Shown: piece by piece, positions 1-51,422 of the stretch
Layout of the letters: the number at the start of each line of letters is the position of its first letter
How positions within the stretch are numbered: position 1 is the first letter of the stretch
Assembly (NCBI GenBank): GCA_032117235.1
Contig: JAULZW010000004.1
Span: 1-51,422 of the forward strand
Length of the DNA: 51,422 nt
Reading direction: 5' to 3'
From: Minisyncoccota bacterium
GTDB lineage: Bacteria > Patescibacteriota > Minisyncoccia > SW-4-49-11
Translations under genes and position numbers: made by a program
The notes under the pieces: generated by a model
Told to the model about the DNA's origin: nothing
Databases searched by the model: none
Seen by the model: the letters and a program-made list of their open reading frames with translations, nothing else

Positions 1-220
1 TTAGTCAGGCAGGATTTGATAGTTTAGGTTTTTGGAGAGGTGTAGGTAATCCTACTACAGATGCTTGGAATGGAAGTACTGGTACTAGATTGGGTACAAC
101 GAGTACTCAGCCATTAGTATTAGCAACTACTAATGCTACAGCTCAAGATATAATATTTTTTACAGGCGCAAATGGAGCTAGTGAAAGAATGAGAATTTTA
201 GGTACAGGAAATATTGGTAT
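1..220 (+). repeat. copy 1 of a ~220-nt near-identical direct repeat (partner 1015..1234; offset 1014 nt = 338 codons)
   Basis: Read directly: nt 1-220 align gap-free with 1015-1234. The differences I can see (agattgggtacaacgagt vs agactaggtacaacaagt) are synonymous. Confidence 0.9.
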
Positions 221-1676
221 TGGTGCTACGATTCCAGTCGCAAAATTAGATGTAAATACAAATGCTTTAGTAAATCCAACCATTAATGCCACTTATGCAC
301 AATCGGGTATTTCCCTTTCTAACTCTACAGTAGCGACTACTGGTAATCAGCAATTCTCACCTACATTAAGATGGAGAGGTTCTGGTTTTGCAACAACTCC
401 TGTTGCAGGTCGTGACACATCATTTGTATCATATCTTCAACCAGTACAAGGTACTACTGATCCCTCTGCTAATCTTATTTTTGCTAGCTCCATAAATAAT
501 AGTGCTTATACTACTAGACTTACATTGAATAGTAGTGGTGCTTTAACGGTAGGAGGAGGACTAACAGCTACCACAGGGACGTTCACTTCTGCTATTTCAG
601 CTACCACAGGAACATTTACCTCCGCTATTTCATCCACTACAACTTTGACTAATACAAGAAATAATATTGTAACAACGTCAACAGATGGAATTATTAATAC
701 CAATACAACTGCTTCTACTTCTGCTGTACCCGCTCAAATATCACCAAGACTTAGATTATCTGGTACAGCATGGAATACAGGTGGTACTCCAGCCTCTAAT
801 ACTATGAACTGGGCTATAGAAAATATTCCTACAAGTGGAAATCCTCCTACATCATCTTTGAGATTTAATTTTGATAGAAATGGATTAGGATATACTACAA
901 CATTTAGGTTGTTAAGTGGTGGTGGAATAATAGCAACTTCTCTAGGTGGGGTAGCAAGTACATCTGTAACATCAGGCTATGATAGGGTGTTATTGGCTAA
1001 TAGTAGTGGGCAATTTAGTCAGGCAGGATTTGATAGTTTAGGTTTTTGGAGAGGTGTAGGTAATCCTACTACAGATGCTTGGAATGGAAGTACTGGTACT
1101 AGACTAGGTACAACAAGTACTCAGCCATTAGTATTAGCAACTACTAATGCTACAGCTCAAGATATAATATTTTTTACAGGCGCAAATGGAGCTAGTGAAA
1201 GAATGAGAATTTTAGGTACAGGAAATATTGGTATAGGGACAATTAACCCAACAGCAAGATTACAATTAGCTGCGGGAACTTTTTCAGCTAACACAGCTCC
1301 TCTTAAATTAACAGCTGGTACTAATTTGACAACTCCTGAAGCTGGGGCTATAGAATGGGATGGAACTAATCTTTTCTTAACTAAATCTGGAGATGTTAGA
1401 CAAACAATTAATCAGGGGCTCACAGCTACAACTTCATTAGATTTTCCTTCTACTGCTGTTGGTGCAGTTAGTAACTTGACATTAACAGTAACTGGGGCTG
1501 ATATTAATGATGTGGTTTCTTTGGGAGTTCCTAACGGAAGTGTTCCAGTTACTGGAGATTTTTCAGCTTGGGTTAGTGCCGCAAATACAGTTACAGTAAG
1601 ATACACGAATAACTCTACAACAACAGCTCAGGATCCTGCAATTAATACTTTTAAAGTTTTTGTAACTAAATTTTAA
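3..1676 (+). CDS. repetitive surface / fibre-like protein, 5' end outside the window
   Basis: Frame 3 is open from the window edge. The residues before the first Met (SQAGFDSLGFWRGVGNPTTDAW...) recur about 338 aa later in the tracked ORF, so the CDS is truncated by the window. It is T/S/N/G-rich, with a repeated ERMRILGTGNIGIG motif of the kind seen in fibre/adhesin-like repeat proteins. No enzyme motifs seen. Confidence 0.6.
   Translation, partial: SQAGFDSLGFWRGVGNPTTDAWNGSTGTRLGTTSTQPLVLATTNATAQDIIFFTGANGASERMRILGTGNIGIGATIPVAKLDVNTNALVNPTINATYAQSGISLSNSTVATTGNQQFSPTLRWRGSGFATTPVAGRDTSFVSYLQPVQGTTDPSANLIFASSINNSAYTTRLTLNSSGALTVGGGLTATTGTFTSAISATTGTFTSAISSTTTLTNTRNNIVTTSTDGIINTNTTASTSAVPAQISPRLRLSGTAWNTGGTPASNTMNWAIENIPTSGNPPTSSLRFNFDRNGLGYTTTFRLLSGGGIIATSLGGVASTSVTSGYDRVLLANSSGQFSQAGFDSLGFWRGVGNPTTDAWNGSTGTRLGTTSTQPLVLATTNATAQDIIFFTGANGASERMRILGTGNIGIGTINPTARLQLAAGTFSANTAPLKLTAGTNLTTPEAGAIEWDGTNLFLTKSGDVRQTINQGLTATTSLDFPSTAVGAVSNLTLTVTGADINDVVSLGVPNGSVPVTGDFSAWVSAANTVTVRYTNNSTTTAQDPAINTFKVFVTKF
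567..632 (+). repeat. 2 x 33-nt tandem repeat encoding ATTGTFTSAIS twice
   Basis: gctaccacagggacgttcacttctgctatttca (567-599) is followed by gctaccacaggaacatttacctccgctatttca (600-632). Differences are at third codon positions. Confidence 0.85.
1015..1234 (+). repeat. copy 2 of the ~220-nt direct repeat inside the surface-protein gene
   Basis: See copy 1. Identity ends after ggaaatattggtat. Confidence 0.9.
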
Positions 1677-1734
1677 AAATTAGATTTACAGATAGATTTA
1701 AATGAATATACTATGTAGTTAGCTTTAAATAGGT

Positions 1735-1774
1735 ACAAACAGAGCTTTGATATAGACTTACTCTGTTTGTTTTG
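1735..1774. terminator. hairpin between convergent genes (possible bidirectional terminator)
   Basis: acaaacagag (1735-1744) pairs with ctctgtttgt (1761-1770) around a 16-nt loop, followed by tttg. It lies between the stop of the surface-protein gene and the stop of tyrS. Confidence 0.4.
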
Positions 1775-1827
1775 AGGTTAGATGTAAGTGTCATATAATT
1801 CCTAAAAACCAACACAAGTCTTATATT

Positions 1828-3054
1828 TTAATTAAGTATGACTCTCACAAAATTTCTCTTACCTTTCTGTAAGACAAACCCGTCTTTTTTTATTGTAAGT
1901 TCCTGATTGGAATGTATAATATCTCCATCAATTTTGACTCCATTTTGTTCTATAATTCTTTTTACTTCACTTTTGCTTCCTGCCAAGCCTGTCTCAAGTA
2001 AAAGGTCAGTTAAAAATAAACTTTGTTTAGTAGTAGTAAATTCTGGGATATCAGTAGGTATATCTTTATTTTGAAAAGTATTAATAAAATATTCTTCAGC
2101 TTTTTTAGCTAATTCTTCACCGTGATAAATTTTTGTAATTTCAAAAGCTAATCTCATTTTTAAGTCTTTTGGATTTACAAGATTAAGTTTTAATTCTTTT
2201 TGCATTTTATCAATATTTTCTAAACTTTCATAAGTACAATCCACAAAAAGCTGAAATATATTCTCATCTGGCTGAGCCATTATTTTTCCATATATATCAA
2301 TATTATTCATATCCAAAAACACTCCGGTACCTAGACTCTTGGACATCATTTTCTCTTTGGTAATTGGATTTTCTAATAAAGTTGTAATTATTATAAACTT
2401 TTCTTTATTTTTATATCTTTGTAAAAGAGTTCTTCCACACAGAGCATTAAATTTTTGGTCATTACCACATATTTCAACATCTACATCTAAGTGAACACTA
2501 TCATAGCCCTGCATTAAAGGATAAAAAAATTCATGTACATAAATTGGTTTTTCCTCTTTTAATCTTTTTTCAAACATATCTCTCTCAAGCATTCTCTGAA
2601 CGGTAAAATTTGAAGCTAAGTCTATAACATCTTCAAAATTCATTTTGGACAGCCAATCATGATTATAGACAATTTCTACAGGATTATCTTTATCATCAAA
2701 AGAAATAATTGGACTTAATTGTTTAATCCAAGTTTGAGTATTCTCAATTACTTGTTCGCGGGACAGCTGTACTCTTGTAGCTGTTTTATCTGTGGGATCT
2801 CCTATTCTAGCTGTAAAATCTCCAATTAAAAGTATTATTTTATGACCTAATTTTCTGATTTTTTCTAAAAGTATATAATTTGTAGCATGTCCAATATGCA
2901 AAGCTGGGCCAGTGGCATCTGCTCCAATATAAAGTTTCATTTGTCTCCCAGACATCAATTCTTTTTTTAAATCCTCTTTGGATGGAAGAATCTCAACAAT
3001 ACTACGGGATAGTATTTCATCAATAATTTTTTCATCTACAGTAATTTTATTCAT
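1828..3054 (-). CDS. tyrS: tyrosyl-tRNA synthetase
   Basis: Class I motifs HIGH (ALHIGHAT) and KMSKS (KMMSKSLG). C-terminal S4-like RNA-binding domain (SKSEVKRIIEQNGVKIDG). Confidence 0.9.
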   Translation of the reverse strand: MNKITVDEKIIDEILSRSIVEILPSKEDLKKELMSGRQMKLYIGADATGPALHIGHATNYILLEKIRKLGHKIILLIGDFTARIGDPTDKTATRVQLSREQVIENTQTWIKQLSPIISFDDKDNPVEIVYNHDWLSKMNFEDVIDLASNFTVQRMLERDMFEKRLKEEKPIYVHEFFYPLMQGYDSVHLDVDVEICGNDQKFNALCGRTLLQRYKNKEKFIIITTLLENPITKEKMMSKSLGTGVFLDMNNIDIYGKIMAQPDENIFQLFVDCTYESLENIDKMQKELKLNLVNPKDLKMRLAFEITKIYHGEELAKKAEEYFINTFQNKDIPTDIPEFTTTKQSLFLTDLLLETGLAGSKSEVKRIIEQNGVKIDGDIIHSNQELTIKKDGFVLQKGKRNFVRVILN

Positions 3055-3137
3055 AATACCAATTATGTTTAAATAATTTATGTATGTATATTACATTATT
3101 TTTATATTTTATACTAGTTATGTTAATATATTTTGAT

Positions 3138-3166
3138 TTGACAGATTCAAACAATGAATATATAAT
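3138..3166 (+). promoter_or_regulatory. sigma-70-type promoter upstream of nusA
   Basis: TTGACA (3138-3143), 17-nt spacer, TATAAT (3161-3166). Perfect consensus. Confidence 0.6.
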
Positions 3167-3275
3167 ATAGTGTATATATGATATGGGTAATTTATTATGG
3201 ATCTGCTTTTTAGATAAAAAAGTAGATCTATTTTAGTTAATATGATATCATTATATTAACACTAAGAATATTGAT

Positions 3276-4511
3276 ATGTTAAATGCTAAACAATTTACTT
3301 TTGCCATAACCCAAATTGCAGAGGAAAAAAATATACCAGAAGAAAAAATAATAGAAGTAATTGAAACTGCCATAGCTGCCGCTTATAAAAAAGACTATGG
3401 TGAAAAAAGTCAGATCATTAAATCTAAGCTTAATAAAGACTCAGGTATTTTCTCCATTTTTAGACATAAAACTGTGGTTAATGTTGATGAAGAAGGTTTT
3501 ATTGTGTTGAGTGAGGATCAAAATACTGACGACTTAGGACCTATTCAAGAGGAGATTACAGATGGTGTTAGAAAAATCAGATTTAATCCAGACAGGCATA
3601 TTTCTATTGCTGACGCTCAGTCTATCCAGTCAGAAATACAAGAGGGAGAAGAAATTGTAGAGGAATTAGAGCCAAAAGAAGATTTTGGTAGAGTGGCAGC
3701 TCAAACTGCTAAACAGGTCTTGATGCAGAAAATACGTGAAATTGAGAGAACTACTGCTTTTGAGGCTTATAAAGATAGAGTGGGGGAAATTATTGCTGGA
3801 ACCATTCATAGAATGGATAGGGGGATTATATTCGTAGATCTTGGTAAAGGAGTTGGATTATTGTTTCCATCCGAGCAAGTTTATGCTGACAATTATCGTA
3901 TAGGTAATAGACATAAATTTTTAATTCAAAATGTAGAGACTACCGAGAGAGAACCTAATATTGTTTTATCTAGAAGAAGTACTGATTTTGTCAAAACATT
4001 GTTTGCCTTGGAAGTTCCAGAAATATTTGCAGGTTCGGTTGAGATAGTTTCTATTGCAAGAGATGCTGGTGTTAGAACTAAGTTATCAGTCAAAGCTAAC
4101 GGAGATGGTATTGACCCAGTCGGAGCTTGCGTAGGACAGAGGGGAACTAGAGTACAGTCTATCATTAATGAATTAGGTGGAGAAAAAATTGACATTATAG
4201 AATACTCTGATAATTTAGAGGATTATATTAAAGCTGCTATTGCTCCAGCTAAAGTAGAAGGTATTACTATTGATGAGGATAATAGACAAGCTATTGTTAT
4301 AGTACCACAAGATCAGTTGTCTTTAGCTATTGGTGGATCTGGACAAAATGTTAGATTAGCCTCTAGATTAACTGGCTATGATATTAACTTGAATCCAGAG
4401 TCTAAAAATGAAGCTTCTAAAGCTGTTGATACAGTTAAAGTTGCTATGGACAATGATGTTCAAGAAGCGATTATTGAAGATAATGTTACTAATACAGAGT
4501 CTGATATATAA
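3276..4511 (+). CDS. nusA: transcription termination/antitermination factor NusA
   Basis: N-terminal NusA domain, S1-like region, then two KH modules (GACVGQRGTRVQSIINELGGEKIDII; LSLAIGGSGQNVRLASRLTGYDINL). Confidence 0.9.
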   Translation: MLNAKQFTFAITQIAEEKNIPEEKIIEVIETAIAAAYKKDYGEKSQIIKSKLNKDSGIFSIFRHKTVVNVDEEGFIVLSEDQNTDDLGPIQEEITDGVRKIRFNPDRHISIADAQSIQSEIQEGEEIVEELEPKEDFGRVAAQTAKQVLMQKIREIERTTAFEAYKDRVGEIIAGTIHRMDRGIIFVDLGKGVGLLFPSEQVYADNYRIGNRHKFLIQNVETTEREPNIVLSRRSTDFVKTLFALEVPEIFAGSVEIVSIARDAGVRTKLSVKANGDGIDPVGACVGQRGTRVQSIINELGGEKIDIIEYSDNLEDYIKAAIAPAKVEGITIDEDNRQAIVIVPQDQLSLAIGGSGQNVRLASRLTGYDINLNPESKNEASKAVDTVKVAMDNDVQEAIIEDNVTNTESDI

Positions 4512-4538
4512 TTATTATTAAATTTAATTAATAAAAAT

Positions 4539-5075
4539 ATGAATCTATATACTGATGTCCCAAGATTGGAATCTCTACCAGAAGAATTCAATGTGGTTGT
4601 TGATATCCCTATGAATTCTACCTCTAAGTTTGAATATGATGAAAAAGGTGGATATTTTAAGTTAGACCGTACTTTATACTCTCCTTTAGTATATACATTT
4701 GAATATGGTTTTGTACCAAAAACTCATGGTGAAGATGGAGATGCCCTAGATGTAATTTTATTAGCTACTAGACCTACCTTTTCAGGTTGTGTAGTAAAAT
4801 CTAGAGTAATAGGAGTATTAAAAATGAGTGATGAGGCTGGGATAGATCATAAATTAATTTGTGCTCCTGTGGCTAAATTAGACCCTAGATTAGCTCATAT
4901 AAAGGAGTTAGAAGATATTGAATCCCACCTTATCAAAGAAATAGAATTATTTATGGCTGACTATAAAAAATTAGAACCAGGTAAATATGAATTTGTTAAG
5001 ATAGAGGGTTTTGGTGGTAAAGAGGAGGCAAAGCAGATTTTGATTAAAGGAGCTCAATCTTATGACGATAAATAA
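4539..5075 (+). CDS. ppa: inorganic pyrophosphatase (family I)
   Basis: VVDIPMNSTSKFEYD ... YGFVPKTHGEDGDALDVILL matches the family I PPase metal-binding signature. Confidence 0.9.
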   Translation: MNLYTDVPRLESLPEEFNVVVDIPMNSTSKFEYDEKGGYFKLDRTLYSPLVYTFEYGFVPKTHGEDGDALDVILLATRPTFSGCVVKSRVIGVLKMSDEAGIDHKLICAPVAKLDPRLAHIKELEDIESHLIKEIELFMADYKKLEPGKYEFVKIEGFGGKEEAKQILIKGAQSYDDK

Positions 5076-5080
5076 AAATC

Positions 5081-5467
5081 ATGAAAAAGCTATTTTTATG
5101 GTTAAATAGCATATTACTACTAATCGCCAGTGGGACGGCTTACTATATATTATTTAATATAAACCCTACTGAAATTTCGATTTCTATTGTTTGGACTTTG
5201 ATTGTATCTGTTATTGTTATAGTCTGGTCTATTACTACTTATTTAGGTTATTATGTAAGATTGTTTTTATCACATAAAATTTTTAAAAATAAAGATATTA
5301 GTTATATTTTAATGAGATCTGAAAGACAGGGCTTATTATTGGGAGTTTTGTTTGGTTTGCAATTAGCATTGCAGGGTTTTTTGCTTTTTAATATACTTAG
5401 TGCTACAATACTAATAATAGCGATATTTTTACTGGAATTTTTCTTCATCGCTCAAGAGAATAAATAA
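5081..5467 (+). CDS. small multi-pass membrane protein, unknown function
   Basis: Four hydrophobic segments. No recognisable motif. Confidence 0.5.
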   Translation: MKKLFLWLNSILLLIASGTAYYILFNINPTEISISIVWTLIVSVIVIVWSITTYLGYYVRLFLSHKIFKNKDISYILMRSERQGLLLGVLFGLQLALQGFLLFNILSATILIIAIFLLEFFFIAQENK

Positions 5468-5480
5468 TAAACTTTAGAAT

Positions 5481-6464
5481 ATGTTATCAATCGAAGAAGT
5501 TATCAAGGAATACAAATCAGATATAAAAAACTCTCTAGATATAGCTAAATTAGATCATAAGTATCTATCTAGAAAAGGCTATATTGCTGAGTTATTCAAA
5601 TCAATTAAAGATGTTATACCAGAAAAAAAATCAGCCTATGGACAACAGCTTAATAAGTTAAAGCAAGAAATAGAAGAGTATATAAATAAAAAAAATAAAA
5701 CTCAAGAGGTTGAGTCTAAATTAGAGATTTACCCAGTTCATCCTTTAGACATACAAGCTAGTGGGGGTAGTTTATCTCCAATATCAAGATTAATATTTAA
5801 AATTCAAGATATTTTTGAAGAAATAGGCTTTTCAATTGCAGTGGGACCAGAGTTAGAATCTGAAAAGTATAATTTTGATTTACTAAATATTCCTGAATCT
5901 CATCCATCTAGGGATGTTTGGGATACTATTTGGGTTCAGAATCCAGCAGGAGTACAATCATTACTTCGTACTCATACCTCTCCAGTACAAATTCGCTATA
6001 TGGAAAATAATAAGCCTCCAATCAGGATTATAGCACCTGGAAAAGTTTACCGTTATGAAGCTACTGATTCTACGCATGAGACAGTATTTCATCAAGTTGA
6101 AGGTTTGTTATTAGATGATAAAGCTAGTATTGCTACATTTAAAGGAGTGATTAATTATTTTTTCAAAGAATTATTTCAACAAGAAATCAATTTTAGGCTA
6201 AGACCAAGTTATTTCCCCTTTACTGAACCAAGCTTTGAAATAGATATTTGGCTACAAGATAAGTGGCTAGAAATTGCTGGAGCTGGTATGGTCAATCGTA
6301 GGGTGTTGGAAAATGGAGGAATTACAGACCCTAATATACAAGGATTTGCCTTTGGTTTCGGAGTAGAAAGATTAGCTATGATACTATATGGAATTGATGA
6401 TATTAGACTAATTCATTCTGCTGATATTAGATTTACATCTCAATTAGGTAAAATACAATTATGA
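5481..6464 (+). CDS. pheS: phenylalanyl-tRNA synthetase alpha subunit
   Basis: Class II core motifs (FPFTEPSFEIDI, GFAFGFGVERLAMILYG). Overlaps pheT by 4 nt. Confidence 0.92.
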   Translation: MLSIEEVIKEYKSDIKNSLDIAKLDHKYLSRKGYIAELFKSIKDVIPEKKSAYGQQLNKLKQEIEEYINKKNKTQEVESKLEIYPVHPLDIQASGGSLSPISRLIFKIQDIFEEIGFSIAVGPELESEKYNFDLLNIPESHPSRDVWDTIWVQNPAGVQSLLRTHTSPVQIRYMENNKPPIRIIAPGKVYRYEATDSTHETVFHQVEGLLLDDKASIATFKGVINYFFKELFQQEINFRLRPSYFPFTEPSFEIDIWLQDKWLEIAGAGMVNRRVLENGGITDPNIQGFAFGFGVERLAMILYGIDDIRLIHSADIRFTSQLGKIQL

Positions 6465-8752
6465 AAATTCCATATTCAATTATCAAAGCCTTTATTCCGG
6501 CATTAACCCAATCTCCAAAAGAATTAGCTGATCTCATCACTCTTAAAAGTTATGAAGTTGACTCGGTATATAGCCCAGGTGAGTCTTTAAAAAATGTAGT
6601 AGTAGGTCATATTCAAAAAGTTACCCCACATCCCAATGCAGATAAGCTTAATATTGCAGAAGTTTTGGTTGATAATAGTGAGGTTTTAACTATTGTCTGT
6701 GGAGCTAAAAATATTGAATTAGGTCAAAAAGTAGCAGTTGCTAAAATAGGGACTACTTTACCTAATGGATTGAATATTCAAGCCGTCAATTTAAGAGGAC
6801 AGGATTCTTTTGGTATGATTTGTTCCTCTCAGGAGTTGGGTCTGCAGGAAGTGTCAGATGGGATTTTAGTTTTACCTAGTATTGCAGAAGTAGGTCTGCC
6901 GGTAGCTGATGTCTTAGGGCTCAATGAAGCAATTATCGATATAGACAATAAAGGTTTAGGTACTAGAGCTAGTGACTCATCTTCATTTTATGGAGTAGCA
7001 AGAGAAATTGCTTTAATTACTAATAACTCATTGCAACCATTAGAAATATCACCAATTCCAGCTAAAAAAAATCTAAAAAAACATATTATAGTTCAAACTA
7101 ATTTATGTAAATATTACTCAATATTAGAATTATCAGGACTTAGTAAATATAAATTTGATTCTAATATTTTGAGCAAAGGCACTTATAGAGTTGATCTATA
7201 TGTACAAACTGATATATTCAAGCTTGATTCTAGTATTCATAAAACTTTAGCTATTTTAAATCAAAAAATTCATCATCCAGCGGTAGATTTAGGAAATTAT
7301 ATTTTGTTTGAGACGGGGCAGCCAGTGCATGTATTTGATGCAGAAAAAGTCAAAGGCAATAACATTACAATAAGAGAGGCTAAGAAAGGAGAAATCTTCA
7401 TAACTTTAGATGATATAGAAATTTTATTAGAAGATGGAGATATTGTTATTTGTGACGCTGAAGGAATCATAGCTTTAGCTGGCATAATGGGAGGAGCTTC
7501 TACAGCAGTAGGGGATGGTACAACCCGTGTTTTTATTGAAAGTGCTAACTTTGATAACAATAGAATTCGTCAAACAGCTCGAAGGTTAAAGCTTTTAACT
7601 GAATCAGCTAAGAGATTTGAGAGGTCGATTCCAGTTGAGTTTGCTGATATTGCAATTCAGAGAACTATAAATTTAGTAGAAAAATCAGGGTTACAAATTC
7701 TGGACTATATCAATAGCGGGAATAATAAAACTGAACATAAAAGTATACAATTAGATTACAATTACGTTAGAAAATATATAGGCTCAGATATTAGTGATAA
7801 TGAAATTAGTCAAATTTTAAAATCATTACATATAGAAATACATACTTCATTTGGGTCTAAAAAGCATAACCTCACATCTCCATATTGGCGACTAGATTTA
7901 AATACTCCAGAAGAGTATATTGAAGAAATAGCTCGTCTTTACGGATATGATAATATTTCTGCTAAATTAGATATTCCTAAAATGCAAGCAAACTCTGATT
8001 TGCTGTTTAATTTTAAACGTAAATTATCTCAAGAATTATCTAAAATTGGATATAATGAATTGCTTACATATCCATACAGTGAAAAAGGTACATTGCAACT
8101 ATTAAATCCAGTTGATGATTCAAAGCCATTCCTTAGACAGAATTTAATAGATTCTATGGCTAAGGCTATAGACAATAGTTCCAAATATAGAGATACATTA
8201 AGCTTGTTTGAGATTAGTAATGTATTTACTGCAGAACAACATTTACATCTAAGCTTAAGTTATTATGATAAAGATACAGATATAATTACAAATACCAATC
8301 AGGCTTATGTTGATTTCATCAGAGTAATTGCTCAACTTGGATTTGATTATACTAAATTCTCAACTCAAATAGTAGATGATAATAATATTATTAATTATTC
8401 TAAACAAGTTGTAGGTTGGGTGGATATATCAGGTGTAATTGAAATAGATTTATCAGTTTTAGTAAATCTATTATCTCCAATGTCAGAAAATTATACTCCA
8501 ATTCCAAAATATCCAGCTGTAAAAAGAGATATTACAATAACAGTTTCAAATAGTAGCTCTGCTCAAGAAGTATATAATAAAATACAAGATTTAGTTTCTC
8601 CAAGGTGTTATTATATAGGGTTTAGAGATAAGTTCCAAAATGGAGACTTTACTAATTATACTTTCCATCTTGAATTTAGGGATATGGATAAATCTCTCTC
8701 AGATGATGAAGTTAATTTGGAAATAGACTTAATCCACAAAAAGTTTAAATAA
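6461..8752 (+). CDS. pheT: phenylalanyl-tRNA synthetase beta subunit
   Basis: N-terminal OB tRNA-binding domain (VVGHIQKVTPHPNADKLNIAEV), then B3/4, B5 and a C-terminal FDX-ACB-like region. Translationally coupled to pheS. Confidence 0.9.
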   Translation: MKIPYSIIKAFIPALTQSPKELADLITLKSYEVDSVYSPGESLKNVVVGHIQKVTPHPNADKLNIAEVLVDNSEVLTIVCGAKNIELGQKVAVAKIGTTLPNGLNIQAVNLRGQDSFGMICSSQELGLQEVSDGILVLPSIAEVGLPVADVLGLNEAIIDIDNKGLGTRASDSSSFYGVAREIALITNNSLQPLEISPIPAKKNLKKHIIVQTNLCKYYSILELSGLSKYKFDSNILSKGTYRVDLYVQTDIFKLDSSIHKTLAILNQKIHHPAVDLGNYILFETGQPVHVFDAEKVKGNNITIREAKKGEIFITLDDIEILLEDGDIVICDAEGIIALAGIMGGASTAVGDGTTRVFIESANFDNNRIRQTARRLKLLTESAKRFERSIPVEFADIAIQRTINLVEKSGLQILDYINSGNNKTEHKSIQLDYNYVRKYIGSDISDNEISQILKSLHIEIHTSFGSKKHNLTSPYWRLDLNTPEEYIEEIARLYGYDNISAKLDIPKMQANSDLLFNFKRKLSQELSKIGYNELLTYPYSEKGTLQLLNPVDDSKPFLRQNLIDSMAKAIDNSSKYRDTLSLFEISNVFTAEQHLHLSLSYYDKDTDIITNTNQAYVDFIRVIAQLGFDYTKFSTQIVDDNNIINYSKQVVGWVDISGVIEIDLSVLVNLLSPMSENYTPIPKYPAVKRDITITVSNSSSAQEVYNKIQDLVSPRCYYIGFRDKFQNGDFTNYTFHLEFRDMDKSLSDDEVNLEIDLIHKKFK

Positions 8753-8770
8753 ATTTTATAAATTGTTATA

Positions 8771-8799
8771 TTGACAGAGAGCTTTAAATACTGTATACT
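8771..8799 (+). promoter_or_regulatory. sigma-70-type promoter upstream of rplU
   Basis: TTGACA (8771-8776), 17-nt spacer, extended -10 TGTATACT (8792-8799). Confidence 0.5.
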
Positions 8800-8827
8800 A
8801 AATATTAATGTTAGATAATTAATTTGT

Positions 8828-9139
8828 ATGTTTGCAATTATTCGTACTGGTGGAAAACAATATTCAGTTGAAAAAGGGACTGTTTTAAAGATTGAAAAAT
8901 TAGATAATGAGGCAGGAACAGAAGTGGTATTTGATGATGTTTTGTTATTAGAAAATGAATCTGATATAATTGTTGGTACTCCTAGAGTTGAAAACGCTAA
9001 AGTTGTAGCTAAAGTTTTATCTCAAGGTAGAGGTAAAAAGCAAATCATTTTCAAATATAAGAATAAGACTAGATATAGTGTAAAAAATGGACATCGTCAA
9101 CCTTACACTGAAGTTGAAGTTACAGATATTACTTTATAA
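8828..9139 (+). CDS. rplU: 50S ribosomal protein L21
   Basis: MFAIIRTGGKQYSVEKG... is the typical L21 N-terminus; 103 aa. Confidence 0.9.
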   Translation: MFAIIRTGGKQYSVEKGTVLKIEKLDNEAGTEVVFDDVLLLENESDIIVGTPRVENAKVVAKVLSQGRGKKQIIFKYKNKTRYSVKNGHRQPYTEVEVTDITL

Positions 9140-9163
9140 TAATATATATATTTACATCTAATT

Positions 9164-9427
9164 ATGGATGTTTATACTCAAATACAAAATATTTTGGAAG
9201 AAATTACTCCTATGTTAGAGTCCGATGGGGGAGGTGTTGAGATATTAGATTTTCAAGATGGTAATCTTACTCTTAATTTGTTAGGGGCTTGCTCAGGATG
9301 CCCTATGTCATCTATAACCTTTGGAGTAGTTGTAGAAAATAAACTTCGAGAGACCTGTGGTGACAAAATTAAAAATATATATTATAATAAATATAGTCCA
9401 GATAATAATTATCATTTAAGTAAATAA
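9164..9427 (+). CDS. NifU C-terminal-domain (Nfu-like) Fe-S cluster protein
   Basis: GGGVEILDF...LLGACSGCPMSSITF carries the CxxC motif of the Nfu/NifU C-terminal domain. Confidence 0.75.
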   Translation: MDVYTQIQNILEEITPMLESDGGGVEILDFQDGNLTLNLLGACSGCPMSSITFGVVVENKLRETCGDKIKNIYYNKYSPDNNYHLSK

Positions 9428-9429
9428 AT

Positions 9430-9699
9430 ATGGCAATTAAAACTTTAGCAATAGATAGGGATCAATGTATAGGAGCTGCTAGTTGTGTGGCTGTGTATTC
9501 GGATGTTTTTGAAATTGACGAAGAGGCAAAAGCGGTTCTAAAATTAAAAGGAGGATCAACTACTTCAGTTAAAACTGACATTACTGCTCTTGATGTTGGT
9601 AGTGTAGATGATGATACTCTACTTCTTGCTGCTCAATCCTGCCCGACTGCTGCTATTTATCTTTATGATGAAGATGGAAATCAGGTCTTCCCGGCTTAG
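9430..9699 (+). CDS. small single-cluster ferredoxin
   Basis: CIGAASCVAV ... AQSCPTAAI cysteine pattern. Confidence 0.7.
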   Translation: MAIKTLAIDRDQCIGAASCVAVYSDVFEIDEEAKAVLKLKGGSTTSVKTDITALDVGSVDDDTLLLAAQSCPTAAIYLYDEDGNQVFPA

Positions 9700-9728
9700 A
9701 TATAATATTTTAAAATATAAATTTTATT

Positions 9729-10532
9729 ATGCTCAACTTACAATCTTTGGAGTTTTTGAGTGAATACAATCTTAATTTACCCATCTGGGGAACATCCTTT
9801 TTGTGGGCATATATTTTAGTTTTAATTTTCTCTTTAGAAAAAGCCACTAGAAAGGGGGTTTCAAAGAAAGATATATTTAATCTAGTAAGCATTGTATCTA
9901 TATGTGGAATAATTGGTGCTAGAGTAGCATATCTTCTTATTTTTCAAACAAATTTAGATTGGGTCAGTGTATTCACTTTTGGCGATATTTTTTATGATGG
10001 CAAATTAAGTGTAGTAGGAGGTTATTTGGCTGGATTCTTATCAGGCTGGTTTTATTTGCAAGGTTTTGATGTTGTTCGTAGGTCTGGTATGTCATGGTTA
10101 AGGTTTTTTGATGCTTTTTTACCTATAGCTTTAATAGGTATGATATTTGCTTATATTGGGATATTTTTTATTACTGTTAATAAAGGTGCAATCTCATCAG
10201 TAGAGTATCCGTGGTCAATTATGTTTAATGATAATTATGTACATCCATGGGCGCTATATATAGCTCTAGGATATTTGTTATTATTTAGTATTATATCTAT
10301 ATTATATGATAGATTTAATAAATTTAGAAAACCAGGTTATCTTACGTATTGCTGTTTAATAGGAATATCTTTAATTCATTTTATAACTGACTTTTGGCAA
10401 ACAACAGACTTACAATATGGATTACCACGAATTAGTGGGCTTACTATAACTCAATTAATGTCTTTAGCAACTATATTAATAATTAGTGTGGGATTAATAT
10501 TTGTAAGAACTAAAAATTCATCTAAAGAATAG
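9729..10532 (+). CDS. Lgt-like (prolipoprotein diacylglyceryl transferase family) membrane protein, divergent
   Basis: About 7 TM segments. GIIGARVAYLL and DGKLSVVGGYLAGF resemble Lgt blocks, but the central GRxGNFxNxE block is not recognisable. Confidence 0.45.
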   Translation: MLNLQSLEFLSEYNLNLPIWGTSFLWAYILVLIFSLEKATRKGVSKKDIFNLVSIVSICGIIGARVAYLLIFQTNLDWVSVFTFGDIFYDGKLSVVGGYLAGFLSGWFYLQGFDVVRRSGMSWLRFFDAFLPIALIGMIFAYIGIFFITVNKGAISSVEYPWSIMFNDNYVHPWALYIALGYLLLFSIISILYDRFNKFRKPGYLTYCCLIGISLIHFITDFWQTTDLQYGLPRISGLTITQLMSLATILIISVGLIFVRTKNSSKE

Positions 10533-10574
10533 ATATTTGTTGGATTTCTTTTATAATATATTTGCGAATTATAT

Positions 10575-12329
10575 ATGAATAATGATGCTAAGGATTTAAT
10601 TAAGCAAAAACTAGATATAGTAGATATTATAGGTGAATATATTACTTTAATTCCAGCTGGGTCTAATTATAAAGCTATATCTCCATTTCGTACTGAGCAA
10701 ACTCCATCTTTTATAGTTAGTCCGGAGTTGCAAATTTATAAAGATTTTGGAGGAGATAAAGCAGGAGATATATTTCAATTTATTATGGATATTGAAGGCG
10801 TGCCTTTCCCAGAAGCTTTGAATATACTGTCTCAAAAGGCTGGTATATCTCTTAAAACTTATTCTAAAGATGGTCAAGTTAATATAGATAATAAAAAAAC
10901 TTTATTGAATATTCTAAGTGATAGTACAAAGATTTATCACTCTATATTAAATCATATATCATATGGTCAAAAAGGATTAGAATATTTAGTCTCTAGAGGT
11001 ATTACTAATGAACTAATAGATTTATTTGAAATTGGTTTGGCTCCACAAAATTATCATACTTTGAGTAAAAAACTATCTCAAAAATACTCTAATAATGATA
11101 TTGAAGCTTCAGGTATGGCTATTAGTAGTGATAAAAATAATATTTACGATAGATTTAGAGGTAGAATTATGATCCCAATTAAAGACACTCTAGGTAGGGT
11201 AGTGGGTTTTACAGGTAGGGTTTTACCAGAATATGATGATGGTAAGATGGGTAAATATGTGAATTCTCCTCAAACTATTGTATTTGATAAAAGCAAACTA
11301 TTATTTGGGCTTTCTCAAGCTAAAATAGATATTAAAAGTAATAACAGGGTAATTATAGTAGAAGGACAGATGGATGTCATTATGTCTCATAAAGCAGGTG
11401 TTAAAGAGGTGGTGGCAGTCTCAGGAACTGCTCTTACTGAAAATCATATAACTACTTTGTTAAGATATACCAATCAATTTATATTAGCTTTTGATAATGA
11501 TAAAGCGGGCATTAACTCTTGTTTGCGCTCTGCTGCAATGATAGCTAAAAAGGGTGGTGTGGTCAAGGTTATTAATATTGATACAGGTAAAGATGCTGCC
11601 GATTTGGTAAAAGAAAACCCGTCATTATGGGTGGATAGTGTTCATAAGGCTTTAGATTTTATTGAATATTATATTAATCATATAGTTTCTAAAATTGAAG
11701 CTGAAGATACTCCAGCAAAAAATAAGGCTTTACAAAGTTTAATATCTTGGATACAAGATATATCTGACCCCATAACTAAAAATTATTATATTAAAAGATT
11801 AGCAGATTTGTTGAATATGGCAGAAAAGGACATCTATAATCAATTAAAATTAAGTAATACAATAGCAAGTTCAAACTCCAAACAATATTTACAAGATACA
11901 CCTTTAATAAAGTTACAAAAACAAATTATTGCTTATCTACTTTACAAACCTACAAATCATGATATTCTTATATTGGAACAATCTTTATTTACACAGCCTC
12001 AACTAAAAGAATTATTTATTAAATTAAGAAAATATTGCAAAAACAACTCCCCGCAAAAGTTAAATTTAGGGGATTGCAAAAAAATTCTTTTAGACGCTGA
12101 GTATTTAACACTTGAAGATCTATTGTTACCAATATTTTATAAAATTGAACAATTGGAATCTAGTGAAGATCAAATACAACAAACAATTAAAGAAAATATT
12201 ACTCTTTTAAAAAATCAATATAAAGCTCTTGTTCGTAAAACTTTATTCAAAAAACTAAAAGAGGCTAAAAAAAATGGGGATACTAACACAGTTCAAGAAA
12301 TACTAAGAAAATATAAGTTATTCACTTAA
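10575..12329 (+). CDS. dnaG: DNA primase DnaG
   Basis: TOPRIM motifs VEGQMDV and AFDNDKAG. The N-terminal block PFRTEQTPSFIV aligns with the CPFHxEKTPSF zinc-ribbon region, but the ligands are substituted. Followed by rpoD as in the classical dnaG-rpoD operon. Confidence 0.88.
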   Translation: MNNDAKDLIKQKLDIVDIIGEYITLIPAGSNYKAISPFRTEQTPSFIVSPELQIYKDFGGDKAGDIFQFIMDIEGVPFPEALNILSQKAGISLKTYSKDGQVNIDNKKTLLNILSDSTKIYHSILNHISYGQKGLEYLVSRGITNELIDLFEIGLAPQNYHTLSKKLSQKYSNNDIEASGMAISSDKNNIYDRFRGRIMIPIKDTLGRVVGFTGRVLPEYDDGKMGKYVNSPQTIVFDKSKLLFGLSQAKIDIKSNNRVIIVEGQMDVIMSHKAGVKEVVAVSGTALTENHITTLLRYTNQFILAFDNDKAGINSCLRSAAMIAKKGGVVKVINIDTGKDAADLVKENPSLWVDSVHKALDFIEYYINHIVSKIEAEDTPAKNKALQSLISWIQDISDPITKNYYIKRLADLLNMAEKDIYNQLKLSNTIASSNSKQYLQDTPLIKLQKQIIAYLLYKPTNHDILILEQSLFTQPQLKELFIKLRKYCKNNSPQKLNLGDCKKILLDAEYLTLEDLLLPIFYKIEQLESSEDQIQQTIKENITLLKNQYKALVRKTLFKKLKEAKKNGDTNTVQEILRKYKLFT

Positions 12330-12348
12330 ATATAATTAATTTAACTAT

Positions 12349-13440
12349 ATGAAAAAATCTACTAATCAATCTCTAGAAAAAATTATAAAGTCTCTTATTT
12401 CTCAAGGAAAGTCAAGGGGTTTTGTAACAGAAACAGAGATTATGTATGCTCTACCAAATATTGAAGATAACCTAGAACAGCTAGAAGAGATATACGATGT
12501 TCTAAAAGAAAAAGGTATAAAAATACAAGATGAAGTAGAGTTTTTACCATTAGTAACTGTAGATGGTATAGAAGATATAGAGTCACATACTCAACTTGAG
12601 AAATGGGAAGAAGAGTTAGCCGATCCAGTTAATATATACTTAAAAGAAATTGGGAATATTCCACTTCTTAGTAAAGAACAAGAAATTTATATATCTAAAA
12701 GAGTTTTAGAGGGTGATGAAGATGCCAAAAGAGAATTAGCCGAAGCTAACTTGAGATTAGTTGTTTCTATTGCTAAAAAATATGTTGGACGTAGTCCAAA
12801 CCTAACCTTATTAGATTTAATACAGGAAGGTAATCTAGGTCTCTTTAAAGCAATAGAAAAATTTGATTATTCTAAGGGTTTTAAATTTTCAACCTATGCA
12901 ACGTGGTGGATCCGTCAAGCTATTACCAGAGCTTTAGCTGATCAATCAAGAACTATCCGTATCCCAGTACATATGGTTGAGACAATAAATAAATATTCTC
13001 AAGTTGTCCGTAATCTAGTCCAAGAGCTAGGACGGGAACCGTTGCCAGAGGAAATTGCTGCAGAGATGGATTTAGATGTAGAGAAAGTACATCAGATTAT
13101 TAAAATTAACCAAGATACAATTTCTCTACAAGCTCCAGTTGGTGATGAGGATGGTAGTTCCTTAGGAGACTTTATAGAAGATACAGACTCTTTAAGTCCC
13201 ACTCAGACAGCTAGTAGAAATCTTTTAAGGTCACATTTACAAGAGATATTAGATGATTTAAACGATAGAGAACAAAAAATTCTACAAATGCGTTTTGGAC
13301 TTGAAGATGGGATTACTCATACTTTAGAAGAAGTAGGTGCAGAGTTTAATGTCACTAGAGAGCGTATTAGGCAAATTGAGGTGAAAGCCTTAGAGAAAAT
13401 AAGGGAACATATTAATATTAGAAAATTAAGAGACTACTAA
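12349..13440 (+). CDS. rpoD: primary RNA polymerase sigma factor (sigma-70 family)
   Basis: Region 2 ([16 protein letters not shown]), region 3, and region 4.2 HTH ([20 protein letters not shown]). Confidence 0.92.
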
Positions 13441-13465
13441 GCTATTTCCCAAAATTTATGATATT

Positions 13466-13494
13466 TTGACAAGATTCAAAATATAAGGTAATAT
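13466..13494 (+). promoter_or_regulatory. sigma-70-type promoter upstream of secE
   Basis: TTGACA (13466-13471), 17-nt spacer, TAATAT (13489-13494). Confidence 0.45.
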
Positions 13495-13514
13495 TACTTA
13501 TACTATTAAAGAAT

Positions 13515-13703
13515 ATGATGATCATTAAGCCTATACAATATATCAAGGAAGCTCAAGTAGAAATTAAGAAAGTCACTTGGCCTAGTAAACAGCAATCATT
13601 ACAGCACACTTCTATTGTTGTTGTTATATCTGTAGCTTCTACGATAATATTAGGAGGCTTAGATGTATTATTAAATTATATTCTAACTCAATTTATTTTA
13701 TAA
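13515..13703 (+). CDS. secE: preprotein translocase subunit SecE
   Basis: 62 aa. EIKKVTWPSKQQ followed by a single TM helix; directly precedes nusG. Confidence 0.8.
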   Translation: MMIIKPIQYIKEAQVEIKKVTWPSKQQSLQHTSIVVVISVASTIILGGLDVLLNYILTQFIL

Positions 13704-13719
13704 CTAATCTTTTCTCTAT

Positions 13720-14268
13720 ATGGCAAAACAACATCCTATTAGTACAGCAAAAAACTGGTACGTTATTCACAGTGTCTCTGGTTTGGAAGACAATGTTGCC
13801 CAAAATCTAAAAAAGCGTATAGATTCTTTATCTATGGAAGATTATATTTTTGATGTAATCGTTCCTAAAGAGAAAAAAATTAAAGTAAAAAATGGTAAAA
13901 GAGTAACAGTAGAGGAGCGTATTTATCCTGGCTATGTCTTTGTAGAAATGATCGTTACAGATAATTCTTGGTATGTAGTGAGAAATACTCCAAATGTAAC
14001 TGGGTTTATAGGAGCTGGCACAACCCCTATTCCAGTTTCTCCAGATGAAATGAGTTTTATTACTAAAAATAATGCTAAAGATGAGCCTAAATACACTCTT
14101 AATATAGATGTAGATGATCTAGTAAAAATTATTGATGGACCATTTAAAGATTTTGAAGGCAAGGTGTCTGAAGTTGATGAGTCAAAAGGTAAATTAAAAG
14201 TACTAGTTAATATGTTTGGTAGAAATACCCCCGTTGAACTAGACTCCCTTCAGATTAAAAAAGTTTAG
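13720..14268 (+). CDS. nusG: transcription antitermination factor NusG
   Basis: NGN domain (WYVIHSVSGLEDNV) and C-terminal KOW (VKIIDGPFKDFEGKVSEVD). Confidence 0.92.
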   Translation: MAKQHPISTAKNWYVIHSVSGLEDNVAQNLKKRIDSLSMEDYIFDVIVPKEKKIKVKNGKRVTVEERIYPGYVFVEMIVTDNSWYVVRNTPNVTGFIGAGTTPIPVSPDEMSFITKNNAKDEPKYTLNIDVDDLVKIIDGPFKDFEGKVSEVDESKGKLKVLVNMFGRNTPVELDSLQIKKV

Positions 14269-14284
14269 TATATAATCTCATTCA

Positions 14285-14605
14285 ATGAGAAAGTTTGTTC
14301 GTAATAAAGAAAACTTTATTTGTAAAAACTGTGGAAAATTTGTGGAAGGAAATGGTTATACTAATCATTGCCCAGACTGTTTGACTTCTTTACATATAGA
14401 TAAAAATCCAGGAGATAGACAAGAACAGTGTCATGGATTAATGAAACCTATAGAAATATTAACTAAAGGAGGGGACCCTAAATATGTAGTGCATCAGTGT
14501 AATACTTGTAAAATATTGAAGCAGAATATCTTAAGTTCATTAGATTCAAGTCAGGCTATAATTAATGTGATGAGAGATAAAGTAAAAAGAGAAATGATGA
14601 GATAG
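14285..14605 (+). CDS. RNHCP-domain zinc-ribbon protein
   Basis: FICKNCGKFV...YTNHCPDCLTSLHID..PGDR..QCHGLMKP matches the RNHCP-domain pattern (TNHCP variant). Confidence 0.65.
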   Translation: MRKFVRNKENFICKNCGKFVEGNGYTNHCPDCLTSLHIDKNPGDRQEQCHGLMKPIEILTKGGDPKYVVHQCNTCKILKQNILSSLDSSQAIINVMRDKVKREMMR

Positions 14606-14660
14606 TTTATGACTATAACTTTATTTATGGTATAATTAAAATAATTAATATAAAAATAAT

Positions 14661-16307
14661 ATGGAGTATATAAATCCAATTATACCAATAGAAGTTATAA
14701 TATTTAATGGAGTGTCTACTCTAGTATTAGGCATATATATTTATATATTTGCGTATAAACTATCTAATAATCATTATATTTCAGCTAAATACATATCTTA
14801 TGTTTGCTTTGCGATATTTAATTGGATATTTTGGATTATTATACAAAATAAATATATATTCCCTTTAGAGAATATATGGTTAATATATATTGCAAATGTT
14901 ATAATTTATTTTTCTTTTATAAGCATTATTCAATCATTGATATTTTTTGCGATATCTTTTAACGATACAAGGCTTTCGAAAAAATATAATTTTTTAATTT
15001 ATCCATATATATTAACTGTATTTCTAATTTTGATACCAAAAATTGGAATTTTACAGTTAAACATGGAAAACCCTATTGCTTATCAGTCAATAGCTTATTA
15101 TATTCTATTATTATATTCTATTTCATATTTAATCTTATATATTAAGATATTAACTAATAAATATAATAGTACACATAATCAAAAAATCAAAAAAAGTATA
15201 AAATTCTTTCTAACTTTAACCTCTATAAGTATATTTATGGTACTGATAACTAATATTATCATCCCATCAATTTTATCTAATACAGCCTCAATTTATTATG
15301 GCCCTGTATTTATGTTGATATTTGTGCTTACAGTTTTGGTGTCAATATTTAAATATAAACTAATTTATATAAGCACTCCAGTAGATAAGCTTGTGATTAC
15401 TTTAATGATAACATTAATTTTATTTTTAATGAGATTTTCTATTATAGATAATAATATTTTACATCAATTGCAAGCTAATATAGTATTTACCTTTATTTTT
15501 AGTTGGATTTATATATTTTTGACTAGAGAAGTTTATATTGGTTTTAAAAATCAAATTTTATTAAATAATAAAAAAAGAGAATTAGAAGTTGTATTAGCTT
15601 CTAAAAACAGTTTTCTACAGAACTCATCTCACCAATTTAGAACTCCACTTACAGTTATACTGGGATATCTAGGTATGATTGTTAATAAAGAGAATCCCAA
15701 ATATGAATTAAATAATACTACCAAAGATGATTTAAATAAAGCGTATATTAGTGCAAAAAATTTAAATGACATTATAAATGATGTATTAACTGTAAATGAT
15801 GTAAATGCAGGAAAATTTGGTGTTGATATTAAAGATAACATTGACTTAAAACAACTTATTAATTCTATAATTTATGAAAAAAAAGAGTTATTATCTGATA
15901 AAAATACAAATGTAAATTTAATAGTAAAAGGTAATCAATCTACTGTAAAGATAGATTCAAATAAAGTTAAAGAAGCTATTAATAATATATTTGATAATGC
16001 AATATTCTATGGTAAAGGTCAGATAGATATACTGATAAATTATGAAATTAATGATTTTTTTGAAATATCCATTAAAGATAATGGAGTTGGTATTACAGCA
16101 TCTGATGCCAAAAAGATATGGAAAAAATTTGAAAGAGGTAAAAAATCTCCGCAAATTAATCCAAACGGTTCTGGATTAGGTTTATATCTGGCTAAGCAAA
16201 TTATAGTTCAACATGGCGGTGAAATAAATGTCGAGTCTGAGGGACTGAATAAGGGTAGTGCTTTTATAATAAGAATTCCTAAAACACAATCTTATAACAA
16301 TAAATAG
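14661..16307 (+). CDS. membrane sensor histidine kinase (no response regulator nearby)
   Basis: About 9 N-terminal TM helices, H-box SSHQFRTPLTVILGY, and an ATPase G-box GSGLGLYLAKQIIVQHGG. Confidence 0.85.
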   Translation: MEYINPIIPIEVIIFNGVSTLVLGIYIYIFAYKLSNNHYISAKYISYVCFAIFNWIFWIIIQNKYIFPLENIWLIYIANVIIYFSFISIIQSLIFFAISFNDTRLSKKYNFLIYPYILTVFLILIPKIGILQLNMENPIAYQSIAYYILLLYSISYLILYIKILTNKYNSTHNQKIKKSIKFFLTLTSISIFMVLITNIIIPSILSNTASIYYGPVFMLIFVLTVLVSIFKYKLIYISTPVDKLVITLMITLILFLMRFSIIDNNILHQLQANIVFTFIFSWIYIFLTREVYIGFKNQILLNNKKRELEVVLASKNSFLQNSSHQFRTPLTVILGYLGMIVNKENPKYELNNTTKDDLNKAYISAKNLNDIINDVLTVNDVNAGKFGVDIKDNIDLKQLINSIIYEKKELLSDKNTNVNLIVKGNQSTVKIDSNKVKEAINNIFDNAIFYGKGQIDILINYEINDFFEISIKDNGVGITASDAKKIWKKFERGKKSPQINPNGSGLGLYLAKQIIVQHGGEINVESEGLNKGSAFIIRIPKTQSYNNK

Positions 16308-16324
16308 CTTTTTTAAATATTATG

Positions 16325-16333
16325 TGCTATAAT
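16325..16333 (+). promoter_or_regulatory. extended -10 element (TGCTATAAT) upstream of the ABC-F gene
   Basis: tgtgctataat lies 22 nt before the ATG. The same TGCTATAAT element recurs before hsdM and the Bro-N gene. Confidence 0.4.
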
Positions 16334-16354
16334 CAGCCAGAAATAACATAACTT

Positions 16355-17962
16355 ATGTCTAGAAAACTATATATAGCTACTAATTCAATTGGGTTTAGAA
16401 GTGGTCTAAAGCATATACTAAAGGATATCTCAGTCACAATACATAAAGGAGACAAGATTGCTTTAGTTGGTGATAATGGTTCTGGTAAAACTACTTTGCT
16501 TAAAATAATATCTAATTTAATTAAACCAACCCGTGGTAAAATTGAGGAATTAGGTACGGTATGGTATTTTCCTCAATTACATCTAGATATGCTTCATTCA
16601 AATTTAAGTGTATCCGAATATCTCTCTAATTTAGTTGAGGAGTGGTGGGATGTGCTTGTAAAAGTAGAAAACGAATTTAGCTTGCCAATTGAACCTATAA
16701 GAACAATATCTAGTTTAAGTGGTGGTGAATTAGTGAAATTGCATTTAGGTTTGATATTTTATATTAAGCCACAGGTTTTATTATTAGACGAGCCTACTAA
16801 CCATCTTGATATAGAAGCTAAAGAATGGTTAATTCAAGGAATAATAAATTACCCAGACAGTGTAGTTATTGCTTCACATGATACTTCATTTGCAGATAGA
16901 GTCGTCAATAGAGTTTGGGAATTAGATGATGGTTATATTCGAGAGTTTGGAGGAAATGTGTCTTTTTATAGAGATCAAAAAAGATTAGAAAATGAGGCTA
17001 GACTTAGACGATATGAAGTAGCTCTCAAAGATAAAAAACGATTAGATCAATCATTAAAAGTAGAGTCTAAAAGACAAGATAAAAATATTCAAACAGGTAT
17101 AAAAGCAAGACAAGATAGGAGTATGTCTCGAATGGACCGAGGTTACTTAAAAAGTAAGGCGGAATTAAGAGCGGGGCAGAAGAAAATAATGTATGACTCC
17201 AGACTACAAGATAATAAAGATCTACTAAATGAATTAGAGCCAGAGATTAGAAAAACAGTTCAATATATAGTCCATCATACTCCAAGACCAAATACAGATA
17301 TAATATTAGACATTAGAGATGGAGTTTTACAGGTGAATAACAATGAATTAATAACTAATTTCAGACTAAGTTTAAATGAAGGAGAAAGAATTGCTATCTT
17401 AGGAGCTAACGGCACCGGTAAAAGTCAATTATTAAGAATGCTTGCTAATAAACAATTATCAGCGGGCAATATTGATATTCATAAAAAAACCAACATAGTC
17501 TATATGGATCAAAACTATAGCATAGTTATACCAAATTTAACTATCTTAGAAAATATGAGAACTTATAACCCCAAAGTATCCTTGATGATTATAAGACAAA
17601 AGTTAAGAGAATTTTTATTCTGGGATGATTATCAAGTGAATCAACTAGCTTCAGATTTATCTGGAGGACAAGTAGCTAGGCTAGCTTTTGCTATGATAAG
17701 CTTAAGTCAAGTAGATATGTTGCTATTAGATGAACCAACTAATAATTTAGATATTTCAACTCAAGATGCAATTATACAAGGTCTATTAAATTACAATGGA
17801 GCATTGGTTGTAGTGTCGCATTCTTTAGACTTTTTAGAAAGAATTAAAATAGATGAAGTTTATTGTATCTCTCAATACCAACTTATGCGACATCCATATA
17901 AAATACAGGATTCTAGATTTAATAGTAAATTATTACAAATTCTAGGAAAAGGAATTATTTAG
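16355..17962 (+). CDS. ABC-F family ATPase (two NBDs, no TM domain)
   Basis: Two Walker A motifs (GDNGSGKTT, GANGTGKSQ) and two signatures (LSGGELVKL, LSGGQVARL), with a charged linker between the NBDs. Confidence 0.85.
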   Translation: MSRKLYIATNSIGFRSGLKHILKDISVTIHKGDKIALVGDNGSGKTTLLKIISNLIKPTRGKIEELGTVWYFPQLHLDMLHSNLSVSEYLSNLVEEWWDVLVKVENEFSLPIEPIRTISSLSGGELVKLHLGLIFYIKPQVLLLDEPTNHLDIEAKEWLIQGIINYPDSVVIASHDTSFADRVVNRVWELDDGYIREFGGNVSFYRDQKRLENEARLRRYEVALKDKKRLDQSLKVESKRQDKNIQTGIKARQDRSMSRMDRGYLKSKAELRAGQKKIMYDSRLQDNKDLLNELEPEIRKTVQYIVHHTPRPNTDIILDIRDGVLQVNNNELITNFRLSLNEGERIAILGANGTGKSQLLRMLANKQLSAGNIDIHKKTNIVYMDQNYSIVIPNLTILENMRTYNPKVSLMIIRQKLREFLFWDDYQVNQLASDLSGGQVARLAFAMISLSQVDMLLLDEPTNNLDISTQDAIIQGLLNYNGALVVVSHSLDFLERIKIDEVYCISQYQLMRHPYKIQDSRFNSKLLQILGKGII

Positions 17963-18311
17963 TAAAACAATAAGTTAGATGAGGTTTTCTTAACAGAGGT
18001 TGTATACTGACATCTTGTATTTTAATTCTATGTCATCAAATATTGTTATATAGAAAACAATATTTTGACAAAACTAGTGGAAATTATGATTAATAAGATG
18101 AGAAAAATAGTAGAGAAAGTAATACAACAGGGATTAATAGATACAGATAAATCCTTAAAAGAAATATATGGAGTACAAAAGATAATATGTAAAAGTAGTA
18201 CCAAGTAAGACTAAATATACAGTAGACACAGAAAATAATACCAAATTCTAAAAATTAGACTAGAATCAATATATTTGATATTATAAAATCAACTTTAATT
18301 AAATATTTATT

Positions 18312-20660
18312 ATGGCAATTGATATTAAAAATACAAATTATATTAAACCAACCGACTCTAAAGTTAATTGGATATTGATTTTTTATAGCATAATATTTTT
18401 ATCTACCATAACTCTTTTAGTTGTACCGGATTGGAACTCCATTTGGTATTTACCAAAGTCAATATCATTTATATATGGTGTTTTAGCATTATTATTTTTA
18501 AGTAGTATCCTTTGGATATTTGGAATAATTAAAAACACAGTTAATATTACTATAGGTGATGTTTTGTTTGTAACCTTAGAGTTTTCTATAGTTACTATAT
18601 CTTTATTAAACCCTAATCAAATTGCTTTTTGGGGAAGTACTGTTAGATTGTTTGATTCGGGTGTATTTATATGGTTTTTAGTTTTATTTTATATAATAAA
18701 TAAATTCTTTTTAGACCAAAAATCACTGACAATTATAATGTTATTTTTAGCTAATTTAATTTTAATAAGTGGATTATTTTCTGCAATTGCAATATATATA
18801 CCAGATTTACTAAAGCAAATTTCAATTTTAACTAAATTACAACCCACCAATAGTTTGATTGTAGAATCTCCTCAAGAATTAGTGTTTCTGACATTATTAT
18901 CAATAAATATTATATATATCTATATATACAAATTATATAAAAATAATATTATCAATTGGATTGTAAAAATTTTATTTTATATAGGCATTTTCACTCATAT
19001 AGTTCTGCTTATTAGATTGCCAGGATATATTATGTATATTCTAACTATATTGACTTTGATTATTCATAGTTTACATTATATTATTAAATTAAATAAAACT
19101 AATAATCGAGATAAAGTCAATATTAAATTAATTTCTAACAGAATATCTTTTGTATATGGTAGTATAATTATATTTTTATTATCATTAATGATAATAAAAC
19201 CTTTTCATAATAATAGTAAATTTCCAGAGTACACAACTTTAAGTGTACCAAATGTCACCTCATCTATAGCAGTTACTAGGCAGTCATTACAATCATATAC
19301 TTGGTTGGGTAGTGGAAATATAATGTATGCTTGGAACAAATTTAATCCTGTGTCAAATGAAAGTAAAATATCTGACTTTAGCTTTGAAACATTGTATAAT
19401 GAAATTTTTAACTTAACAACAAAAAATGGTATCTTAGGTTTTATATTATTAATACTTTTAGGGATATGGATTATAGGTTCATTTTTAAGAATGTTTTTTA
19501 TACAAAAAAATATTCCTGTGGAAGCCTATTCTTTAATTATAGGTATTATCGGTTTGTTTATTATACCTTTTACAGTTGTTTCTAAGGTCTTATTTATTTT
19601 GATTTTAATACTGTGGAGTAATATATTCACTAAATATTTTAGACCTTTGATTAGATTTGAGCTTGATGTAAATAAAGTACCGGCATCTGTATCTTCTTTA
19701 TTCACTTTCTTAATTCTGTTTATTATTGCTATTTCTGTCTTTGCTACAACTAAAGTATTTAACTTAACTCAATCACAAGCCAAGATTTTAAAAGCAAGTA
19801 AGGTTACAGATAATCAAGTACAAAAACAAGATCTTTTGAATCAAGCTACAAAACTATCTCCAAGTTATATTGAATATGCTGATTTTTATATTTTTAATCT
19901 AATTCAAGAAATTAGACAACAGATAGTCGAATTATATTTTGTATCACAGAAAGCTGACTCTAAAGATATTATTGCTGAGAAACAAACCAATATACAAAAT
20001 AATACAACTCAAGCTCAAGAATTAATAGATGAGTATAAAAAGAAATTTCCATCAGACACTAGAGTTATATATTGGCAATTAGAATTATATTATACAGCAG
20101 ATCAATATGTAGCAGTAAAAGAAAGTGATTATTTGTATAATATATCTCGGGGTAAGGAATTGTACCCAAGCTCATTATATTGGGATTTATATGAGTCTCA
20201 GTATTATATTAAACAGGCACAAAAAGACAAAGAATTAAATATTGACAATATCAACAAGGCTAAGTCTATTCTAAATTCTATTTTAGAAAAAAATATTTAT
20301 TTTATAGATGCTTACAAAAATTACTATGATTTATTATCTTTGACCAAAGATTATAATGAACAAATTAATATTTTGAATAAATATGTGAATGAAACTATAG
20401 ATAAAAAGTTAGTAACTGACCAGAATTTAGTATATAATTTGGCTTTAGCTTATCAGAATAATAAGCAATATAATGAAGCCATTTCTTATTACAGTAAATT
20501 ATTAGAAAGCTTCCCTAACTATACTAATGTATACTTTCAATTGGGTGAAATATATGAAACTCAGAAAAATATCGATTTAGCAATACAAAATTATCAAAAA
20601 GTGTTGGAGTTAGATTCTACAGCTGAAATTGCTCGTACAAAAATAGATCAATTAAAATAA
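18312..20660 (+). CDS. large polytopic membrane protein (O-antigen-ligase/polymerase-like) with C-terminal TPR repeats
   Basis: More than 10 TM segments over ~480 aa, followed by TPR-like repeats (AYQNNKQYNEAISYYSKLLESFPNYTNVYFQLGEIYE). Family assignment is by architecture only. Confidence 0.45.
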   Translation: MAIDIKNTNYIKPTDSKVNWILIFYSIIFLSTITLLVVPDWNSIWYLPKSISFIYGVLALLFLSSILWIFGIIKNTVNITIGDVLFVTLEFSIVTISLLNPNQIAFWGSTVRLFDSGVFIWFLVLFYIINKFFLDQKSLTIIMLFLANLILISGLFSAIAIYIPDLLKQISILTKLQPTNSLIVESPQELVFLTLLSINIIYIYIYKLYKNNIINWIVKILFYIGIFTHIVLLIRLPGYIMYILTILTLIIHSLHYIIKLNKTNNRDKVNIKLISNRISFVYGSIIIFLLSLMIIKPFHNNSKFPEYTTLSVPNVTSSIAVTRQSLQSYTWLGSGNIMYAWNKFNPVSNESKISDFSFETLYNEIFNLTTKNGILGFILLILLGIWIIGSFLRMFFIQKNIPVEAYSLIIGIIGLFIIPFTVVSKVLFILILILWSNIFTKYFRPLIRFELDVNKVPASVSSLFTFLILFIIAISVFATTKVFNLTQSQAKILKASKVTDNQVQKQDLLNQATKLSPSYIEYADFYIFNLIQEIRQQIVELYFVSQKADSKDIIAEKQTNIQNNTTQAQELIDEYKKKFPSDTRVIYWQLELYYTADQYVAVKESDYLYNISRGKELYPSSLYWDLYESQYYIKQAQKDKELNIDNINKAKSILNSILEKNIYFIDAYKNYYDLLSLTKDYNEQINILNKYVNETIDKKLVTDQNLVYNLALAYQNNKQYNEAISYYSKLLESFPNYTNVYFQLGEIYETQKNIDLAIQNYQKVLELDSTAEIARTKIDQLK

Positions 20661-20722
20661 TAAAATCTTGTTTTTTTAGTATATATTTGATACAATATAA
20701 TTAATACTTAATATAAATAGAT

Positions 20723-21763
20723 ATGGATTATATTCAAGATATTAATACTGTTATAGCTGTTATAAAAATATTTGGTTTTGCAGTCCTGTCTTTTGTGATG
20801 GGAATATTTTTAACACCATTCTTGACTGACTTTCTTTTTAGAACTAAATTAGGTAAAAATATTAGAGAAGAGTCATGGGATAGTGGTAAAACTCCAGTGT
20901 TTAGTAAATTTCATGAGCATAAGCAAGGAACCCCAACTATGGCAGGTATATTGTTTTGGATTATTACATTGGTACTCACTTTAGCTTTTAATCTTACTCG
21001 TGCTGAAACTTTTCTTCCATTAACTTTTTTAGTTTCAGCTGGATTGCTAGGAGCTATTGATGACATTGCTAATATTCGTGGTATAGGCAAAATTAAAGGT
21101 TTAGGAGTTAAACTCAAACTAAGTCTACAATTATTAATAGCAGGCTTTGGAGCTTATTGGTTTACTTTTAAGTTGAATTGGACATCTTTCCATATTCCAG
21201 GGGGGGCTATATTAGGACTACCTACGGATATAGAATTAGGCTATTGGTATATCCCTGTATTTATTATATTGGTAGTATTTATTATGAATGCAGTTGATAT
21301 TACTGATGGTTTGGATGGTCTTTTAGCTGGTTCTATAATTCCTCCTTTAGGCGTTTTATCTGCCTTGTCTTTAGTTCAAGGTAATATATCTTTAGCTATA
21401 TTTATGAGCACTTTAATTGGAGCTTTGATGGCTTTTTTGTGGTTTAATATTCACCCAGCTAGATTTTTTATGGGGGGTACCGGGGCTTTCTCTCTAGGTG
21501 CTGTATTAGCGGTGGGAGCAATGTTAACTAATTCTTTAGTTATCTTGCCAATTATTGGATTCCTATTTTTCGTAGAAGGGTTATCTTCTATTTTGCAACT
21601 TATATCTAAAAAGTTTTTTAAGAAAAAAATATTTTTAGCAGCACCCATTCATCATCACTTCCAAGCACTTGGTTGGCCTGAAACTAAAATTGTTATGCGA
21701 TTCTGGATAATATCTCTAGTTATGAGTGTAATTGGACTTACGATTGGCTTACTAGGGTTATAA
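20723..21763 (+). CDS. mraY: phospho-N-acetylmuramoyl-pentapeptide transferase
   Basis: NAVDITDGLDGL and HHHF(Q) blocks; polytopic; sits in a dcw context. Confidence 0.9.
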   Translation: MDYIQDINTVIAVIKIFGFAVLSFVMGIFLTPFLTDFLFRTKLGKNIREESWDSGKTPVFSKFHEHKQGTPTMAGILFWIITLVLTLAFNLTRAETFLPLTFLVSAGLLGAIDDIANIRGIGKIKGLGVKLKLSLQLLIAGFGAYWFTFKLNWTSFHIPGGAILGLPTDIELGYWYIPVFIILVVFIMNAVDITDGLDGLLAGSIIPPLGVLSALSLVQGNISLAIFMSTLIGALMAFLWFNIHPARFFMGGTGAFSLGAVLAVGAMLTNSLVILPIIGFLFFVEGLSSILQLISKKFFKKKIFLAAPIHHHFQALGWPETKIVMRFWIISLVMSVIGLTIGLLGL

Positions 21764-21765
21764 TT

Positions 21766-23334
21766 ATGTATGATATTATTATAAAAAACGGACTCATTGT
21801 AGATGGTTTAGGCAGTAAGCCTTACGAGGGTAATATTATTATAAAAAATGGTAAAATTATTAAAATAACTTCTAGGAACGATAACTATAAAGCAAATATT
21901 GAAATTGAAGCTACAGGTAAAATTATAACCCCTGGATTTATTGACATTAGCAATCATTCAGATACTTATTTAACTTTATTTTCAGCACCATCTCAAAAAA
22001 GTTTAATAACTCAGGGCATAACCACTATTGTAGGCGGTAATTGCGGAGCATCTTTAGCACCTTTAATTAGTAATTCAGCCATTTCCTCCATTCAAAAATG
22101 GACCGATATGTCTAATATTAATGTTGATTGGCGTACATTTAAAGAATATATGTTGGTTTTAGAGAGTAAATCTTTTGCTCCTAATTTTGCTAGTCTAGTT
22201 GGTTATGATACTGTCAGAAGGGGTTTGATTGGAGATGATAATAGGGCATTAACTGAGTCTGAATTGCAAATTATAGCTAAGTTGATTCATCAATCTTTAC
22301 AAGAGGGAGCAATTGGGGTTTCTGTAGGGTTGGCTTTCTCTCATATGCAATCAGTTGACAAGAAAGAATTACTGCAATTGGCTAATATTATTAAAAAATA
22401 TAATAAAATTTTAACAGCTCATAGTCGCAATGATGGAGAAAAAGTAGTAGAATCTATACAAGAAATTATTGATATAGTCTATAAAACAAAAGTAAAAACT
22501 CATATTAATCACTTGAAAATTCTGGGTAGAAAAAACTGGAAATATGCTAAAGAAATTAATGAGATACTGAATCAGGCTATATTAGACAAGCTACCTTTAA
22601 CTTTTGACATCTTTCCGTATACTGCTAATAATACTGTAGCATATTTGTTGTTGCCAAGCTGGGCCTCAATAGGTGGGCGTAAAGTTTTATTAGAAAATTT
22701 ACAAGATTTAAACATCAGGTCTAGATTAATTCAGGAAATGAAATCTAATGCTTATGATTATACTCGTATTATAGTTTCAGACAGTCCAATGAATAAATCT
22801 ATTATCGGTAAAAGTATAGTTGAAATAGCCAAGAATCAGAATTTAGGTTTAGAAGATGCTATTATACAGCTAGTTATTGCTTCAGAAGGTAGATCCAGAG
22901 TTATTGTTGATTCAATTTCAAATCAGCATATAAATCAGTTAATAAATTTCAGTAATAGTATTATAGGCTCAGACTCTGCAGGATATGATGATAATTTAAT
23001 TAAATATAAAAGTTATGAGCATCCCCGTTCTTTTGGAGCATTTACTAAATTTTTACAAGATTATGTGCTTGCAGGACATTTGGATTGGCACAAAGCTATA
23101 CCAAAAATAACATCTCTTCCAGCTAAAACTTTTGAATTGGATAATATTGGGATAATAAGAGAGAATATGATAGCAGATATTTTAGTTATAGATCCTGCTC
23201 ATTTAGTATCATGTGCTGATTTTAAACAACCAATTCAATATTCTTCAGGAATAGAAACTGTCATTATTAACGGAGAGGTGGCATTAACAAATGGAGAAGT
23301 AACTAATTTGGGAGGAAAAACTATTAAGTCTTAA
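21766..23334 (+). CDS. amidohydrolase of the N-acyl-D-amino-acid deacylase (D-aminoacylase) family
   Basis: The blocks GFIDISNHSD, VGGNCGASLAP, TAHSRND, HINHLK and IGSDSAG align with D-aminoacylase metal-site blocks. The first His of HxH is Ser. Confidence 0.7.
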   Translation: MYDIIIKNGLIVDGLGSKPYEGNIIIKNGKIIKITSRNDNYKANIEIEATGKIITPGFIDISNHSDTYLTLFSAPSQKSLITQGITTIVGGNCGASLAPLISNSAISSIQKWTDMSNINVDWRTFKEYMLVLESKSFAPNFASLVGYDTVRRGLIGDDNRALTESELQIIAKLIHQSLQEGAIGVSVGLAFSHMQSVDKKELLQLANIIKKYNKILTAHSRNDGEKVVESIQEIIDIVYKTKVKTHINHLKILGRKNWKYAKEINEILNQAILDKLPLTFDIFPYTANNTVAYLLLPSWASIGGRKVLLENLQDLNIRSRLIQEMKSNAYDYTRIIVSDSPMNKSIIGKSIVEIAKNQNLGLEDAIIQLVIASEGRSRVIVDSISNQHINQLINFSNSIIGSDSAGYDDNLIKYKSYEHPRSFGAFTKFLQDYVLAGHLDWHKAIPKITSLPAKTFELDNIGIIRENMIADILVIDPAHLVSCADFKQPIQYSSGIETVIINGEVALTNGEVTNLGGKTIKS

Positions 23335-23338
23335 GTAT

Positions 23339-24724
23339 ATGAATTTACAAGGTAAAAAAGTAATGGTAATGGGATTGGGTCTTAATGATGGCGGTTTGGG
23401 TGCTGTAAAATATGCTCTTTCTAAGCAAGTTTCAGAATTAGTTATAACAGATTCTAAAAGTGCTGATATTCTAAAGCCAACTATTGATCAAATTAACATC
23501 TTAACTCATAATAATATTCCCATCAAGTATACTTTAGGGGATCAAAAGATTGAGGATTATACCAATATTGATATAATTATCAAAAATCCAGGAGTACCTA
23601 ACAATTCCCCTTATTTAGAGGTTGCTAGAAAATCAGGAGTAGCTATAACTAGTGATGTAGAGTTGTTTTTTGAATATATTCAATCTTTAGATTATCCACC
23701 TACCGTTATAGGAATTACAGGTACTAGAGGTAAATCAACTACAACTGCTTTAATTCATAATATACTTAGTAATTTTTATGGACAAGATAGAGTATTTCTT
23801 GGTGGTAATATTAGAAAATCTATACTTAATCTTATATCAGAAATACAAAAAGATAGTTATATTGTCTTAGAATTATCTAGTTTTCAATTAGATCATATTA
23901 AATATTCACCGCATATTGGGGTTTTTACTTCATTTTTTGCAGACCATTTAGACAGATATAAATCAATTGATGAGTATTTTGAGTCAAAAACTAATATTAT
24001 TGCTTTTCAAAGTTCAAATGATTTTTCTGTGCTTAATATTGATAATGATAGAATTGCTAATTTGTCTACTAAAATTAAATCTCAATTAACTACATACTCA
24101 TTACATAAAGAAAATGCCACTATACATATAGATAAAGATAATTATATTGTATATAAAAATGATAGGATTATACACATAAAAGATATATCACTCTTCGGTG
24201 AACATAATCAATATAATGCAATGGCAGCTATTGGAGCTACTATTATTATGGGGGTTGATAAAGATACTTTAATTAAATCTTTACAATCCTTTAATGGTAT
24301 TGAGGGTAGACAGCAGTCATTAGGTTTGATCAATGAAGTTGAAATTATTAATGATACTACTAGTACAATGCCAGTGGCTTTGATGGTTGCGATGGATACA
24401 TTTCAAGACAAACCTTATATTTTAATTTGTGGGGGAGAAGACAAAGGTCTAGATTACTCTGATTTAGCAGATTATAAGCATATTAATCTAAAAGGTATAG
24501 TGCTTTTACCAGGCTCGGCCAGTATTTTAATTCAAAGGTATATTTCTGACATCAATATTTACGATGTATCTACTTTGGAAGAAGCTGTTGATACAGCATT
24601 TAAATTAGTAAAGACAGGAGAGAGAATTGTATTCTCACCAGGGGCTACCAGTTTTGGGATGTTTTTGAATGAATTTGATAGGGGTGACAAATTTACAGCT
24701 TTAATTCAGTCTAAAAGGAGATAA
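23339..24724 (+). CDS. murD: UDP-N-acetylmuramoylalanine--D-glutamate ligase
   Basis: Mur ligase P-loop GITGTRGKSTT and an N-terminal Rossmann-like fold. Lies between mraY and ftsW. Confidence 0.88.
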   Translation: MNLQGKKVMVMGLGLNDGGLGAVKYALSKQVSELVITDSKSADILKPTIDQINILTHNNIPIKYTLGDQKIEDYTNIDIIIKNPGVPNNSPYLEVARKSGVAITSDVELFFEYIQSLDYPPTVIGITGTRGKSTTTALIHNILSNFYGQDRVFLGGNIRKSILNLISEIQKDSYIVLELSSFQLDHIKYSPHIGVFTSFFADHLDRYKSIDEYFESKTNIIAFQSSNDFSVLNIDNDRIANLSTKIKSQLTTYSLHKENATIHIDKDNYIVYKNDRIIHIKDISLFGEHNQYNAMAAIGATIIMGVDKDTLIKSLQSFNGIEGRQQSLGLINEVEIINDTTSTMPVALMVAMDTFQDKPYILICGGEDKGLDYSDLADYKHINLKGIVLLPGSASILIQRYISDINIYDVSTLEEAVDTAFKLVKTGERIVFSPGATSFGMFLNEFDRGDKFTALIQSKRR

Positions 24725-24735
24725 TTGAAACTATA

Positions 24736-25842
24736 ATGAGACAAAAAGCTAAATTAAAAGGTATAGACTCTTTCTTTCTAGTAGCAATAGGTATATTACT
24801 TTTATTTGGTCTAGTTATTTTACAATCAGCTAGTGGACCAAGCTCTAATAATAGCTATGGTTATGTATATTATGAGCTTGTGAATCAATTGATAAAAGGA
24901 GTAGTACCTGGACTCATTATCTTTTTATTGTTTTCTAATCTTAAATTTAATTTATTTAAAAAATTTGCCATATTAGGATGGATATTTGCAATAGCTTTGA
25001 ACATTATGGTTCTAGTCACCCCATTTGGAGTTTCAGTTAAAGGGGCTAGTAGATGGCTAGATATTGGAATTCTTAGAATTCAGCCATCTGAGGTGTTAAA
25101 ATTAGCTATAATATTGTGTTTGGCGGTTGTTCTAAAACAATTGGGTAATAAAATCAACAATATTAGGTCTATTATATTAATAAGTGCTATTATTGGTATA
25201 GGAGGAGTCATAGTTATTGCTGGACAGACTAGTCTAAGTAATGGAATTGTTTTGTTAGCTATTTCAATTAGTGTTTTGTTTCAGTCCCAAATCAAATTCA
25301 GATTTATCTTGATGTTTATTGGTATGTGTTTAATAGCAGGAATATTAGCTGTATCTACAACAAATTTTCGTACAACTAGAATTACAACTTTTTTACAGCC
25401 TGAAAATACAACTCAAGATGAAAAAACACAAATCGAGAACAATTTAATAGCAGTTGGTTCAGGGGGATTTGTGGGAGTTGGGTTAGGAGAAAGTAGACAA
25501 AAATTCTTTTATTTACCAGAGGCTAGTACAGATTCTATATTTGCAGTTTTTGCAGAAGAAACAGGTTTTGTAGGTGCTATGGGGTTGGTTTTTTTGTTCT
25601 TAGTCATAATATGGAGAATTTTATGGCTACATATTAAGGTCTCTGATGAGTTTAGCCAATATATTTTAGTTGGAGGAGCTACATGGATTGCATTACAGAC
25701 TTTTATTAATATAGCTACAACAATTCAATTAGCCCCAGTTACGGGAGTAACATTACCTTTTGTTAGTGCTGGTGGTAGTTCAATGATAGTATTCTGCGCT
25801 CTATTTGGGATTATTGCCAATATAAGTAAATATAGAAATTAA
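24736..25842 (+). CDS. ftsW: SEDS-family peptidoglycan polymerase (FtsW by context)
   Basis: Ten-TM SEDS pattern, LPEASTDSIFAVFAEETGF, PFVSAGGSSM. Confidence 0.85.
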   Translation: MRQKAKLKGIDSFFLVAIGILLLFGLVILQSASGPSSNNSYGYVYYELVNQLIKGVVPGLIIFLLFSNLKFNLFKKFAILGWIFAIALNIMVLVTPFGVSVKGASRWLDIGILRIQPSEVLKLAIILCLAVVLKQLGNKINNIRSIILISAIIGIGGVIVIAGQTSLSNGIVLLAISISVLFQSQIKFRFILMFIGMCLIAGILAVSTTNFRTTRITTFLQPENTTQDEKTQIENNLIAVGSGGFVGVGLGESRQKFFYLPEASTDSIFAVFAEETGFVGAMGLVFLFLVIIWRILWLHIKVSDEFSQYILVGGATWIALQTFINIATTIQLAPVTGVTLPFVSAGGSSMIVFCALFGIIANISKYRN

Positions 25843-25943
25843 ATTATATATAATACAAACACTTGATTTAAGTTATAAAACATGGTAGTATTATTAGATA
25901 ATATGTACTTAATTTATATACTTAGTAATAATTAACAATAGCT

Positions 25944-26681
25944 ATGGTAAATACACGCTCCACAATTTCTCTTGAAGATATGGCAAAAGCAGGTGTGCAT
26001 TTTGGACATCACACTTCTAAATGGCATCCTAAAATGAAAGATTACATATATGGAAGTAAAAACTCTATTCATATTATAGATCTCAATACTACTAAAGAAA
26101 AGTTAGAGACTGCTCTTGATTTTATATCTGAAACCGTATCTTCAGGTAAAGATATTTTATTTGTGTCTACCAAAAAACAAGCCATCCCTATTGTAAGAAG
26201 TATTTCAGAAGAAACTGGTATGCCATATATGGTAAGGAGATGGGTAGGAGGAATCTTTACTAACTTCAAAGCAATTAATAAAAGAGTAAAACAACTAGTT
26301 GTTTTAGAAGAGAAATTAGAAGCCAATCAGCTTAAGTCTTATACTAAGAAAGAAAGAAAAGTTTTTTCTGATAAAGTAGAAAAAGGTAACAAAATTTTTG
26401 CAGGTATTAAAAACCTTAAAGGATTGCCAGGGGCTATATTTGTTCAAGATATAATGAAAGATGCCTTAGCTATTAAAGAAGCACAAGACTTAAATATCCC
26501 AGTTATTGCATTAGCTGATACTAATGTAAATCCTGAATTAGCTAATTATATAATTCCAGCTAATGATGATGCAATTAGTTCAATTCAATATATCTATACT
26601 TTGGTAGCTCAGACCATTACAGAAGCTAAGTCTAAAAGAGTGGCTATGCCCACAGATAATAAATCTACTAATAAAGAATAA
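25944..26681 (+). CDS. rpsB: 30S ribosomal protein S2
   Basis: AGVHFGHHTSKWHPKM ... typical S2; followed by tsf. Confidence 0.92.
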   Translation: MVNTRSTISLEDMAKAGVHFGHHTSKWHPKMKDYIYGSKNSIHIIDLNTTKEKLETALDFISETVSSGKDILFVSTKKQAIPIVRSISEETGMPYMVRRWVGGIFTNFKAINKRVKQLVVLEEKLEANQLKSYTKKERKVFSDKVEKGNKIFAGIKNLKGLPGAIFVQDIMKDALAIKEAQDLNIPVIALADTNVNPELANYIIPANDDAISSIQYIYTLVAQTITEAKSKRVAMPTDNKSTNKE

Positions 26682-26686
26682 TAGTT

Positions 26687-27139
26687 ATGATTACTGCTCA
26701 AGATGTTGCTAAACTAAGACAAATTACAGGTGCTGGTATGATGGATGCTAAAAAAGCTCTAGAAGAATCATCTGGTGACTTTGAAAAGGCAAAAGAACTG
26801 TTGCAATCTAGATATGCTGAAAAAGCTGATAAGAAAGCAGATAGAGAAACATCAGAAGGATTTATTGGAACTTATGTACATAATGGTAAATCAGCTGCTT
26901 TAGTTGCTTTGGCTTGTGAAACAGATTTTGTCGCTCGTAATGATGAATTTAGAGAGTTGGCTCAAAACATAGCATTGCATATTACTGCTATGATTGGAGA
27001 AGACGCAACCATTCAAGATATATTAGATTCTAACTATATCAAAAACCCTAGTCTTACGATTGCAGAATTATTAAAAAGTAAGATTGGAGTATTAGGTGAA
27101 AATATTCAAATTAAGTCATTTAGAAAAATCTCTTTATAA
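26687..27139 (+). CDS. tsf: elongation factor Ts, unusually short form (150 aa)
   Basis: N-terminal UBA-like block VAKLRQITGAGMMDAKKALEE and TDFVARNDEF. The protein ends far earlier than typical EF-Ts. Confidence 0.8.
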   Translation: MITAQDVAKLRQITGAGMMDAKKALEESSGDFEKAKELLQSRYAEKADKKADRETSEGFIGTYVHNGKSAALVALACETDFVARNDEFRELAQNIALHITAMIGEDATIQDILDSNYIKNPSLTIAELLKSKIGVLGENIQIKSFRKISL

Positions 27140-27167
27140 ATCTAAATTAATTTCAATCAAATAAGCT

Positions 27168-27971
27168 ATGACAACGGCTATAATTATTGTTATTTTAATA
27201 GTAATACTCAGTATAGGATTGTTCTTTTTAATTAAAAAGCTTTCACATGTTTCAGATATAGAACCTGAAATATACCAACAAGAAGGTGCTATTACTGAAT
27301 TTAATTCTATTCCTAGAGAGGTGGAAGAACTTGTAGATTATAATAATTACAAATCTAAGCCTAAAGCTCAATTCGATGTATTTATTAGTAAAATATATAT
27401 ATTTTACAATCAACAGATGCAGAACTTGAATCAAATAAGGCTTAACTATAAGCAAAATCAAATTGAAAAAATTAAAGCTAAGGAAAAAGATATACAAGCT
27501 GCTATTCAAAAAGATTTAGAAGTTCAAGAATTAGAATCAAAGGAAAAAAAAGAACATATTGTAGATAAAATAGATACTACTTATTTTGAAGTAGAGCATA
27601 TTGTACAAACCAGTGGAAAAGAGAATGCAGTGGACTCTAATTCTAAAAAACTTAAAGATGAAATTAGTCCAGATACTAAAGCAACGGATTTTGTAGAGCA
27701 ATTACTGTCTGAAGTAGACGCTGTTTCTGACTCTGGTTCAGACGATATATCAGATACATATTACTATGAATATATGGAAAAACGATATATTGATAGAATT
27801 GTTTCTAATTCTAAGGATATAGAGTCATATAAAAAACTTGGTGATTTATACGTAGATATGAGGAATTATAAAGATGCTCTAGAAGCGTTTCAATATATAT
27901 TAAAATTAAAGCCAAATGATACTTTAGCTAGCCGCAGGGTAAAGGATATATCTAATCGTTTACAAAATTAA
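27168..27971 (+). CDS. membrane-anchored coiled-coil/TPR protein
   Basis: N-terminal TM helix, K/E-rich middle, C-terminal TPR-like unit (YKKLGDLYVDMRNYKDALEAFQYILKLKPND). Confidence 0.55.
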   Translation: MTTAIIIVILIVILSIGLFFLIKKLSHVSDIEPEIYQQEGAITEFNSIPREVEELVDYNNYKSKPKAQFDVFISKIYIFYNQQMQNLNQIRLNYKQNQIEKIKAKEKDIQAAIQKDLEVQELESKEKKEHIVDKIDTTYFEVEHIVQTSGKENAVDSNSKKLKDEISPDTKATDFVEQLLSEVDAVSDSGSDDISDTYYYEYMEKRYIDRIVSNSKDIESYKKLGDLYVDMRNYKDALEAFQYILKLKPNDTLASRRVKDISNRLQN

Positions 27972-28046
27972 ATTTAGGTGCATTACTATTGTCTTATCTA
28001 CCAATATAAGATATAATATACAGCATATGAGTATAACAGTACAATA

Positions 28047-28400
28047 GTGAAAGTAATGAGTTTTCATATTTTAGAAGACCCTTCGAATGGCGTGACAGAT
28101 GTATTTTTGTCTCATACTAAATTGACTGATATAGATCCAGCTATTTGGCAAGATGAAGAATTTGATTGGGAGTCTGGTACTGACTTTGAGCTAGAATATA
28201 TAGATAAAGAAAAAGTTTTTTCTATATTACATAACCCAGTAGTTATAAATAAATATTTTGACTCGCCTGAAATGTTATATGTGGTAGCTAAAGATAAACT
28301 AGAGATTAGTGATTATTATGAATTAGTTCATAAATATATTACAGAGTTTTGTGAGTTCGTAGATCAAGATTATGCCATTTATTTTAAAGTTAACTCCTAA
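28047..28400 (+). CDS. acidic hypothetical protein
   Basis: ORF only. GTG start in the track; an ATG at 28056 is an alternative. Confidence 0.4.
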   Translation: MKVMSFHILEDPSNGVTDVFLSHTKLTDIDPAIWQDEEFDWESGTDFELEYIDKEKVFSILHNPVVINKYFDSPEMLYVVAKDKLEISDYYELVHKYITEFCEFVDQDYAIYFKVNS

Positions 28401-28409
28401 ATTTATTAT

Positions 28410-30725
28410 ATGAAAGATACAGTATTAAAATCAGCCCCTCTAATTGCACTTAAGAATAAAGTATTATTTCCTAATGAAGTAGTATCTTTAATTTTTGAAA
28501 GAGAACAATCTCTTTTGGCTTTGAATAATGCAATGGATAAGGATATCAATCCAATCTTTGTATTTCAAAGAACCGATAATCATGATATTACTCCTGAAAA
28601 TTTATATAAAATCGGTACGGTAGGTAAAATTATTAGAGTTTGGAGAATGCCAGAAGGTCCTACAGGAGTTTTGGTAGAAGGGTTGGATCCAGCTTTGATT
28701 CATCACATTGATGATACTAAATTAGGATTTAAAGGACATTATAGTTTATTAGAACAGCAAAAATATGAGTCTGATATAGAAGTAGAGGCTTTAATTAGGA
28801 GTATTACTAATGTTTTTAGAGATATTGTAAATATGGGAGTATCTATCCCGCTTTCAGTAATGAATGAAATTATTAATGATAATATCGATCCAGTTACTTT
28901 ATCTTATTTGATTACTTCTATTTTATCTATTAAAAATTCAGAAAAACAAGCTTTATTAGAAAATACTAATTTGGTAGAGAGATTAAAGCATATTAATGTT
29001 TATATAACCAAAGAGAGAGAAATACTAGAAGTTGGGCAAAAAGTACAGAAAGAAACTCAAAAACAAGTAGGGCGCTTTGCTAAAGAAGCAATGCTTCGTG
29101 AACAAATGAAGGCTATAGAAAAAGAATTAGGCGTAAGTGGAGAACAAAGCGAATTTTCTGATTTGAAGAAAAAATTAAAATCTGCTAAAATGCCAGATAA
29201 AGTTTCTAAAAAAGCAATGCATGAGCTATCTCGTTTAGAAAAAATGCCTCCATTCTCGCCAGAAAGTTCATATATACAAAATTACTTAGAAGTACTAGTA
29301 AGTATCCCTTGGCATAAAAAGGCTAGGGTTAAAAGAAATATCATAGAGGCTGAGTCTATTTTGGAACAAGAACACTATGGTCTTGATGAAGCCAAGGAGC
29401 GAATAACGGAGTATTTAGCGGTAGAACAGTTAACCAAAAAACCACAGGGGACAATTTTATGTTTTTATGGTCCTCCCGGAACAGGTAAAACTTCGATTGG
29501 AGAGTCTATCGCCAGAGCCACAGGTAGAGAATTTGTAAAAGTATCACTGGGCGGTGTTCGGGATGAGACAGAAATTAGAGGACATAGAAGAACTTATGTT
29601 GGAGCTATGCCTGGTAGAATTATTCAGGGGCTTCGCAATATCAAAACTACTAATCCGGTCTTTATGTTGGATGAAATAGATAAATTAGGCTCAGATTTTA
29701 GAGGAGACCCTTCTTCTGCGCTATTGGAAGTTTTAGATCCAGCTCAAAATAATGCTTTTGTAGATCATTATTTGGATGTTGAATATGATTTATCAGATAT
29801 TATATTTATAACTACAGCTAATGATCTTAGTTCCATCCCAGAGCCATTATTTGATCGTATGGAAGTTATAGAGTTTAGTGGATATACTGATATTGAAAAA
29901 CTTAATATTGCTAAAAAATATCTTGTTTCTAGAGTTTTGAAAAAAAGTGGTATTACAGAAAAACAACTTAAATTCACAGACTCTGCTATAATGACTGTAA
30001 TTACTAAATATACTTTTGAGGCAGGACTTAGAAGTTTTGAGCGAGAATTATATAAAATTGCTCGTAAAGTTGCCAAAGAATACTTATTACAAGGAGATAA
30101 AAAATTTATAGTAACTATTAAACCTGAAAATCTTGAAAAATACCTCAAAGGTGAAAAATATGAGGAAAGTAGAATTAATCAAAAAGATGAAGTTGGAGTC
30201 TCAACTGGTCTGGGTTGGCACCCTTATGGAGGAGATATTCTATTTATTGAAACTAATCTTTTCAAAGGAGAATCCAATTTACAGGTCACTGGAAATGCAA
30301 CTAAAGTTATGCAAGAGTCAGTACAAGCTGCATTCTCATATCTCAAAGCTAATGCCAAAAAATATAATATTGATGAGAAAATTCTAAAATCTCACACAGT
30401 ACATGTTCATCTTCCATCTGGGGCGGTACAAAAAGATGGTCCTTCAGCTGGACTTGCTATTGCAACTTCAATTCTTTCAGCTTTAACTAAGCAAAAAGTC
30501 AAGCGAACTGTAGCAATGACAGGAGAAATTAATATTAGAGGAAAAGCACTAAAAATTGGGGGAGTTAAAAATAAGGTTTTGGGAGCTCATCGGGCTGGCA
30601 TTAAAACTATTATTATTCCAAAAGCGAATAAAGCAGATTTGGAAGAAATTCCAGCAAATGTAAAACAAGACATTACATTTGTACAAGTAGATAACTTTGA
30701 TGATGTCTACAAGGTGGCTTTTTAA
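28410..30725 (+). CDS. lon: ATP-dependent Lon protease
   Basis: LON N-domain, AAA+ Walker A GPPGTGKTS, protease Ser-Lys dyad context (KDGPSAGLA ... GGVKNKVLGAHRAG). Confidence 0.93.
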   Translation: MKDTVLKSAPLIALKNKVLFPNEVVSLIFEREQSLLALNNAMDKDINPIFVFQRTDNHDITPENLYKIGTVGKIIRVWRMPEGPTGVLVEGLDPALIHHIDDTKLGFKGHYSLLEQQKYESDIEVEALIRSITNVFRDIVNMGVSIPLSVMNEIINDNIDPVTLSYLITSILSIKNSEKQALLENTNLVERLKHINVYITKEREILEVGQKVQKETQKQVGRFAKEAMLREQMKAIEKELGVSGEQSEFSDLKKKLKSAKMPDKVSKKAMHELSRLEKMPPFSPESSYIQNYLEVLVSIPWHKKARVKRNIIEAESILEQEHYGLDEAKERITEYLAVEQLTKKPQGTILCFYGPPGTGKTSIGESIARATGREFVKVSLGGVRDETEIRGHRRTYVGAMPGRIIQGLRNIKTTNPVFMLDEIDKLGSDFRGDPSSALLEVLDPAQNNAFVDHYLDVEYDLSDIIFITTANDLSSIPEPLFDRMEVIEFSGYTDIEKLNIAKKYLVSRVLKKSGITEKQLKFTDSAIMTVITKYTFEAGLRSFERELYKIARKVAKEYLLQGDKKFIVTIKPENLEKYLKGEKYEESRINQKDEVGVSTGLGWHPYGGDILFIETNLFKGESNLQVTGNATKVMQESVQAAFSYLKANAKKYNIDEKILKSHTVHVHLPSGAVQKDGPSAGLAIATSILSALTKQKVKRTVAMTGEINIRGKALKIGGVKNKVLGAHRAGIKTIIIPKANKADLEEIPANVKQDITFVQVDNFDDVYKVAF

Positions 30726-30733
30726 AAATTTTG

Positions 30734-30742
30734 TGCTATACT
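30734..30742 (+). promoter_or_regulatory. extended -10-like element (TGCTATACT) upstream of the isomerase gene
   Basis: tgtgctatact lies about 30 nt before the ATG at 30774. Confidence 0.3.
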
Positions 30743-30773
30743 AAATTAGTATAATCAAAAATATAGACAATAT

Positions 30774-31793
30774 ATGAATAATAAATTAGATAAATTTAAT
30801 TTAAGACAAGTAATTCTTGAGGCGGTAGAACAGATTAATTATCAATATAAAGTTGAAAATTTAACAGAATCAATTCACACAAATTTTGATAATATTATAA
30901 TCAATGGTATGGGAGGGTCAGCTCTTCCAGCTGAACTATTATCGGAAACATTTTCTCAATATGCTGAAAACGGTATTCAATATCCTGTATATATCAATCG
31001 TGATTATAGTAGCTCAAAATACATTAAAGATTCATCTATAATTTTTGCTATTAGTTATTCTGGTAATACCGAGGAGACTTTATCCGCTTATGAGACTGCC
31101 ATATCTGAAAATAGAGTAGTAATAGCAATGGCAGCAGGTGGTGCTTTGATTGAGCGAGCACGAGAATTAGAGCAACCTTATGTGGTAATTCCAAATCCTA
31201 ATCCGGATTTTCAACCAAGATATGCTACTTTATATATTCTTAAGGCTATTATTGAGACTTTGATTCAATTTGGAGTATTGACAGATACGGCTAGAGATAA
31301 GATTGTAGATTTAGTCAATCAAGTGAAACCTCAAGATTTTGAATCCAAAGGAGAATCTTTAGCTAATATAATAAAAGGTAAAACTCCAGTTATATATGCT
31401 ACCTGTGAGTATAAATTAGCGGCCCATTTATGGAAAATTAAGATTAATGAAAATGCCAAAACTCCATGTTTTTGGAATTATGTGCCAGAGCTTAATCATA
31501 ATGAAATGGTTGGATTTACTAATCCACAGGCTGATTTTCAATTTATTTTGTTGAAGAATGAAGTAGAAACCTCTAGAAACATTAAGAGATTTAACAAGTT
31601 AAAACAATTGTTTGAGAGTAGAGGATTATCCATTATCGATGTAATCGTACCAGACTTTGGAAATAAACTTGCAAATTTAGTAGCAATGACATTGATAGGA
31701 GATTGGACAGCTTATTATTTGGCACTGTCTTATGGTATTGACCCTACACCTGTAGATATGGTAGAAGAATTTAAGTTATTAATGAAAGATTAA
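30774..31793 (+). CDS. bifunctional phosphoglucose/phosphomannose isomerase (SIS domains)
   Basis: GMGGSALPAELL and SYSGNTEET SIS motifs; C-terminal NHNE..GF block typical of PGI/PMI. Confidence 0.75.
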   Translation: MNNKLDKFNLRQVILEAVEQINYQYKVENLTESIHTNFDNIIINGMGGSALPAELLSETFSQYAENGIQYPVYINRDYSSSKYIKDSSIIFAISYSGNTEETLSAYETAISENRVVIAMAAGGALIERARELEQPYVVIPNPNPDFQPRYATLYILKAIIETLIQFGVLTDTARDKIVDLVNQVKPQDFESKGESLANIIKGKTPVIYATCEYKLAAHLWKIKINENAKTPCFWNYVPELNHNEMVGFTNPQADFQFILLKNEVETSRNIKRFNKLKQLFESRGLSIIDVIVPDFGNKLANLVAMTLIGDWTAYYLALSYGIDPTPVDMVEEFKLLMKD

Positions 31794-31794
31794 T

Positions 31795-32085
31795 ATGGAT
31801 TATGATGTAAATAGTATTGCTAAATTAGCTCATATTAACCTCTCTTCAGAGAGAAATACTATGCTAAATCAAGATTTTGGCAATATCTTAGAATATGTAA
31901 ATACCCTCACTAATTTAGATTTAGAATCACACACTATTCCTACCTATCATACTCAAACGTTAAGAGAAGATATAGCATTCGACAATAATCCAAGGTTTAG
32001 TTCTGCTATTAGAGAAAATATTATTAAAGAAATGCCCTTAGTTGAAGAGGGATATTTAGTAGTTAAATCAGTTTTGAAAAAATAA
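31795..32085 (+). CDS. gatC: Asp/Glu-tRNA amidotransferase subunit C
   Basis: 96 aa, immediately precedes gatA, with a typical LAHINLS...L..I..YV..L pattern. Confidence 0.8.
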   Translation: MDYDVNSIAKLAHINLSSERNTMLNQDFGNILEYVNTLTNLDLESHTIPTYHTQTLREDIAFDNNPRFSSAIRENIIKEMPLVEEGYLVVKSVLKK

Positions 32086-32086
32086 T

Positions 32087-33541
32087 ATGTTACCATCTAT
32101 AGAACAACTTAATCAATCCTATAACAACTCAACTACTACAGTCAAAAAAGTAGTAGAAGATATTCTTGCTACTATTCAGACCAAAGACTCAGAAATCAAC
32201 TCCTACACTGAAGTTTTTAATGCTGAGGCTTTGTCTCAGGCTGAGAAATTAGATGCTAAATTAGCTAGAGGAGAAAAATTAAGTTTATTAGAAGGTTTGC
32301 CAATTTCAGTTAAGGACGCAATTCTAATTGAAGGACATAAAGCCACAGCTTCATCTAGGATGTTAGAAGATTATATTGCCACTTATGATGCTACCGTTAT
32401 AAAAAAATTACGAGATGCGGGAGCTATATTTATAGGTAAAACCAATCTAGATGAGTTTGCTATGGGAGCTTCTACTGAGAATTCTGCTTTTGGAGCTACT
32501 CGTAACCCAGCTGATACCAATAGAGTTCCAGGAGGATCTTCTGGAGGCTCAGCAGCTAGTGTGGCTGGAGATATGGCAGTAATCTCAATTGGATCAGATA
32601 CAGGAGGTTCTATTCGTCAACCTGCTTCTTTGACTGGAGTTGTAGGACTAAAGCCAACTTATGGTAGAGTGTCTCGGTTTGGTTTAATCGCCATGGCATC
32701 TTCTCTAGATCAAATCGGACCTTTTGCAAATAGAGTTATTGATACAGCTTATATTATGCAAGCTATTGAAGGTAAGGATGATATGGATGGTACTTCAGCT
32801 AAATTAGATACAAGTCAACTTTTAGATATTGAAAAAATTAGACAAGCTGATGTTAGTGGGATGAGAGTAGGTATTCCAAAAGAATATTTTATAGATGGAA
32901 TTGATGAAGATATTAGAAAAGCCATAGATGAAGTAATCACAACTTACAAAACCTTGGGAGTAGAATTTGTGGAAGTAAGTTTACCTCATACAGAATATGC
33001 TGTCCCAACCTATTATATTATTATGCCAGCTGAAGTTAGCACCAACTTAGCCCGTTTTGATGGCATTAGATATGGTTTGTCGGAATTACAGAACTCTCAA
33101 GATTTACAAGAAGTATATAGAGCAAGTAGAGCTAAAGGTTTTGGAAATGAGCCTTTAAGAAGAATAATGCTAGGAACTTATGTTTTATCTAGTGGATATT
33201 ACTCATCATATTATGGAAAAGCTAAGCAAGTGCAGGATATGATTAGACAAGATTTTATTAATGTATTCAAAGAGGTAGATGCTATTATTACCCCAACTAG
33301 CCCTAATACTGCCTTTAATATTGGAGAAAAGGTCAATGACCCAGTTTCTATGTATCTTGAAGATATTTTTACAGTAGCGACTAATTTAGCAGGAATTCCA
33401 GGTATTTCAGTCCCTACTTTATCTAATTCTGGACTACCAATAGGATTTCAGTTAATGACGAATCACTTCCAAGAACAAAAATTACTAACTTTAGCTCAAG
33501 CTATAGATAATATTAGATATGATAAGTTCAATAATCAATAA
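32087..33541 (+). CDS. gatA: Asp/Glu-tRNA amidotransferase subunit A
   Basis: Amidase signature GGSSGGSAASVAG....GSDTGGSIRQPAS. Confidence 0.92.
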   Translation: MLPSIEQLNQSYNNSTTTVKKVVEDILATIQTKDSEINSYTEVFNAEALSQAEKLDAKLARGEKLSLLEGLPISVKDAILIEGHKATASSRMLEDYIATYDATVIKKLRDAGAIFIGKTNLDEFAMGASTENSAFGATRNPADTNRVPGGSSGGSAASVAGDMAVISIGSDTGGSIRQPASLTGVVGLKPTYGRVSRFGLIAMASSLDQIGPFANRVIDTAYIMQAIEGKDDMDGTSAKLDTSQLLDIEKIRQADVSGMRVGIPKEYFIDGIDEDIRKAIDEVITTYKTLGVEFVEVSLPHTEYAVPTYYIIMPAEVSTNLARFDGIRYGLSELQNSQDLQEVYRASRAKGFGNEPLRRIMLGTYVLSSGYYSSYYGKAKQVQDMIRQDFINVFKEVDAIITPTSPNTAFNIGEKVNDPVSMYLEDIFTVATNLAGIPGISVPTLSNSGLPIGFQLMTNHFQEQKLLTLAQAIDNIRYDKFNNQ

Positions 33542-34016
33542 TATCTTTTTATTGGTACAAATTATCTCAGGAATAGCTTCTTGGGTAATGTTTGTTCTAA
33601 TAATATATCTTGCTATAAAAACAGATTTTTGGAAGAAAAAAATCTACAATATTTTCATTGGATTTCGTAAAATACCAGAAGCAGGATCAGTGCATAGTCT
33701 TAAAGTAAATAAAGAATGGGAAAATATTGTCAAAAGATTAGATGCTGGCGATGAAGCCAATTATAAATTAGCTGTTATAGAAGCTGATAAATTACTTGAT
33801 ACAGTATTGAAAGACTTGACTATTCCAGGTTCAACAATGGGGGAAAGACTAAAAGCTATACCTCTTTCCCAATTACCTAGTATAGATAATGTTTGGAAAG
33901 TTCATAGATTAAGAAATCATTTAGTTCATACTACAGAATTCATAATAAGTGAAAATAAAGCTAAACAATCTATTGATATTTATAAACAAGCTTTAAAAGA
34001 GCTCAAAGTTATTTAA
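33519..34016 (+). CDS. membrane-anchored helical protein with an RNxxxH (HEPN-like) motif
   Basis: N-terminal TM helix, then a helical domain ending in VWKVHRLRNHLVH. Confidence 0.5.
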   Translation: MISSIINNIFLLVQIISGIASWVMFVLIIYLAIKTDFWKKKIYNIFIGFRKIPEAGSVHSLKVNKEWENIVKRLDAGDEANYKLAVIEADKLLDTVLKDLTIPGSTMGERLKAIPLSQLPSIDNVWKVHRLRNHLVHTTEFIISENKAKQSIDIYKQALKELKVI

Positions 34017-34017
34017 T

Positions 34018-34668
34018 ATGATATCCATTTTACAGGCAGGGGATAGAGCCTATATTGAAAAATGGCAATTAGAATATATTATTGGTATAGATGAAGCTGG
34101 TAGAGGCACTTTAGCAGGACCAGTAGTGGCATCAGCCATAGCAATTAACTCAGATATTTTAGTCTCCCAAACTTGGCAACAATCGCCACTGAAATACGCC
34201 AAAGATTCTAAAAAAGTAACTCCTAAAAGACGACAAGATATATATGAGGTAATACAAAATCTGTACCCAATTGGAGTAGGATTTGTCTCAGCTAATATTA
34301 TTGACAATATTAATATTCTAGAAGCTACTAAATTAGCATGGTTAGAAGCTTTGGATAAATGCCTATTACAATTACCATTAGATTCTAGAACTGGCATTTT
34401 AATTGATGGCAATATAGTACCCATAGGTATAGAATATCCACATAAAGCAATTGTAAAAGGAGATAATAAACATCTTAGCATTGCCCTTGCCTCAATTTAT
34501 GCCAAAGTATATAGAGACAACTTGATGAGTGAATATAGTACTCAATATCCTAATTATAATCTTTACCAACATAAAGGCTATGGCACCAAAATGCATATAC
34601 AAGAAATTCAAAAATATGGACTATCAGCAATACATAGAGCTACTTTTTGTAAAAATATTTTAAGATAA
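34018..34668 (+). CDS. rnhB: ribonuclease HII
   Basis: GIDEAGRGTLAGPVV catalytic block and the KGD...ASI.AK pattern. Confidence 0.9.
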   Translation: MISILQAGDRAYIEKWQLEYIIGIDEAGRGTLAGPVVASAIAINSDILVSQTWQQSPLKYAKDSKKVTPKRRQDIYEVIQNLYPIGVGFVSANIIDNINILEATKLAWLEALDKCLLQLPLDSRTGILIDGNIVPIGIEYPHKAIVKGDNKHLSIALASIYAKVYRDNLMSEYSTQYPNYNLYQHKGYGTKMHIQEIQKYGLSAIHRATFCKNILR

Positions 34669-35442
34669 ATACTTTTTTAGAATTTTTTTATTCTCAATCA
34701 AGGGTCTCAGGGAAACCTCTTCAGTCAAGATTTCATCTTGAGAATACCCAAAGGGATTATCTAAATCTTTAATAAAAAATATCATATAAATTAAAATTAG
34801 ACTCACAAAAGCAGTGAAAATCATACCTTCATAAATTGGAGTGAATTGAATGAATAATATAGTTAGAATCAAAATTACACTAATAGTCTCCACAATAGCA
34901 TAACCAGTCCCTAAAAATGAAGTCTCCCTAATAGTGTCAGCTCTATTTAGTAATTTTCTTAAAGTATTCTGTTCTTGTTTCAATCTCGCTAGTGAAGGAG
35001 GTGCTATATAGTTACTTAAATTACAAAAATGAATATTTAATAAACTCAAATTTTCTATTACTTTAAGAGTATTTTCTTTTTGGTAAAACCAATCTATATA
35101 TGCTTGATTTATGACCTGAATATGTTCTATATACTTCTTCGCCTCATTATCTTTGGTTTTATCTTGTAAAATAATCATACCCTCATCTGCCAATGAAATT
35201 ATAGCAGAAGCCATATCTGAAGGAATTTTTTCACTCTCTTTATAATCTGACAATACACCAGAAATAAGAAAGCTAATCAAAAAAATGTTAGCCGAGATAA
35301 TAGCCGTAAATAAAGCACTGAATTGTAAAAACTCATAACCTAAAATATAAATTAAATACTTAGATAAAAGTATAACTAGAATAAAAGGAGTAGTTTTAAG
35401 GAGCAAACTCCATCGTCGATGTAGGGGAATATATTTAATCAT
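34660..35442 (-). CDS. bestrophin-like (UPF0187/YneE family) membrane protein
   Basis: TM pairs at both ends. The C-terminal block FIKDLDNPFGY resembles the E(D)xPFG block of bacterial bestrophin homologues. Confidence 0.5.
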   Translation of the reverse strand: MIKYIPLHRRWSLLLKTTPFILVILLSKYLIYILGYEFLQFSALFTAIISANIFLISFLISGVLSDYKESEKIPSDMASAIISLADEGMIILQDKTKDNEAKKYIEHIQVINQAYIDWFYQKENTLKVIENLSLLNIHFCNLSNYIAPPSLARLKQEQNTLRKLLNRADTIRETSFLGTGYAIVETISVILILTILFIQFTPIYEGMIFTAFVSLILIYMIFFIKDLDNPFGYSQDEILTEEVSLRPLIENKKILKKYLS

Positions 35443-35484
35443 AAGTGTATTTTATAATTTACATTTTATTATATCATATTTTAA

Positions 35485-36459
35485 TCACTCAGAAGCTCTC
35501 TTTAATCTATCCATAATAGCCAGTCCCAAACCTTGAGTTTGAAAACTCTCTGTTACTATAATATCAACCTCTTGAGAGTCAAAATAATGTAACCCATCAT
35601 AAAGATTAGCCGATATCTTCTTATAATTCTCTTTTGACCCTAAATCAAAACCAAATACTTCTTTTGGGATAAACCTATACACCTCGCTTGAGACTAAAGC
35701 TCCGACCTTATAATTTTGCTCCAAGTAAAATTGTATTTTATCCAGTATATCTCCCCCCAAAGGGACTAATTCCAATTTAGCCTCTGGAGCATAATGCCTG
35801 TATTTCATCCCAGGAGCTTGGACTTTGGTCTCTTTTTTAGCCAAACTAATTTTTAAAGCCAAAACTTTTTCAATTTGCTCTTGAGTTATAGCCCCTTGTC
35901 TCAGAATAACTGGAGGATTGACCATAGCATTGATTACAGTTGACTCCAAACCAATCTCGCTCTCATCTCCCTCCACAACAAAAACTTGCTTTTCAAAATA
36001 ATCTTGAATATGCTTAGGTCTAGTAGAGCTAGGCTTGCCAGAAGGATTAACAGAAGGAGCCACTAAAGGCACTCCAGATTTCTCAATTAACTTTTGAGCA
36101 ATAATATTATTCGGAAAGCGAATTACCACCGTATTAAGTCCAGCAGTTGCAATATCTGGAATTAGTTTAGATTTTGGAAAAACAACAGCAAGAGGACCAG
36201 GCCAAAAATTATCAATTAACTTTTGATTAAACTCTGAGACATTATCTACTAATTCAGATAACATATCAATTGAACTAATATGCACAATCAGAGGATTATC
36301 TACAGGACGATTTTTAAGCTTAAAAATTTTAGCAATAGCCTCAGTATCAAAAGCATTAGCTCCTAAACCATATACAGTCTCAGTAGGAAAAGCCACCAAA
36401 CCACCATTTTGGATAATATTCGCCGCCTCTAATATCTTTCCCTCTAAATCTAATTTCAT
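35485..36459 (-). CDS. tsaC: L-threonylcarbamoyladenylate synthase (Sua5/YwlC type, with C-terminal Sua5 domain)
   Basis: YrdC fold blocks GGLVAFPTETVYGLGANA, PLIVHI and SVNPSGKPS, plus a ~120-aa C-terminal extension. Confidence 0.88.
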   Translation of the reverse strand: MKLDLEGKILEAANIIQNGGLVAFPTETVYGLGANAFDTEAIAKIFKLKNRPVDNPLIVHISSIDMLSELVDNVSEFNQKLIDNFWPGPLAVVFPKSKLIPDIATAGLNTVVIRFPNNIIAQKLIEKSGVPLVAPSVNPSGKPSSTRPKHIQDYFEKQVFVVEGDESEIGLESTVINAMVNPPVILRQGAITQEQIEKVLALKISLAKKETKVQAPGMKYRHYAPEAKLELVPLGGDILDKIQFYLEQNYKVGALVSSEVYRFIPKEVFGFDLGSKENYKKISANLYDGLHYFDSQEVDIIVTESFQTQGLGLAIMDRLKRASE

Positions 36460-36523
36460 ATATCAATTCTACAATTAAAATAGTATAATATATATAAGAC
36501 GTAATATCAATAAGATCAAAATA

Positions 36524-37621
36524 ATGGATAAAAATACTCTTAGCCTACATTGTTTTAACACCCTACCCCAGATCGGACCTAAAGCCTTAGCCAAAATTCA
36601 ACAAGCTGGAGCCCATCGACTTTGGCTAGAGGGAAATTTAGCAGAATTTCAGACTACTCTAGGGAATAGAGCCAAATTAGATTGGTATCAAGAATTTAGT
36701 AATTTGAATCGAGTAAAAGTCTTAGAACAAGAACTGAACTATCTAAATAAGGAAAATATCAAAATTTTAACTAGACAAGATGAACTTTATCCACAAGTCT
36801 TATTAGAAATCACCACTCCACCCACTATTTTATATATAAAAGGAGATATCAGTGGACTAGAAAATGCTCTAGCAATAGTAGGTACTCGCAAATATACTCC
36901 CTATGGAGCTAGAGTTGCAGAGAAACTCAGTCGAGAATTATCTGAAGCAGGAATCCCTATTATTAGCGGTTTAGCACTCGGGATAGATAGTATAGCTCAT
37001 AAAGGATGTCTTGATGGTAAAAGCAAAACCATTGCCGTTTTAGGTGGAGGTATAGCCCCAGAAGCCTTATATCCAAAGACAAATCAATCATTAGCCAATG
37101 CAATCATAATTAGAGGAGGGGCGCTTATTAGTGAATTCCCACCAAAAAGCAAGCCCCGAAGAGAAAATTTTATTTTAAGAAATCGCATAGTAAGTGGACT
37201 AGCTAGAGGTATACTTATAATTGAAGCCCCTATCAAAAGCGGAACAATGACAACAGTAAAATATGCCCTAGAGCAAAACCGAGATGTCTTTGCCATTCCA
37301 GGTAATATAGATGTTAAAAATAGTGAAGGTACCAATCAGCTAATAAAACAAGGAGCTTATATTGTGACACAGGTAGAGGATATACTAAATGTATTTGGGC
37401 TAGAAATCATTCGCAAACAATTAGACCTAAGCCAGTTCGAATCAGAACAAATAGCAATATTACAACATTTAATCCAAGCCCCACTCAAGATAGAGCAGTT
37501 AGCACAACTTACCCAACAAGAAGTAATGGATTTGATGGCTACTCTATCAATTTTAGAATTATCCGGCATAGTCACACTAGGTGCTCAAGGAGAATACTCA
37601 TTAAATGTAGAGCTAGAATAG
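36524..37621 (+). CDS. dprA: DNA processing protein DprA
   Basis: Rossmann-like block IVGTRKYTPYGARVAEKLSRELSEAGIPIISGLALGIDSIAH and a C-terminal winged-helix-like tail. Confidence 0.9.
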   Translation: MDKNTLSLHCFNTLPQIGPKALAKIQQAGAHRLWLEGNLAEFQTTLGNRAKLDWYQEFSNLNRVKVLEQELNYLNKENIKILTRQDELYPQVLLEITTPPTILYIKGDISGLENALAIVGTRKYTPYGARVAEKLSRELSEAGIPIISGLALGIDSIAHKGCLDGKSKTIAVLGGGIAPEALYPKTNQSLANAIIIRGGALISEFPPKSKPRRENFILRNRIVSGLARGILIIEAPIKSGTMTTVKYALEQNRDVFAIPGNIDVKNSEGTNQLIKQGAYIVTQVEDILNVFGLEIIRKQLDLSQFESEQIAILQHLIQAPLKIEQLAQLTQQEVMDLMATLSILELSGIVTLGAQGEYSLNVELE

Positions 37622-37702
37622 AAAAATTCTTATTACCCCATACTGAAAACAATTAGATCTATATTTAGCCAAATTCCCATCTCCACCTACGGTCGATAAA
37701 TT

Positions 37703-37824
37703 GAGGGGTGCCTTCTTTTAGACGGTGGGGTGGAAGTGTTTTGAAACTTGAACTTCTGTCCCCCTTTGGAGGGGGTGCCTGAAAGGTGGGGGTGGATTAC
37801 TTTTTGCAACTTGAATTTCTGTCC
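37703..37824 (+). repeat. two tandem GC-rich ~56-59-nt units (37703-37761, 37769-37824)
   Basis: gaggggtgcc..ggtggggtgga..gaaacttgaacttctgtcc versus gagggggtgcc..ggtgggggtgga..gcaacttgaatttctgtcc. A related stretch lies at 50974-51010. Confidence 0.8.
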
Positions 37825-37841
37825 TCTCTCCCATACCTTGC

Positions 37842-37870
37842 TTGACAAAATTATGAGGTTACGGTATTTT
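37842..37870 (+). promoter_or_regulatory. sigma-70-type promoter in the dprA-hsdM spacer
   Basis: TTGACA (37842-37847), 17-nt spacer, TATTTT (37865-37870). Confidence 0.45.
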
Positions 37871-37876
37871 GTAGAG

Positions 37877-38120
37877 GAACTATCTCTAGGGTAAATCCCA
37901 TGAGTTCAATCACGTATACACAGTCCCGCCAACTTCTTTGCTATATTTTAGGTAAATCTCGTAGAGTAAATATAACGAGCCTTGCTACGGGGGAGAGACT
38001 CCGTAGGGTATTGGAACAACATCCAGACTTTTTTACAGTTATTTTCTCGTGTTCATAGGAAAAGTCCAGAATTGAATGGGTCTAAACACCCCCCAAGCCA
38101 CCCGCTCCGGTGGCTTTTTT
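37877..38120 (+). ncRNA. candidate ~245-nt transcript (ncRNA or 52-aa sORF carrier) bounded by a promoter and an intrinsic terminator
   Basis: Bounded by the promoter at 37842-37870 and the terminator at 38096-38120. Internal hairpins: ctcgt..acgag and ctacgg..ccgtag. It contains an ATG ORF at 37900-38058 (MSSITYTQSRQLLCYILGKSRRVNITSLATGERLRRVLEQHPDFFTVIFSCS) without an obvious SD. No match to any RNA family I can recognise. Confidence 0.3.
38096..38120 (+). terminator. rho-independent terminator
   Basis: agccacc (38096-38102) pairs with ggtggct (38109-38115) around the loop cgctcc, followed by a T-run tttttt c ttttt. Confidence 0.7.
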
Positions 38121-38169
38121 CTTTTTCTCCAAAAATTTTAACTAAAACCTCCTCAAAAAGGCAAAAATA

Positions 38170-38178
38170 TGCTATAAT
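38170..38178 (+). promoter_or_regulatory. extended -10 promoter element (TGCTATAAT) for the R-M operon
   Basis: The 16-nt string aaaaatatgctataat (38163-38178) is identical to 50010-50025 upstream of the Bro-N gene. It lies 23 nt before the hsdM ATG. Confidence 0.45.
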
Positions 38179-38201
38179 ACAAAATATAATAATAATTTTT
38201 T

Positions 38202-40046
38202 ATGGCACAAGGTCAAAATTCCCATTTTGAGGCACAGCTTTTCAAGGCAGCAGATAAACTTCGTAAAAATATTGATGCAGCAGAATATAAAAATGTAGCT
38301 CTTGGACTTATTTTTCTTAAATATATTTCAGAATCTTTTCAAGAACTTTATGACAAATTAGCTCAGGATGAATTCAGTGATCCAGAAGACAGAGATGAAT
38401 ATATTGCCGAGAATATTTTCTTTGTACCCGAACAGGCAAGATGGAAAAATCTCCAAGCCAAAGCAAAACTCCCAACTATTGGACAAGAGCTTGATGAGGC
38501 AATGGAGGTAATCGAGAAAGAAAATCCCGAGCTCAAAAACGTACTACCCAAAGTATTTGGAAAGCCTAATTTAGATAAAGCTTCACTCGGACAATTGATT
38601 GACCTTATTTCTAATACAGAATTACAAGTAGAAAATACTAAATCCAACCTGCCTACCGGAGCTTCGGCGCAGGCAGGAGATTTATTTGGAAGAGTATATG
38701 AATATTTTCTTGGAGAATTTGCCAATGCCGAAGGGAAAAAGGGAGGACAATTCTATACCCCTAAATCCATAGTAAAACTAATGGTAGAAATGATAGAACC
38801 CTACAAAGGTCGTGTCTATGATCCCGCTTGTGGTTCTGGAGGAATGTTTGTGATGAGTGAAAAATTTGTACAAGAACACTCAGGAAATATCAAAGACATC
38901 ACTATTTATGGACAAGAATCCAATCAAACAACTTGGAAGCTCTCCAAAATGAATCTTGCAATCCGTAATATAAACTCACAATTTGTAGCTTGGAATACCG
39001 AAGGAAGTTTTCTCAAAGATGCACATCCTGACCTCAAAGCCGACTATATTCTCGCAAATCCTCCATTTAATCAATCAGATTGGGGAGTAGATATACTTCA
39101 AGATGATGCAAGGTGGAAATATGGAAAACCACCAGCAGGGAATGCTAATTTTGGATGGATGGAGCATATGTTATATCACCTTGCACCTCATGGAGTAATG
39201 GCAACTGTACTAGCTAATGGAAGCCTTAGCTCCAATACTTCAGGAGAAGGAGAAATCCGCAAAACTTTGATTCAATATGATTTGGTGGAATGTATCGTTG
39301 CACTCCCAAAGCAACTATTTTATAATACTGGAATACCCGCCTGTATTTGGATATTGAGAAGAGAAAGAACAACACGCCTGCCTGGCAGTCAGACAGGCAA
39401 TAAAGAAATTCTCTTCATCGATGCCTCAGATATGGGATTCCTCAAAGACCGAGTTCATAGAGAATTTACTGAAGAAGATATAGACACTATTGCCAACACC
39501 TATCATAATTGGCGAAAAAATCCTGAACAATACGAGGATATCAAAGGCTTTTGTAAATCAGCACAAAGGGATGAAGTAGAGAAACATGGTTTTGTTCTCA
39601 CTCCTGGACGCTATGTAGGGATTAAAGATGCAGAAGATGACCTGCCTGCGCCGAAGCCGAACACATTTTATGTTTATGTTATCAAATGTAGTAATGATAC
39701 CTTATATATTGGGCAAACACAAGATTTGAGGAAAAGATGGAAAGAACATATTCTAGGAAAAGCTTCTGACTGGACAAAAAAATATCCACCAAAATTTATT
39801 ATTCACCATGAAATATTCTCTACAAGAGAAGATGCAGTTAATCGAGAAAAAGAATTAAAAACAACCAATGGAAGAAGATATTTGAAAAAAATTATTGAAG
39901 ACGGATCGGCGAGGCAGGCAGGCGGAATACCATTTGAAGAGAAAATGCAAAAACTCACTACCACTCTTGCTGAGCAATTTGCCAAAGAAGAAAAAATGAA
40001 TGTAGAAATCAAAAAGCAACTTGCTAAAATTGGATTTAGTATTTAA
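38202..40046 (+). CDS. hsdM: type I restriction-modification methyltransferase subunit HsdM carrying an internal GIY-YIG domain
   Basis: HsdM N-domain ([31 protein letters not shown]), AdoMet motif [10 protein letters not shown], motif IV NPPFN, C-terminal helix [17 protein letters not shown]. At 614 aa it is ~110 aa longer than the ~500 aa usual for HsdM; the excess is accounted for by three GC-rich inserts. Confidence 0.92.
38648..38677. repeat. 30-nt GC-rich palindromic insert, family 1 (CCTGCCT...AGGCAGG), in frame in hsdM
   Basis: cctgcctaccggagcttcggcgcaggcagg, read as [10 protein letters not shown]. Its reverse complement shares its first 17 nt (cctgcctgcgccgaagc) with the left end of the GIY-YIG insert at 39641. 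Confidence 0.8.
39376..39398. repeat. 23-nt hairpin insert, family 2 (GCCTGCCTGG-n4-CAGACAGGC), in hsdM
   Basis: gcctgcctggcagtcagacaggc matches 21 of 23 nt of 44015-44037 in hsdR. The 9-nt arms pair with one mismatch. Confidence 0.75.
39641..39922 (+). mobile_element. 282-nt TIR-bounded in-frame insert encoding a GIY-YIG (URI/UPF0213-like) nuclease domain
   Basis: The left end is cctgcctgcgccga. The right end ...tcggcgaggcaggcagg has the reverse complement cctgcctgcctcgccga. The inverted terminal repeat is therefore CCTGCCTG + CGCCGA with a 3-nt indel. The cargo encodes [28 protein letters not shown]...[12 protein letters not shown]. The length is divisible by 3. It sits in the linker where ordinary HsdM reads ...GRYVG..EDD-(G)EPFEEKM.... 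Confidence 0.7.
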
Positions 40047-40058
40047 AAAATAATAAAT

Positions 40059-41063
40059 ATGCCTCAATTAACAAACTATCAAAATCTCGCTCAAGATATA
40101 ACAAAAATTCTTGAAAATGGTAGAAATCAAGCTGTATCAAATGTAAATACAATACTCCTTCAAACATATTGGAAAGTGGGAAAAAGTATTGTTGAATTTG
40201 AGCAAAAAGGAAATGTAAAGGCAGAATATGGCAAAGAATTACTCATTTCATTATCCAAAGAACTTAAAAAATATGGGAAAGGATTTAGTAGAAGCAATTT
40301 GCAGTATATGCGGCTTTTGTATATATTTTTTCCAGATTTGCCAGACAGGTCTGGCAGATTGACTTGGAGTCATTATGTGGAGATTTTGGGAGTTTCAGAC
40401 GAGCTTGCTCGTAGTTTTTATGAAAAACAATGTATCTTAGAAAATTGGTCGGTCAGAGAGCTAAAAAGACAAAAACAATCAATGTTATTTGAAAGATTTG
40501 CTCTTGGGAAAAATAAGGAAGAAATTTTGGAGCTTTCACATAAGGGGCAAACAATTCAAAAAGCACAAGATATTATTAAAGAGCCATATATTCTTGAATT
40601 TCTTGGTATACCAGAGCCTCATAATTTTTCAGAAGCTGAACTAGAACAAAAAATTATTGATAACTTGCAAATGTTTTTATTAGAACTTGGAAAAGGTTTT
40701 ACTTTTATCAAAAAGCAATTTCGCATTAGTTTTGATAGTCGTCATCATTATATAGATCTGGTGTTTTATCATCGTATTTTGAAGTGTTTTGTGCTTATTG
40801 ATCTCAAAATCGGCGAGGCTGATCATGTAGATGTAGGTCAGATGAATATGTATCTCAATTATTTCAAGACAGAAGAAAACACCGAAGGAGACAATGAACC
40901 AATCGGAATAATTCTTAGTGCTGAAAAGAATGACATCAAGATGGAATATGCAATGGGCGGAATCAGCAATCAGATGTTTGTATCTAAATATCAACTCTAT
41001 CTCCCAAAACCAGAAGAGTTAGAGGCAGAAATAGAGAATTTTTTATCTCACAATGGAAAATAA
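40059..41063 (+). CDS. YhcG-like PD-(D/E)xK nuclease (DUF1016 family)
   Basis: LTWSHYVEIL block and a C-terminal nuclease core (IDLVFYHRILKCFVLIDLKIGE). This family is often embedded in type I R-M loci. Confidence 0.8.
   Translation: MPQLTNYQNLAQDITKILENGRNQAVSNVNTILLQTYWKVGKSIVEFEQKGNVKAEYGKELLISLSKELKKYGKGFSRSNLQYMRLLYIFFPDLPDRSGRLTWSHYVEILGVSDELARSFYEKQCILENWSVRELKRQKQSMLFERFALGKNKEEILELSHKGQTIQKAQDIIKEPYILEFLGIPEPHNFSEAELEQKIIDNLQMFLLELGKGFTFIKKQFRISFDSRHHYIDLVFYHRILKCFVLIDLKIGEADHVDVGQMNMYLNYFKTEENTEGDNEPIGIILSAEKNDIKMEYAMGGISNQMFVSKYQLYLPKPEELEAEIENFLSHNGK
40339..40356. repeat. perfect 8+8 palindrome tgccagac-ag-gtctggca inside the DUF1016 gene
   Basis: Read directly. It shares the CTGGCAGA / CAGACAGG strings with the family 2 hairpins. 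It encodes DLPDRSGR where relatives usually have a short loop before LSWSHY. Confidence 0.6.
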
Positions 41064-42393
41064 TATGACAGATAAACTACAAAAAAGTAATTTTGTAAAC
41101 TCCACATCCTCGCCAACACAAAACAACAATGTGTCTTCATTGAATAATCCCGTAGAGTCGGCGCCCTCGCCGACATATTCCAACATATCCTCGCCGACAT
41201 ATCCTCAAGACTGGCAAGAGACGACTTTGGGGGAGGTTTGTGAGATCAAAGGTGGGAAGAGGTTGCCAAAAGGAGAAACCCTTGTATTAGAAAAAACAAG
41301 TCATCCATACATTCGTATAACTGATCTTGAAAATAATCAAATCAAAAAGCATCAATTACAATTTGTTACTGATGAAGCTTTTCAAAACATTTCGAGGTAT
41401 ATTGTAAATACTGGTGATGTAATTGTCTCTATTGTTGGAAGTATTGGTTTTGTTGCCTTCATTGATGAAGATTTGGATAATGCTAGTTTAACTGAAAACT
41501 GTGTGAAATTCGTTAACCTAAAAAATCTTGATTCAAAATTTTTATATTACTTTTTAATCTCAAAAAATGGGCAAGAAGAAATAGCTAAAAATACAGTTGG
41601 AGCTGTACAAAAGAAGTTGCCAATTTATGGAGTCCAAAATATTCAACTCCTCCTCCCACCTCTCCCAGAACAAAAAGCCATCGCCTCAGTATTAAGTAGC
41701 TTTGATGATAAGATTGAGCTTTTGCGAGAGCAAAATAAAACATTAGAAGAGATGGGGCAGAACATATTCAAAGAATGGTTCCTGCCTAGCCGCCCGTCTG
41801 TCGGTCGGACAGGGCAGGCAGGTGGGAAGTATGGTGTAGATAATCCTAACGACTTGCCTGAGGACTGGAGAATCGGGAAGTTGGGGGATATCTGTGAAAT
41901 TACATCAGGTAAAAGACCAGAAAATATAAGTGATACAAAAATAGGTATACAACAAATTCCGGTACTTGGAGCAACAAAAATTATGGGATATGTAGATAAA
42001 TATTTATTTGACGGAAAAACACTTGTAATTGGAAGAGTTGGAACTCATGGGGAGGTTCAAAGGTTTAATGAAAAAATATTTCCATCTGATAATACTCTAG
42101 TTTTAAAATCTGATAATTTTATTTTTGTATATCAAATTTTGAAAAGTATTGATTATGTAAAAATGAATAGAGGTGGAGTTCAGCCCCTTATTACACAAAC
42201 AGATTTGAAAAATTATGAGATTATAATTCCAAGTAATGAATTATTGAAAAAGTTCAAAGAAACAATAAATCCAGTATTCGAAAAAATAGATAAAAATAAT
42301 GTTCAAATCCAATTCCTCGCTCGAACTCGTGATGAGCTTTTACCAAAATTGATGAGTGGGCATGTGAGGGTGAATTATCAAGATAAACTATGA
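41053..42393 (+). CDS. hsdS: type I R-M specificity subunit HsdS (two TRDs)
   Basis: It has TRD1, the central conserved helix LPPLPEQKAIASVLSSFDDKIELLREQNKTLEEMGQNIFKEWF, TRD2, and the distal conserved helix (RTRDELLPKLMSG). The N-terminal ~50 aa are low-complexity and REP-derived. Confidence 0.88.
   Translation: MENNMTDKLQKSNFVNSTSSPTQNNNVSSLNNPVESAPSPTYSNISSPTYPQDWQETTLGEVCEIKGGKRLPKGETLVLEKTSHPYIRITDLENNQIKKHQLQFVTDEAFQNISRYIVNTGDVIVSIVGSIGFVAFIDEDLDNASLTENCVKFVNLKNLDSKFLYYFLISKNGQEEIAKNTVGAVQKKLPIYGVQNIQLLLPPLPEQKAIASVLSSFDDKIELLREQNKTLEEMGQNIFKEWFLPSRPSVGRTGQAGGKYGVDNPNDLPEDWRIGKLGDICEITSGKRPENISDTKIGIQQIPVLGATKIMGYVDKYLFDGKTLVIGRVGTHGEVQRFNEKIFPSDNTLVLKSDNFIFVYQILKSIDYVKMNRGGVQPLITQTDLKNYEIIIPSNELLKKFKETINPVFEKIDKNNVQIQFLARTRDELLPKLMSGHVRVNYQDKL
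41151..41174 (+). repeat. REP (GTAG + hairpin), + orientation, inside the hsdS 5' region
   Basis: cGTAGa gtcggcg ccct cgccgac, read as VESAPSPT. Right-arm half copies cctcgcc(g/a)ac also occur at 41108-41117 and 41189-41198. Confidence 0.8.
41781..41822. repeat. 42-nt GC-rich palindromic insert, family 1, in frame in hsdS
   Basis: cctgcctagccgcccgtctgtcggtcggacagggcaggcagg, read as LPSRPSVGRTGQAG. It lies directly after the central conserved helix and uses the same L-P...Q-A-G reading phase as 38648 and 39641. Confidence 0.75.
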
Positions 42394-43274
42394 GAATCTC
42401 ATCAAAAACAATAGATTACCTAAAGGACATTATCACTGGAGATTCTAAGAAAACTAGATATTTATCAGGTCCCCAGCTTGTGGAGTTTTTTAATGAGCTT
42501 GGGTGGCAAGATATATATGGACAAGGGTTTCCTAGTAGGTGGGAATATACAAAGAGAAAATTATTTGAATTAAATCAACTAGATAGGATTGAAGAAATAA
42601 TAGAGCATTATTATAGCCCAATAAATTTTATTGAAGATAAAGAGGGATATAAATATTTAATTAAAGAATTGAATGAATATCTTGCTTTTGAGGATCTTGA
42701 GCTAAAAGTGGAAACTAAAACAGTAAAATTACAACCCAAAATAAATGTCGGCGAGGGCGCCGACTCTACGAAATTCAAGGATGCCGACTGGGGAGACGAC
42801 TATACGAAACAAATTTCAATCAATTTAGAACAATTAAATATAGACCCTAAATTGACTGAAATAATAAAATATCGTTTAATAGAGATCCAAAGAGGTATAG
42901 AAAATAATTGTCCTTTATCAGTTATTATTTTAGTAGGTTCAATATTAGAAGCTGTATTTTTCGATTTAGCACATAAGAATAAGCCGTTATTTAATAGAGC
43001 ACATGCTAGTCCTAAAATTTCTGATAAAGTAAAATTTTTTGGAGAATGGACACTTGGGAACTATATTGATGTTGCAAAAGAATTGGGATATATAAAAGAA
43101 GATCAAAAAAAGTTTAGTATGATATTGAGAGATTTTAGAAATTATATACATCCATCCAAGCAATTAACAGAAGATTTTCATCCTAGCATAGATACAGCTA
43201 AGCAATGTATTTATGTATTAGAGGGTTCTATAAATCAAATTATTGCAAAGACAGAATATGAAAAGGAAAAATAA
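42390..43274 (+). CDS. hypothetical R-M-embedded protein with a C-terminal HEPN-like RxxRNxxH motif
   Basis: The start overlaps the hsdS stop (ATGA). The C-terminal helical region contains ILRDFRNYIHP. It carries an in-frame REP (VGEGADSTKF). Confidence 0.6.
   Translation: MRISSKTIDYLKDIITGDSKKTRYLSGPQLVEFFNELGWQDIYGQGFPSRWEYTKRKLFELNQLDRIEEIIEHYYSPINFIEDKEGYKYLIKELNEYLAFEDLELKVETKTVKLQPKINVGEGADSTKFKDADWGDDYTKQISINLEQLNIDPKLTEIIKYRLIEIQRGIENNCPLSVIILVGSILEAVFFDLAHKNKPLFNRAHASPKISDKVKFFGEWTLGNYIDVAKELGYIKEDQKKFSMILRDFRNYIHPSKQLTEDFHPSIDTAKQCIYVLEGSINQIIAKTEYEKEK
42747..42772 (-). repeat. REP, - orientation, inside ORF 42390..43274
   Basis: gtcggcg aggg cgccgac tCTACgaa. The 45-nt block 42744-42788 matches 43711-43755 at 41 of 45 positions. 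Confidence 0.85.
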
Positions 43275-43920
43275 TCGTTTATCAAATGATTTGTATCAAG
43301 GCGGGTATTGGTATTTTATCACCTTATGCTCTTATAATATGCAATGTATTTTTGTAGAGTCGGCGCCCTCGCCGACACAATCAAGTCAAAAATACAAACT
43401 TAATCACTTGGGGAAAATTATTGAAAAAGTGTGGTTGAATACAACTCAATGTTATTCGGATATTATTCTTGATGAATATGTTATTATGCCGAACCATTTT
43501 CATGGTATAATTGGACTTGATGAGAATTCTTGTTCTTCGGTGACAAGAAAAAAGGTGAGTTTGGGGGATGTGGTCAGTTCGTTTAAGAGTGTTTCTTTGA
43601 GGGAGTTTAAGGAGAGTGTCGGCGGGGGTGTGAGGGAAAATGTCGGCGAAGATTTGAATGACAATGTCGGCGAGGGCGCCGACTCTACGAAGTTCGGTGA
43701 TGTGAAGTACAATGTCGGCGAGGGTGCCGACTCTACGAAGTTTAAGGGTGCCGACTCTACGAAGTCTACTTTGAATAAATATGGAACTTTCTGGCAAAAA
43801 TCTTTTTATGACCATATTATTAGAAATGATAAAGATTTATTTCGTATACAGGAATATATTATAAATAACCCTATAAATTGGGAAATGGATTCTCTGCATC
43901 CTAACAACTTTAATAAATGA
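43243..43920 (+). CDS. REP-associated tyrosine transposase (RAYT; Y1/HUH, IS200-like, COG1943 type)
   Basis: It shows YWYFITLCSYN, the HUH motif in VIMPNHFHGII, the C-terminal block FWQKSFYDHIIRNDKDLFRIQEYIINNP, and the candidate catalytic Tyr in QEYIINNP. An alternative start lies at 43258. The ORF stays open despite REP-derived inserts. Confidence 0.75.
   Translation: MQRQNMKRKNNRLSNDLYQGGYWYFITLCSYNMQCIFVESAPSPTQSSQKYKLNHLGKIIEKVWLNTTQCYSDIILDEYVIMPNHFHGIIGLDENSCSSVTRKKVSLGDVVSSFKSVSLREFKESVGGGVRENVGEDLNDNVGEGADSTKFGDVKYNVGEGADSTKFKGADSTKSTLNKYGTFWQKSFYDHIIRNDKDLFRIQEYIINNPINWEMDSLHPNNFNK
43353..43376 (+). repeat. REP, + orientation, inside the RAYT gene
   Basis: tGTAGa gtcggcg ccct cgccgac, read as VESAPSPT in the same frame as the hsdS copy. 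Confidence 0.85.
43616..43763 (-). repeat. phased array of full and partial REPs inside the RAYT gene
   Basis: Left arms gtcggcg occur at 43618, 43642, 43666 and 43714. Full REPs lie at 43666-43691 and 43714-43739, with a right-arm half at 43746-43763. Spacings are 24 or 48 nt. The array reads ...NVGEGADSTKFGDVKYNVGEGADSTKFKGADSTKS. Confidence 0.85.
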
Positions 43921-43924
43921 CAAT

Positions 43925-46900
43925 ATGCCTACCCTCAACGAATCCCATATAGAACAGAATTTGATAGATCTCCTTGTAGCTCAGGGCTATGAGTATTTTT
44001 ATGGTCTGGATATTGCCTGCCTGGCTGGCAGACAGGCTCCGTATTCGGCAAGTCCACAAAGAGAAAGTTTTAATAGTGTTATATTGGAAAATCATCTCAA
44101 GGAATCTCTCAAAAGATTGAATCCAGATATCCCTGAATCGGCTCGGCATGAGGCTTATCAGCATATTATAAATCTTGGCTCTGCTGATTTGATGGCGAAT
44201 AATGAAAAATTTCATACTTATTTGACTGATGGGATTACGGTTGAATATGTCAAACCTGCCAATGAGTCAGGCGGGGATAATGCTACAAAGGGTATCAATG
44301 TTAAGCTTCTTGATTTGGAGAATGTCTCAAACAATATCTTTTGGGTGGTGAATCAATTCGTTATCAAAGAGAATAATAATGAGAAGAGATTAGATTTGGT
44401 GATTTTTGTGAATGGGCTTCCTTTGGTTGTGGTGGAGTTGAAGAATGCTACTGATGAAAAGGCTACTTTGGAGAGGGCTTTTACTCAAATTCAGAATTAC
44501 AAAAAAGCTGTTCCGAGTATTTTTTATTATAATGCTTTATGTATTATCTCGGATGGGATTGATGCTCGTATGTCGAGTGTGTCTGCTCCTTTTGAGCGAT
44601 TTGTTGCTTGGAAGTCTCCTGAGAAAAAGGAGAATGGGATTGTGCCTGAAATGCAGATTATGGCTGAAAAAATGCTTAATCCTGAGGTTTTGCTTCGATT
44701 GATTCGATATAATACGGTTTTTGAACAAGAGGAGCAAAAGGATGAAAAAACGGGGTTATTATCTGTGGTGAAGATTAAGAAAATTGCTGCCTATCATCAA
44801 TATTATGCGGTGGAAAAGGCGGTTAAGGAAACTTTGAGGGCTACTCATTCTGATGAGGGTAATAGGAAAATTGGGGTGATTTGGCATACTCAAGGTTCGG
44901 GGAAGTCTTTGTCTATGGTGTTTTATACGGGGCAAATTGTGGTGGAACCAGAGATGAAGAATCCGACTATTGTTATTTTGACGGATAGGAATGATCTTGA
45001 TGATCAGTTATTCACGACTTTTGGAAATTGTAAGCAATTATTAAGGCAAACTCCTATGCAAGCGGAAAGTCGTGAGCATTTAAAAGAGCTTCTCAAGGTT
45101 GCTGGGGGTGGTATTATTTTTACAACTATTCAAAAATTTGCTCCTCGTGAGGGGAATGTGTATGAGACTTTATCTGAGCGGTCGAATATTGTGGTTGTGG
45201 CGGATGAGGCTCATCGTAGTCAATATGGATTCAAGGGGCGAGAGGTAGAAACGGTGGATGGGTCTGAAATTCGATATGGGAATGCTAAGTATCTGAGGGA
45301 TGCTTTGCCGAGGGCTTCTTTTATTGGATTTACGGGGACACCGATTGAAAGGGAAGATAGATCTACAAGAAATGTGTTTGGTGATGAAATTGATATTTAT
45401 GATATTAAACAGGCGGTGGATGATGGGGCTACGGTGCCGATTAGTTATGAATCGCGGTTGGTTAAAATTAAATTGAATAAGGAGTTGGTCAATAAAATTG
45501 ATTATGCTATTGATGAGATTGAAGGTGCTACTGAGGAGCAAAAGGAAAAGGCGAAAAAGAAAAATGCTCAAATTGATGCGGTGGTTGGTCATCCTGATAG
45601 ATTAAAGGATTTGGCTAAGGATATTGTGGAGCATTTTGAGGCGAGGCAAAGAACCTTTGAGGGGAAGGCGATGGTGGTATGTATGACAAGGCAAATTGCG
45701 GTTTGGTTATATAAGGAAATTATTGCTCTTCGTCCTGATTGGCATAGTGATGAATTGATGCAAGGGAAGCTCAAAATTGTGATGACTTCAAGTAGTGATG
45801 ATCCTGAAGATTTTCAAGCTCATCATACGAATAAGAAGGATAGAAAAAAACTTGCTCTGAGGCTCAAGGATATCAATGATCCTCTTCAAATGGTGATTGT
45901 GCAATCTATGTGGTTGACGGGATTTGATGTGCCGTGTTTGCATACGATGTATATTGATAAAAAGATGCAGGGTGCTAATTTGATGCAGGCTATTGCTCGG
46001 GTTAATCGGGTATATAAGGATAAACCAGGAGGATTGATTGTGGATTATATTGGTATTGGTCAGGATCTTAGAAAGGCAATGGGGGTTTATACTCAAAGTG
46101 GGGGAGAAGGTCAAGCTGTGTCGGATATTGCAGAGGCAATTGCTGGTATGAAGACCAAATTTGAGATTGTGGAGCAAATGTTCCACCAGCCTTTGCCAAG
46201 TCTTCGTCTGGCAGGTGGCTTTGAATATAAAAATTATTTTAAGGCTGAGAGTAGTGAAAAATTACATATTTTATTGGGGGCTACAAACTTTATTTTGCAA
46301 AATGATAATCTAAAAAATAGGTTTTTGACGGAAGTGACTGCTTTGTCTAAGTTATTTGCGATGGCTGTTCCAAGTTTTGAGGCTGAGCAAGTAAGAGATG
46401 AAGTTGCATTCTTCCAAGCGGTTAAAGCCCGTATCAATAAATTTACACCTAGTGGGGGAGTCTCAGACAGGCAGGTCGAAACGGCGGTAAGACAAATTGT
46501 AGAAGAAGCTCTGGCGAGTGATGGAGTGGTGGATGTGTTCGAGGCTGCGGGGATGAAAACTCCGACACTGGACATTCTATCAGAGGAATTTTTGCTTGAG
46601 GTCAAAAATATGGAGCAAAAAAATCTTGCCTTTGAACTTCTTCGTAAGCTCCTGAATGATGAGGTAAAATTGCGAAAAAGAAAAAATATGGCTCAAGGAA
46701 AAAAGTTTTCTGAGATGCTTGAGAGTGTAATCAATAGGTATCATAATAATCAAATTGATACGGCTCAAGTGATTCAGGAACTTTCAGAAATTGCTCGGGC
46801 GATGAAATTGGAGGACAAAAAAGCAGAAGATATTGGACTTACTCCAGAAGAATATGCATTTTATAGTGTACTTGCTCAGAATGATTCTACGAAATTTTTA

Positions 46901-47119
46901 GATGATCATAAAATGAAAGAACTAATTCATGTTATTGTTGATATTATTCGCAAAAATGCTACAGTTGATTGGGAAAAACGAGAGGATGTTAGAGCTAAAC
47001 TTCGCCTTACGGTCAAAAAAATTCTCATGAGATATGGCTATCCACCTGATCTTGCAAGAATAGAAGCTGATAAAGTTCTGGAACAGAGTGAACTATTGGC
47101 TAAGGAATTGACGCAGTAG
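43925..47119 (+). CDS. hsdR: type I restriction enzyme R subunit HsdR
   Basis: N-terminal nuclease region, SF2 helicase motif I TQGSGKS, motif II VVADEAHRSQ, and later motifs (QAIARVNR). 1064 aa. Confidence 0.93.
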   Translation: MPTLNESHIEQNLIDLLVAQGYEYFYGLDIACLAGRQAPYSASPQRESFNSVILENHLKESLKRLNPDIPESARHEAYQHIINLGSADLMANNEKFHTYLTDGITVEYVKPANESGGDNATKGINVKLLDLENVSNNIFWVVNQFVIKENNNEKRLDLVIFVNGLPLVVVELKNATDEKATLERAFTQIQNYKKAVPSIFYYNALCIISDGIDARMSSVSAPFERFVAWKSPEKKENGIVPEMQIMAEKMLNPEVLLRLIRYNTVFEQEEQKDEKTGLLSVVKIKKIAAYHQYYAVEKAVKETLRATHSDEGNRKIGVIWHTQGSGKSLSMVFYTGQIVVEPEMKNPTIVILTDRNDLDDQLFTTFGNCKQLLRQTPMQAESREHLKELLKVAGGGIIFTTIQKFAPREGNVYETLSERSNIVVVADEAHRSQYGFKGREVETVDGSEIRYGNAKYLRDALPRASFIGFTGTPIEREDRSTRNVFGDEIDIYDIKQAVDDGATVPISYESRLVKIKLNKELVNKIDYAIDEIEGATEEQKEKAKKKNAQIDAVVGHPDRLKDLAKDIVEHFEARQRTFEGKAMVVCMTRQIAVWLYKEIIALRPDWHSDELMQGKLKIVMTSSSDDPEDFQAHHTNKKDRKKLALRLKDINDPLQMVIVQSMWLTGFDVPCLHTMYIDKKMQGANLMQAIARVNRVYKDKPGGLIVDYIGIGQDLRKAMGVYTQSGGEGQAVSDIAEAIAGMKTKFEIVEQMFHQPLPSLRLAGGFEYKNYFKAESSEKLHILLGATNFILQNDNLKNRFLTEVTALSKLFAMAVPSFEAEQVRDEVAFFQAVKARINKFTPSGGVSDRQVETAVRQIVEEALASDGVVDVFEAAGMKTPTLDILSEEFLLEVKNMEQKNLAFELLRKLLNDEVKLRKRKNMAQGKKFSEMLESVINRYHNNQIDTAQVIQELSEIARAMKLEDKKAEDIGLTPEEYAFYSVLAQNDSTKFLDDHKMKELIHVIVDIIRKNATVDWEKREDVRAKLRLTVKKILMRYGYPPDLARIEADKVLEQSELLAKELTQ
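44015..44037. repeat. 23-nt hairpin insert, family 2, in the hsdR N-terminal region
   Basis: gcctgcctggctggcagacaggc, read as ACLAGRQA. Partner at 39376-39398. Confidence 0.75.
46464..46475. repeat. half-site cagacaggcagg of the GC-rich palindrome families, in hsdR
   Basis: String match only; no paired arm found nearby. Confidence 0.35.
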
Positions 47120-47135
47120 ATAATAATAAATAAAT

Positions 47136-47375
47136 ATGAAACTCTTCCGTTACCGTAAACCATCGCTCAAAACATTGCTCGGAGTGACAAAGCTGAAGCG
47201 TAGGATAAAGAAGGCTACAGGAATTTCTGCTATTCAATCTCTCAGTCCTTCTCGAGTAAAGCAAAAGATCAGATACAATATAGGGTATAATAAACCTATG
47301 TTCAAACACACTAGAGAACTGAGCAAGGGCAAAGTACCGAGCTTATTTGGTTGGTTCTCAAAGTGGTTGAAATAA
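47136..47375 (+). CDS. small basic hypothetical protein (79 aa)
   Basis: ORF starts 17 nt after hsdR. K/R-rich. Followed by the hairpin at 47393-47418. Confidence 0.45.
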   Translation: MKLFRYRKPSLKTLLGVTKLKRRIKKATGISAIQSLSPSRVKQKIRYNIGYNKPMFKHTRELSKGKVPSLFGWFSKWLK

Positions 47376-47392
47376 TAATATGGTATAATACA

Positions 47393-47418
47393 AAGGCACT
47401 CGCTGTAACGAGTGCCTT
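47393..47418. terminator. 10-bp hairpin between convergent small ORFs (bidirectional terminator candidate)
   Basis: aaggcactcg - ctgtaa - cgagtgcctt. The minus-strand reading is followed by tgtattat. Confidence 0.5.
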
Positions 47419-47442
47419 GTAAGGAGAAGTTTGGTGTCGAGC

Positions 47443-47577
47443 CTACTTCTTTTTTCTTTTTTCTCGTTGAGAAAGAGCCGATCCAGCTACGCTTTTAGAT
47501 TTACTAGATGTTCTTTTGTCTCGAAGTATTGCTGAAGCTTTTTTTGCTACTTTTTTTGAAGTGGTTTTTGTTGCCAT
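47443..47577 (-). CDS. 44-aa lysine-rich small protein (below the ORF-track cutoff)
   Basis: MATKTTSKKVAKKASAILRDKRTSSKSKSVAGSALSQREKRKKK. It has its own minus-strand promoter (TTGACA 47674-47669, 17 nt, TAGAAT 47651-47646) and the downstream hairpin at 47418-47393. Confidence 0.4.
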   Translation of the reverse strand: MATKTTSKKVAKKASAILRDKRTSSKSKSVAGSALSQREKRKKK

Positions 47578-47645
47578 GGTTGTAATATTAATTTCTATGG
47601 TTCCAGTTCATTCTTTGACTAGGGAATTACTATGATAACATAGTA

Positions 47646-47674
47646 ATTCTAAGATATATTAGTATTAATGTCAA
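47646..47674 (-). promoter_or_regulatory. minus-strand sigma-70-type promoter for the small basic ORF
   Basis: Plus-strand tgtcaa (47669-47674) equals TTGACA on the minus strand. After 17 nt comes plus-strand attcta (47646-47651), which equals TAGAAT. Confidence 0.4.
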
Positions 47675-47723
47675 GTATAAATACAATTTGTTTAAAAAAT
47701 GATTACAATATAAACAATAAATA

Positions 47724-47759
47724 TTGACATTATAAACTAAATAGTGTACAATTAGTTTA
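47724..47759 (+). promoter_or_regulatory. promoter plus overlapping inverted-repeat operator of the toxin-antitoxin operon
   Basis: TTGACA (47724-47729), 17-nt spacer, extended -10 TGTACAAT (47745-47752). A perfect 8-nt inverted repeat, taaactaa (47733-47740) / ttagttta (47752-47759), brackets the -10. Confidence 0.55.
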
Positions 47760-47775
47760 ATTAAGAAAGATATAT

Positions 47776-48450
47776 ATGGCTTTGAATATAGTTCAATTAA
47801 GGGAGAGCTTGGGATTATCTCAGAGTGAGATTGCTCAGAGAATTGGTATATCTCGTAGTTCTTATATCAAATTAGAGAAGGGGGAGTATGACCTAAAGAT
47901 TTCAGAGGCTAATAAATTGGCGGATATTTTTGGTATATCTCTGGAGGAGGTGGAGTCTGGTCAATATGTTGATTATGAGAAGTATAAGGAGATGATTCAA
48001 TATATAATTAGGCGATTCCCGAAGGGTGTTCCTAAGACTAAGTTGGCTAAATTACTTTATTTGGTGGATTTTGCTTGGTTTTATAATCATTATGAGAGTA
48101 TGAGTGGTATGAAATATCGTAAAATTAAATTTGGACCTGTGCCAGATTCATATTTTCGAGCTGTGGAGGAGATGGAGGAGGATGGTTTGTTGAGAGTGGA
48201 GGAATTACCTTATCTTGATAGTGTTGCATATAGTATCAAGCCCACTAAGGCTTTGGATAATAAGTCTATTGTAAAAATTGATTCTGAGGCTTTGAGTTTG
48301 ATTGATAAAATTATTTATAAATGGAGGTCTGCTCGTACGAATGAGATTGTGGCTTTTACTCATAATCAGCTTCCATATTCTCTTTGTAGTGATGGTGAGT
48401 TTATTCCTTATGAACTGATTTTGCAGGAAGATTCAGAATATGTCTACTAA
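47776..48450 (+). CDS. XRE-HTH + Panacea/SocA (DUF4065) domain antitoxin
   Basis: N-terminal HTH (LRESLGLSQSEIAQRIGISRSSYIKLEKGE). The Panacea-like block is KTKLAKLLYLVDFAWFYNHYESMSGMKYRKIKFGPVPDSY. Confidence 0.75.
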   Translation: MALNIVQLRESLGLSQSEIAQRIGISRSSYIKLEKGEYDLKISEANKLADIFGISLEEVESGQYVDYEKYKEMIQYIIRRFPKGVPKTKLAKLLYLVDFAWFYNHYESMSGMKYRKIKFGPVPDSYFRAVEEMEEDGLLRVEELPYLDSVAYSIKPTKALDNKSIVKIDSEALSLIDKIIYKWRSARTNEIVAFTHNQLPYSLCSDGEFIPYELILQEDSEYVY

Positions 48451-48838
48451 ATATTATATTGTAGTTGAAGATTTTTCTGAAAGACATTATATTAAAAAAT
48501 TTAGTAAAAAATATAAGAAGGAGTGGTCTCCTGTATGGATTGGTATTCAGGAGTCTTTGAAAAGATTTGACCAACTTTATTTGAAAAAACGAGTGGTTTT
48601 GGTTGCGGGTACTCAGCAATTTGGTATTTTTAAGATGGATTTTAAGGTTACTGCCACTGAATCTGCTAGAAAGGCTGGGAATAGATGTATTGTGCTTCTG
48701 GATAGGGATAGGAATGCTGTTAATGTTTTGTTGGTTTATCATAAGGATCATCTAGGTAAGGGTAATGAAACTAGTGAGTGGAAAAATCTGATTCAAAAAA
48801 ATTATCCTAAAGATATGTTAAAGGATTTTAGGCTGTAG
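48440..48838 (+). CDS. putative toxin, RelE/ParE-superfamily-like
   Basis: Overlaps the antitoxin gene by 11 nt. F.KKFSKKYKK near the N-terminus and KAGNRCIVLLDRDRNAVNVLLVYHKDH resemble the GGYRvIY...vvlL.i..K pattern of RelE/ParE-fold toxins. Confidence 0.45.
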   Translation: MSTKYYIVVEDFSERHYIKKFSKKYKKEWSPVWIGIQESLKRFDQLYLKKRVVLVAGTQQFGIFKMDFKVTATESARKAGNRCIVLLDRDRNAVNVLLVYHKDHLGKGNETSEWKNLIQKNYPKDMLKDFRL

Positions 48839-48904
48839 GTTTATACGGATATATTTTAAAATATAGGCTATTATTATGGTATAATGGAGTATATATAAAT
48901 TATT

Positions 48905-49885
48905 ATGAATACAAAACCGCATACAATTATTTATCAAGCAAAAAATGGTGCTATTGAGTTGAAGGGTGACTGGACTCAGGATACGATTTGGGCTAGTCAA
49001 GCTCAGATTGCTGAACTTTTTGCTGTAGATAGATCAGTGGTAACAAGACATATTAAAAATATTTTTTTAGATAGGGAATTGGATGCAAAAGTGGTTAGTG
49101 CAAAATTTGCACAGACCACTTCTCACGGAGCTTTAAAAGGTAAGACGCAAACAAAAAATGTGACTTTTTATAATTTAGACATTATTCTGGCAGTTGGTTA
49201 TAGAACAAAATCTTCTATGGCAGTTACCTTTCGTCAATGGGCTACACAAACATTAAAACAGTATATTACGAAAGGATATAGTATTAATAAAAAAGTATTG
49301 GCCCAGAATTATGATGAGTTTCTCAAGGCTATTGAGACGATTAAGACCTTAATCCCTGTAAATAGTGAGGTTAAGACTGGTGATGCTTTAGAATTGGTTA
49401 AGTTTTTTGCTGAGACTTGGTTTGCTCTTGATGCGTATGACAAATCTGATTTGCCACAATCAGGTCTCAATAAGTCTCAAGTGGAATTCACTGCTGATGA
49501 ATTAATACAAGCTTTGGTTGAGCTAAAGCAAGATTTGTATAAAAAGAAGATGGCTACTGAGTTATTTGGACAAGAAAAACAACCTAATGCGATAGCAGGA
49601 ATTGTTGGTAATATTTTTCAATCTGCTTTTGGGGAAGAGATATATCCTTCTATTGAAGAGAAGGCTGCCCATTTATTATATTTTATTATTAAAAATCATC
49701 CTTTGAATGATGGAAATAAAAGATCAGGTGCTTTTGCTTTTATTTGGCTTTTGAATAAGACCAAAACATTGAATACTTCTAAAATAACTCCCCAAGTATT
49801 GACTACATTAACCCTATTGGTTGCTGAAAGTGATCCTCACAATAAAGATCAAATTATAGGTTTGATTCTACAAATATTGAAGTAA
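48905..49885 (+). CDS. RhuM-family N-terminal domain fused to a Fic/Doc domain (Doc-type GNKR motif)
   Basis: The RhuM block is WASQAQIAELF..DRSVVTRHIKNIF...YNLDIILAVGYRTKSSMAVTFRQWATQTLKQYITKGY. The C-terminal motif HPLNDGNKRSG fits the Doc variant HxFx(D/N)(A/G)NKR. Confidence 0.8.
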   Translation: MNTKPHTIIYQAKNGAIELKGDWTQDTIWASQAQIAELFAVDRSVVTRHIKNIFLDRELDAKVVSAKFAQTTSHGALKGKTQTKNVTFYNLDIILAVGYRTKSSMAVTFRQWATQTLKQYITKGYSINKKVLAQNYDEFLKAIETIKTLIPVNSEVKTGDALELVKFFAETWFALDAYDKSDLPQSGLNKSQVEFTADELIQALVELKQDLYKKKMATELFGQEKQPNAIAGIVGNIFQSAFGEEIYPSIEEKAAHLLYFIIKNHPLNDGNKRSGAFAFIWLLNKTKTLNTSKITPQVLTTLTLLVAESDPHNKDQIIGLILQILK

Positions 49886-49910
49886 TAGTTAGTAACTATT
49901 CTATATAAAA

Positions 49911-49996
49911 GGCGACGAGAGGTCGCCCCTACGAAAAATAATGTCGGCGGGGTCGCCGACTCTACGAAATAATGGAGGGACTAAAGCCCTACGAGG
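49911..49996 (-). repeat. intergenic cluster of three hairpin+CTACGA REP units
   Basis: The three units are ggcgac-gagag-gtcgcc cCTACgaa (49911-49935), gtcggcg-gggt-cgccgac tCTACgaa (49943-49968) and aggg-actaaag-ccct-ACGA with CTAC at 49989-49992. Confidence 0.8.
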
Positions 49997-50016
49997 ACAA
50001 GAAATGTATAAAAATA

Positions 50017-50025
50017 TGCTATAAT
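50017..50025 (+). promoter_or_regulatory. extended -10 element (TGCTATAAT) upstream of the Bro-N gene
   Basis: Part of the 16-nt string aaaaatatgctataat shared with the hsdM upstream region. Confidence 0.4.
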
Positions 50026-50054
50026 GTAAATATACGAATACATCAAAAAATTAT

Positions 50055-50903
50055 ATGTCTAACACTCACAATAAAATAGCTTTATTTGAAAAGAAACAAA
50101 TTCGTAAAATTTGGTATAATGATGAATGGTATTTTTCGGTAATAGATATAGTCGGGGCTTTAACCGAATCAGCAGACCCAAAAGACTATTGGTATAGGAT
50201 CAAAAAAAGAGCTACTGATGAAGAAGGAATTGAACTATCGACAATTTGTCGACAGTTGAAATTAGTTGCTCCAGATGGAAAAATGAGAGAAACCGACTGT
50301 GCTAATACCGAAGACATACTTAGAATTATCCAATCTATTCCCTCCCCCAAAGCTGAACCATTCAAAAGATGGTTAGCTAAAGTAGGGTATGAGAGAATAG
50401 AAGAGATAGAAAACCCAGAACTTGCTCAAGAAAGGATGAAAAAACTATATGAAGCAAAAGGATATCCTCAAGATTGGATAGACAAGAGACTTCGTGGAAT
50501 AGCAATTCGCCAAAACCTCACCGATGAATGGCAAGCAAGAGGCATCACTGGACAAAAAGATTATGCAATACTCACAGCCGAGATCAGCAAAGCAACTTTT
50601 GGTATAACCCCAAGCGAATATAAAAAACTCAAAAATATACCAGCAAAATCCAAAGCCAATCTCAGAGATAATATGACAGATTTGGAGCTTATTTTTACTA
50701 TGCTTGGAGAACGAGTCACCACAGAAATCTCCAAAACAGAAAACCCAAAAGGAATGACCGAAAATAAAAAAGTAGCCCAGAGGGGAGGAACTGTAGCTGG
50801 TAATGCTAGAAAAGAAACAGAAAAAGAATTGGGTAAAAGTGTTATTAGTAAAGAAAATTATTTGGGAGATAATAAAAAACCTCTAATTAATAAAAAGAAA
50901 TAA
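50055..50903 (+). CDS. Bro-N domain DNA-binding protein (antirepressor-like)
   Basis: N-terminal FEKKQIRKIWYNDEWYFSVIDIVGALT fits the Bro-N pattern. The conserved C-terminal region contains NLRDNMTDLEL and GGTVAGNARKE. Confidence 0.7.
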   Translation: MSNTHNKIALFEKKQIRKIWYNDEWYFSVIDIVGALTESADPKDYWYRIKKRATDEEGIELSTICRQLKLVAPDGKMRETDCANTEDILRIIQSIPSPKAEPFKRWLAKVGYERIEEIENPELAQERMKKLYEAKGYPQDWIDKRLRGIAIRQNLTDEWQARGITGQKDYAILTAEISKATFGITPSEYKKLKNIPAKSKANLRDNMTDLELIFTMLGERVTTEISKTENPKGMTENKKVAQRGGTVAGNARKETEKELGKSVISKENYLGDNKKPLINKKK

Positions 50904-50969
50904 ACTTAAAAACTCTCTTCTTTTGTAATCTCGCACGACCTTATGATAGCGGAGGTATGAAATAAATTG

Positions 50970-51171
50970 TCTCTCTTTGGAGGGAGTACCCGAATTAAGA
51001 CTGGAAGTCTGGGAAAGGGGTCGGGAAAACGGGAGTTTTCCCGTGGAGGAAGGTTGGGAAACCGTGAGGTTTCACAGGAGTAAATCCTATTTGCGACGGG
51101 TGAGGGTGGATAAAATACATTGTGAATTTTTAGGGTACATAAAAAGCCCCCCAGCAAAGTGCTGAGGGGGC
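50970..51171 (+). other. GC-rich structured non-coding region (candidate RNA or degenerate element) at the right island border
   Basis: There are four hairpins. The first is ctctc-tttgga-gggag. The second is agact-gga-agtct. The third is cgggaaaac-GGGA-gttttcccg (51022-51043), a perfect 9-bp stem with a GNRA loop. The fourth is gaaacc-GTGA-ggtttc (51058-51073), also GNRA-capped. The overlapping tracked ORFs on both strands are low-complexity. Confidence 0.4.
51141..51171 (-). terminator. rho-independent terminator read on the minus strand
   Basis: The minus strand reads gccccctcagca-ctt-tgctggggggc followed by tttttat: an ~11-bp stem with one bulge. Confidence 0.45.
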
Positions 51172-51375
51172 GGGGGTAGATGTTAGTAGTTTCGGAGGGT
51201 TGTGGCTACATTTTTAAGACTAGTAATTATTAATTTACACTCGTTCCAATCATCTTCATCAATCCCAGTTTCTTCAACCTCAGTTTCTTCAAACCCCGCA
51301 TATTCTATAATCAAAAGCACCACTACGGTATATACTAAATAAGTAGTGGCATGTATAAGCTAAGAAATAGAATAT

Positions 51376-51422
51376 ATGAAACATATCAATATAGAAGAAA
51401 GGGTAAAAATCAATGAATATGT
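51376..51422 (+). CDS. start of an ORF running off the window (MKHINIEERVKINEY...)
   Basis: ATG at 51376, only 15 codons visible. The pattern loosely resembles the N-terminal HTH lead-in of IS30-family transposases. Very weak. Confidence 0.2.
   Translation, partial: MKHINIEERVKINEY

Follow-up and report, generated by a model that had tools for sequence, protein, structure and literature searches.

An in-frame, hairpin-ended GIY-YIG cassette in a Type I methylase gene is probably one copy of a widespread mobile element

Introduction

The Ssn nucleases are GIY-YIG enzymes of 94 amino acids that cut single-stranded DNA (ssDNA) beside hairpin repeats flanking their own gene (Chenal et al. 2025, PMC11893778). 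The enzyme binds an ssDNA hairpin and cuts next to it, even with the hairpin halves on separate strands; many cargo-less copies of the NTS/SRM repeats are dispersed in the genome, and the authors liken the repeat-gene-repeat arrangement to an insertion sequence (PMC11893778). The abundance of SRM repeats correlates with the presence of Ssn, and membership of the family is defined by assignment to CDD cd10448 or by a BLAST match at E < 1e-10 to SsnA of N. meningitidis (CAX49033.1). Proteins longer than 150 amino acids were left out of the Ssn family tree (PMC11893778), so copies embedded in larger proteins would be missed. One embedded domain has been described in MCA0838, the HsdR of Methylococcus capsulatus, which contains an inserted GIY-YIG of the Slx1/UPF0213 cluster (Dunin-Horkawicz et al. 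2006, PMC1564403). A close homologue at 80% identity is without the GIY-YIG domain, and the authors suspected that the insertion was recent and might be parasitic; it was reported as unique, with no termini, further hosts, short derivatives or element concept (PMC1564403). Beyond these two precedents, our literature search, which was of incomplete coverage, found no description of an element like the one analysed here.

Inteins are in-frame, selfish, nuclease-coding elements that have no start or stop codon of their own and need host translation. Insertion beside hairpins without target duplication is the hallmark of IS200/IS605-type ssDNA transposition. In IS200/IS605 elements and in the REP/RAYT system a Y1 HUH transposase cuts and rejoins the DNA, a separate subterminal hairpin lies at each end, and there is no in-frame translation. 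The Rickettsia palindromic elements, reportedly described by Ogata et al. in 2000, are non-coding, 100-150 bp long and belong to one genus; the insert is translated as an extra surface peptide that the host tolerates.

Here we follow up a 51,422-nucleotide stretch of DNA from a Minisyncoccota bacterium (the window), in which a first-pass annotation, made from the letters of the sequence, had seen a GIY-YIG domain inserted into HsdM and had read it either as a mobile cassette with short derivatives or as a functional HsdM-nuclease fusion. Sequence comparison leads us to believe, with a probability of roughly 0.8, that the insert is a copy of a widespread selfish, hairpin-ended, in-frame mobile GIY-YIG cassette with MITE-like relatives.

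Results

The window carries hsdM, hsdS and hsdR of a Type I restriction-modification system in one operon (Table 1), as seen from Pfam matches and from the gene tables of homologous operons. In HsdM, Pfam finds HsdM_N (residues 10-136), N6_Mtase (158-479) and GIY-YIG (489-558, E = 3e-14), and PADLOC assigns the product to MTase_I (E = 9e-195) through a match split into two stretches. The hsdR homologue of a related operon (L126) has HSDR_N, ResIII and T1RH-like_C domains. A RAYT gene at 43243-43920, itself interrupted, lies in the same operon and goes with REPs of the GTAG type, which are a different repeat.

Table 1. Genes, cassette, termini and short palindromic units in the window (a slash marks an insertion point, here and in the text)
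Feature	Position	Strand	Details
hsdM	38202..40046	+	Type I restriction-modification methylase; 614 aa; host of three in-frame inserts
30-nt cargo-less hairpin in hsdM	38648..38677	+	inverted relative to the cassette; empty site TCCAA/AGAT; hairpin fold
21-nt hairpin in hsdM	39377..39397	+	read LPGSQTG; boundaries ambiguous by 1-2 nt; hairpin fold
GIY-YIG cassette	39641..39922	+	282 nt = 94 codons; precise indel relative to empty alleles L126 and L129
Left terminal inverted repeat	39641..39660	+	CCTGCCTGCGCCGAAGCCGA; helix 1 = bases 1-9 (with 10-11), helix 2 = bases 14-20
Right terminal inverted repeat	39901..39922	+	ACGGATCGGCGAGGCAGGCAGG; pairs with the left end
hsdS	41053..42393	+	specificity subunit; Pfam Methylase_S, E = 2e-45; carries the 42-nt element
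42-nt hairpin in hsdS	41781..41822	+	read LPSRPSVGRTGQAG; -14.8 kcal/mol, z -3.4
hsdR	43925..47119	+	restriction subunit; ORF of 1064 aa; carries three short elements
21-nt hairpin in hsdR	44016..44036	+	other codon phase, read CLAGRQA; present in L126, absent from L128; hairpin fold
21-nt degenerate element in hsdR	44255..44275	-	CCTGCCAATGAGTCAGGCGGG; minus strand CCCGCCTG...GGCAGG
30-nt degenerate element in hsdR	46186..46215	-	CCAGCC...CTGGCAGG; absent from L126; empty site TTCCA/TGGCTT

The hsdM gene of the window was aligned at the DNA level with two filled alleles (L128 and L130) and two empty ones (L126 and L129), all 93-96% identical. The empty site GATGA/TGGAAT becomes GATGA(CCTGCCTGCG...GGCAGGCAGG)TGGAAT, and the ends of the cassette read, 5' to 3', CCTGCCTGCGCC...GGCAGGCAGG. 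The alignment confirms the boundaries and length first proposed for the insert, and its position in the linker between the methylase core and the C-terminal helix. In a protein alignment with 14 homologues the empty site reads AEDD/GIPFEE, and HsdM proteins with and without the cassette are 96-98% identical outside the inserts. The domain is thus precisely lacking from close HsdM orthologues; its presence in all orthologues is what the first-pass annotation had named as speaking against mobility. Nor are the filled alleles one another's closest relatives: L128, which is filled, is 95.8% identical to the empty L129 and 94.7% identical to the window.

The codons of the cassette (39642-39923) read LPAPKPN...SARQAG, and the cassette itself supplies neither a start nor a stop codon. 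Each of the three inserts in hsdM, like the one in hsdS, interrupts a codon between the second and third bases (xxC-CTG-CCT...CAG-GCA-GGx), so the common reading phase first claimed for the cassette and the 30- and 42-nt units holds, as do their lengths in multiples of three. When empty and filled sites were compared, no target-site duplication was found for the 282-, 42- or 30-nt units, and none had been seen in the initial reading.

The cassette product matches the GIY-YIG family (Pfam PF01541) at E = 1.3e-15. Its motifs, placed by alignment to I-TevI and UPF0213, are intact, and Y12, Y22-I-G24, R32, H36 and R68-E69 are nearly invariant (at least 90% conserved) in 124 relatives; the domain is as intact as had been supposed, and the degenerate catalytic residues that would have spoken against a mobile nuclease were not found. 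The AlphaFold model of the cassette has a pLDDT of 92.7 and the element order E-E-H-H-E-H-H, and its nearest folds in Foldseek are UPF0213 and Slx1 (probability 0.99-1.0). With the motifs, the catalytic Arg/His/Glu and a beta-beta-alpha-alpha-beta-alpha fold, the 94-residue domain belongs to the GIY-YIG superfamily and, judged by its predicted structure, to the UPF0213/Slx1 branch. Eukaryotic members of this branch cut branched DNA. The model of full-length HsdM is poor (mean pLDDT 53.8), and the insert is its best-predicted part, lying between low-confidence linkers. In one organism in which TGA encodes glycine, the conserved Gly of YIG is coded by TGA, so the cassette is read in the code of its host. 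An I-TevI-type homing endonuclease was considered and rejected: the cassette corresponds to the catalytic domain alone, has no ORF of its own and scores 23 bits against TIGR01453, for which the cut-off is 56.

An insert in frame, as inteins are, with pairing ends that would bring RNA junctions together, could be taken out of the transcript or the protein, as an intron or an intein would be, leaving a mature HsdM without it. However, the cassette has none of the features of an intein, namely a Hint fold, an N-terminal Cys/Ser/Thr and a C-terminal His-Asn followed by Cys/Ser/Thr: its junctions are D/LPAP and RQAG/G, and the GIY-YIG fold accounts for all 94 amino acids. With neither a Hint domain nor junction residues, the domain should stay in the mature protein. 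The cassette also differs from homing-endonuclease inteins in having a GIY-YIG domain without a DNA-binding extension, inverted repeats at the nucleotide level and many unrelated sites in place of one homing site. Rfam and tRNA scans of the window gave zero matches, and with them no intron, ribozyme or tRNA-linked explanation. Furthermore, the lack of a start codon, the constant 282 nt and the open frames of nearly all copies (see below) show selection for read-through translation, which splicing would not need. We consider removal of the insert to be highly improbable.

Six short CCTGCC...GGCAGG units, of 21, 21, 21, 30, 30 and 42 nt, lie in hsdM, hsdS and hsdR, and none was found elsewhere in the 51-kb window. 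All six are multiples of three in length, are precise indels relative to alleles 91-96% identical, and fold as hairpins. The reverse complement of the 30-nt hsdM palindrome gives the first 17 nt of the cassette, a sharing already noted in the first reading and confirmed directly; its chance expectation in 51 kb is about 6e-6. This element is missing from all 14 homologues compared. The 21-nt unit of hsdM is present in the window and in two homologues (P0155 and P0156), and is found neither in a third (P0157) nor in the empty alleles. The 42-nt hsdS unit and the cassette have both termini in common, CCTGCCT and GGCAGGCAGG, as first described, and its empty site is GAATGGTT/TGGGAA in L126 and L128. 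In hsdR, two of the three elements sit in other codon phases, and the element at 44255 is missing from both L126 and L128, with the empty site GTCAAA/GATAAT. Taken alone, the six short units are in-frame palindromic repeats like the Rickettsia palindromic elements; the 282-nt member encodes an enzyme. The 30-nt hsdM unit belongs to a 30/33-nt family, of the form CCTGCCTGCGCCGAAGC(GG)CTTCGGCAGGCAGG, that recurs in many phyla. When genomes were scanned with the 17-mer, most matches were due to chance and came from GC-rich genomes; only about 22 of 124 loci were true hairpins, and one (L050) was a further full cassette besides L001. The short palindromes may derive from the cassette, or they may be sites on which it lands.

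A word-index protein search with the 94 residues of the cassette gave four relatives and was too insensitive, and an exhaustive HMMER search was used instead. Against 1.84 billion representatives it returned 6801 matches, 312 of them at E <= 1e-10. Among the best 150 of the 6801 matches, most span query residues 1-94 and nearly all lie within longer proteins; 95 of these 150 have the full LPxP...RQAG unit, mostly of exactly 94 amino acids. Bacteroidota matches that cover residues 7-88 were taken for free-standing genes and turned out to be another embedded variant, in HsdR. Related HsdR proteins carry DUF559 inserts.

The annotation's mobile reading called for copies with the same termini in unrelated host genes, and these were found: in 124 representatives the unit, with the consensus LPAP[RKQ]P...RQAG, lies in frame in hosts from at least 31 Pfam families. 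HsdS accounts for about half of these host proteins (63 of 124); others are HSDR_N, N6_Mtase, DUF1156, Type III methylase, trigger factor, SelR, QueC, TatD, TrmD, HPPK, ArgRS, MGMT, SET and TfoX proteins. Restriction-modification subunits make up about 60% of host proteins. One HsdS has two cassettes and another has a deleted copy beside a full one. The cassette was located at 80 genomic loci in well over a dozen phyla, the ORF is open on both sides at 50 of 52 genomic copies, and cassettes at unrelated sites can be 77-86% identical. Among isolates, Tangfeifania diversioriginum DSM 27063 and Pleomorphovibrio marinus SW125 have variants of it. Sequence comparison reveals a strong bias of the cassette toward Type I restriction-modification genes and toward GA/YG sites; the six short elements of the window are without the GA/YG bias. 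The site bias could reflect selection at the protein level for Asp-Gly/Asp-Glu loops rather than specificity of the nuclease, and the bias in host genes is also what a useful accessory domain would show.

The nearest neighbours of HsdM-borne cassettes are mostly other HsdM-borne cassettes, and free transposition may therefore explain little of the cassette's history in hsdM, much of which could be vertical descent or homing to a single site. An exact-match search of metagenome contigs for near-identical cassettes found none, and a degenerate pattern found two further hsdM copies; these contigs gave no example of a very recent jump of the window's K-type cassette into another gene. No relative of the cassette was found in IMG/VR viral contigs or PLSDB plasmids.

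This distribution bears on the possibility that restriction-modification enzymes have domesticated the domain and put it to use, for example as an extra structure-specific or ssDNA nuclease for Type I complexes, and that it has spread by selection for this use and by horizontal transfer of operons. The large share of restriction-modification hosts, the conserved linkers in HsdS and HsdM that serve as recurrent insertion sites, the conserved catalytic residues and the prediction of an independent module on flexible linkers are all in keeping with such a role. However, the cassette is also found in trigger factor, QueC, TrmD, ArgRS, HPPK, MsrB, TatD and other housekeeping proteins, its presence or absence distinguishes alleles that are 96-98% identical, and the genes that carry it also contain inserted cargo-less hairpins with matching ends. 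Moreover, a protein function would have no need of inverted-repeat ends with frozen, covarying silent sites such as those described below. Domestication alone appears to us an improbable explanation.

The ends of the cassette are, as first read, terminal inverted repeats; they are about 20 nt long and imperfect, and ssDNA folding pairs the cassette from its first to its last base in both the minimum-free-energy and the centroid structures. In 51 cassettes, four-fold degenerate third positions have an entropy of 0-0.5 bit within codons 1-4 and 89-93, compared with 1.45-2.0 bit in codons 5-88. Unlike these frozen ends, the host base directly after the terminal GG is variable. In the end-to-end stem, 88% of cells are paired versus 26-53% in slid controls, and the covariation score of the ends is 0.122 versus 0.086 in shuffles, with none of 500 shuffles reaching 0.122. 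The third base of an Arg CGN codon pairs with the third base of a Gly GGN codon as GC (16), AU (10), CG (4), GU (4) or UA (2). Helix 2 of the stem covaries, is specific to the cassette and lies partly inside the coding part. The same termini are found across genomes of 25-66% GC. Among stem mismatches, wobble G-T is as frequent as A-C, and these counts do not tell which strand or molecule forms the stem. The sequences thus demonstrate that selection at the nucleotide level, with covariation, keeps the two ends complementary; because silent sites at the termini are frozen and covary, a plain protein fusion is no sufficient explanation. They likewise reveal purifying selection that maintains the nuclease, since the catalytic residues are kept though silent sites in the middle of the cassette are saturated.

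It is also possible, if rather unlikely, that the hairpin-ended unit is mobile and that the GIY-YIG protein is not its transposase. Movement would then depend on another enzyme acting in trans, perhaps a Y1/HUH transposase like those of RAYTs or IS200, or on host recombination or replication slippage. In a homing version, the gene would have entered the loop of an existing short palindrome and would spread solely where its product cuts an empty palindrome and repair copies the gene into the break. Short hairpins do outnumber cassettes (six to one in this operon, with 30/33-nt forms in many genomes), have just their outer 7-17 nt in common with the cassette and lack its site bias. Each end of the cassette equals one half of the widespread 30-nt hairpin, as if a gene had been dropped into its loop, insertion beside hairpins without target duplication is as in IS200/IS605 ssDNA transposition, and a RAYT gene is present in the same operon. 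However, that gene goes with a different kind of REP and is itself interrupted, and no linked transposase is needed in the many genomes and at the many sites where the cassette occurs. The nuclease is under strong purifying selection everywhere, as expected if its activity serves the element, and the covarying helix 2 is specific to the cassette and lies partly in its coding part.

Discussion

All factual statements of the first-pass annotation were borne out by our analysis, and its mobile-cassette reading is supported; it had set three outcomes in advance as evidence against mobility (a domain carried by all HsdM orthologues, degenerate catalytic residues, and termini and cargo without a second copy), and none of them occurred. 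Mobility of the cassette follows from the comparison of alleles and from its distribution. We infer that the cassette moves by transposition or homing chemistry, and that the encoded nuclease is the enzyme that moves it. A GIY-YIG nuclease cannot rejoin DNA alone; an enzyme encoded elsewhere could carry out integration.

We suggest the following course of events. Having no start codon, stop codon or ribosome-binding site, the cassette would be expressed solely in codon phase 2 of a host gene, and its product would form an extra domain in a tolerant surface linker, with the repeat ends read as the linker peptides LPAP.. and ..RQAG. The ends would pair, as a panhandle in single-stranded DNA or as a cruciform in duplex DNA, and the Slx1/UPF0213-branch nuclease would recognize the paired-end stem and nick the DNA where the stem begins. 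Repair or replication by the host would then copy or move the unit to new sites, or to short hairpins already present. The CCTGCC...GGCAGG hairpins of 21-42 nt in the three hsd genes would be non-autonomous relatives, acted on in trans. Only frame-preserving insertions would survive, as any other would kill both the host gene and the nuclease's own expression; a frame-breaking insertion in an M or S subunit would in addition expose the cell to its own restriction enzyme.

We lean, by somewhat more than an even chance, toward the view that the cassette is the autonomous founder of an unrecognised class of prokaryotic mobile element. Such an 'open-frame' transposon would be a guest-domain gene without start or stop codon, the ends of which serve both as linker codons and as the stem for its own Slx1/Ssn-like nuclease, and which preferentially colonises restriction-modification genes and rides them between phyla. 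The domain may have a secondary function within restriction-modification complexes, and the same logic may apply to other nuclease domains, such as the DUF559 inserts in related HsdR proteins.

The likeness to Ssn lies in a GIY-YIG-only protein of about 94 amino acids, hairpin-forming inverted repeats around the gene and dispersed cargo-less copies, and by analogy Ssn biochemistry offers a mechanism by which the cassette nuclease may recognize paired ends. In contrast, an Ssn gene stands alone and has start and stop codons, whereas the cassette lies inside a larger ORF at 50 of 52 loci; its ends are two halves of a single split stem, and it has a restriction-modification bias, unlike Ssn. The SRM motif (HGTCWY...RNCYNB) has zero matches in the window and in the cassette termini. 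The comparison with Ssn was made through its published description and this motif, and the nearest solved folds to the cassette are UPF0213 and Slx1. MCA0838, likened here through its published description, has a GIY-YIG domain in a Type I restriction-modification subunit, as does the window.

The Rickettsia palindromic elements match the 21-42-nt units in being translated as tolerated peptides. Unlike them, the cassette family has a full-length member that carries an enzyme, occurs in many phyla and is concentrated in restriction-modification genes. With IS200/IS605 and REP/RAYT the cassette has in common the lack of target duplication, DNA hairpins that imply an ssDNA stage, and abundant cargo-less hairpins. 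However, its sole gene encodes a GIY-YIG hydrolase and not a Y1 HUH enzyme.

If our reading is correct, the cassette represents a selfish-DNA strategy intermediate between those of inteins and MITEs: the genes that it enters remain unbroken and lend it their expression signals, and its product is kept as part of the protein. Many of the puzzling GIY-YIG 'fusions' in databases would thereby be explained, including mis-called 130-residue 'GIY-YIG proteins' such as P0001, and there would be a concrete way for proteins to acquire new domains. It would become possible to test how in-frame palindromic repeats, such as those of Rickettsia, are mobilised and what purpose Ssn-type nucleases serve, with enzyme and repeat as one unit. 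A 94-residue nuclease that can be inserted in many proteins, with a stem of about 20 nt that it possibly recognizes, would also be a potential tool. Finally, the strong preference for Type I restriction-modification genes suggests that a mobile element interacts with the system by which the cell keeps out foreign DNA.

An exact in-frame insert in a restriction-modification operon

The window is AT-rich (GC ~30%). Its Lon protease, with 90% identity to the one encoded by a Candidatus Parcubacteria MAG, places it in a Parcubacteria/Patescibacteria genome. The HsdM of its Type I restriction-modification operon (38202-47119) has 614 aa, with Pfam matches to HsdM_N (10-136), N6_Mtase (158-479) and GIY-YIG (489-558); taken by themselves, the 94 codons at 39642-39923 match GIY-YIG with an E-value of 1.3e-15. 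Searching with full-length HsdM returned homologues with 96-98% identity outside inserts. The GIY-YIG segment is present in some (P0155-P0157, 598-605 aa) and absent from others (P0159-P0162 and P0165, 503-505 aa).

We aligned the DNA of the window with two filled and two empty hsdM alleles, all 93-96% identical. Empty alleles read GATGA/TGGAAT and filled alleles GATGA(CCTGCCTGCGCC...GGCAGGCAGG)TGGAAT. Orthologues lacking the insert, which the first-pass annotation had proposed to look for, thus exist, and their alignment sets its exact boundaries: the insert is precisely 282 nt long, as annotated, and no target-site duplication is present at its junctions, again as first described. The insertion falls after the second base of a GAT codon, so the cassette is read GAC-CTG-CCT...CAG-GCA-GGT. 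One filled allele (L128) is 95.8% identical to an empty allele (L129) and 94.7% identical to the window; gain or loss of this recent indel has thus happened more than once, or else the alleles recombine.

Features of the operon region in the window
Feature	Position	Remarks
Upstream hairpins	37755-38121	CCCCCTTTGGAGGGGG; CTACGGGGGAGAGACTCCGTAG; AGCCACCCGCTCCGGTGGCT then T run
hsdM	38202-40046	Type I operon member
Short unit, 30 nt	38648-38677	in hsdM
Short unit, 21 nt	39377-39397	in hsdM
GIY-YIG cassette	39641-39922	in hsdM
DUF1016/YhcG gene		between hsdM and hsdS
hsdS	41053-42393	Type I operon member
Short unit, 42 nt	41781-41822	in hsdS
Unknown ORF		between hsdS and transposase gene
REP-associated tyrosine transposase gene	43243-43920	NCBIfam NF047646, E 9e-16, below cut-off
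hsdR	43925-47119	Type I operon member
Short unit, 21 nt	44016-44036	in hsdR
Short unit, 21 nt	44255-44275	in hsdR
Short unit, 30 nt	46186-46215	in hsdR
GTAGAGTCGGCGCCCTCGCCGAC repeats	41146-41182, 42742-42803, 43352-43385, 43608-43741, 49908-49969	second GC-rich repeat family

The GC content of 38000-47200 is 0.37-0.40, against ~0.30 in the remaining window, and relatives of the operon in other metagenomes have different accessory genes among hsdM, hsdS and hsdR (DUF1016, Abi_C with DUF5677, or an AAA_13 ATPase); the operon looks like a modular island that moves horizontally. The GTAGAGTCGGCGCCCTCGCCGAC family looks like a classic GTAG-type REP. Copies are found in coding sequence, for example in the transposase gene and in the 5' region of hsdS; translation runs through them in frame and gives VESAPSPT in one orientation and VGEGADSTKF in the other. 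The GC-rich intergenic stretch upstream of hsdM contains several strong hairpins, which have no match in Rfam and may be terminators or further repeat elements.

Spread across host proteins and phyla

We searched 1.84 billion representative proteins exhaustively with HMMER, using the 94 aa as query, and obtained 6801 matches, 312 with E<=1e-10. Of the best 150, most match the query over its whole length (residues 1-94) and almost all lie, at varied positions, within a protein that exceeds the domain in length (up to 1101 aa). A full LPxP...RQAG unit could be delimited in 95 of the 150, nearly always at 94 aa. Pfam found GIY-YIG in all 124 proteins scanned, with hosts of 31 families, so the copies in unrelated genes that had been suggested as a check are there. 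Methylase_S (HsdS) is the host in 63 of the 124; other hosts are HSDR_N, DUF1156 methylase, N6_Mtase and Type III methylase, and still others include trigger factor, SelR, QueC, TatD, TrmD, HPPK, arginyl-tRNA synthetase, MGMT, SET and TfoX. In HsdS the unit lies at the start of the conserved helices (...VPQDPND/unit/EPASVLLERI...); one HsdS holds two copies, and another a full copy adjoining one with an internal deletion.

A genome scan (one genome per species) yielded 80 loci from phyla including Saccharibacteria and other Patescibacteria, Bacteroidota, Chloroflexota, Nitrospirota, Planctomycetota, Verrucomicrobiota, Desulfobacterota, Acidobacteriota and several classes of Proteobacteria; one record is labelled archaeon. 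Of 52 loci, 50 keep an open reading frame to either side of the unit. Cassettes at unrelated sites can reach 77-86% identity, and those borne by HsdM are mostly alike among themselves. GA precedes the cassette at ~70% of sites and Y-G follows, a preference also present in non-HsdS hosts and not common to the window's short units. The HsdS site, GAY/GARCCNGCN, resembles the cassette's own left end, GA/CCTGCC. Target specificity may lie behind this preference, or else selection for Asp-Gly and Asp-Glu loops.

The NCBI entry P0001 (137 aa, 'GIY-YIG nuclease family protein') covers the cassette and the C-terminal helix at the 3' end of an hsdM gene, annotated as if they formed a small gene of their own. 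Annotation can thus mistake an embedded cassette for a free-standing nuclease.

The cassette ends as nucleic acid

The ends, CCTGCCTGCGCCGCGNCCNGG on the left and CCNGGNCGGRCGCGGCAGGCAGG on the right, hardly vary among 51 genomic cassettes whose source genomes span 25-66% GC. At four-fold degenerate codons, third-position entropy ranges over 0-0.33 bit for codons 1-4 and 0.16-0.53 bit for codons 89-93, against 1.45-2.0 bit for codons 5-88. Variability returns (1.59 bit) at the host base completing the final Gly codon, so the nucleotide constraint begins and ends exactly at the edges of the element.

The annotated terminal inverted repeats are borne out, the first base pairing with the last when the window copy is folded as ssDNA. 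Two helices form: one joins bases 1-9 to the final 9 bases, the other joins bases 14-20 to those numbered 16-22 from the 3' end. An Arg CGN codon and a Gly GGN codon pair through their third bases, both of them silent, and the two covary (GC 16, AU 10, CG 4, GU 4, UA 2). Paired cells amount to 88%, versus 26-53% with a slid partner; the covariation score is 0.122 versus 0.086 in shuffles, none of 500 of which reached it, and both sides changed in 28 cells where 11 were expected. Wobble and A-C mismatches are equally common, which fits either strand, as DNA or RNA. These comparisons show the ends to be selected as nucleic acid. Such silent-site covariation counts against a purely functional fusion of HsdM and nuclease, as do the housekeeping hosts and the allele polymorphism, and we consider that explanation unlikely.

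The encoded nuclease

The intact GIY-YIG domain suspected in the first-pass annotation stands: Y12, Y22-I-G24, R32, H36 and R68-E69 are at least 90% conserved, as are W33, E57 and K73-T74, and this residue conservation stands against saturated silent sites. The nuclease is thus maintained; by sequence it is closest to the solved UPF0213 proteins BH0048 and EF2693. The cassette modelled alone (pLDDT 92.7) is predicted to fold as beta-beta-alpha-alpha-beta-alpha-alpha, and among solved structures it lies nearest to UPF0213 proteins and to Slx1, a structure-selective nuclease that cuts branched DNA. The full-length HsdM model is poor; the insert is its best-predicted part, between low-confidence linkers. 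Were the insert spliced out, neither this fold, the junctions nor the obligatory open frame would be expected, and splicing is thus unlikely.

Two hsdM genes on metagenome contigs (L291 and L292, minus strand) have 10-12 in-frame TGA codons, indicating genetic code 25 of the Gracilibacteria/SR1 type (TGA=Gly), and carry the K-type cassette. Conserved glycines of their cassettes, including that of YIG, are encoded by TGA, which shows the cassette to be read in the code of its host.

Short hairpins and other in-frame inserts

The six short units are of the form CCTGCC...GGCAGG. Each is an exact indel relative to alleles 91-96% identical, with a length that is a multiple of three; no clear duplication was seen at their sites in this comparison. 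Those tested fold as hairpins, and none was found in the rest of the window (42 kb). As first noticed, the 30-nt hsdM unit shares 17 nt with the cassette, its reverse complement matching the cassette's first 17 nt. This 17-mer followed by its own complement makes a 30/33-nt hairpin, CCTGCCTGCGCCGAAGC(GG)CTTCGGCAGGCAGG, which occurs in Lentisphaerae, Elusimicrobia, Kiritimatiellae, Latescibacterota, Bacteroidota, Spirochaetes and gammaproteobacterial hsdM genes, partly within ORFs and partly in clearly intergenic positions. The HsdM homologue P0201 has a 10-aa LPAPGLRQAG hairpin at yet another site.

Close HsdM homologues host other in-frame insert families; a Gallionella HsdM (P0163) has two copies of a PRPPEGG(E/D)xVxSPxGxLG unit. 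A variant GIY-YIG cassette with different ends, WPVCVQRTGRKSADG...GRKWIKREIEAGRN-KPF, occupies one site in HsdR genes of Bacteroidota and Ignavibacteria (L169, L173, L175, L177, L182 from Tangfeifania diversioriginum DSM 27063, L194, L195, L201, L203 and L205), which also hold numerous further short inserts in frame, palindromic or of repeated peptides, for example LPASAGQAGG and FPSSGGVAESRGGK repeats. Restriction-modification proteins have in-frame inserts of a second kind of nuclease domain too, DUF559 (Vsr-like), namely in HsdR genes of Ignavibacteria, Bacteroidales and Chitinophagales (L183, L187, L203) and in a DUF1156 methylase (P0029), where the repeated peptide SPSPSDMERGPGGE brackets it; nuclease cassettes that reside in frame may thus be more general than the GIY-YIG type.

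Interpretation

The observations agree with a selfish element that is moving or has very recently moved, is expressed only in frame, and has ends that act as a DNA stem. The bacterial Ssn GIY-YIG nucleases (94 aa) bind an ssDNA hairpin and cut beside it, even with the hairpin halves on separate strands, and such hairpins stand on either side of their genes, an arrangement like that of an IS (PMC11893778). The cassette nuclease is likewise GIY-YIG and 94 aa long. By analogy with these enzymes and with Slx1, it would recognise its own paired ends, or the empty hairpins, and host repair or replication would complete the copying. To our knowledge a GIY-YIG hydrolase is unable to rejoin DNA, so a second activity would be needed. 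The main rival keeps the mobility and assigns it to another enzyme, or takes the GIY-YIG gene for a homing invader of pre-existing hairpins.

No model specific to the cassette exists in PADLOC, PHROGs or NCBIfam. A 2006 survey reported as unique a GIY-YIG domain inside the HsdR of Methylococcus capsulatus and wondered about parasitism (PMC1564403); the Ssn study dropped proteins >150 aa when building its family tree and made no mention of embedded copies (PMC11893778). Our literature search found nothing on the element beyond these two papers. We rate hairpin-associated GIY-YIG elements, in-frame palindromic repeats and inteins as the known kinds akin to the cassette, and there is a fair chance that it merits a class of its own.

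Follow-up and report, generated by a model that had tools for sequence, protein, structure and literature searches.

Palindromes inserted in frame in the hsd genes of a Minisyncoccota bacterium share their ends with a GIY-YIG nuclease cassette

How do GC-rich palindromes come to lie inside the coding sequences of a restriction-modification operon? The window (the whole stretch of DNA that was analysed, 51,422 nucleotides of a Minisyncoccota bacterium) has a G+C content of only 31.9%, and an earlier note had pointed to two such palindromes, one in hsdM and one in hsdS. It proposed that both are inserts rather than native sequence, and that the same termini also bound a unit encoding a nuclease.

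Palindromes in the hsd genes

The three host genes lie on the plus strand. hsdM (38202..40046) encodes 614 amino acids, which amounts to an HsdM of about 503 residues plus inserts of 10, 7 and 94 residues. hsdS (41053..42393) encodes 446 amino acids (Pfam Methylase_S, E = 2e-45) and hsdR (43925..47119) encodes 1064 (Pfam HSDR_N, SWI2_SNF2 and T1RH-like_C). The palindrome in hsdM is a 30-nt miniature element, or mini, at 38648..38677 (+, amino acids 150-159), with the sequence CCTGCCTACCGGAGCTTCGGCGCAGGCAGG. The one in hsdS is a 42-nt mini at 41781..41822 (+), with the sequence CCTGCCTAGCCGCCCGTCTGTCGGTCGGACAGGGCAGGCAGG and the peptide LPSRPSVGRTGQAG. The earlier note had both positions and their inverted termini exactly right. 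It was also correct that the lengths are divisible by three and the phase is shared: both palindromes start at codon position 3, at offset 446 from the hsdM ATG (38202) and 728 from the hsdS ATG (41053). A search of the window for CCTGCCT-N5-35-AGGCAGG finds these two places and no others, and 100 dinucleotide-preserving shuffles give no match. The heptamer alone occurs 15 times, where 3.15 occurrences are expected.

Both copies sit where the note had placed them in the proteins. The hsdM copy precedes the AdoMet-binding core, between the Pfam domains HsdM_N (amino acids 10-136) and N6_Mtase (158-479), and the hsdS copy directly follows the central conserved helix, which ends ...NIFKEWF. In a structure model of HsdM of moderate quality (mean pLDDT 65), the inserts lie in low-confidence loops (144-159 and 391-399). 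The predicted DNA fold of the 42-nt copy has an energy of -13.2 kcal/mol (z = -3.6). This copy appears to be composite, a CCCGTCTG...CGGACAGGG hairpin nested within a short CCTGCCT...GCAGGCAGG hairpin, because both its own sequence and the existence of other composite copies point that way.

There are two more in-frame minis in the operon, both of 21 nt and both on the plus strand. One, CCTGCCTGGCAGTCAGACAGG, a CCTGCCTG/CAGACAGG variant, lies in hsdM at 39377..39397 and is read as LPGSQTG; the other, CCTGCCTGGCTGGCAGACAGG, lies in hsdR at 44016..44036, is read as CLAGRQA and differs in codon phase from the other copies in the window. Neither was listed in the earlier note. We call these CCTGCCTGC hairpins family 1. 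Their core ends are CCTG[C/T]CTG...CAG[G/A]CAGG, they measure 21-42 nt in the window, and within its 51 kb they are confined to the restriction-modification island. Together with a GIY-YIG cassette described below, the operon holds four minis and one cassette.

All five are insertions. Each is missing from orthologues that are 93-98% identical, and the junctions are clean, without target-site duplication. As the note had supposed, the two original stretches are not native: the 30-nt insert is absent from 21 of 21 aligned HsdM homologues, some of them 95-98% identical (empty DNA junction TCCAA^AGATT), and the 42-nt insert is absent from three HsdS orthologues (L001, L002 and L003) with the same flanks, FKEWF and GKYGVD (TGGTT^TGGGAA). 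Apart from the window, the 30-nt copy occurs in one genome only, that of a 99%-identical strain (L197) which comes from a different sample. It lies at the same site there, with two substitutions. The 21-nt hsdM copy is shared with L003, P0001 and P0002 and is absent from P0003, P0005-8, L001 and L002. The hsdR copy is present in L001 and L002 and absent from L003 (GATATTG^CTCCG). The cassette site in hsdM is empty in orthologues (GATGA^TGGAAT); flanks of the form GA^YG are found at most cassette sites and are not common to the four minis of the window.

A nuclease cassette with the same ends

The cassette is a 282-nt insert of 94 codons (39641..39922, +) in the C-terminal linker of hsdM, read as LPAPKPN...ARQAG (Pfam GIY-YIG, E = 3e-14). 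It extends from CCTGCCTGCGCC to GGCAGGCAGG in the same codon phase as the two palindromes first noticed, and brings with it neither a start nor a stop codon, nor a ribosome-binding site. The claim that the same termini bound a nuclease unit holds, and the ends extend to a conserved, covarying stem. The closest solved structures are the UPF0213 proteins BH0048 and EF2693.

The cassette is widespread. Scanning one genome per species gave 139 matches over many phyla, and 316 representative clusters match at E <= 1e-10, of which the best 150 are nearly all internal to larger proteins. The open reading frame is continuous with that of the host gene in 43 of 43 loci. The cassette lies in frame in dozens of host proteins that are unrelated to one another and come from many phyla, among them HsdM, HsdS, HsdR, SNF2 helicases, MTases, MsrB, AlaRS and a PAPS-reductase-like protein. 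The L003 copy of the cassette is separated from that of the window by 6 synonymous and 6 non-synonymous changes, and so small a number does not establish purifying selection.

Constraint on the ends of the cassette acts on the nucleic acid, DNA or RNA. Even at synonymous sites the terminal codons hardly vary (Pro CCT in 33 of 34, Ala GCG 34/34, Pro CCG 33/34, Gln CAG 34/34 and Ala GCA 34/34), whereas invariant residues in the interior use all synonymous codons. The ends, CCTGCCTGCGCCG and GGCAGGCAGG in the window, pair with each other in a conserved bulged stem with 91.7% of cells paired. Its covariation score is 0.139 as opposed to 0.069 in shuffles, none of 500 of which reach it. At one pair of third codon positions, separated by about 250 nt, the combinations are GC 10, AU 9, GU 5, CG 4 and UA 4. 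Read as its reverse complement, the 30-nt mini starts with CCTGCCTGCGCCGAAGC, identical to the 17 nt with which the cassette of the window begins. Judged by their sequence, the short palindromes are essentially the terminal stem of the cassette alone.

Further copies, which the note had made a test of its proposal, are plentiful. We counted 50 related minis in 83 related loci, 113 matching stretches in viral contigs and, for the 30-mer class, at least 120 stretches in metagenomes. Among the matches listed, one identical 30-mer, CCTGCCTGCCGAAGCCTCGGCGCAGGCAGG, from which the 30-nt hsdM copy has diverged by three mismatches, was found 62 times in 73 unrelated metagenomic contexts, on contigs of 36-68% G+C. 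Lengths divisible by three predominate both in restriction-modification loci (46 of 50 minis, P = 5e-18) and in viral contigs (56 of 85, P = 9e-10). Only about 40% of the 30-mer copies among the matches listed lie in open frames of at least 200 codons. Eighteen other minis in the loci of the 30-mer are not biased towards lengths divisible by three (7:5:6). Likewise among the matches listed, a GIY core was found in the DNA surrounding the 30-mer in 0 of 80 metagenome loci. This fits action in trans, and it fits no link at all as well.

What the palindromes may be

In our reading, which we consider probable, the palindromes are miniature, non-autonomous hairpin derivatives of a translation-dependent GIY-YIG cassette with the same ends. 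One could also argue that the hairpins are primary and spread by other means, and that the cassette is a homing endonuclease gene which targets the hairpin centre and is thus flanked by hairpin halves. The cassette does sit exactly between the two arms of a would-be mini, nested and composite minis exist (the 42-nt copy of the window among them), the 30-mer is dispersed without a cassette nearby among the matches listed, and there is well-established precedent in the insertion sequences known to target REP hairpins. However, the C-terminal site in HsdM is either empty or holds the cassette, and a mini alone occurs there in 0 of 22 aligned homologues. The cassette arms covary over about 250 nt, which suggests a stem that is functional with the cassette in place. 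We also found no other candidate enzyme for the spread of the hairpins, and regard this explanation as unlikely.

Somewhat less likely still is that the short palindromes are leftovers of former full cassettes (excision footprints or internal deletions) and not themselves mobile. A mini does consist of a left and a right cassette end, the 30-nt copy matches 17 nt of the left end of the resident cassette, and all minis lie in tolerant loops to which a cassette could have been carried too. Three observations argue against it. First, leftovers do not readily explain the identical 30-mer in unrelated contexts. Second, the right arm of the 30-mer, TTCGGCAGGCAGG in cassette orientation, complements its own left arm and is not a copy of the usual GCGCGGCAGGCAGG end. 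Third, the four sites that hold minis in the window are not occupied by a full cassette in any homologue.

It is very unlikely that the hairpins are REP-type elements moved by a RAYT tyrosine transposase of the same locus. A RAYT-like open reading frame does lie at 43243-43920 (NCBIfam REP_Tyr_transpos, E = 9e-16, below the curated cut-off of the model), and RAYT and IS200/IS605 enzymes use single-stranded hairpin substrates and leave no target duplication. But this locus has a separate palindrome family of the classic GTAG-plus-hairpin form, GTAGAGTCGGCGCCCTCGCCGAC, whose 6-7 copies lie together within the RAYT gene and close to it, while family 1 lacks the GTAG motif and has the ends of the GIY-YIG cassette instead. 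L001-L003 hold family-1 copies with no RAYT among their called genes.

We give equally little credence to the idea that the stem acts in mRNA, in insert removal, ribosomal bypass or processing, and that no nuclease mobilises the DNA. The covariation test does not separate RNA from DNA, G-U-type pairs occur at outer stem positions, and ribosomes bypass GC-rich hairpins in AT-rich yeast mitochondria. Yet an insert that is removed or skipped needs neither a length divisible by three nor an open frame. Such lengths are found in 46 of 50 and 56 of 85 minis, and the frame of the cassette is continuous with that of its host in all 43 loci. The cassette can be expressed only by read-through, and no Rfam family matches. 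Native linker sequence or chance palindromes, finally, would suit the flexible Pro/Ala/Gly-rich peptides in loops and can practically be dismissed: the inserts are absent from near-identical orthologues, the shuffles gave no match, and identical sequences recur in unrelated genes and genomes.

Related systems and a possible way of life

Among known systems, those that come closest are Ssn/NTS, REP/RAYT and the Rickettsia palindromic elements. The last, which the earlier note had offered as precedent, stand as an analogy and not as a family assignment. Rickettsia palindromic elements are about 100-150 bp long and restricted to Rickettsia, and we know of no autonomous partner for them; going by this description, family 1 differs in being 21-42 nt long, in occurring across phyla and in sharing its ends with a nuclease cassette. 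REP/RAYT systems are alike in their short GC-rich hairpins, in an enzyme gene flanked by hairpins, in the lack of target-site duplication and in presumed action on single-stranded DNA. They differ in having an HUH/Y1 rather than a GIY-YIG enzyme and a GTAG motif, and in that REPs are extragenic, whereas family 1 is intragenic and in frame; the pair of that kind next door in the window is separate from family 1.

Inteins and intron-borne homing endonuclease genes are likewise selfish in-frame nuclease genes in conserved hosts, reliant on host expression and polymorphic in presence among close alleles. The cassette has no Hint protein-splicing domain and no ribozyme, and therefore the insert stays in the mature protein. 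It also lacks a DNA-binding domain of the I-TevI type, and has terminal inverted repeats and miniature derivatives. Instead of a single cognate site, it occupies many that are unrelated to one another. A single Slx1-like GIY-YIG insertion has been reported in HsdR MCA0838; an 80%-identical homologue lacks it, and the paper suggests evolutionary mobility of the domain (Dunin-Horkawicz et al. 2006, PMC1564403). The passages on this one case treat it at the protein level only, and they do not mention conserved DNA ends, a terminal stem, miniature derivatives or other host genes.

Ssn proteins are single-domain GIY-YIG enzymes of 94 amino acids that cut single-stranded DNA beside hairpin repeats (Chenal et al. 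2025, PMC11893778). Such repeats lie on either side of the Ssn gene and are scattered in their hundreds, an architecture that the authors likened to an insertion sequence. The likeness to our cassette lies in the size (about 94 amino acids) and single domain of the enzyme, in a coding sequence bracketed by hairpin-forming repeats (NTS/SRM) and in the dispersal of the same hairpins. In contrast to Ssn, the cassette nuclease is not encoded by a separate gene but made as part of a host protein, is bracketed by two halves of one stem rather than by two complete hairpins, and has UPF0213 proteins as its best structural relatives. NTS repeats lie inside genes in only 2% of cases (PMC11893778), whereas family-1 hairpins are often intragenic and in frame. 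The published SRM motif of Ssn has no match in the window. We found no published description of hairpin minis combined with an in-frame nuclease cassette.

If the palindromes are indeed miniature derivatives of the cassette, minis would insert precisely and without target-site duplication into loops of HsdM, HsdS and HsdR, where the ribosome would read through them. The cassette would always insert in frame and be made as an internal domain of the invaded protein. The analogy of Ssn/NTS and REP/RAYT suggests that the nuclease of the cassette may recognise the stem in single-stranded DNA and cut at its base. Such cutting would allow the cassette to be excised and inserted precisely, and the minis too, in trans. 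To our knowledge GIY-YIG enzymes do not join DNA, and therefore the scheme also requires a ligase or a repair step supplied by the host. Within genes, the copies that survive would be those that keep the frame and encode a harmless linker rich in Pro, Ala and Gly.

Insertions in a restriction-modification operon

The short palindromes lie in a type I restriction-modification operon that comprises hsdM (38202-40046), a YhcG/DUF1016 nuclease gene (40059-41063), hsdS (41053-42393), an unassigned ORF (42390-43274), a RAYT-like ORF (43243-43920; NCBIfam REP_Tyr_transpos, E = 9e-16, in two pieces) and hsdR (43925-47119). The G+C content of the operon is 35–40%, compared with about 30% in the housekeeping part of the window (31.9% for the window as a whole). 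Hence, the whole block resembles an acquired island. RhuM/Fic and Bro-N family genes follow downstream of the operon (48905-49885 and 50055-50903). The genome is a Patescibacteria bin, and its PheT shares 82–84% identity with proteins of Minisyncoccia and Paceibacterota bins.

An earlier note on this DNA had described two GC-rich palindromes of 30 and 42 nt, in frame and translated in the same phase, and our checks of sequence and ORFs agree with that description. The first, CCTGCCTACCGGAGCTTCGGCGCAGGCAGG (30 nt, 38648-38677), is within hsdM. The second, CCTGCCTAGCCGCCCGTCTGTCGGTCGGACAGGGCAGGCAGG (42 nt, 41781-41822), is within hsdS and encodes the peptide LPSRPSVGRTGQAG. Both start at the third base of a codon. 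The pattern CCTGCCT-N5-35-AGGCAGG matches the window at these two places only and is not found in 100 dinucleotide-preserving shuffles; the heptamer occurs 15 times in the window against an expectation of 3.15. Two more short copies are present, one of 21 nt in hsdM (39377-39397) and a fourth, CCTGCCTGGCTGGCAGACAGG, in hsdR (44016-44036). The lengths of all four minis are multiples of three and all lie in predicted open frames. A nuclease cassette of 282 nt (39641-39922), which starts with CCTGCCTGCGCCG and ends with GGCAGGCAGG, is also inserted in hsdM. All elements of this family (family 1) in the window are located in the restriction-modification island, between 37.7 and 44.1 kb. Rfam and tRNA scans over the window gave no matches.

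The window contains other repeats as well. Family 2, GTAGAGTCGGCGCCCTCGCCGAC, has the classic REP form (GTAG plus hairpin) and is clustered near the RAYT-like ORF, with copies at 41152-41174 (-), 42747-42769, 43354-43376 (-), 43666-43688, 43714-43736 and 49943-49965. Its copies are in frame within hsdS, the ORF at 42390-43274 and the RAYT-like ORF, where they read VGEGADSTKF. A third type of GC-rich hairpin (C5...G5) is intergenic on both sides of the island (37760-37775 and 51147-51175). Finally, one stretch of 60 nt or more that includes AGGCAGG is found twice, at positions 7 and 1021 (regions 1-70 and 1015-1085), which indicates a direct repeat of about 1 kb inside the first ORF (90-1676).

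Orthologues without inserts and clean junctions support the earlier interpretation of the palindromes as insertions. In our alignment of 22 HsdM homologues, the 10-residue stretch is found only in the window's protein, and proteins that are 95–98% identical read ...KSK-DLFG... at this place. The seven residues LPGSQTG occur in some close alleles only, whereas distant alleles as well as some close ones have the 94-residue GIY-YIG domain. Adding 10, 7 and 94 residues to an HsdM of about 503 aa yields the 614 aa of the window's protein. At the DNA level, comparison with three related contigs gives the hsdM junctions TCCAA^[30 nt]^AGATT, ACACG^[21 nt]^CAAT and GATGA^[282 nt]^TGGAAT, with zero bases gained by duplication and zero lost. 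The hsdS insert is missing in three orthologues with the same FKEWF and GKYGVD flanks (junction TGGTT^TGGGAA). The hsdR mini is missing in the related locus L003 (junction GATATTG^CTCCG), which does carry the cassette and the 21-nt hsdM mini; another locus, L001, has the hsdR copy alone of the five inserts. None of the five filled-versus-empty comparisons shows a target-site duplication. The non-nested distribution of the five inserts over alleles points to independent gain or loss, or to recombination.

One contig from another sample, L197, which is 99% identical over 3.4 kb, has the 30-nt mini at the same site (its positions 2934-2963). Two of the 30 bases differ from the window's copy, and both differences make the L197 arms perfectly complementary. 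The pattern suggests that an imperfect palindrome has undergone internal correction, or that the window's copy has decayed.

The earlier note had also placed the inserts in loops or linkers. A structure model of HsdM, of moderate quality overall (mean pLDDT 65), is in line with this: the short inserts and the cassette junctions fall into low-confidence loops (144-159, 391-399, 475-480 and 575-582), and the GIY-YIG domain is confidently folded (pLDDT 83–92). The HsdM proteins of a Gallionella (P0009) and a member of the Mariprofundales (P0013) contain other GC-rich in-frame inserts, PPEGGE...SPSGDLGA and SPHSLKGR, in the same loops as the window's minis (alignment A1, columns 165-200 and 518-540). 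The mini-bearing loops of HsdM appear to be general insertion hot spots.

The nuclease cassette, its ends and its hosts

The ends of the cassette are constrained as nucleic acid. Across 34 units of 282 nt, the terminal codons are nearly invariant at synonymous positions (Pro CCT 33/34, Ala GCG 34/34, Pro CCG 33/34, Gln CAG 34/34, Ala GCA 34/34). At invariant residues in the interior of the same units all codons are used, with an entropy of 1.8–2.5 bits at four- and six-fold sites. The two ends pair in a stem of 9 bp, a GC bulge, 4 bp, a 4-nt bulge and 3 bp, and 91.7% of cells pair across 36 distinct units. The covariation score of the stem is 0.139 compared with 0.069 in shuffles (0 of 500 reach 0.139) and it collapses on shifting the partner column by 1–3 positions; these tests are inflated by the relatedness of the sequences. 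One pair of third codon positions, about 250 nt apart, is GC in 10 units, AU in 9, GU in 5, CG in 4, UA in 4 and something else in 4. Even so, it would be hard to account for four pair types that alternate repeatedly at synonymous sites if there were no selection for pairing.

The cassette is widespread. A profile of the 96-aa module finds it at 139 places in a one-genome-per-species collection, spanning Bacteroidota, Planctomycetota, Desulfobacterota, Nitrospirota, Chloroflexota, Patescibacteria and one archaeal bin; a tblastn search with the cassette against a plasmid collection gave no match. Each of the 43 copies whose ends can be recognised is continuous with a longer ORF. The nuclease depends on host translation. 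Many hosts belong to restriction-modification systems (HsdM at two different sites, HsdS, HsdR, type IIG and DUF1156 methyltransferases). Others are SNF2-type helicases, MsrB (locus L069), alanyl-tRNA synthetase (L046), a PAPS-reductase-like protein (L074) and a cobalamin adenosyltransferase (L066).

When 1.84 billion representative proteins were searched exhaustively, 316 clusters reached E ≤ 1e-10. The best 150 of these 316 are nearly all internal matches, LPAP and RQAG ends included, in proteins of 100–1100 aa; the 147 representative hosts were named from flanking motifs, and MGMT-like, TrmD-like and Nudix-like denote motif recognition only. This search set right a word-based protein search with the cassette, which had been misleading about site specificity: it returned 10 short proteins, all cassette-bearing C-terminal fragments of HsdM. 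The proteins P0121-P0128, recorded as "GIY-YIG nuclease family protein", are C-terminal HsdM fragments with the cassette, not free-standing nucleases, and it is the insert that led to this annotation artefact. In the 614-aa HsdM, the only domains detected by Pfam are HsdM_N, N6_Mtase and GIY-YIG.

The cassette is flanked by GA before and YG after at about 37 of 41 sites, non-homologous ones included. Many minis elsewhere share these flanks, and none of the window's four do. The flanks may reflect target choice, or survival in Asp-Gly-type loops.

Some loci hold further nuclease inserts. One hsdS from a Zetaproteobacteria bin (L045) carries two GIY-YIG cassettes, at 3616-3904 and 4000-4282, with about 100 nt between them. 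An HsdM ORF from an Acetothermia bin (L034, 2074-4378) contains the cassette plus a second in-frame insert that resembles a DUF559/Vsr-type endonuclease and lies between the repeated peptides GRGVGGEGE and GRGVGGEGD, which suggests that other nuclease families share the in-frame strategy. The hsdR genes of seven loci from Bacteroidales and other bins (L054, L057, L061, L067, L071, L076 and L078) have a related in-frame GIY-YIG core without LPAP/RQAG ends, and a hairpin of 27 nt that belongs to the variant type CCTGTCTGCGTGCAACGCACAGGCAG about 30 nt upstream of that core.

Miniature copies and how they may move

To judge from their sequence, the short palindromes are the terminal stem of the cassette alone. 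The reverse complement of the window's 30-nt mini starts with CCTGCCTGCGCCGAAGC, which is the first 17 nt of the resident cassette; the termini are thus shared with the nuclease unit, as the earlier note had it. All copies give bulged hairpins when folded.

Copies beyond the two first described are numerous. The window and 83 related loci together hold 50 minis with ends CCTG[C/T]CT...AG[G/A]CAGG. The length of 46 of the 50 is divisible by three (P = 5e-18), and most lie within long ORFs in the phase that reads LP/LS...QAG. A scan of viral contigs for CCTGCCTGC-N6-36-GCAGGCAGG returned 113 stretches, with lengths modulo 3 of 56:13:16 among 85 matches (P = 9e-10). Coding and non-coding counts for viral contigs are left out, the longest open frame in GC-rich contigs often not being a real gene. 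In metagenomes, the 30-nt class (26 fixed bases) is represented by at least 120 stretches. Among the matches listed, 62 of 82 are identical to CCTGCCTGCCGAAGCCTCGGCGCAGGCAGG, the copies occupy 73 unrelated contexts on contigs of 36–68% G+C, and the DNA fetched around them contains no GIY core. Where these listed copies are in long ORFs, both orientations share one reading phase and give LPAEASAQAG or LPAPRLRQAG. Only about 40% of them are in open frames of at least 200 codons, and hence the family is not confined to genes. Another 18 minis from these loci are not biased towards lengths divisible by three.

Insertion is precise and without duplication, the lengths are biased towards multiples of three and the reading phase is benign. 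We propose that the nuclease would recognise the stem in single-stranded DNA and cut at the base of the stem. Such cutting could move the cassette and, in trans, the minis, with a host enzyme sealing the DNA afterwards. We infer that the nuclease moves the hairpins because of the Ssn family of GIY-YIG enzymes and the analogy to REPs and RAYTs. Our results support a cross-phylum pair of in-frame nuclease cassette and miniature hairpins, on which the nuclease would act. We give somewhat less than even weight to the wider reading that these elements form a new class of mobile elements in bacteria and archaea, in which a transposon-like nuclease cassette, with terminal inverted repeats but without expression signals, lives in host proteins only, moves through a single-stranded hairpin intermediate and is accompanied by pan-bacterial coding hairpins of 21–42 nt that add linkers to proteins.

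Alternatively, the cassette may home into hairpins that were already there. Nested copies, which do exist, would fit such homing, but the 22 aligned homologues include no mini-only allele at the HsdM site, which speaks against it. The minis may also be footprints of lost cassettes, although the presence of one identical 30-mer with self-complementary arms in 73 contexts, among the matches listed, speaks against this origin. Mobilisation of the family-1 hairpins by a REP/RAYT system is unlikely, since the RAYT gene in the window is accompanied by a separate, GTAG-type family. A role of the stem at the RNA level is unlikely too, given that frame and length are conserved. We reject ribosomal bypass, an intein and RNA splicing, given the bias for lengths divisible by three, frames that run on without a break and no sign of a splicing domain.

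Relation to known elements

The minis are similar to MITEs in that they are short (21–42 nt), multi-copy and bounded by inverted ends (CCTGCCT/AGGCAGG). The GIY-YIG cassette has the same ends (17 nt identical in the window), and its nuclease may be the mobiliser. They differ from MITEs in lacking target-site duplications, all five junctions being clean. REP/RAYT systems differ in another way. Family 1 has no GTAG-type tetranucleotide, whereas the neighbouring family 2 does, and it is family 2, not family 1, that rings and interrupts the RAYT-like ORF at 43243-43920. Family-1 copies are present in L001-L003 with no RAYT among the called genes.

The closest enzymatic parallel was described in 2025. 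Ssn proteins are 94-aa single-domain GIY-YIG enzymes that cut single-stranded DNA beside hairpin repeats in vitro; these repeats bracket the genes of the enzymes and also occur elsewhere, in hundreds of dispersed copies (PMC11893778). The cassette domain has 94 aa with GIY-YIG motifs. In its subfamily it never stands alone, nearly all of the best 150 relatives lying inside larger proteins. The Ssn clade is cd10448; the nearest solved structures to the cassette are the UPF0213 proteins BH0048 and EF2693 (E = 5e-14). The published SRM pattern of the Ssn repeats has no match on either strand of the window, and the flanks of the cassette, in contrast to SRMs, are two halves of one stem. The cassette also differs from inteins, as its ends are LPAP and RQAG instead of Cys/Ser...His-Asn and Pfam detects no Hint domain. 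Compared with homing endonucleases of the I-TevI type, it consists of a catalytic domain of about 80 aa within 94 aa and has no DNA-binding module; it is a weak hit to the NCBIfam group I intron endonuclease model (23 bits, cut-off 56).

A full-text literature search found no account of conserved ends, a terminal stem, an LPAP/RQAG cassette, in-frame life in many hosts or miniature derivatives. The related literature it did find was limited to the Ssn paper and a 2006 article, which reports a single Slx1-like GIY-YIG insertion in an HsdR and remarks on the apparent mobility of the domain (PMC1564403). SsnA is also mentioned in a 2026 preprint, which proved unrelated.

Rickettsia palindromic elements, the precedent for palindromes inside ORFs, are about 100–150 bp long, fall into the sequence families RPE-1 to RPE-8 and are found in Rickettsia. 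The window's minis resemble them as in-frame palindromes in ORFs that are predicted to be co-translated, and are set apart from the described size and host by their 21–42 nt and their Patescibacteria host. We know of no mobilising enzyme that has been identified for in-frame palindromic repeats of the Rickettsia kind. In the present case, a candidate for such an enzyme and its cis-acting stem lie together in one gene.

For annotation, the inserts matter in that they split or lengthen restriction-modification genes, and they would account for many of the odd GIY-YIG fusions among annotated database proteins. Together, a 94-aa nuclease and a defined 30-nt hairpin could also be put to use in cutting single-stranded DNA, an application that has been proposed for Ssn. 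If our reading is true, the cassette exists solely as a domain in frame within host proteins, even in the essential alanyl-tRNA synthetase. This would be a third intragenic lifestyle for a selfish nuclease, besides inteins and self-splicing introns, and one in which the protein simply retains the nuclease as an additional domain, placed in a loop that tolerates it. Such elements may generally supply proteins, essential ones included, with short linkers and whole-domain insertions.

Follow-up and report, generated by a model that had tools for sequence, protein, structure and literature searches.

The window, the whole 51,422-nt stretch of DNA that was analysed, contains a type I restriction-modification (R-M) operon of which three genes carry copies of a REP element within their coding sequence. 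They encode the specificity subunit HsdS (41065..42393, + strand; Pfam Methylase_S, E 2e-45), a conserved two-domain protein of 294 aa (42390..43274, +) and a 220-aa RAYT, or TnpA_REP, of putative subclass 2.4 type (43258..43920, +). The repeats occupy the N-terminal leader of hsdS, the linker of the DUF4145-like 294-aa protein and two loops of the RAYT, and all of these sites are open and in frame.

The REP unit is 26 nt long and of GTAG type, ATGTCGGCG-AGGG-CGCCGAC-TCTACGAA, with a consensus over 44 copies of aTGTCGGCG-aGGg-CGCCGACTCTACgaAa. Its foot reads TTCGTAG-A-GTCGGCG... in every copy, GTAG lying 5' of the hairpin and CTAC on the complement. The hairpin combines a 7-bp stem, a perfect palindrome, with a 4-nt loop, and its folding energy as single-stranded DNA is -9.4 kcal/mol (z -3.3 to -6.3); all hairpins examined span -7.4 to -10.2 kcal/mol (z -2.8 to -6.3). 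Seven copies lie in the window, one of them intergenic; five full copies and several half copies are inside the three genes, against a chance expectation of 0 matches in 100 shuffles. A sequence scan recovered every copy that an earlier note on this DNA had claimed, together with half-REPs in hsdS and the RAYT gene that it had overlooked. As for the AAT ahead of the unit, which that note left unassigned, AT belongs to the element according to the 44-copy consensus, and no conservation is seen at the base preceding it.

The intergenic copy (49943-49968), the seventh of the window, is the middle hairpin of a BIME-like array (49908..49995, -) in which CTACGA follows every one of three differing hairpins; L032, L041 and further related loci have this three-hairpin array too. 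A second hairpin family was detected via GC-island and repeat scans, the pattern CTGCC-N8-GGCAG giving no match. The studied unit has the attributes of a GTAG-type REP: a GC-rich palindrome, a GTAG tag, multiple and mostly extragenic copies, and an association with a RAYT gene, which itself holds copies and has others within 2.2 kb.

REP copies in hsdS and its neighbour

The likely start of hsdS is ATG 41065, coupled to the stop codon of yhcG at 41063, with an alternative ATG at 41053. The protein start, M(ENN)MTD, is homologous to that of the L043 orthologue, and MTD is also matched in P0242 and P0243. In the leader, a full REP in GTAG form (41149..41174, +), read as P-V-E-S-A-P-S-P-T, is flanked by CCTCGCCGACA-like half-REPs (~41107-41119 and ~41189-41199) in an array that extends over 41107..41200 (+). 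The second half-REP is separated from the full copy by the same 24-nt spacing that is seen in the RAYT array, and the reverse complement of this composite (half REP, 24 nt, full REP) aligns to RAYT positions 43631-43690. Compared with the L043 orthologue the leader is longer by exactly 31 codons (93 nt), and the conserved HsdS motif P.xW.ETTLGEV follows the REP, the stretch between the two containing no start codon in that frame. An untranslated leader, raised as an example in the earlier note, was rejected on the grounds of the conserved start, the 31-codon insertion and the position of this motif.

L042 carries the same leader array, and its TRD1 is 98% identical to that of the window hsdS. 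Since L042 begins inside the hsdS leader, the 'L' start of P0241 is a contig-edge artefact. The minus-strand frames across 41043-41200 are open as well.

The 294-aa protein, for which searches of Pfam and NCBIfam gave no match, has 1827 homologues of ~290 aa each, some of which carry PF13643 (DUF4145). Its AlphaFold model consists of two folded domains, with residues 119-140 at pLDDT <50. The inter-domain linker contains a composite unit (42744..42810, -) made of a full REP in CTAC form (42747-42772), a TTCAAGG spacer and a degenerate right half, which translates in a 24-nt register as INVGEGAD-STKFKDAD-WGDDYTKQ. This REP falls mid-gene, between two conserved domains, in a block of variable linker columns; it is present in P0121 (93% identical to the 294-aa protein) and absent from P0122 (54% identical).

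These contexts bear on the reading that the copies are an annotation artefact, lying in untranslated ORF extensions or a dead gene, with stop-free GC-rich repeats lengthening ORFs in an AT-rich genome. Related loci do offer such cases: the REP array of L035 makes a false 35-codon extension of ksgA, its copy at 6243 being read in a different frame within a 332-codon stop-to-stop ORF upstream of any ksgA start, and the L018 copy at 4106 precedes the first start codon, in a sequence with no Pfam match; neither was retained as intragenic. Di Nocera et al. caution that many N-terminal REPs are extragenic (PMC3733652), and the open minus-strand frames over the hsdS leader could be read in the same way. 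For the genes described here, however, the artefact is very improbable, because the hsdS start is conserved with L043 and its family motif comes after the REP, the 294-aa protein has its copy well inside the gene, in the linker that separates two conserved domains, and the RAYT copies sit between conserved catalytic motifs and keep the frame across indels that are all multiples of 3. Judged from these comparisons, the copies appear to lie in real coding contexts and not, as the earlier note had allowed, in mis-called extensions.

The RAYT gene and its internal REPs

The motifs PNHFHGII (HUH = NHFH), WQKSFYDHIIRN (WQ) and QEYIINNP (with the catalytic Tyr in YIINNP) match the signature tabulated for subclass 2.4 (HuH NH[IFV]H, WQ, YIxNNP; PMC6006769), making the protein a probable member of that type; alignments A1 and A3 show no variation at residues H80, H82, W179, Q180, R189 and Y200. 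Its homologues number 4066, many of them annotated as PF01797 or RayT. The best NCBIfam family is NF047646 (E 9e-16), with scores of 58.1 bits at full length and 68.4 bits without the inserts, both below the equivalog cut-off of 80 bits; the RAYT is a diverged relative and no equivalog by the NCBI threshold. The match to Pfam PF01797 (Y1_Tnp; gathering score 23) is split in two and scores 18.8 bits at full length, and it rises to 26.5 bits, as one contiguous match, when the REP-coded segments are deleted in silico. The AlphaFold model (pLDDT 78.5, pTM 0.74) predicts an HUH/Y1 transposase fold: Foldseek placed 4ER8_A first (E 5e-5, probability 1.0), with ISDra2 and IS608 TnpA next, and 4ER8, the E. 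coli TnpA_REP, is both the closest solved structure to the model and the sole match of a PDB sequence search.

REPs are found at two sites of the gene, between conserved catalytic motifs. Site N (43351..43376, GTAG form, +) codes for the tip of a beta-hairpin, the TTT of TTTGTAG being the codon for a conserved Phe, and the same position is filled in 9 related RAYT genes, with 3 stem types. Site C (43612..43779, -, with CTAC on the + strand) is an array of seven 24-nt units whose perfect 24-nt (8-codon) register the earlier note had overlooked; it includes two full REPs (43666-43691, 43714-43739), two left halves (43618, 43642) and one right half (~43747-43763), and it codes for a disordered loop (residues 124-164, pLDDT <50) between helix 102-120 and the WQKSFYDH strand. 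Insert-free RAYTs in the alignment lack both REP-coded segments, and orthologues that are 82-93% identical are separated only by in-frame indels of REP units, amounting to 8, 13 or 24 codons (8 or 24 at site C). Together with the 31 extra codons of hsdS, this comparison with insert-free orthologues, which the earlier note had proposed, identifies the REPs as insertions.

Reading frame and copying between genes

Copies in CTAC form read VGEGADSTKF, once in the 294-aa protein and twice in the RAYT, and those in GTAG form read VESAPSPT in hsdS and the RAYT, exactly as the earlier note had reported. Its statement that hairpin plus CTACGAA has no stop in the three forward frames is equally accurate (VGEGADST, SARAPTLR, RRGRRLYE); it missed that one frame of the GTAG orientation contains TAG, which leaves two frames usable. 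Its central claim, that the copies are always translated in one frame per orientation, carries little statistical weight, since the RAYT copies are homologous or tandem and those of the neighbours seem to be derived from the RAYT array. There are only about two independent frame events, with odds of 1/3 for the CTAC form and of 1/2 for the GTAG form, in which TAG closes one of the three frames; a constant frame is therefore expected by chance about 1 time in 6. Frame bias is present across the RAYT family, in counts that are not phylogenetically independent, and in the related RAYT of L047 CTACGAA is read in another frame (P-L-R-N).

The proposal that composite units were copied and pasted between genes fares better: 42744-42789 and 43711-43756 are identical at 42/46 positions, including the non-REP spacer TTYAAGG, and such units are common to the RAYT, the 294-aa protein and hsdS. 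Sequence comparison indicates that the copies in the neighbour genes derive from the RAYT-internal array, not from intergenic copies. The constant frame in the window is mostly a matter of common descent and of 24-nt-register duplication of one RAYT-internal array.

A census was made in related MAGs and metagenome contigs (GC cut-off 0.46), the host organism itself being represented by 51 kb; high-GC matches to the degenerate pattern (Desulfovibrionaceae, Planctomycetota, Dyella, Agromyces and soil contigs) were taken as chance and left out. Among 66 distinct related copies in CPR loci, 49 have no long spanning ORF, 13 are RAYT-internal and 4 lie in other long ORFs. The first group is typically found in three-hairpin arrays, a few of its members being in RAYT pseudogenes with in-frame stops, and of the last four, three correspond to the events in hsdS (counted twice, for the window and L042) and in the 294-aa protein, the fourth being the L018 copy rejected above. 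Candidates in L024 and L012 were rejected as intragenic cases, having short ORFs only. The census of frames and hosts, which the earlier note had conceived as genome-wide, covers these 66 copies, and every non-RAYT intragenic case among them traces to this locus.

That the two peptides recur in three proteins and have a linker-like composition might suggest protein-level motifs, either a functional peptide or a low-complexity linker, with the DNA similarity being secondary. However, the DNA is identical at synonymous positions and forms a perfect 7-bp palindrome with a GTAG tag, both orientations occur and code for unrelated peptides, and in related genomes the element is mostly intergenic. 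We give this reading hardly any credence; the intergenic and reverse-orientation copies effectively refute it.

The explanation that we favour, with a probability of roughly 0.7, is that the unit is the cognate REP of this RAYT, inserted in frame in permissive RAYT loops, and that pieces of the resulting array were copied into two neighbour genes. The 26-30 nt unit would be the GTAG-type REP of the subclass 2.4-type enzyme in an AT-rich, Patescibacteria-like genome, and would have entered surface loops of the transposase ORF that tolerate extra residues, as REPs do in other subclass 2.4 RAYTs. The result would be an inverted pair bracketing the HUH motif, with the GTAG form directly behind the conserved Phe in the region of the first strand and the CTAC form in the loop that leads into the WQKSFYDH strand. 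Expansion of the site C copy by duplication of half and full units in the 24-nt register would have been followed by copying of array pieces (REP, spacer and half REP) into two genes close by in this compact operon. Both landing sites would be permissive, one being the N-terminal leader of HsdS and the other the linker between the domains of the 294-aa protein. All copies, those of the RAYT included, are presumably translated as short peptides rich in Gly, Ala, Ser, Pro, Asp and Thr. The constant frame per orientation would then result from shared descent and duplication, indels with a period of 24, the TAG stop in one GTAG frame and, we infer, selection against Arg-rich frames. Copying may have involved RAYT-type single-stranded DNA cleavage and strand transfer at C|T beside the hairpin, or else inter-repeat recombination or slippage; the cleavage and transfer reaction is known solely from in vitro work on TnpA_REP of E. 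coli and others (PMC3333891, PMC8266576).

Conservation of the internal pair and relation to known systems

The internal REP arms are inverted and complementary over 24-28 nt, with ~260-290 nt of coding sequence between them, and 62/76 RAYT ORFs of subclass 2.4 kind in the sample of this analysis hold internal tagged hairpins. In-frame REP insertions within subclass 2.4 tnpA_REP genes have already been reported (Quentin, Siguier, Chandler, Fichant 2018, PMC6006769), and an initial view that RAYT-internal REPs were undescribed was dropped on this account. Three observations are new. A clade of Patescibacteria carries the inverted cognate pair at two other loops and has no flanking REPs, none being found as a pair within 300 nt of a RAYT of this clade; hairpins co-vary between sites N and C, both sites bearing a matching hairpin in 10 genes with 4 stem types; and the internal REP DNA is conserved despite saturated synonymous sites, with 23-25/26 nt (88-96%) identical between RAYTs of 50-64% amino-acid identity whose four-fold synonymous sites are at 18-21% identity. 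Passive tolerance alone fails to explain this conservation and the matching of hairpins at two sites.

It is possible, though unlikely, that the inverted pair is a selected functional part of the gene, as a self-regulation or processing site or as protected master copies (a self-contained REPtron) that seed new REPs, including the in-frame copies of the neighbours. In addition to the three observations above, such a role would suit the fact that the conserved DNA codes for the least constrained, disordered parts of the protein, the apparent origin of the neighbour copies in the internal array rather than in intergenic copies, and the homology of the window, L006 and L041, which ends at the limits of the RAYT ORF. 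Concerted evolution, by gene conversion from abundant genomic REPs, would nevertheless give equal conservation and co-variation without function; the pair of L052, in opposite orientation and at slightly shifted positions, suggests recurrent insertion into permissive loops; RAYT pseudogenes retain their internal REPs too; and such inserts have been read as peripheral and without effect (PMC6006769). Stated for the gene as a whole, and with equal reserve, the RAYT ORF might itself be the REPtron, its inverted pair kept by DNA-level selection or RAYT-driven rewriting, co-evolving with hairpin specificity in four stem types and donating in-frame units to adjacent genes; such a REPIN, embedded in coding sequence, would allow REP and RAYT to be maintained and to travel jointly in genomes where intergenic space is nearly absent. 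Conservation and two-site co-variation in any case offer a handle on RAYT-REP matching, be it through concerted evolution, self-regulation or master copies.

With regard to precedent, the earlier note fairly called intragenic REPs atypical, but the phenomenon had been published (PMC3733652, PMC6006769), and the present copies are a local variant of what this subclass of transposases was already known to show. Subclass 2.4 (Bertels group 4; PMC6006769) shares the motif signature, GTAG-tagged REPs, in-frame ORF inserts in peripheral loops and a variable HuH-to-Y distance. Its published inserts lie mainly between beta3 (HuH) and alphaC, in genes with flanking REPs, whereas the inverted pair described here occupies the alphaC-beta4 loop and the tip of the beta-hairpin that follows the first strand; spread of an internal array into neighbour genes is absent from that description. 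The case extends the published one in that the lineage and the insertion sites are new and the REPs are arranged as an inverted pair. A word search for RAYT-internal REPs gave nothing in PMC2817692, PMC3333891, PMC8266576 and PMC5581495, and a literature search for RAYTs of Patescibacteria found no paper. Intragenic GTAG/CGTC REPs wholly within ORFs of known proteins, single or grouped, are known to code for 20-80 aa, often N-terminally or in modular proteins, and were interpreted as tolerated insertions (Di Nocera, De Gregorio, Rocco 2013, PMC3733652). Most of their hosts are GC-rich Proteobacteria, Verrucomicrobia or Rickettsia, and DNA repair genes are frequent targets; in the present case the copies entered R-M operon genes beside the RAYT, and the donor is traceable to the RAYT-internal array.

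The E. coli BIME-REPtron (PMC3333891, PMC3479197, PMC8266576; PDB 4ER8) likewise has hairpins with a 5' GTAG guide in clustered arrays, and its HUH/Y1 enzyme binds GTAG plus hairpin on single-stranded DNA and cleaves at C|T. That enzyme differs in belonging to subclass 2.2 (DHLH, WE, YIHYNP), and its REPs are imperfect, bulged palindromes that are extragenic and flank the gene. Two inverted REPs also form the RAYT-associated unit called REPIN (Bertels and Rainey 2011, PMC3116915), which is defined by a short non-coding spacer and one long hairpin; the spacer of the RAYT-internal pair encodes the HUH core of the enzyme, and the pair falls outside this definition.

Insert-free orthologues and structure models together present a mobile hairpin absorbed as a protein loop or linker in a streamlined CPR genome. 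Rickettsia palindromic elements (RPE), from work by Ogata et al. in 2000, are reportedly palindromic selfish repeats in frame in genes and translated as surface loops. RPE-1 is ~100-150 bp long and has no associated transposase and no GTAG tag. The work on these elements is cited in PMC3733652, too. The likeness is one of behaviour only, with no sequence relationship: the present unit, being 26-30 nt long, GTAG-tagged and RAYT-associated, does not fit the definition of an RPE (~100-150 bp, Rickettsia, no dedicated transposase). For CPR annotation, REP inserts depress HMM scores, here to below the Pfam threshold, and create false ORF extensions in related loci.

REP units in a crowded restriction-modification operon

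Searching the window with the pattern GTCGGCGAGGGCGCCGACTCTACGAA and tolerating up to 3 mismatches retrieved six REP copies, against a chance expectation of none, and there is a seventh, partial one. The unit comprises a 7-bp stem, a 4-nt loop and then TCTACGAA, and its opposite strand reads TTCGTAG followed by the hairpin, so that it is a GTAG-tagged REP; its folding energy as single-stranded DNA is about −9.4 kcal/mol. The consensus of 44 aligned copies, aTGTCGGCG-aGGg-CGCCGACTCTACgaAa, makes the AT 5' of the stem part of the element; of the preceding AAT, whose membership the earlier note had queried, the A lies outside. Coordinates and translations in that note hold (VGEGADSTKF at 42747, 43666 and 43714; VESAPSPT at 41149 and 43351), as does its statement that the forward form lacks stops in all three frames; in the GTAG orientation, one frame is closed by TAG.

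The window is AT-rich (GC ~30%), and exact copies of the 26-mer are found only in uncultured Patescibacteria-type MAGs, labeled Paceibacteria, Parcubacteria or 'Saccharibacteria'. A tightly packed type I R-M operon occupies 38.2-47.1 kb and consists of hsdM (38202-40046), which includes an in-frame GIY-YIG domain, a YhcG/DUF1016 nuclease gene, hsdS (41065-42393), the gene of a 294-aa protein (42390-43274), a RAYT-like gene (43258-43920) and hsdR. Because these neighbors overlap or sit a few to 12 nt apart, almost no intergenic space is left. Downstream of hsdR (47776-50903), an HTH-SocA/Panacea antitoxin-like gene, a small ORF and genes for a RhuM-Fic protein and a Bro-N protein give the region the composition of a defence or mobile island.

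Paired insertions within the RAYT gene

Many of the 4066 RAYT homologues carry a PF01797 or 'RayT' annotation; the best NCBIfam family is the REP-associated tyrosine transposase (E 9e-16, under the equivalog cut-off), and E. coli TnpA_REP (4ER8) is both the sole PDB sequence match and the top Foldseek match of the model. The protein also matches the signature NH[IFV]H, WQ and YIxNNP, which defines TnpA_REP subclass 2.4 (Quentin et al. 2018, PMC6006769). Its two REP-coded segments, a GTAG-form copy at 43351-43376 (site N) and a CTAC-form cluster at 43612-43779 (site C), are missing from insert-free homologues of 163-170 aa, and their removal in silico raises the Pfam score from 18.8 bits, which is under threshold, to 26.5 bits. 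In the AlphaFold model, site N forms the tip of a β-hairpin, and among long segments pLDDT is <50 only at site C (residues 124-164), a perfect 24-nt register array at the DNA level.

The closest RAYT orthologues, in the related loci L006 (753-1382) and L041 (942-1619), belong together with the window gene (43258-43920) to three different type I R-M loci. In L006 and L041 RAYT lies directly 3' of hsdS, and in the window, where the 294-aa gene comes after hsdS, it lies 3' of that gene; hsdR comes directly after RAYT in the window and in L041, and none was seen in L006. At 82-93% identity, these RAYTs differ by indels of 8, 13 and 24 codons that consist of REP or half-REP units. Since the window gene and the other two are homologous in nucleotide sequence from the ATG to the stop codon and no further, the RAYT ORF by itself appears to be the unit they share.

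Ten RAYT genes of the window's clade carry one hairpin at both internal sites in inverted orientation, with four different stems among them (GTCGGCG/CGCCGAC, GGAACC/GGTTCC, GGAGGG/CCCTCC and GGCGAC/GTCGCC), and the RAYTs of this clade showed no flanking REP pair within 300 nt. Between RAYTs at 50-64% amino-acid identity, 23-25 of the 26 REP nucleotides are identical despite saturation of four-fold synonymous third positions (18-21% identical), a conservation that requires either DNA-level constraint or concerted evolution. At another locus, L052, the pair has the opposite orientation and shifted positions, which argues for recurrent entry of REPs into the same permissive loops. Pseudogene RAYTs with in-frame stops (L137, ~6266-6700; L164, ~3281-3585; e.g. 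NHFH*II) keep both internal REPs, and the site N insertion of L137 is much longer. TnpA_REP enzymes bind GTAG plus hairpin as single-stranded DNA and cut at C|T on either side (PMC3333891, PMC8266576); on this basis, REP copying might proceed through TnpA_REP-type cleavage at C|T.

Neighboring hosts and the question of reading frame

The 294-aa protein has 1827 homologues of ~290 aa. Its two conserved domains are joined by a variable linker, in which the REP composite lies and which is the disordered stretch of the model (residues 119-140). This composite agrees with the RAYT array at 42 of 46 nt, spacer included, and the one in hsdS matches the array as a half REP, 24 nt and a full REP. As the match extends past the REP itself, the copies in hsdS and the 294-aa protein gene are, by their sequence, paralogous pieces of the RAYT array.

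Could the hsdS copy lie in an untranslated extension, as the earlier note had considered? Dozens of orthologues share TRD1 of the window HsdS, and nearly all of those inspected start with M, a leader of a few to ~30 residues and then IP.GW.ETTLGEV, the exceptions being two with unrelated N-terminal extensions and the contig-truncated P0241. The window start, M(ENN)MTD, is homologous to MRNNMTD of the related locus L043, relative to which the leader is exactly 93 nt longer and contains the REP and half-REPs; moreover, the window sequence has no in-frame start codon between the REP and the conserved motif. An untranslated extension is thus not borne out. The hsdS of locus L042, whose TRD1 is 98% identical, shares the leader array with one synonymous and one non-synonymous change, in a different gene neighborhood. 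There (1437-3954), hsdS is followed by a Shedu SduA gene, a CD-NTase and a Cap15-like effector instead of the 294-aa protein and RAYT, so that the hsdS module occupies different defence-island contexts.

A census of related genome and metagenome loci yielded 66 distinct REP copies: 49 are not spanned by a long ORF (a few of them in the L137 and L164 pseudogenes), 13 lie within intact RAYT ORFs and 4 are in other long ORFs, namely hsdS of the window and L042 (one event), the 294-aa protein gene and L018, the last of which was rejected as an intragenic case on follow-up. In L035, a copy that seemed to use a different frame proved to be an artefact of ORF extension: at 6170-6270, a stop-free REP array 5' of a ksgA/rsmA-like gene creates a false 35-codon N-terminal extension (MSFRSGGFIPPLLVGAPF...), a concrete annotation hazard for these genomes.

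Intragenic, in-frame REPs are confirmed as an observation, and their copying between genes is supported; the interpretation in the earlier note holds only in part, as the constant frame that it emphasized mostly reflects descent. Within RAYT the frame is kept by homology, since the TTY of TTYGTAG is a conserved Phe codon and the site C copies are duplicates in 24-nt register; with the neighbor copies derived from the array, about two independent placements remain, whose agreement has a chance of ~1/3 x 1/2. In the related RAYTs of L047 and L051, CTACGAA is read in another frame, as P-L-R-N. The phenomenon itself had been published: GTAG REPs inside unrelated genes were described together with a warning of N-terminal misannotation (Di Nocera et al. 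2013, PMC3733652), and for subclass 2.4, REPs inserted in frame into the tnpA_REP gene itself were reported (Quentin et al. 2018, PMC6006769).

Internal hairpins beyond the window and other repeats

Internal GTAG/CTAC-tagged hairpins occur in 62 of 76 RAYT ORFs sampled from many phyla (L051-L130). As a rule they follow closely on the HUH motif, and they often match gene-flanking REPs exactly. Their density in the 76 ORFs is 2.58 per kb, 23-fold above the 0.112 per kb of 481 neighboring ORFs, in agreement with the internal-hairpin feature of subclass 2.4 (PMC6006769), which the sample quantifies. Codon phase is biased toward the phases used in the window (GTAG: GTA-G.. 39,.GT-AG. 13, stop phase 0; CTAC:.CT-AC. 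33, CTA-C.. 22, ..C-TAC 1); because these counts are phylogenetically non-independent, they only hint at selection that would favor small, polar residues in the loops above Arg-rich ones. No literature linking RAYT or REP to Patescibacteria was found, and what goes beyond published work is the CPR lineage, an inverted pair that occupies two unusual insertion loops, co-varies and has no REPs on its flanks, an array in 24-nt register whose spread into two neighboring genes can be traced, and quantitative evidence of DNA-level REP conservation.

An intergenic array at 49908-49995 combines three hairpins that differ from one another and each precede CTACGA; the studied REP is at 49943. Arrays of this type recur in related genomes (L032, L035, L038 and L041, 8039-8090) in the fixed order GGCGAC..GTCGCC, GTCGGCG..CGCCGAC, GGAGGG..CCCTCC, with CTAC(G/A)AA after each. 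These are three of the four RAYT-internal stems, and each is the internal hairpin of a separate RAYT lineage (GGCGAC, L052; GTCGGCG, window; GGAGGG, L047 and L051).

A second GC-rich hairpin family, CCTGCCT...AGGCAGG / GCCTGCCTGGCAGNCAGACAGGC, is found in frame twice in hsdM (38651-38679, 39373-39398), in hsdS (41783-41826) and in hsdR (44015-44037), where the frame differs from that of the other copies. Compared with the orthologues P0242, P0246, P0252 and P0254, the hsdS copy adds exactly 42 nt and 14 aa (LPSRPSVGRTGQAG); P0241 has the insertion and one further copy. The GIY-YIG nuclease domain of HsdM (aa 489-558) is an in-frame insert between the N6_Mtase domain and the C-terminal tail, flanked by perfect 9-nt inverted arms, CCTGCCTGC / GCAGGCAGG (39641-39649, 39914-39922), which are the core of this family. 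The domain looks as if it sits inside a split hairpin element, only a lead because further 9-nt inverted pairs occur by chance in the hsdM region.

GC-rich islands of the window cluster at 37.7-51 kb and are nearly absent from 1-37 kb. A 248-nt direct repeat (94% identity) is located at the window start (1-248) and inside the first long ORF (90-1676) at 1015-1262, and the same ORF harbors a 33-nt tandem pair at 565-630.

Follow-up and report, generated by a model that had tools for sequence, protein, structure and literature searches.

In the window analysed here, the whole stretch of 51,422 nt from a Minisyncoccota bacterium, a small open reading frame carrying GTAG-tagged hairpins lies directly upstream of hsdR in a type I restriction-modification operon. 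What does this gene encode, what are the hairpins, and why does the gene lie there? We believe, with a probability of about 0.8, that it is a functional REP-associated tyrosine transposase (RAYT) of TnpA_Y1 subclass 2.4, and that the 23-24-nt elements composed of GTAGA and a 7-bp-stem hairpin are its cognate REPs. The family, fold, catalytic residues, purifying selection, REP population in the window and in related genomes, in-frame positions and variability of the slot are directly supported. The gene and its motifs are as follows.

43258..43920, + strand: RAYT (TnpA_REP, Y1/HUH) gene, 220 aa; alternative TTG start at 43243
43486..43512, + strand: HUH motif block MPNHFHGII (H80, H82); M77, P78, N79, H80 and H82 invariant in 71 sequences
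43789..43827, + strand: FWQKSFYDHIIRN block (WQ..DH..R), matching the GTAG-recognising block of E. coli TnpA_REP
43852..43872, + strand: Y motif EYIINNP; catalytic Tyr Y200 encoded at 43855-43857

The open reading frame was confirmed at 43243-43920 with a TTG start. The ATG at 43258 is probably the start, because all close homologues begin with MKRQ or MKRK. The gene shares 17 nt with the upstream ORF (stop codon 43272-43274) if it starts at the ATG and 32 nt if it starts at the TTG, and 4 nt separate it from the ATG of hsdR (43925). The best profile match of the ORF was NCBIfam NF047646 REP_Tyr_transpos (E 9e-16, 58.1 bits, cut-off 80). With the REP-coded segments removed, this match reached 68.3 bits (6e-19, cut-off 80) in one stretch that spanned positions 5-132 of the 146 in the profile, and the Pfam Y1_Tnp score rose from 16.3 to 25.6 bits (cut-off 23). 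The intact ORF had no Pfam match at E <= 0.01. The intact protein falls below the curated NCBIfam and Pfam cut-offs because REP-encoded peptides break it up, not because it belongs to another family. The closest solved structure by sequence was 4ER8. The AF2 model had a pLDDT of 82 and a pTM of 0.77, and all 30 of its top 30 Foldseek matches were Y1 HUH transposases (ISDra2, 4ER8, IS608, IS200), each with a probability of 1.00. A total of 4085 homologues were found, several of them labelled RayT by their source; no record matched the sequence of the closest relative (P0002) exactly. By profile, predicted fold and catalytic residues, the ORF is a Y1/HUH RAYT. The first-pass annotation had proposed this family from the MPNHFHGII motif and a C-terminal block ending in EYIINNP, and had noted the 4-nt gap to hsdR and the overlap with the upstream gene. 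Both motifs were located, the coordinates agree, and the profile search that it had suggested and the fold search pointed to the same family. An IS200/IS605 insertion sequence was also considered and rejected: the ORF has Y...NP and not Y---Q, NF033573 transpos_IS200 scored poorly (E 0.024, 14.9 bits, cut-off 55), and the ORF has no terminal hairpins, similarity to its relatives stopping at the ORF borders.

In the alignment of 71 sequences, Y200 and N204 were invariant, as were the HUH histidines, and W179, Q180, H186, R189 and P205 were nearly invariant. FWQKSFYDHIIRN aligned with 4ER8 residues IWQPRFWEHAIRN, and the roles of W94, Q95, E100, H101 and R104 in the GTAG-reading block have been described (PMC6006769). 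Judged by sequence motifs, NHFH, WQ and YIINNP place the RAYT in TnpA_Y1 subclass 2.4 only, and no other subclass has motifs that match. The dN/dS of the RAYT core was 0.07-0.10, which indicates purifying selection.

The REPs of the window are located as follows.

41152..41199, + strand: REP (41152-41174) and duplicated right arm (half copy, 41190-41199) in hsdS, in frame, in an N-terminal extension
42747..42789, - strand: REP (42747-42769) and half copy (42781-42789) in ORF294, in frame, in a variable linker
43354..43376, + strand: REP in the RAYT gene, site 1; VESAPSPT (aa 33-40), in the turn after the first long strand
43617..43760, - strand: REP array in the RAYT gene, site 2 (aa 121-168); two full inverted REPs (43666-43688, 43714-43736) and three half copies (43617-43623, 43642-43648, 43749-43760)
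49911..49965, - strand: extragenic REP cluster; main REP 49943-49965 and variant GTAG-tagged hairpin 49911-49933

Each REP consists of GTAGA followed by GTCGGCG-nnnn-CGCCGAC, and is 23-24 nt long with a 7-bp stem, a 4-nt loop and one 5' GTAG lying 1 nt from the stem. The full hairpin GTCGGCG-n4-CGCCGAC was found at six sites against 0.01 expected, and GTAGAGTCGGCG, allowing at most one mismatch, had 7 matches against 0.00 expected. Each full REP is predicted to fold as a single-stranded DNA hairpin (-6.5 to -10.1 kcal/mol). The earlier count of at least six GTAG(A) hairpins is borne out by six full and five partial copies between 41152 and 49965; the remaining 41 kb of the window contained no full REP. 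For a RAYT, GT[AG]G-tagged hairpins are expected no further than about 1 kb away; four full REPs lie less than 600 bp from the RAYT gene, three within it and one 489 bp upstream. Five of the six are in frame within ORFs (one in hsdS, one in ORF294 and three in the RAYT gene), and are translated as VESAPSPT in the + orientation and VGEGADST in the - orientation. The RAYT frame is unbroken despite three full and three half REPs. Quentin, Siguier, Chandler and Fichant (2018) described in-frame REPs within the transposase gene as the hallmark of subclass 2.4 (PMC6006769). The first-pass annotation overlooked both this hallmark and the in-frame placement. Rfam detected no known RNA in the GC-rich, non-coding DNA next to the island, and ARAGORN found neither tRNA nor tmRNA.

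Could the ORF be a remnant that is decaying or no longer active, and could the hairpins be structural repeats that have nothing to do with it, for instance terminators? The profile scores lie under the curated cut-offs, an insert of 48 aa derived from REPs (aa 121-168) interrupts the protein, with 35 residues (aa 128-162) predicted to be disordered, and the hairpins on the - strand resemble a terminator-like pattern. However, the reading frame is unbroken, no catalytic residue has been lost, and the low dN/dS together with the conserved residues led us to reject a pseudogene. The hairpins carry the GTAG tag, co-occur with the present RAYT clade in several genomes, and are located within ORFs of the + strand, in which termination would be harmful. 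We therefore regard a remnant as highly improbable.

The REP population was compared between relatives. In three related Patescibacteria genomes there were 11 REPs on 5 contigs (a Paceibacteria MAG), 6 on 4 (a Parcubacteria MAG) and 6 on 6 (a third MAG), and 18 of 26 copies outside RAYT genes were not within any ORF of at least 80 aa. Dispersal of the REP is thus seen in the related MAGs, and the copies known from the source genome are those at 41152-49965 in the 51-kb window. This accords with the earlier view that the hairpins are cognate-type REPs, a GTAG followed by a palindrome, and shows that, among the related genomes, the same hairpin is not confined to the locus. Three observations had been named beforehand as speaking against a RAYT with its REPs, namely another protein family, missing catalytic residues and REPs confined to the locus; none of the three was made. 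A family-wide hairpin test used the RAYT relatives (25-34 % identical) among the matches listed in a metagenome scan. Tagged perfect hairpins were present in 58 of 82 RAYT-like ORFs against 5.2 expected, again among the matches listed, which reproduces the published hallmark of REPs within the gene. Among these 82 relatives, 72 of 93 hairpins were placed between HUH and WQ and 17 upstream; in the window RAYT, the array (aa 121-168) falls in the HUH-WQ interval, and the copy at aa 33-40 precedes HUH. The REP pattern had 0 matches in viral contigs, and a phage origin was rejected for lack of any match.

In 7 RAYT genes that are 42-100 % identical, the site 1 REP falls on the same nucleotides (102-119) of the gene. 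At site 2, the pLDDT of the AF2 model was below 50 for aa 128-162, and the REP copy number varies between close RAYT relatives. In hsdS, loci L132 and L133 have a single REP at the same place, and the window has an additional 24-nt tandem duplication. The extragenic cluster at 49911..49965 is kept in L128 and L131. Across the same 7 RAYT genes, the REP stems are the same at every base, including fourfold-degenerate and third codon positions, and the loops vary. This invariance of synonymous sites would also be expected if the inverted pair inside the gene were a cis-regulatory device, whose hairpins or long-range 27-bp duplex in mRNA or single-stranded DNA throttle or autoregulate the RAYT. 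Complementarity between the two inverted copies is 96 % over 27 nt (pair I16), and the pair dominates the predicted fold of the 361-nt strand (z = -6.7). Stem invariance could nevertheless reflect repeated gene conversion and not function, and a protein that homogenises its own REPs predicts equal conservation. The copy number at site 2 differs between close relatives, and other members of the subclass bear REPs at a different site. We consider such a regulatory role rather unlikely, and read the internal copies as cognate REPs of the RAYT.

The position of the gene is the remaining question. According to Pfam, hsdM, hsdS and hsdR form a type I restriction-modification operon on one strand, with the following members.

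38202..40046, + strand: hsdM with an in-frame GIY-YIG insertion (Pfam N6_Mtase, HsdM_N, GIY-YIG)
40059..41063, + strand: slot 1 cargo, DUF1016 / YhcG PD-(D/E)XK nuclease (PADLOC PDC-S02)
41053..42393, + strand: hsdS (Pfam Methylase_S, two stretches)
42390..43274, + strand: slot 2 cargo, ORF294; N-terminus AbiJ/Stk2-like, C-terminus weakly DUF4145-like
43925..47119, + strand: hsdR (Pfam HSDR_N, SWI2_SNF2, T1RH-like_C)

Homologues of hsdR at 72-96 % identity were found across Patescibacteria. In operons with 81-96 % identical hsdR, the slot holds Ymh and PIN_12, Abi_C and DUF5677, PIN_12 with an ORF294-like protein and Mrr_cat, or another ORF. In L131, a nearly identical strain (flank 99.5 % identical), the operon lacks the RAYT. 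Samples JGI 3300043773 and SRR30127111 contain contigs almost identical to the window. The hsdS-hsdR interval in which the RAYT sits is therefore a hypervariable cargo slot. The placement before hsdR stands as first noted, and what was called unusual about it is that it is such a slot of this operon family. A match in L019 was rejected as an ORF294 orthologue; it covers only the N-terminal domain, which is common with a Ymh-family protein. No terminator-like site was found on the + strand within 38202-47119, and co-transcription of the RAYT, itself on the + strand, with the operon is plausible for this reason.

In two other contigs, RAYTs that are 78-82 % identical (dS 0.29-0.40) also lie directly between hsdS and hsdR and adjoin an unrelated hsdR (23-36 % identical), and the similarity between these loci is confined to the RAYT ORF. 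These data raise the idea that the RAYT was recruited into the operon to serve the host, acting either as a defence effector with single-stranded DNA nuclease activity or as a swapper of cargo cassettes via the REPs. In other operons the slot is filled by nuclease or Abi-type defence genes, the neighbours of the RAYT match PADLOC candidate defence families, and REPs lie at the island edges in L128. On the other side, the RAYT itself has no PADLOC match, the REP pattern is absent from the viral contigs, and L131 keeps the operon without it. Relatives with 55 % identity are flanked on one side by the gene for the CCA-adding enzyme and on the other by a V-ATPase operon. L021 (a 42 % relative, the third relative locus) has no hsd among its listed neighbours. 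Only two independent operon contexts are known. Recruitment is thus improbable in our view, and it is just as doubtful that the RAYT clade was repeatedly taken into the slot upstream of hsdR in unrelated type I operons to serve them as nuclease effector or cassette exchanger. The link between RAYT and restriction operon, seen in two independent contexts, is a lead only. In our main reading, the RAYT with its REPs is a passenger in the hsdS-hsdR cargo slot of a horizontally spread type I operon, and transcription of the operon probably runs through it.

We infer RAYT catalysis, REP mobilisation and co-transcription, and model the mechanism on E. coli TnpA_REP and IS608. The RAYT would bind the REP hairpin (GTAGAGTCGGCGCCCTCGCCGACA; TTCGTAGAGTCGGCGCCCTCGCCGACAT) on single-stranded DNA, and its WQ..DH..R block would read the 5' GTAG tag. 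Tyr200 may then cut the DNA, with His80 and His82 coordinating a metal ion, before the DNA is rejoined. By such cutting and rejoining, the RAYT may spread or reshape the REPs. Intragenic copies survive because the 24-nt unit equals 8 codons, its frames are open in both orientations, and it lies in surface loops and linkers. The sites that appear to tolerate REPs are the turn after the first strand of the RAYT, the loop before its W block, the N-terminal extension of hsdS and the linker of ORF294. Arrays would grow by in-frame tandem duplication of 24 or 48 nt.

REPs within the RAYT's own gene are not new; they were already reported by Quentin et al. (PMC6006769). New here are the shortness of the REP, where the copies are inserted, the phylum of the host and the setting in an operon. 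The subclass with REPs in its own gene thus reaches the ultra-small, gene-dense genomes of Patescibacteria, and no paper in the literature searched links REPs or RAYTs with Patescibacteria (candidate phyla radiation). The locus is the most compact REP/RAYT unit seen in the present analysis. The REPs travelling with the RAYT are only those in its coding sequence, and transfer of the ORF therefore brings the substrate along. The presence or absence of REPs among operons with 81-96 % identical hsdR, and their copy number in hsdS, form a natural series of in-frame palindromes that can be used for studies of insertion and tolerance.

Type I restriction-modification loci can carry accessory genes, for example rlo in Campylobacter and prrC in E. 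coli. The present slot is similar in that the non-hsd genes found between hsdS/hsdM and hsdR vary from strain to strain. We know of no RAYT among the listed cargo of such loci.

To our knowledge, no member of subclass 2.4 (Bertels Group 4) has been characterised biochemically. The window RAYT resembles this subclass in its NH[IFV]H, WQ and YIxNNP motifs, in a length near the subclass median of 194 aa when the repeats are discounted, in REPs placed in frame in peripheral loops of the transposase gene, and in a family whose homologues occur in Cyanobacteria and various other phyla (PMC6006769). It differs in that its REP is short and single-foot, whereas the REPs of the subclass are long canonical or double-foot, and in this respect it is nearer the short type reported for subclass 2.5 (PMC6006769). 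It also differs in having one copy upstream of HUH and an array just before the W block, not right after HUH (PMC6006769), in its Patescibacteria (CPR) host, and in lying within a type I operon and lacking REPs of its own at its flanks. E. coli TnpA_REP (YafM, 4ER8) shares the Y1/HUH fold, the WQ..[ED]H..R block, Y...NP and a GTAG-tagged hairpin as presumed substrate. However, it is only ~15 % identical to the window RAYT and belongs to subclass 2.2 (DHLH, WE, YIHYNP), with REPs that are long, bulged, extragenic and gene-flanking (PMC6006769). Intragenic GTAG/CGTC REPs and the Rickettsia palindromic elements are likewise small palindromes in frame within working genes, often in groups coding for 20-80 aa and often near N-termini (Di Nocera et al. 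2013, PMC3733652). Unlike in those cases, the genes decorated here are a RAYT and members of a restriction operon, in a very small AT-rich genome.

The ORF at 43243-43920 (+) was present as listed in the first-pass annotation, which had called it a REP-associated tyrosine transposase (RAYT) gene, and the profile search agreed. The best NCBIfam match was the RAYT model (E 9e-16). The IS200 model reached just E 0.024, which ruled out an IS200 copy. The intact ORF had no Pfam match at E <= 0.01, and its NCBIfam match scored 58 bits against a cut-off of 80, in two separate stretches. Once the repeat-encoded peptides were taken out, this match became a single stretch of 68 bits that covers positions 5-132 of the 146-position profile, and Pfam Y1_Tnp reached 25.6 bits against a cut-off of 23. 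The closest solved structure by sequence was E. coli TnpA_REP (4ER8), whose IWQPRFWEHAIRN aligned to FWQKSFYDHIIRN of the RAYT. At E <= 0.001 the family comprised 4085 proteins, some of them (several) called RayT by their source. The best 30 PDB matches of the AlphaFold model (pLDDT 82, pTM 0.77, residues 128-162 being the exception to its confidence) were all Y1/HUH transposases (ISDra2, 4ER8, IS608, IS200). The expected HUH and catalytic Tyr residues were found: H80, H82, Y200 and N204 were invariant in an alignment of 71 sequences, and W179, Q180, H186, R189 and P205 were near-invariant. The core dN/dS against relatives 78-82 % identical was 0.07-0.10, indicating strong purifying selection. 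These values and the invariant catalytic residues ruled out a remnant. The profile, structure, alignment and dN/dS results therefore point to a live RAYT-type gene. Its likely start is ATG 43258, since close homologues all open with MKRQ or MKRK. From this start the gene overlaps the upstream ORF (end 43274) by 17 nt, and the hsdR ATG at 43925 stands 4 nt past its end; the overlap and gap noted earlier thus hold.

The mechanism of E. coli TnpA_REP and IS608 serves as the model here. By analogy, the RAYT would bind the REP hairpin on single-stranded DNA and would recognise GTAG via its WQ..DH..R block. Tyr200 would cleave, His80 and His82 would hold the metal ion, and the DNA would then be rejoined. 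The residue roles in the TnpA_REP mechanism have been described (PMC6006769).

At least six GTAG hairpins had been reported near the gene, and the counts bear this out. In the window, GTAGAGTCGGCG had 7 matches at <=1 mismatch (0.00 expected), and the complete hairpin GTCGGCG-n4-CGCCGAC occurred at six sites (0.01 expected), in addition to five half copies.

Full REP sites of the window, from the hairpin search
41152 (+), in frame in the N-terminal extension of hsdS
42747 (-), in frame in the variable linker of ORF294
43354 (+), in frame in the RAYT gene
43666 (-), in frame in the RAYT gene
43714 (-), in frame in the RAYT gene
49943 (-), full copy

A stable single-stranded DNA hairpin was predicted for every full copy. 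The first-pass annotation missed that five of the six are in-frame parts of ORFs. Each unit spans 24 nt, or 8 codons, and encodes VESAPSPT in the + orientation and VGEGADST in the - orientation. The RAYT gene, which also holds three half copies, has a single copy at aa 33-40, after the first long strand, and an inverted array at aa 121-168, occupying the loop ahead of the W block; residues 128-162 of this array lack model confidence. The array has a 24/48-nt period. The hsdS REP is single in the related loci L132 and L133, and the window adds a 24-nt repeat of its right arm. The array expands through in-frame tandem duplication. No REP copies occurred in the 51-kb window outside 41152-49965, and all its GC-rich perfect hairpins fell within 37760-51044.

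Seven RAYT genes (42-100 % identical) were compared. All seven had a + REP copy at exactly gene nucleotides 102-119, plus an inverted copy that precedes the WQ codons by 54-126 nt. Every stem base was identical, also at fourfold-degenerate third positions, although the GC of these genomes is about 35 %; the loops varied, and so did comparable synonymous positions in the rest of the gene. This contrast shows constraint on the stems, or ongoing homogenisation, acting on the DNA or RNA. The inverted pair inside the RAYT gene could also be cis-regulatory: its two members are able to pair across 27 nt, and they are the main feature of the fold predicted for the 361-nt strand (z = -6.7).

REP copies were also found in relatives: 11 over 5 contigs in a Paceibacteria MAG, 6 over 4 contigs in a Parcubacteria MAG and 6 over 6 contigs in a third Patescibacteria MAG. 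Single pattern matches in high-GC genomes are probably due to chance. Of the 26 copies that low-GC loci have beyond their RAYT genes, 18 were not within an ORF of 80 aa or more; among the others, several were at ORF ends. The REPs of relatives are therefore ordinary, dispersed and mostly extragenic, and their low number is as expected for tiny genomes. Wherever the retrieved loci permitted comparison, REP-bearing genomes had a RAYT of the same clade. In L128, a contig of a Parcubacteria MAG, inverted REPs at 1659-1681 (+) and 15897-15919 (-) flank a 14-kb block with a homologous restriction operon.

The gene order is hsdM, DUF1016 nuclease, hsdS, ORF294, RAYT and hsdR, and no terminator-like sites were found on the + strand of this operon. 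The hsdR is 72-96 % identical over many Patescibacteria lineages. Among operons with hsdR 81-96 % identical to that of the window, the hsdS-hsdR slot held Ymh and PIN_12; Abi_C and DUF5677; PIN_12 with an ORF294-like and an Mrr-like gene; or an unrelated ORF. The hsdM-hsdS slot of related operons held Bro-N, RhuM, Fic or DUF1016. DNA homology to these operons restarts precisely at the hsdR start codon. The near-identical strain L131 (99.5 % identical downstream of the operon) has no RAYT, and L045 (96 % identical) shares the overlap of ORF294 with the RAYT. The RAYT therefore sits in a defence island, in a cargo slot that is hypervariable; its placement between ORF294 and hsdR stands. The genes next to it matched candidate defence families of PADLOC, none of which matched the RAYT itself. 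The island neighbours RhuM-Fic and Bro-N are among such matches.

Several further features were observed in the island. The hsdM (38202-40046) has an in-frame GIY-YIG nuclease domain insert of 80-90 aa near its C-terminus (39641-39923), bordered by inverted repeats CCTGCCTGCGCCGA and TCGGCGAGGCAGGCAGG; hsdM of L128, L130 and L132 (84-91 % identical on both flanks) lacks it. Comparable nuclease-domain inserts occur in frame in the hsdR homologues P0338 (GIY-YIG) and P0305 (PF04480). A second palindrome family, CCTG(C/T)CTGGC..GCCAGACAGG, occurs in frame at four sites.

Sites of the second palindrome family
39376-39398, in hsdM
40339-40356, in the DUF1016 gene
41792-41814, in hsdS
44015-44037, in hsdR

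Because its arms resemble the repeats bordering the GIY-YIG insert, this family may be a miniature derivative of that element. In hsdR the palindrome forms a clean insertion of 7 aa (ACLAGRQ), common to the window and the closest three homologues (94-96 %) and missing from homologues 81-93 % identical (P0244, P0247, P0257, P0267 and others). Compared with close homologues, hsdR has two other in-frame inserts: PANESGG (aa 119-125, about 44279-44299), in the window only, and QPLPSLRLAG (aa 763-772, about 46211-46240), otherwise only in P0241 (96 %). GC-rich non-coding stretches with internal repeats flank the island (37650-38130 and 50906-51190) and had no Rfam, tRNA or tmRNA match. The former closes with a terminator-like hairpin (38095-38116) and is partly kept in L128 (78 %). 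At 47776-48838, an antitoxin-like gene (HTH and SocA/Panacea) overlaps an ORF of 132 aa without a Pfam domain family; this likely toxin-antitoxin pair is not in L131. The GC of the island (38000-51000) is 0.33-0.40, above the rest of the window (0.24-0.33 over 1-36000, save 0.365 in the first 2 kb). The ORF opening the window (90-1676) contains a 248-nt direct repeat, 94 % identical (1-248 and 1015-1262).

RAYT genes 78-82 % identical (dS 0.29-0.40) also lie between hsdS and hsdR in the contigs L044 and L042, where hsdR belongs to another family (23-36 % identical to that of the window). Their homology to the window covers the ORF alone, starting some 15 nt before the ATG and ending with the stop codon. 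For relatives 55 % identical, the neighbours are the CCA-adding enzyme gene on one side and a V-ATPase operon on the other. The repeated occurrence of the RAYT ahead of hsdR genes that are unrelated, seen in only two independent contexts, is the sole feature without a routine explanation, and the restriction-operon association is a lead deserving a wider survey.

Quentin et al. 2018 (PMC6006769) split the TnpA_Y1 family into subclasses. The traits they give for subclass 2.4 (Bertels Group 4) are the motifs NH[IFV]H, WQ and YIxNNP, a length whose median is 194 aa, REPs that sit in frame within the transposase gene, and frequent 'double foot' REPs. The window RAYT (NHFH, WQ, YIINNP) matches this subclass alone. 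Among the matches listed, 58 of 82 distinct metagenome RAYT-like ORFs carried perfect hairpins tagged with GT[AG]G or C[TC]AC, against 5.2 expected from codon shuffles; 72 of the 93 hairpins lay between HUH and WQ, and of the 33 loci whose flank was 3 kb or longer, 12 had identical arms again outside the RAYT-like gene. GTAG REPs within host genes were already known (Di Nocera et al. 2013, PMC3733652). The central oddity of the locus, REPs inside their own RAYT gene, is therefore known biology. Unlike those of subclass 2.4, the window REP is short and single-foot, its stem is 7 bp long and its tag stands 1 nt away from it; one insertion in the RAYT gene lies upstream of HUH and the other immediately ahead of the W block. 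The host phylum also differs from that described for the subclass. Overall, the locus adds a member to a RAYT subclass already described, with a host phylum and a genomic context that are both new.

Follow-up and report, generated by a model that had tools for sequence, protein, structure and literature searches.

An open reading frame (ORF) at positions 43258–43920 (+) of the window, i.e., the whole 51,422-nt stretch of DNA analysed here, encodes a 220-aa protein that we identified from its sequence as an intact RAYT (TnpA_REP) of the Y1 HUH transposase superfamily. The host is an uncultured Candidatus Paceibacterota (CPR) bacterium with a low-GC chromosome. The gene is set in a type I restriction-modification operon, where its ATG start overlaps the 3′ end of the preceding ORF and hsdR lies directly downstream. 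The HUH motif (H80-F-H82 in MPNHFHGII; codons 43495–43503, +) was located by alignment and falls on strand 80–93 of the predicted model, and both histidines were invariant among the 31 aligned sequences. The catalytic Tyr (Y200 in EYIINNP; codon 43855–43857, +) was likewise assigned by alignment; together with N204 and W179, it was invariant in the alignment of homologues, P205 and Q180 being nearly so. The protein stops 20 residues past Y200 and lacks a C-terminal extension.

The preliminary description had already named the gene a RAYT, and the HUH, Trp and Tyr motifs, the profile and structure matches and the core dN/dS reported below agree with that identification. The NCBIfam profile REP_Tyr_transpos (NF047646) matched in two stretches (E = 8.7e-16; score 58.1 bits, cut-off 80), and the Pfam Y1_Tnp score was 18.8 (cut-off 23). 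Neither curated family threshold was reached, because the 45–48-aa insert described below splits the match. The only PDB sequence match was 4ER8, with profile positions 149–185, which cover the Tyr region and a conserved W/Q block, aligning to residues 86–122 of that structure. Foldseek also ranked 4ER8_A first (E = 5e-4; TM 0.42/0.53), followed by the TnpA structures of ISDra2 and IS608. Homologues are named ‘REP element-mobilizing transposase RayT’ in their source records. Cyanobacterial RAYTs were 30–34% identical to the protein, a level at which kinship with them is only suggestive.

Two segments of the gene consist of REPs. At site 1, a REP in sense orientation (43351–43377, +) encodes F-VESAPSPT in the β1/αA loop. 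It carries GTAG at 43354–43357 and a hairpin with a 7-bp stem at 43359–43376 (GTCGGCG-CCCT-CGCCGAC; stem arms 43359–43365 and 43370–43376, loop CCCT), for which folding prediction gave a DNA hairpin of −10.2 kcal/mol (z −5.5). Site 2 spans 43616–43768, between the long helix and β4, where a pair of left-arm units and a single right-arm unit accompany two full REPs in antisense. Left arms (GTCGGCG) begin at 43618, 43642, 43666 and 43714, each at 10 mod 24, and right arms (GCCGAC) at 43678, 43726 and 43750, each at 22 mod 24; every element of both sites is in the reading frame of the RAYT. These elements, their 24-nt register and their frame had been set out in the preliminary description, and sequence inspection and a repeat search confirmed their positions.

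In 5′ to 3′ order, site 2 begins with two 24-nt left-arm-only units, GTGTCGGCGGGGGTGTGAGGGAAA and ATGTCGGCGAAGATTTGAATGACA (43616–43663, +), which encode SVGGGVRE and NVGEDLND, respectively. The first full REP follows in antisense (43664–43694, −; hairpin 43666–43683, with CTAC of the plus strand at 43685–43688); it is a perfect reverse complement of the 24-nt site-1 REP, with a predicted DNA hairpin of −9.4 kcal/mol. The subsequent spacer, read from the sequence as TCGGTGATGTGAAGTACAA (43695–43711, +), may be a degenerate left-arm unit, and falls within a 48-nt direct repeat, D4 (91% identity). The second full REP, also antisense (43712–43742, −; hairpin 43714–43731, CTAC 43733–43736), has one stem mismatch (C to T) and a predicted energy of −6.5 kcal/mol, and the array ends with the right-arm-only unit AGGGTGCCGACTCTACGAAGTCTA (43745–43768, −; CTAC 43757–43760). 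Tandem Repeats Finder did not report the site-2 array because its units are too diverged (identity below 70%); it is seen in the repeat search and in the register count.

The REPs of the two sites form an inverted pair, in which 43351–43377 is complementary to 43665–43691 (96%) and to 43713–43739 (93%), and which brackets the HUH codons as originally proposed, with 287–335 nt of coding sequence between its arms. Alignment with insert-free relatives placed the extra segments where they had first been noticed and shortened both, from ~12 to ~6–8 aa at site 1 and from ~55 to ~45–48 aa at site 2.

The same REP family occurs elsewhere in the window (at 41152, 42747 and 49943), in support of the earlier view that the extra segments are the gene's own REPs. 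The 18-mer REP core was found 7 times at up to 3 mismatches, compared with 0 in 100 shuffles, and GTAG-tagged hairpins numbered 7, compared with 0.04 in shuffles; all 7 hairpins lie at 41.1–50.0 kb and none at 1–41 kb of the 51-kb window. Related 10–20 kb loci contained 0–4 further copies of the family. In the 5′ part of hsdS (41152–41206, +), a full REP is accompanied by a second right arm, the two right arms (41165 and 41189) being 24 nt apart; the Pfam Methylase_S domain begins at residue 51 of hsdS, and this REP could lie in a leader if hsdS starts further downstream. Another REP lies in frame in the middle of ORF 42390–43274 (42747–42810, −; NVGEGADSTKF...), with a degenerate right-arm unit 24 nt after it. 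An orthologue alignment intended to identify this REP as an insertion was void, because the gene upstream of the RAYT in the related loci L081, L173 and L174 is hsdS rather than an orthologue. An intergenic cluster (49911–49993, −) holds three different GTAG-tagged hairpins, including GTAGAGTCGGCGACCCCGCCGAC, which differs from the RAYT's REP in its loop, and the same pair arrangement recurs at 8006–8061 of L081. Besides the pair in the RAYT gene, the window contains no further inverted REP doublets. A candidate single-stranded substrate of the RAYT is GTAGAGTCGGCGCCCTCGCCGAC.

The arrangement recurs in relatives, in which the RAYT gene is syntenic and single in the related loci. In L082, L085, L001, L168, L169 and L092, which have different hairpins, a GTAG-hairpin directly follows the C-I-F codons and a hairpin-CTAC precedes WQKSFYDH. 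Six or more distinct hairpin sequences thus occur in the bracket of the HUH strand by a sense and an antisense REP, and stems of the GGGGCG type were seen in some relatives. In relatives at 33–60% identity, the two loops likewise contain a sense and an antisense REP, the hairpin sequence being particular to each relative, which points to an old or recurrent placement. The equivalent segments of homologues could have lacked REP similarity altogether, and the opposite was found, since they are made of the homologues' own REPs. The gene had been called colonised by its REPs, a term that misleads if taken to mean a recent event, given the REPs in the same loops of these relatives; the expansion of the array is the one lineage-specific part. 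Across the HUH strand of 157 homologue genes, the best inverted repeat was 7–9 nt long in most and 16–28 nt long in ~20. Two relatives have no inverted pair, namely L171 (P0032), with a site-2 REP only and unrelated hairpins, and L172 (P0044), with a hairpin-free 24-nt tandem array, so that the REP-pair arrangement is common and not universal. In more distant relatives (L002, L008, L021, L102, L137 and L149), REPs lie in the β3/αC loop. Among the matches listed in the scans of contig collections, most were canonical RAYTs of ~30% identity, and the insert-bearing clade was represented by L001 and L092 only, the close relatives having been collected singly; homologue P0002 is without a gene on record.

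Close relatives differ in the length of the array. Related proteins of at least 88% identity were 209, 217, 225 or 233 aa long, with gaps of 8, 16 or 24 aa that were confined to the array, and DNA alignment showed that left-arm or right-arm units had been gained and lost, the number of left-arm-only units varying among them. The array thus behaves as an in-frame variable-number repeat with 8-codon steps. Errors of short-read assembly within a repeat could account for some of this variation, against which stand the frame, kept in every case, and the sequence differences between units.

The core of the gene is under purifying selection, and the gene is not inactivated. The core dN/dS was 0.09–0.17 against three orthologues (0.2–0.7 in the inserts), and the ORF was intact in more than 15 relatives; these values and intact frames rule out a pseudogene. 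Inactivation, which the preliminary description had entertained, is accordingly contradicted, as the motifs are also kept. In the AF2 model, the core had pLDDT values above 90, while residues 127–166, which correspond to the array, fell below 50, and by this prediction the array encodes a disordered loop.

We propose, at a probability of about 0.65, that the gene encodes a functional RAYT with tolerated cognate REPs in two loops, its array being a variable-number repeat. It would belong to a RAYT clade that carries its own REPs in the coding sequence and is closest to subclass 2.4 of Quentin et al. 2018, which we take to be RAYT Group 4 of Bertels et al. 2017. Cognate 24-nt GTAG-tagged hairpins occupy two surface loops in inverted orientation (sense in β1/αA, antisense between the long helix and β4), and their insertion keeps the frame because 24 nt is divisible by three and the repeat can be read through in either orientation in the frame used. 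The site-2 REP has grown into (left-arm unit)n + full REP(s) + (right-arm unit)m in a 24-nt register, with units presumably gained and lost by slipped-strand mispairing or unequal exchange between direct repeats. Since the array loop appears disordered and dispensable, the enzyme would tolerate its substrate in its own gene and not be disabled by it; this had been among the options first listed, and the intact gene under purifying selection, with the array in a loop modelled as disordered, argues for it. The internal REPs would be kept at the DNA level, because the REP–core–REP segment is probably inherited and exchanged as one unit. Such inheritance would tie the portion of the enzyme that is specific for the hairpin to the hairpin itself, a linkage that may be beneficial; the RAYT probably acts on these REPs.

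We consider it unlikely that the arrangement serves autoregulation, another of the options first listed, in which the intragenic hairpins, or the ~28-bp helix of sites 1 and 2, would act in the mRNA or in transient single-stranded DNA, would throttle transcription or translation or bind the RAYT itself, and array copy number would tune expression as at a contingency locus. The predicted RNA fold of 43330–43790 (MFE −143 kcal/mol, z −5.1) does include a long-range helix that encloses the HUH core; however, such a helix is the automatic outcome of any inverted REP pair and would be melted by translating ribosomes. In favour of regulation, each strand offers at least one GTAG-hairpin in the form recognised by RAYTs, and hairpins of different families keep the same orientation pattern; against it, one REP per site suffices in relatives and L171 and L172 do without the pair. 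The fast copy-number change between near-identical relatives would also suit a tuning device, but the half-units are unable to form hairpins.

Cassette and flanks of the gene have been reassorted in relatives. In a set of four syntenic loci, inheritance of the REP-bounded core is uncoupled from that of the gene flanks, with all four flank-by-cassette combinations present (4/4). The X cassettes were 97% identical, with 8 mismatches in 297 positions compared with 404 in 1986 outside (~80% background identity; p = 9e-18). The two Y alleles have in common a block whose ends fall exactly at GTAG and CTACGAAATA, while the X block reaches ~20–28 nt to the left of GTAG and ~45 nt to the right of CTAC, its breakpoints lying in conserved coding blocks (WYFVTIC and WQKSFYDH) and not exactly at the tags. 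An assembly chimera behind the mosaic alleles was ruled out, because 8 positions distinguish the X cassettes and each of the alleles was found on several independent contigs. This reassortment concerns one orthologous locus with two cassettes and two lineages, outside the window's own lineage; a screen of 93 proteins for a second mosaic yielded only the weaker case of P0031/P0048, which differ in this way in the helix and site 2 alone. These comparisons suggest that in relatives the REP-bounded core can be swapped between genomes, either by REP/RAYT-mediated exchange or by ordinary homologous recombination.

Tentatively, the REP-bounded segment, made up of the GTAG-hairpin, the HUH core with the long helix, and the hairpin-CTAC, may represent a self-contained specificity cassette that is exchanged at or near the invariant GTAG/CTAC tags, perhaps because the RAYT itself cleaves and joins there. 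The half of the enzyme that recognises the hairpin would then travel with two cognate hairpins, and the conserved N- and C-terminal parts, including the GTAG-binding block and the catalytic Tyr, would stay behind. It appears doubtful that the segment is, beyond this, an active mobile cassette, which the RAYT would cut and rejoin at the tags from the site-1 GTAG to the site-2 CTAC, so that specificity cassettes would move between genomes in this manner. The complete set of flank-by-cassette combinations at one orthologous locus, the exact tag-to-tag boundaries of the Y block and the high identity of the X cassettes relative to their surroundings are in line with such movement, as is the conserved C-flank, which corresponds to the GTAG-binding region of 4ER8 (alignment; legend of Fig. 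S11 in PMC6006769). Nevertheless, the X block ends at WYFVTIC and WQKSFYDH, as homologous recombination would give, the evidence comes from one locus family only, neither excision junctions nor circles were seen, and, as stated in the introduction of PMC8266576, no RAYT has yet been shown to mediate transposition in vivo.

Self-inflicted damage, in which a RAYT gene full of its own REPs would be decaying or inactivated, is highly improbable. The sub-threshold profile scores and the ~45–48-aa insert of low-complexity sequence might suggest decay; they are contradicted by the intact ORF here and in all close relatives, the low core dN/dS, the invariant catalytic residues, the core modelled at high confidence and the fact that all indels are multiples of 24 nt. 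Mis-assembly of repeat-bearing reads is scarcely credible as the origin of the array: metagenome assemblies are error-prone at short repeats and several homologue contigs stop near REPs (e.g., P0004, P0122 and P0129), but the architecture is present in more than 10 independent assemblies (JGI, ENA, NCBI and Logan), between which unit numbers and unit-specific substitutions differ while the frame is always kept.

A functional RAYT with REPs in its coding sequence has a close counterpart, as in-frame REPs inside subclass 2.4 tnpA_REP genes were reported by Quentin et al. 2018 (BMC Genomics 19:475; PMC6006769). Subclass 2.4 proteins resemble the RAYT described here in being Y1 HUH enzymes without a C-terminal extension and with a variable HuH-Y distance, in having in-gene GTAG REPs that leave the frame unbroken and short repeats in the variable region, and in having relatives in Cyanobacteria and scattered phyla. 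That study locates the variable domain of subclass 2.4 between β3 and αC, whereas in the window the link from β3 to the helix is short and conserved, the inserts follow β1 and the long helix, and one of the REPs precedes the HUH motif. It describes the REPs of subclass 2.4 as either long canonical, with a foot of three G-C pairs, or ‘double-foot’; the window REP is neither, as its stem GTCGGCG/CGCCGAC starts with G-C, T-A and C-G and has a single foot. The host also differs, being a CPR bacterium.

Other GTAG repeats are found in coding sequences as well. Di Nocera et al. 2013 (PMC3733652) reported in-frame intragenic GTAG REPs in many genes, and these GTAG/CGTC REPs and the Rickettsia palindromic elements resemble the window elements in being short palindromes in frame in coding genes, often as dimers or clusters that encode tens of residues in presumed permissive loops. 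The REPs in ORF 42390–43274 and in the 5′ part of hsdS are of this kind. The RAYT gene differs from such hosts in that it encodes the presumed mobilising enzyme of the repeat and in that the placement recurs across a clade with genome-specific hairpins. REPIN/REPtron systems (Bertels & Rainey 2011; Nunvar et al. 2010; Ton-Hoang et al. 2012) share the inverted REP pair and the single RAYT with cognate REPs, whose sequences co-vary with that of the RAYT between genomes. In contrast, REPtron REPs flank the gene and those of the window lie inside it; a REPIN has a short non-coding spacer and many copies, and the ‘spacer’ here is 287 nt of RAYT coding sequence. A REPIN was rejected on these grounds, as the arms lie 287–335 nt apart, enclose coding sequence and form a doublet that is not repeated in the window.

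Among structures, 4ER8 (E. coli TnpA_REP with a REP hairpin, Messing et al. 2012) shares the fold and the HUH/Tyr layout, and its GTAG-contact region aligns with the conserved WQxxFxxHxIRN block of the window RAYT. Its sequence identity is ~15%, it has no intragenic REP-encoded loops, and, as a further difference, the stem of the E. coli REP is bulged. Coding variable-number repeats of the contingency type resemble the array in changing copy number in frame among near-identical strains while the rest of the gene is constant; the array units, however, are half-palindromes of a mobile repeat and not simple sequence, and the array is not known to confer a phase-variable phenotype. In IS200/IS605 elements, the end hairpins lie on the same strand outside tnpA and the whole unit is repeated, whereas here the hairpins lie inside the ORF in opposite orientation; this placement and the single syntenic gene in related loci speak against an IS200/IS605 element.

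The basic phenomenon is already published (Quentin et al. 2018), and the window adds a CPR case; a literature search found no paper on REP/RAYT systems with intragenic REPs in Patescibacteria, and the finding extends such systems to these small genomes. In its excerpted text, Figure S10 aside, that study describes no bracket by sense and antisense REPs, no 24-nt variable-number repeat and no cassette reassortment, so that the recurrent bracket, the in-frame variable-number array and the reassortment of cassettes and flanks go beyond it as far as those excerpts extend. These features bear on how RAYTs and REPs are matched and on RAYT action on REPs in vivo. A RAYT with in-frame cognate hairpins is a convenient object for tests, since a single 660-bp fragment carries both enzyme and substrate, and a cleavage and strand-transfer assay is described in PMC8266576; the differing lengths of the array amount to naturally occurring deletions in the inserted loop. 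If the REPs are only tolerated insertions, the gene would simply add one more ordinary case to those of Quentin et al. The four-way reassortment of flanks and cassettes suggests that specificity may be swappable as a module, and if the exchange is mediated by the tags, it would be the first footprint in nature of RAYT-type cleavage and joining. If the REP-bounded segment is indeed a specificity cassette, it would provide a concrete mechanism by which a RAYT and its REP could switch specificity together.

The ORF at 43258-43920 (+; 220 aa) is a REP-associated tyrosine transposase (RAYT, TnpA_REP). Homologues show little or no variation in its HUH motif MPNHFHGII, W/Q block (FWQKSFYDHIIRN) and Tyr helix EYIINNP; E. 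coli TnpA_REP 4ER8 was the sole PDB sequence match of the family profile and the best structural match of the ORF's AlphaFold model. NCBIfam REP_Tyr_transpos matched in two stretches (E 8.7e-16), with a score below the curated cut-off because an insert divides the match.

REPs occupy two sites in this gene. Site 1 (43351-43377), in the loop following beta1, is a sense REP, TTT-GTAG-AG-TCGGCG-CCCT-CGCCGA-CA, in which a GTAG tag precedes a hairpin with a 7-bp stem; it encodes F-VESAPSPT. Site 2 (43616-43768) comprises two 24-nt left-arm-only units, a full antisense REP (hairpin 43666-43683, CTAC 43685-43688) followed by a spacer, a second full antisense REP with one stem mismatch (43714-43731), and a right-arm-only unit. 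Every left arm falls at 10 mod 24 and every right arm at 22 mod 24, and the first full REP of site 2 matches the reverse complement of the 24-nt REP at site 1 at every base. The window held 7 REP core matches and 7 GTAG hairpins, versus 0 and 0.04, respectively, in shuffles, so the pattern is not due to chance. The 24-nt-phased array reported in the preliminary description was confirmed, as was the REP ahead of it.

Four GTAG hairpins lie outside the RAYT gene, all in the same defence island: the 5' part of hsdS has one, ORF 42390-43274 carries another in frame midway along its length, and an intergenic cluster at 49.9 kb accounts for the remaining two; none was found in 1-41 kb. The partial right-arm duplication 24 nt past a full REP recurs in hsdS (41165/41189) and ORF 42390-43274. 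In hsdS (41053-41210), the REP, along with two additional right-arm copies (41108, 41165, 41189), lies within the initial 52 codons of the ORF as annotated, upstream of the Methylase_S domain; the real start may lie downstream, making this REP leader rather than coding sequence. ORF 42390-43274 (294 aa), which separates hsdS from the RAYT, lacks Pfam domains and shows a weak N-terminal resemblance to the defence proteins Stk2 and AbiJ. Its REP sits in an apparent interdomain linker; the ORF is missing from the otherwise syntenic operons of the related loci L081, L173, and L174. The intergenic cluster combines two or three different GTAG hairpin types (window 49911-49993; L081 8006-8061; related locus L001 7857-7938), with order and strand shared between the window and L081. 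Several REP families are thus present in these small genomes, in a BIME-like arrangement.

The window is a bacterial chromosome segment (GC 32%) with housekeeping genes at 1-37 kb (TyrRS, NusA, PheST, DnaG, RpoD, MurD, FtsW, S2, Lon, GatA, Sua5, and DprA). Its ribosomal protein S2 shares 89% identity with a protein labelled as coming from a Candidatus Paceibacterota bacterium, which identifies the host as a CPR/Patescibacteria organism. The defence island, from 38 kb onward, encodes an hsdM-GIY-YIG fusion, a YhcG/DUF1016 nuclease, hsdS, the 294-aa ORF, the RAYT, hsdR, HTH-SocA, RhuM-Fic, and Bro-N proteins. The hsdM product (38202-40046) joins a methyltransferase to a C-terminal GIY-YIG nuclease domain (residues 489-558). 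The RAYT lies within the type I restriction-modification operon (38202-47119), immediately upstream of hsdR, as in three related genomes (L081 942-4829, L173 5560-13864, and L174 5358-13820), and two more distant clade members adjoin an N6 methyltransferase or hsdS gene (L168 4249-6508, L172 214-2441). This proximity could reflect chance within a defence island or a real association.

The gene had been described as colonised by its own REPs; the REPs stand, but a one-off event does not, as the same placement recurs in relatives with their own hairpins. In homologue DNA, a sense GTAG-hairpin lies right behind the C-I-F codons and a hairpin-CTAC a few codons ahead of WQKSFYDH, each of its own genome's type (L082, TCGGCGACCCCGCCGA; L085, TCGGCGACCTCGCCGA; L001, GGAGGGTTTATCCCTCC; L168, GGGGAAAGCCCC; L169, CGGAACCCTTGCGGTTCC; L092, GGGGCGAATTTTAATACGCC); L171 and L172 were exceptions to the sense/antisense arrangement. 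Among 157 homologue genes, the best inverted repeat across the HUH strand was 7-9 nt in most and 16-28 nt in about 20. As a protein-level proxy, V-[EAGDV] directly follows beta1 in 43 of 158 relatives, with a beta1-to-HUH spacing about 10 residues longer. In more remote members, REPs occur within the beta3/alphaC loop, at the C-terminus, or immediately upstream. In a Poribacteria RAYT (L002 9857-10705), the beta3/alphaC loop contains three in-frame repeats of 72 nt, each with a sense GTAG REP; the same REP forms a tandem array immediately before the start codon, and a further REP lies at the extreme C-terminus.

In-frame REPs in tnpA_REP genes have been published. Quentin et al. 2018 (PMC6006769) describe them in subclass 2.4 (corresponding to Group 4 RAYTs in Bertels et al. 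2017), together with a highly variable domain with short repeats, which they view as peripheral and of little consequence for activity. The window RAYT is therefore a further member of a described kind and may belong to subclass 2.4 proper. Unlike the published subclass, whose variable domain lies between beta3 and alphaC, it uses other loops, has one REP upstream of HUH, and differs at the stem foot. In-frame GTAG REPs are also known from many other genes (Di Nocera et al. 2013, PMC3733652); our search for literature on RAYTs in Patescibacteria found nothing.

In relatives, the REP-bounded core and the remainder of the gene have had different histories. At four loci with a common gene order (CCA-adding enzyme, RAYT, small ORF, V-ATPase subunit I), RAYTs with either of two flank types (a, b) carry either of two cores, X (TCGGCG hairpin, HFH motif) or Y (GGAGGG hairpin, HTH motif), and every combination occurs: aX (L082 10001-10561), aY (L001 10001-10546), bX (L175 10001-10561), and bY (L177 1055-1603). 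Nucleotide identities over the upstream 900 nt, N-flank, cassette, C-flank, and downstream 900 nt were 84, 86, 50, 88, and 73% for aX-aY; 89, 84, 53, 91, and 76% for bX-bY; 82, 86, 97, 78, and 78% for aX-bX; and 81, 70, 86, 75, and 71% for aY-bY. The X cassette thus reaches 97% identity across lineages whose identity elsewhere is about 80% (mismatches 8/297 vs 404/1986 outside, Fisher p 9e-18; Y cassette, p 7.5e-5), and the hairpin type travels with the core. Homologous recombination in conserved flanks explains the X exchange at least as well as tag-specific cleavage, since the X block overshoots GTAG by about 20-28 nt on the left and CTAC by about 45 nt on the right and ends at the conserved WYFVTIC and WQKSFYDH coding blocks; in favour of cleavage, the block common to both Y alleles has GTAG and CTACGAAATA as its exact limits. 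A chimeric assembly is unlikely, given 8 differences between the two X cassettes and the presence of each allele on several contigs. Y-type cassettes have H-T-H or H-I-H (MPNHTHLII, MPNHIHLII; L001 10223-10240; P0010, P0012, P0013, P0015) versus H-F-H in X, and a polar Thr at the 'U' position is unusual. A second, weaker mosaic involves the relatives P0031 and P0048 (residues ~96-170), which share about 90% identity at their two ends and across the HUH strand and differ in the long helix and site-2 REP-derived segment (FVAEPLRF vs IVGEGLSF).

The AlphaFold model exceeds pLDDT 90 over the core and falls below 50 for residues 127-166, exactly the array, which is therefore predicted to encode a disordered loop linking the long helix (102-121) to beta4. 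Autoregulation through the intragenic hairpins or a predicted 28-bp long-range helix is possible; the predicted fold containing this helix reaches -143 kcal/mol (z -5.1). Self-inactivation, also raised earlier, is contradicted by a core dN/dS of 0.09-0.17 against three orthologues (L081, L173, L174; REP-derived parts, 0.2-0.7) and by the confidently modelled core.

The array is a variable-number repeat. Relatives at >= 88% identity encode 209, 217, 225, or 233 aa, differing by gaps of 8, 16, or 24 residues in the array only, with the remaining protein nearly invariant; their DNA takes the form (left-arm unit)n + full REP + (right-arm unit)m. These in-frame variants come from independent JGI, ENA, NCBI, and Logan assemblies, and an assembly artefact was rejected. 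Slipped-strand mispairing, or unequal exchange among direct repeats spaced 24 nt apart, probably added and removed units; RAYT catalysis is less likely because half-units lack a hairpin. In the related RAYT P0044 (L172 2064-2216), the same loop holds six in-frame repeats of 24 nt in tandem (CAAAAAGAAACAGGATTTATCGTC) that contain no hairpin, with a duplicated AATGCATCCCCAACT after them, so the 24-nt periodicity recurs without a REP.

With a probability of roughly two in three, we consider the RAYT to be active and tolerant of its cognate REPs, which two permissive loops would accommodate and whose 24-nt unit would preserve the reading frame; array length would drift through slippage, and the REP-core-REP segment would be inherited, and occasionally replaced, as a unit.
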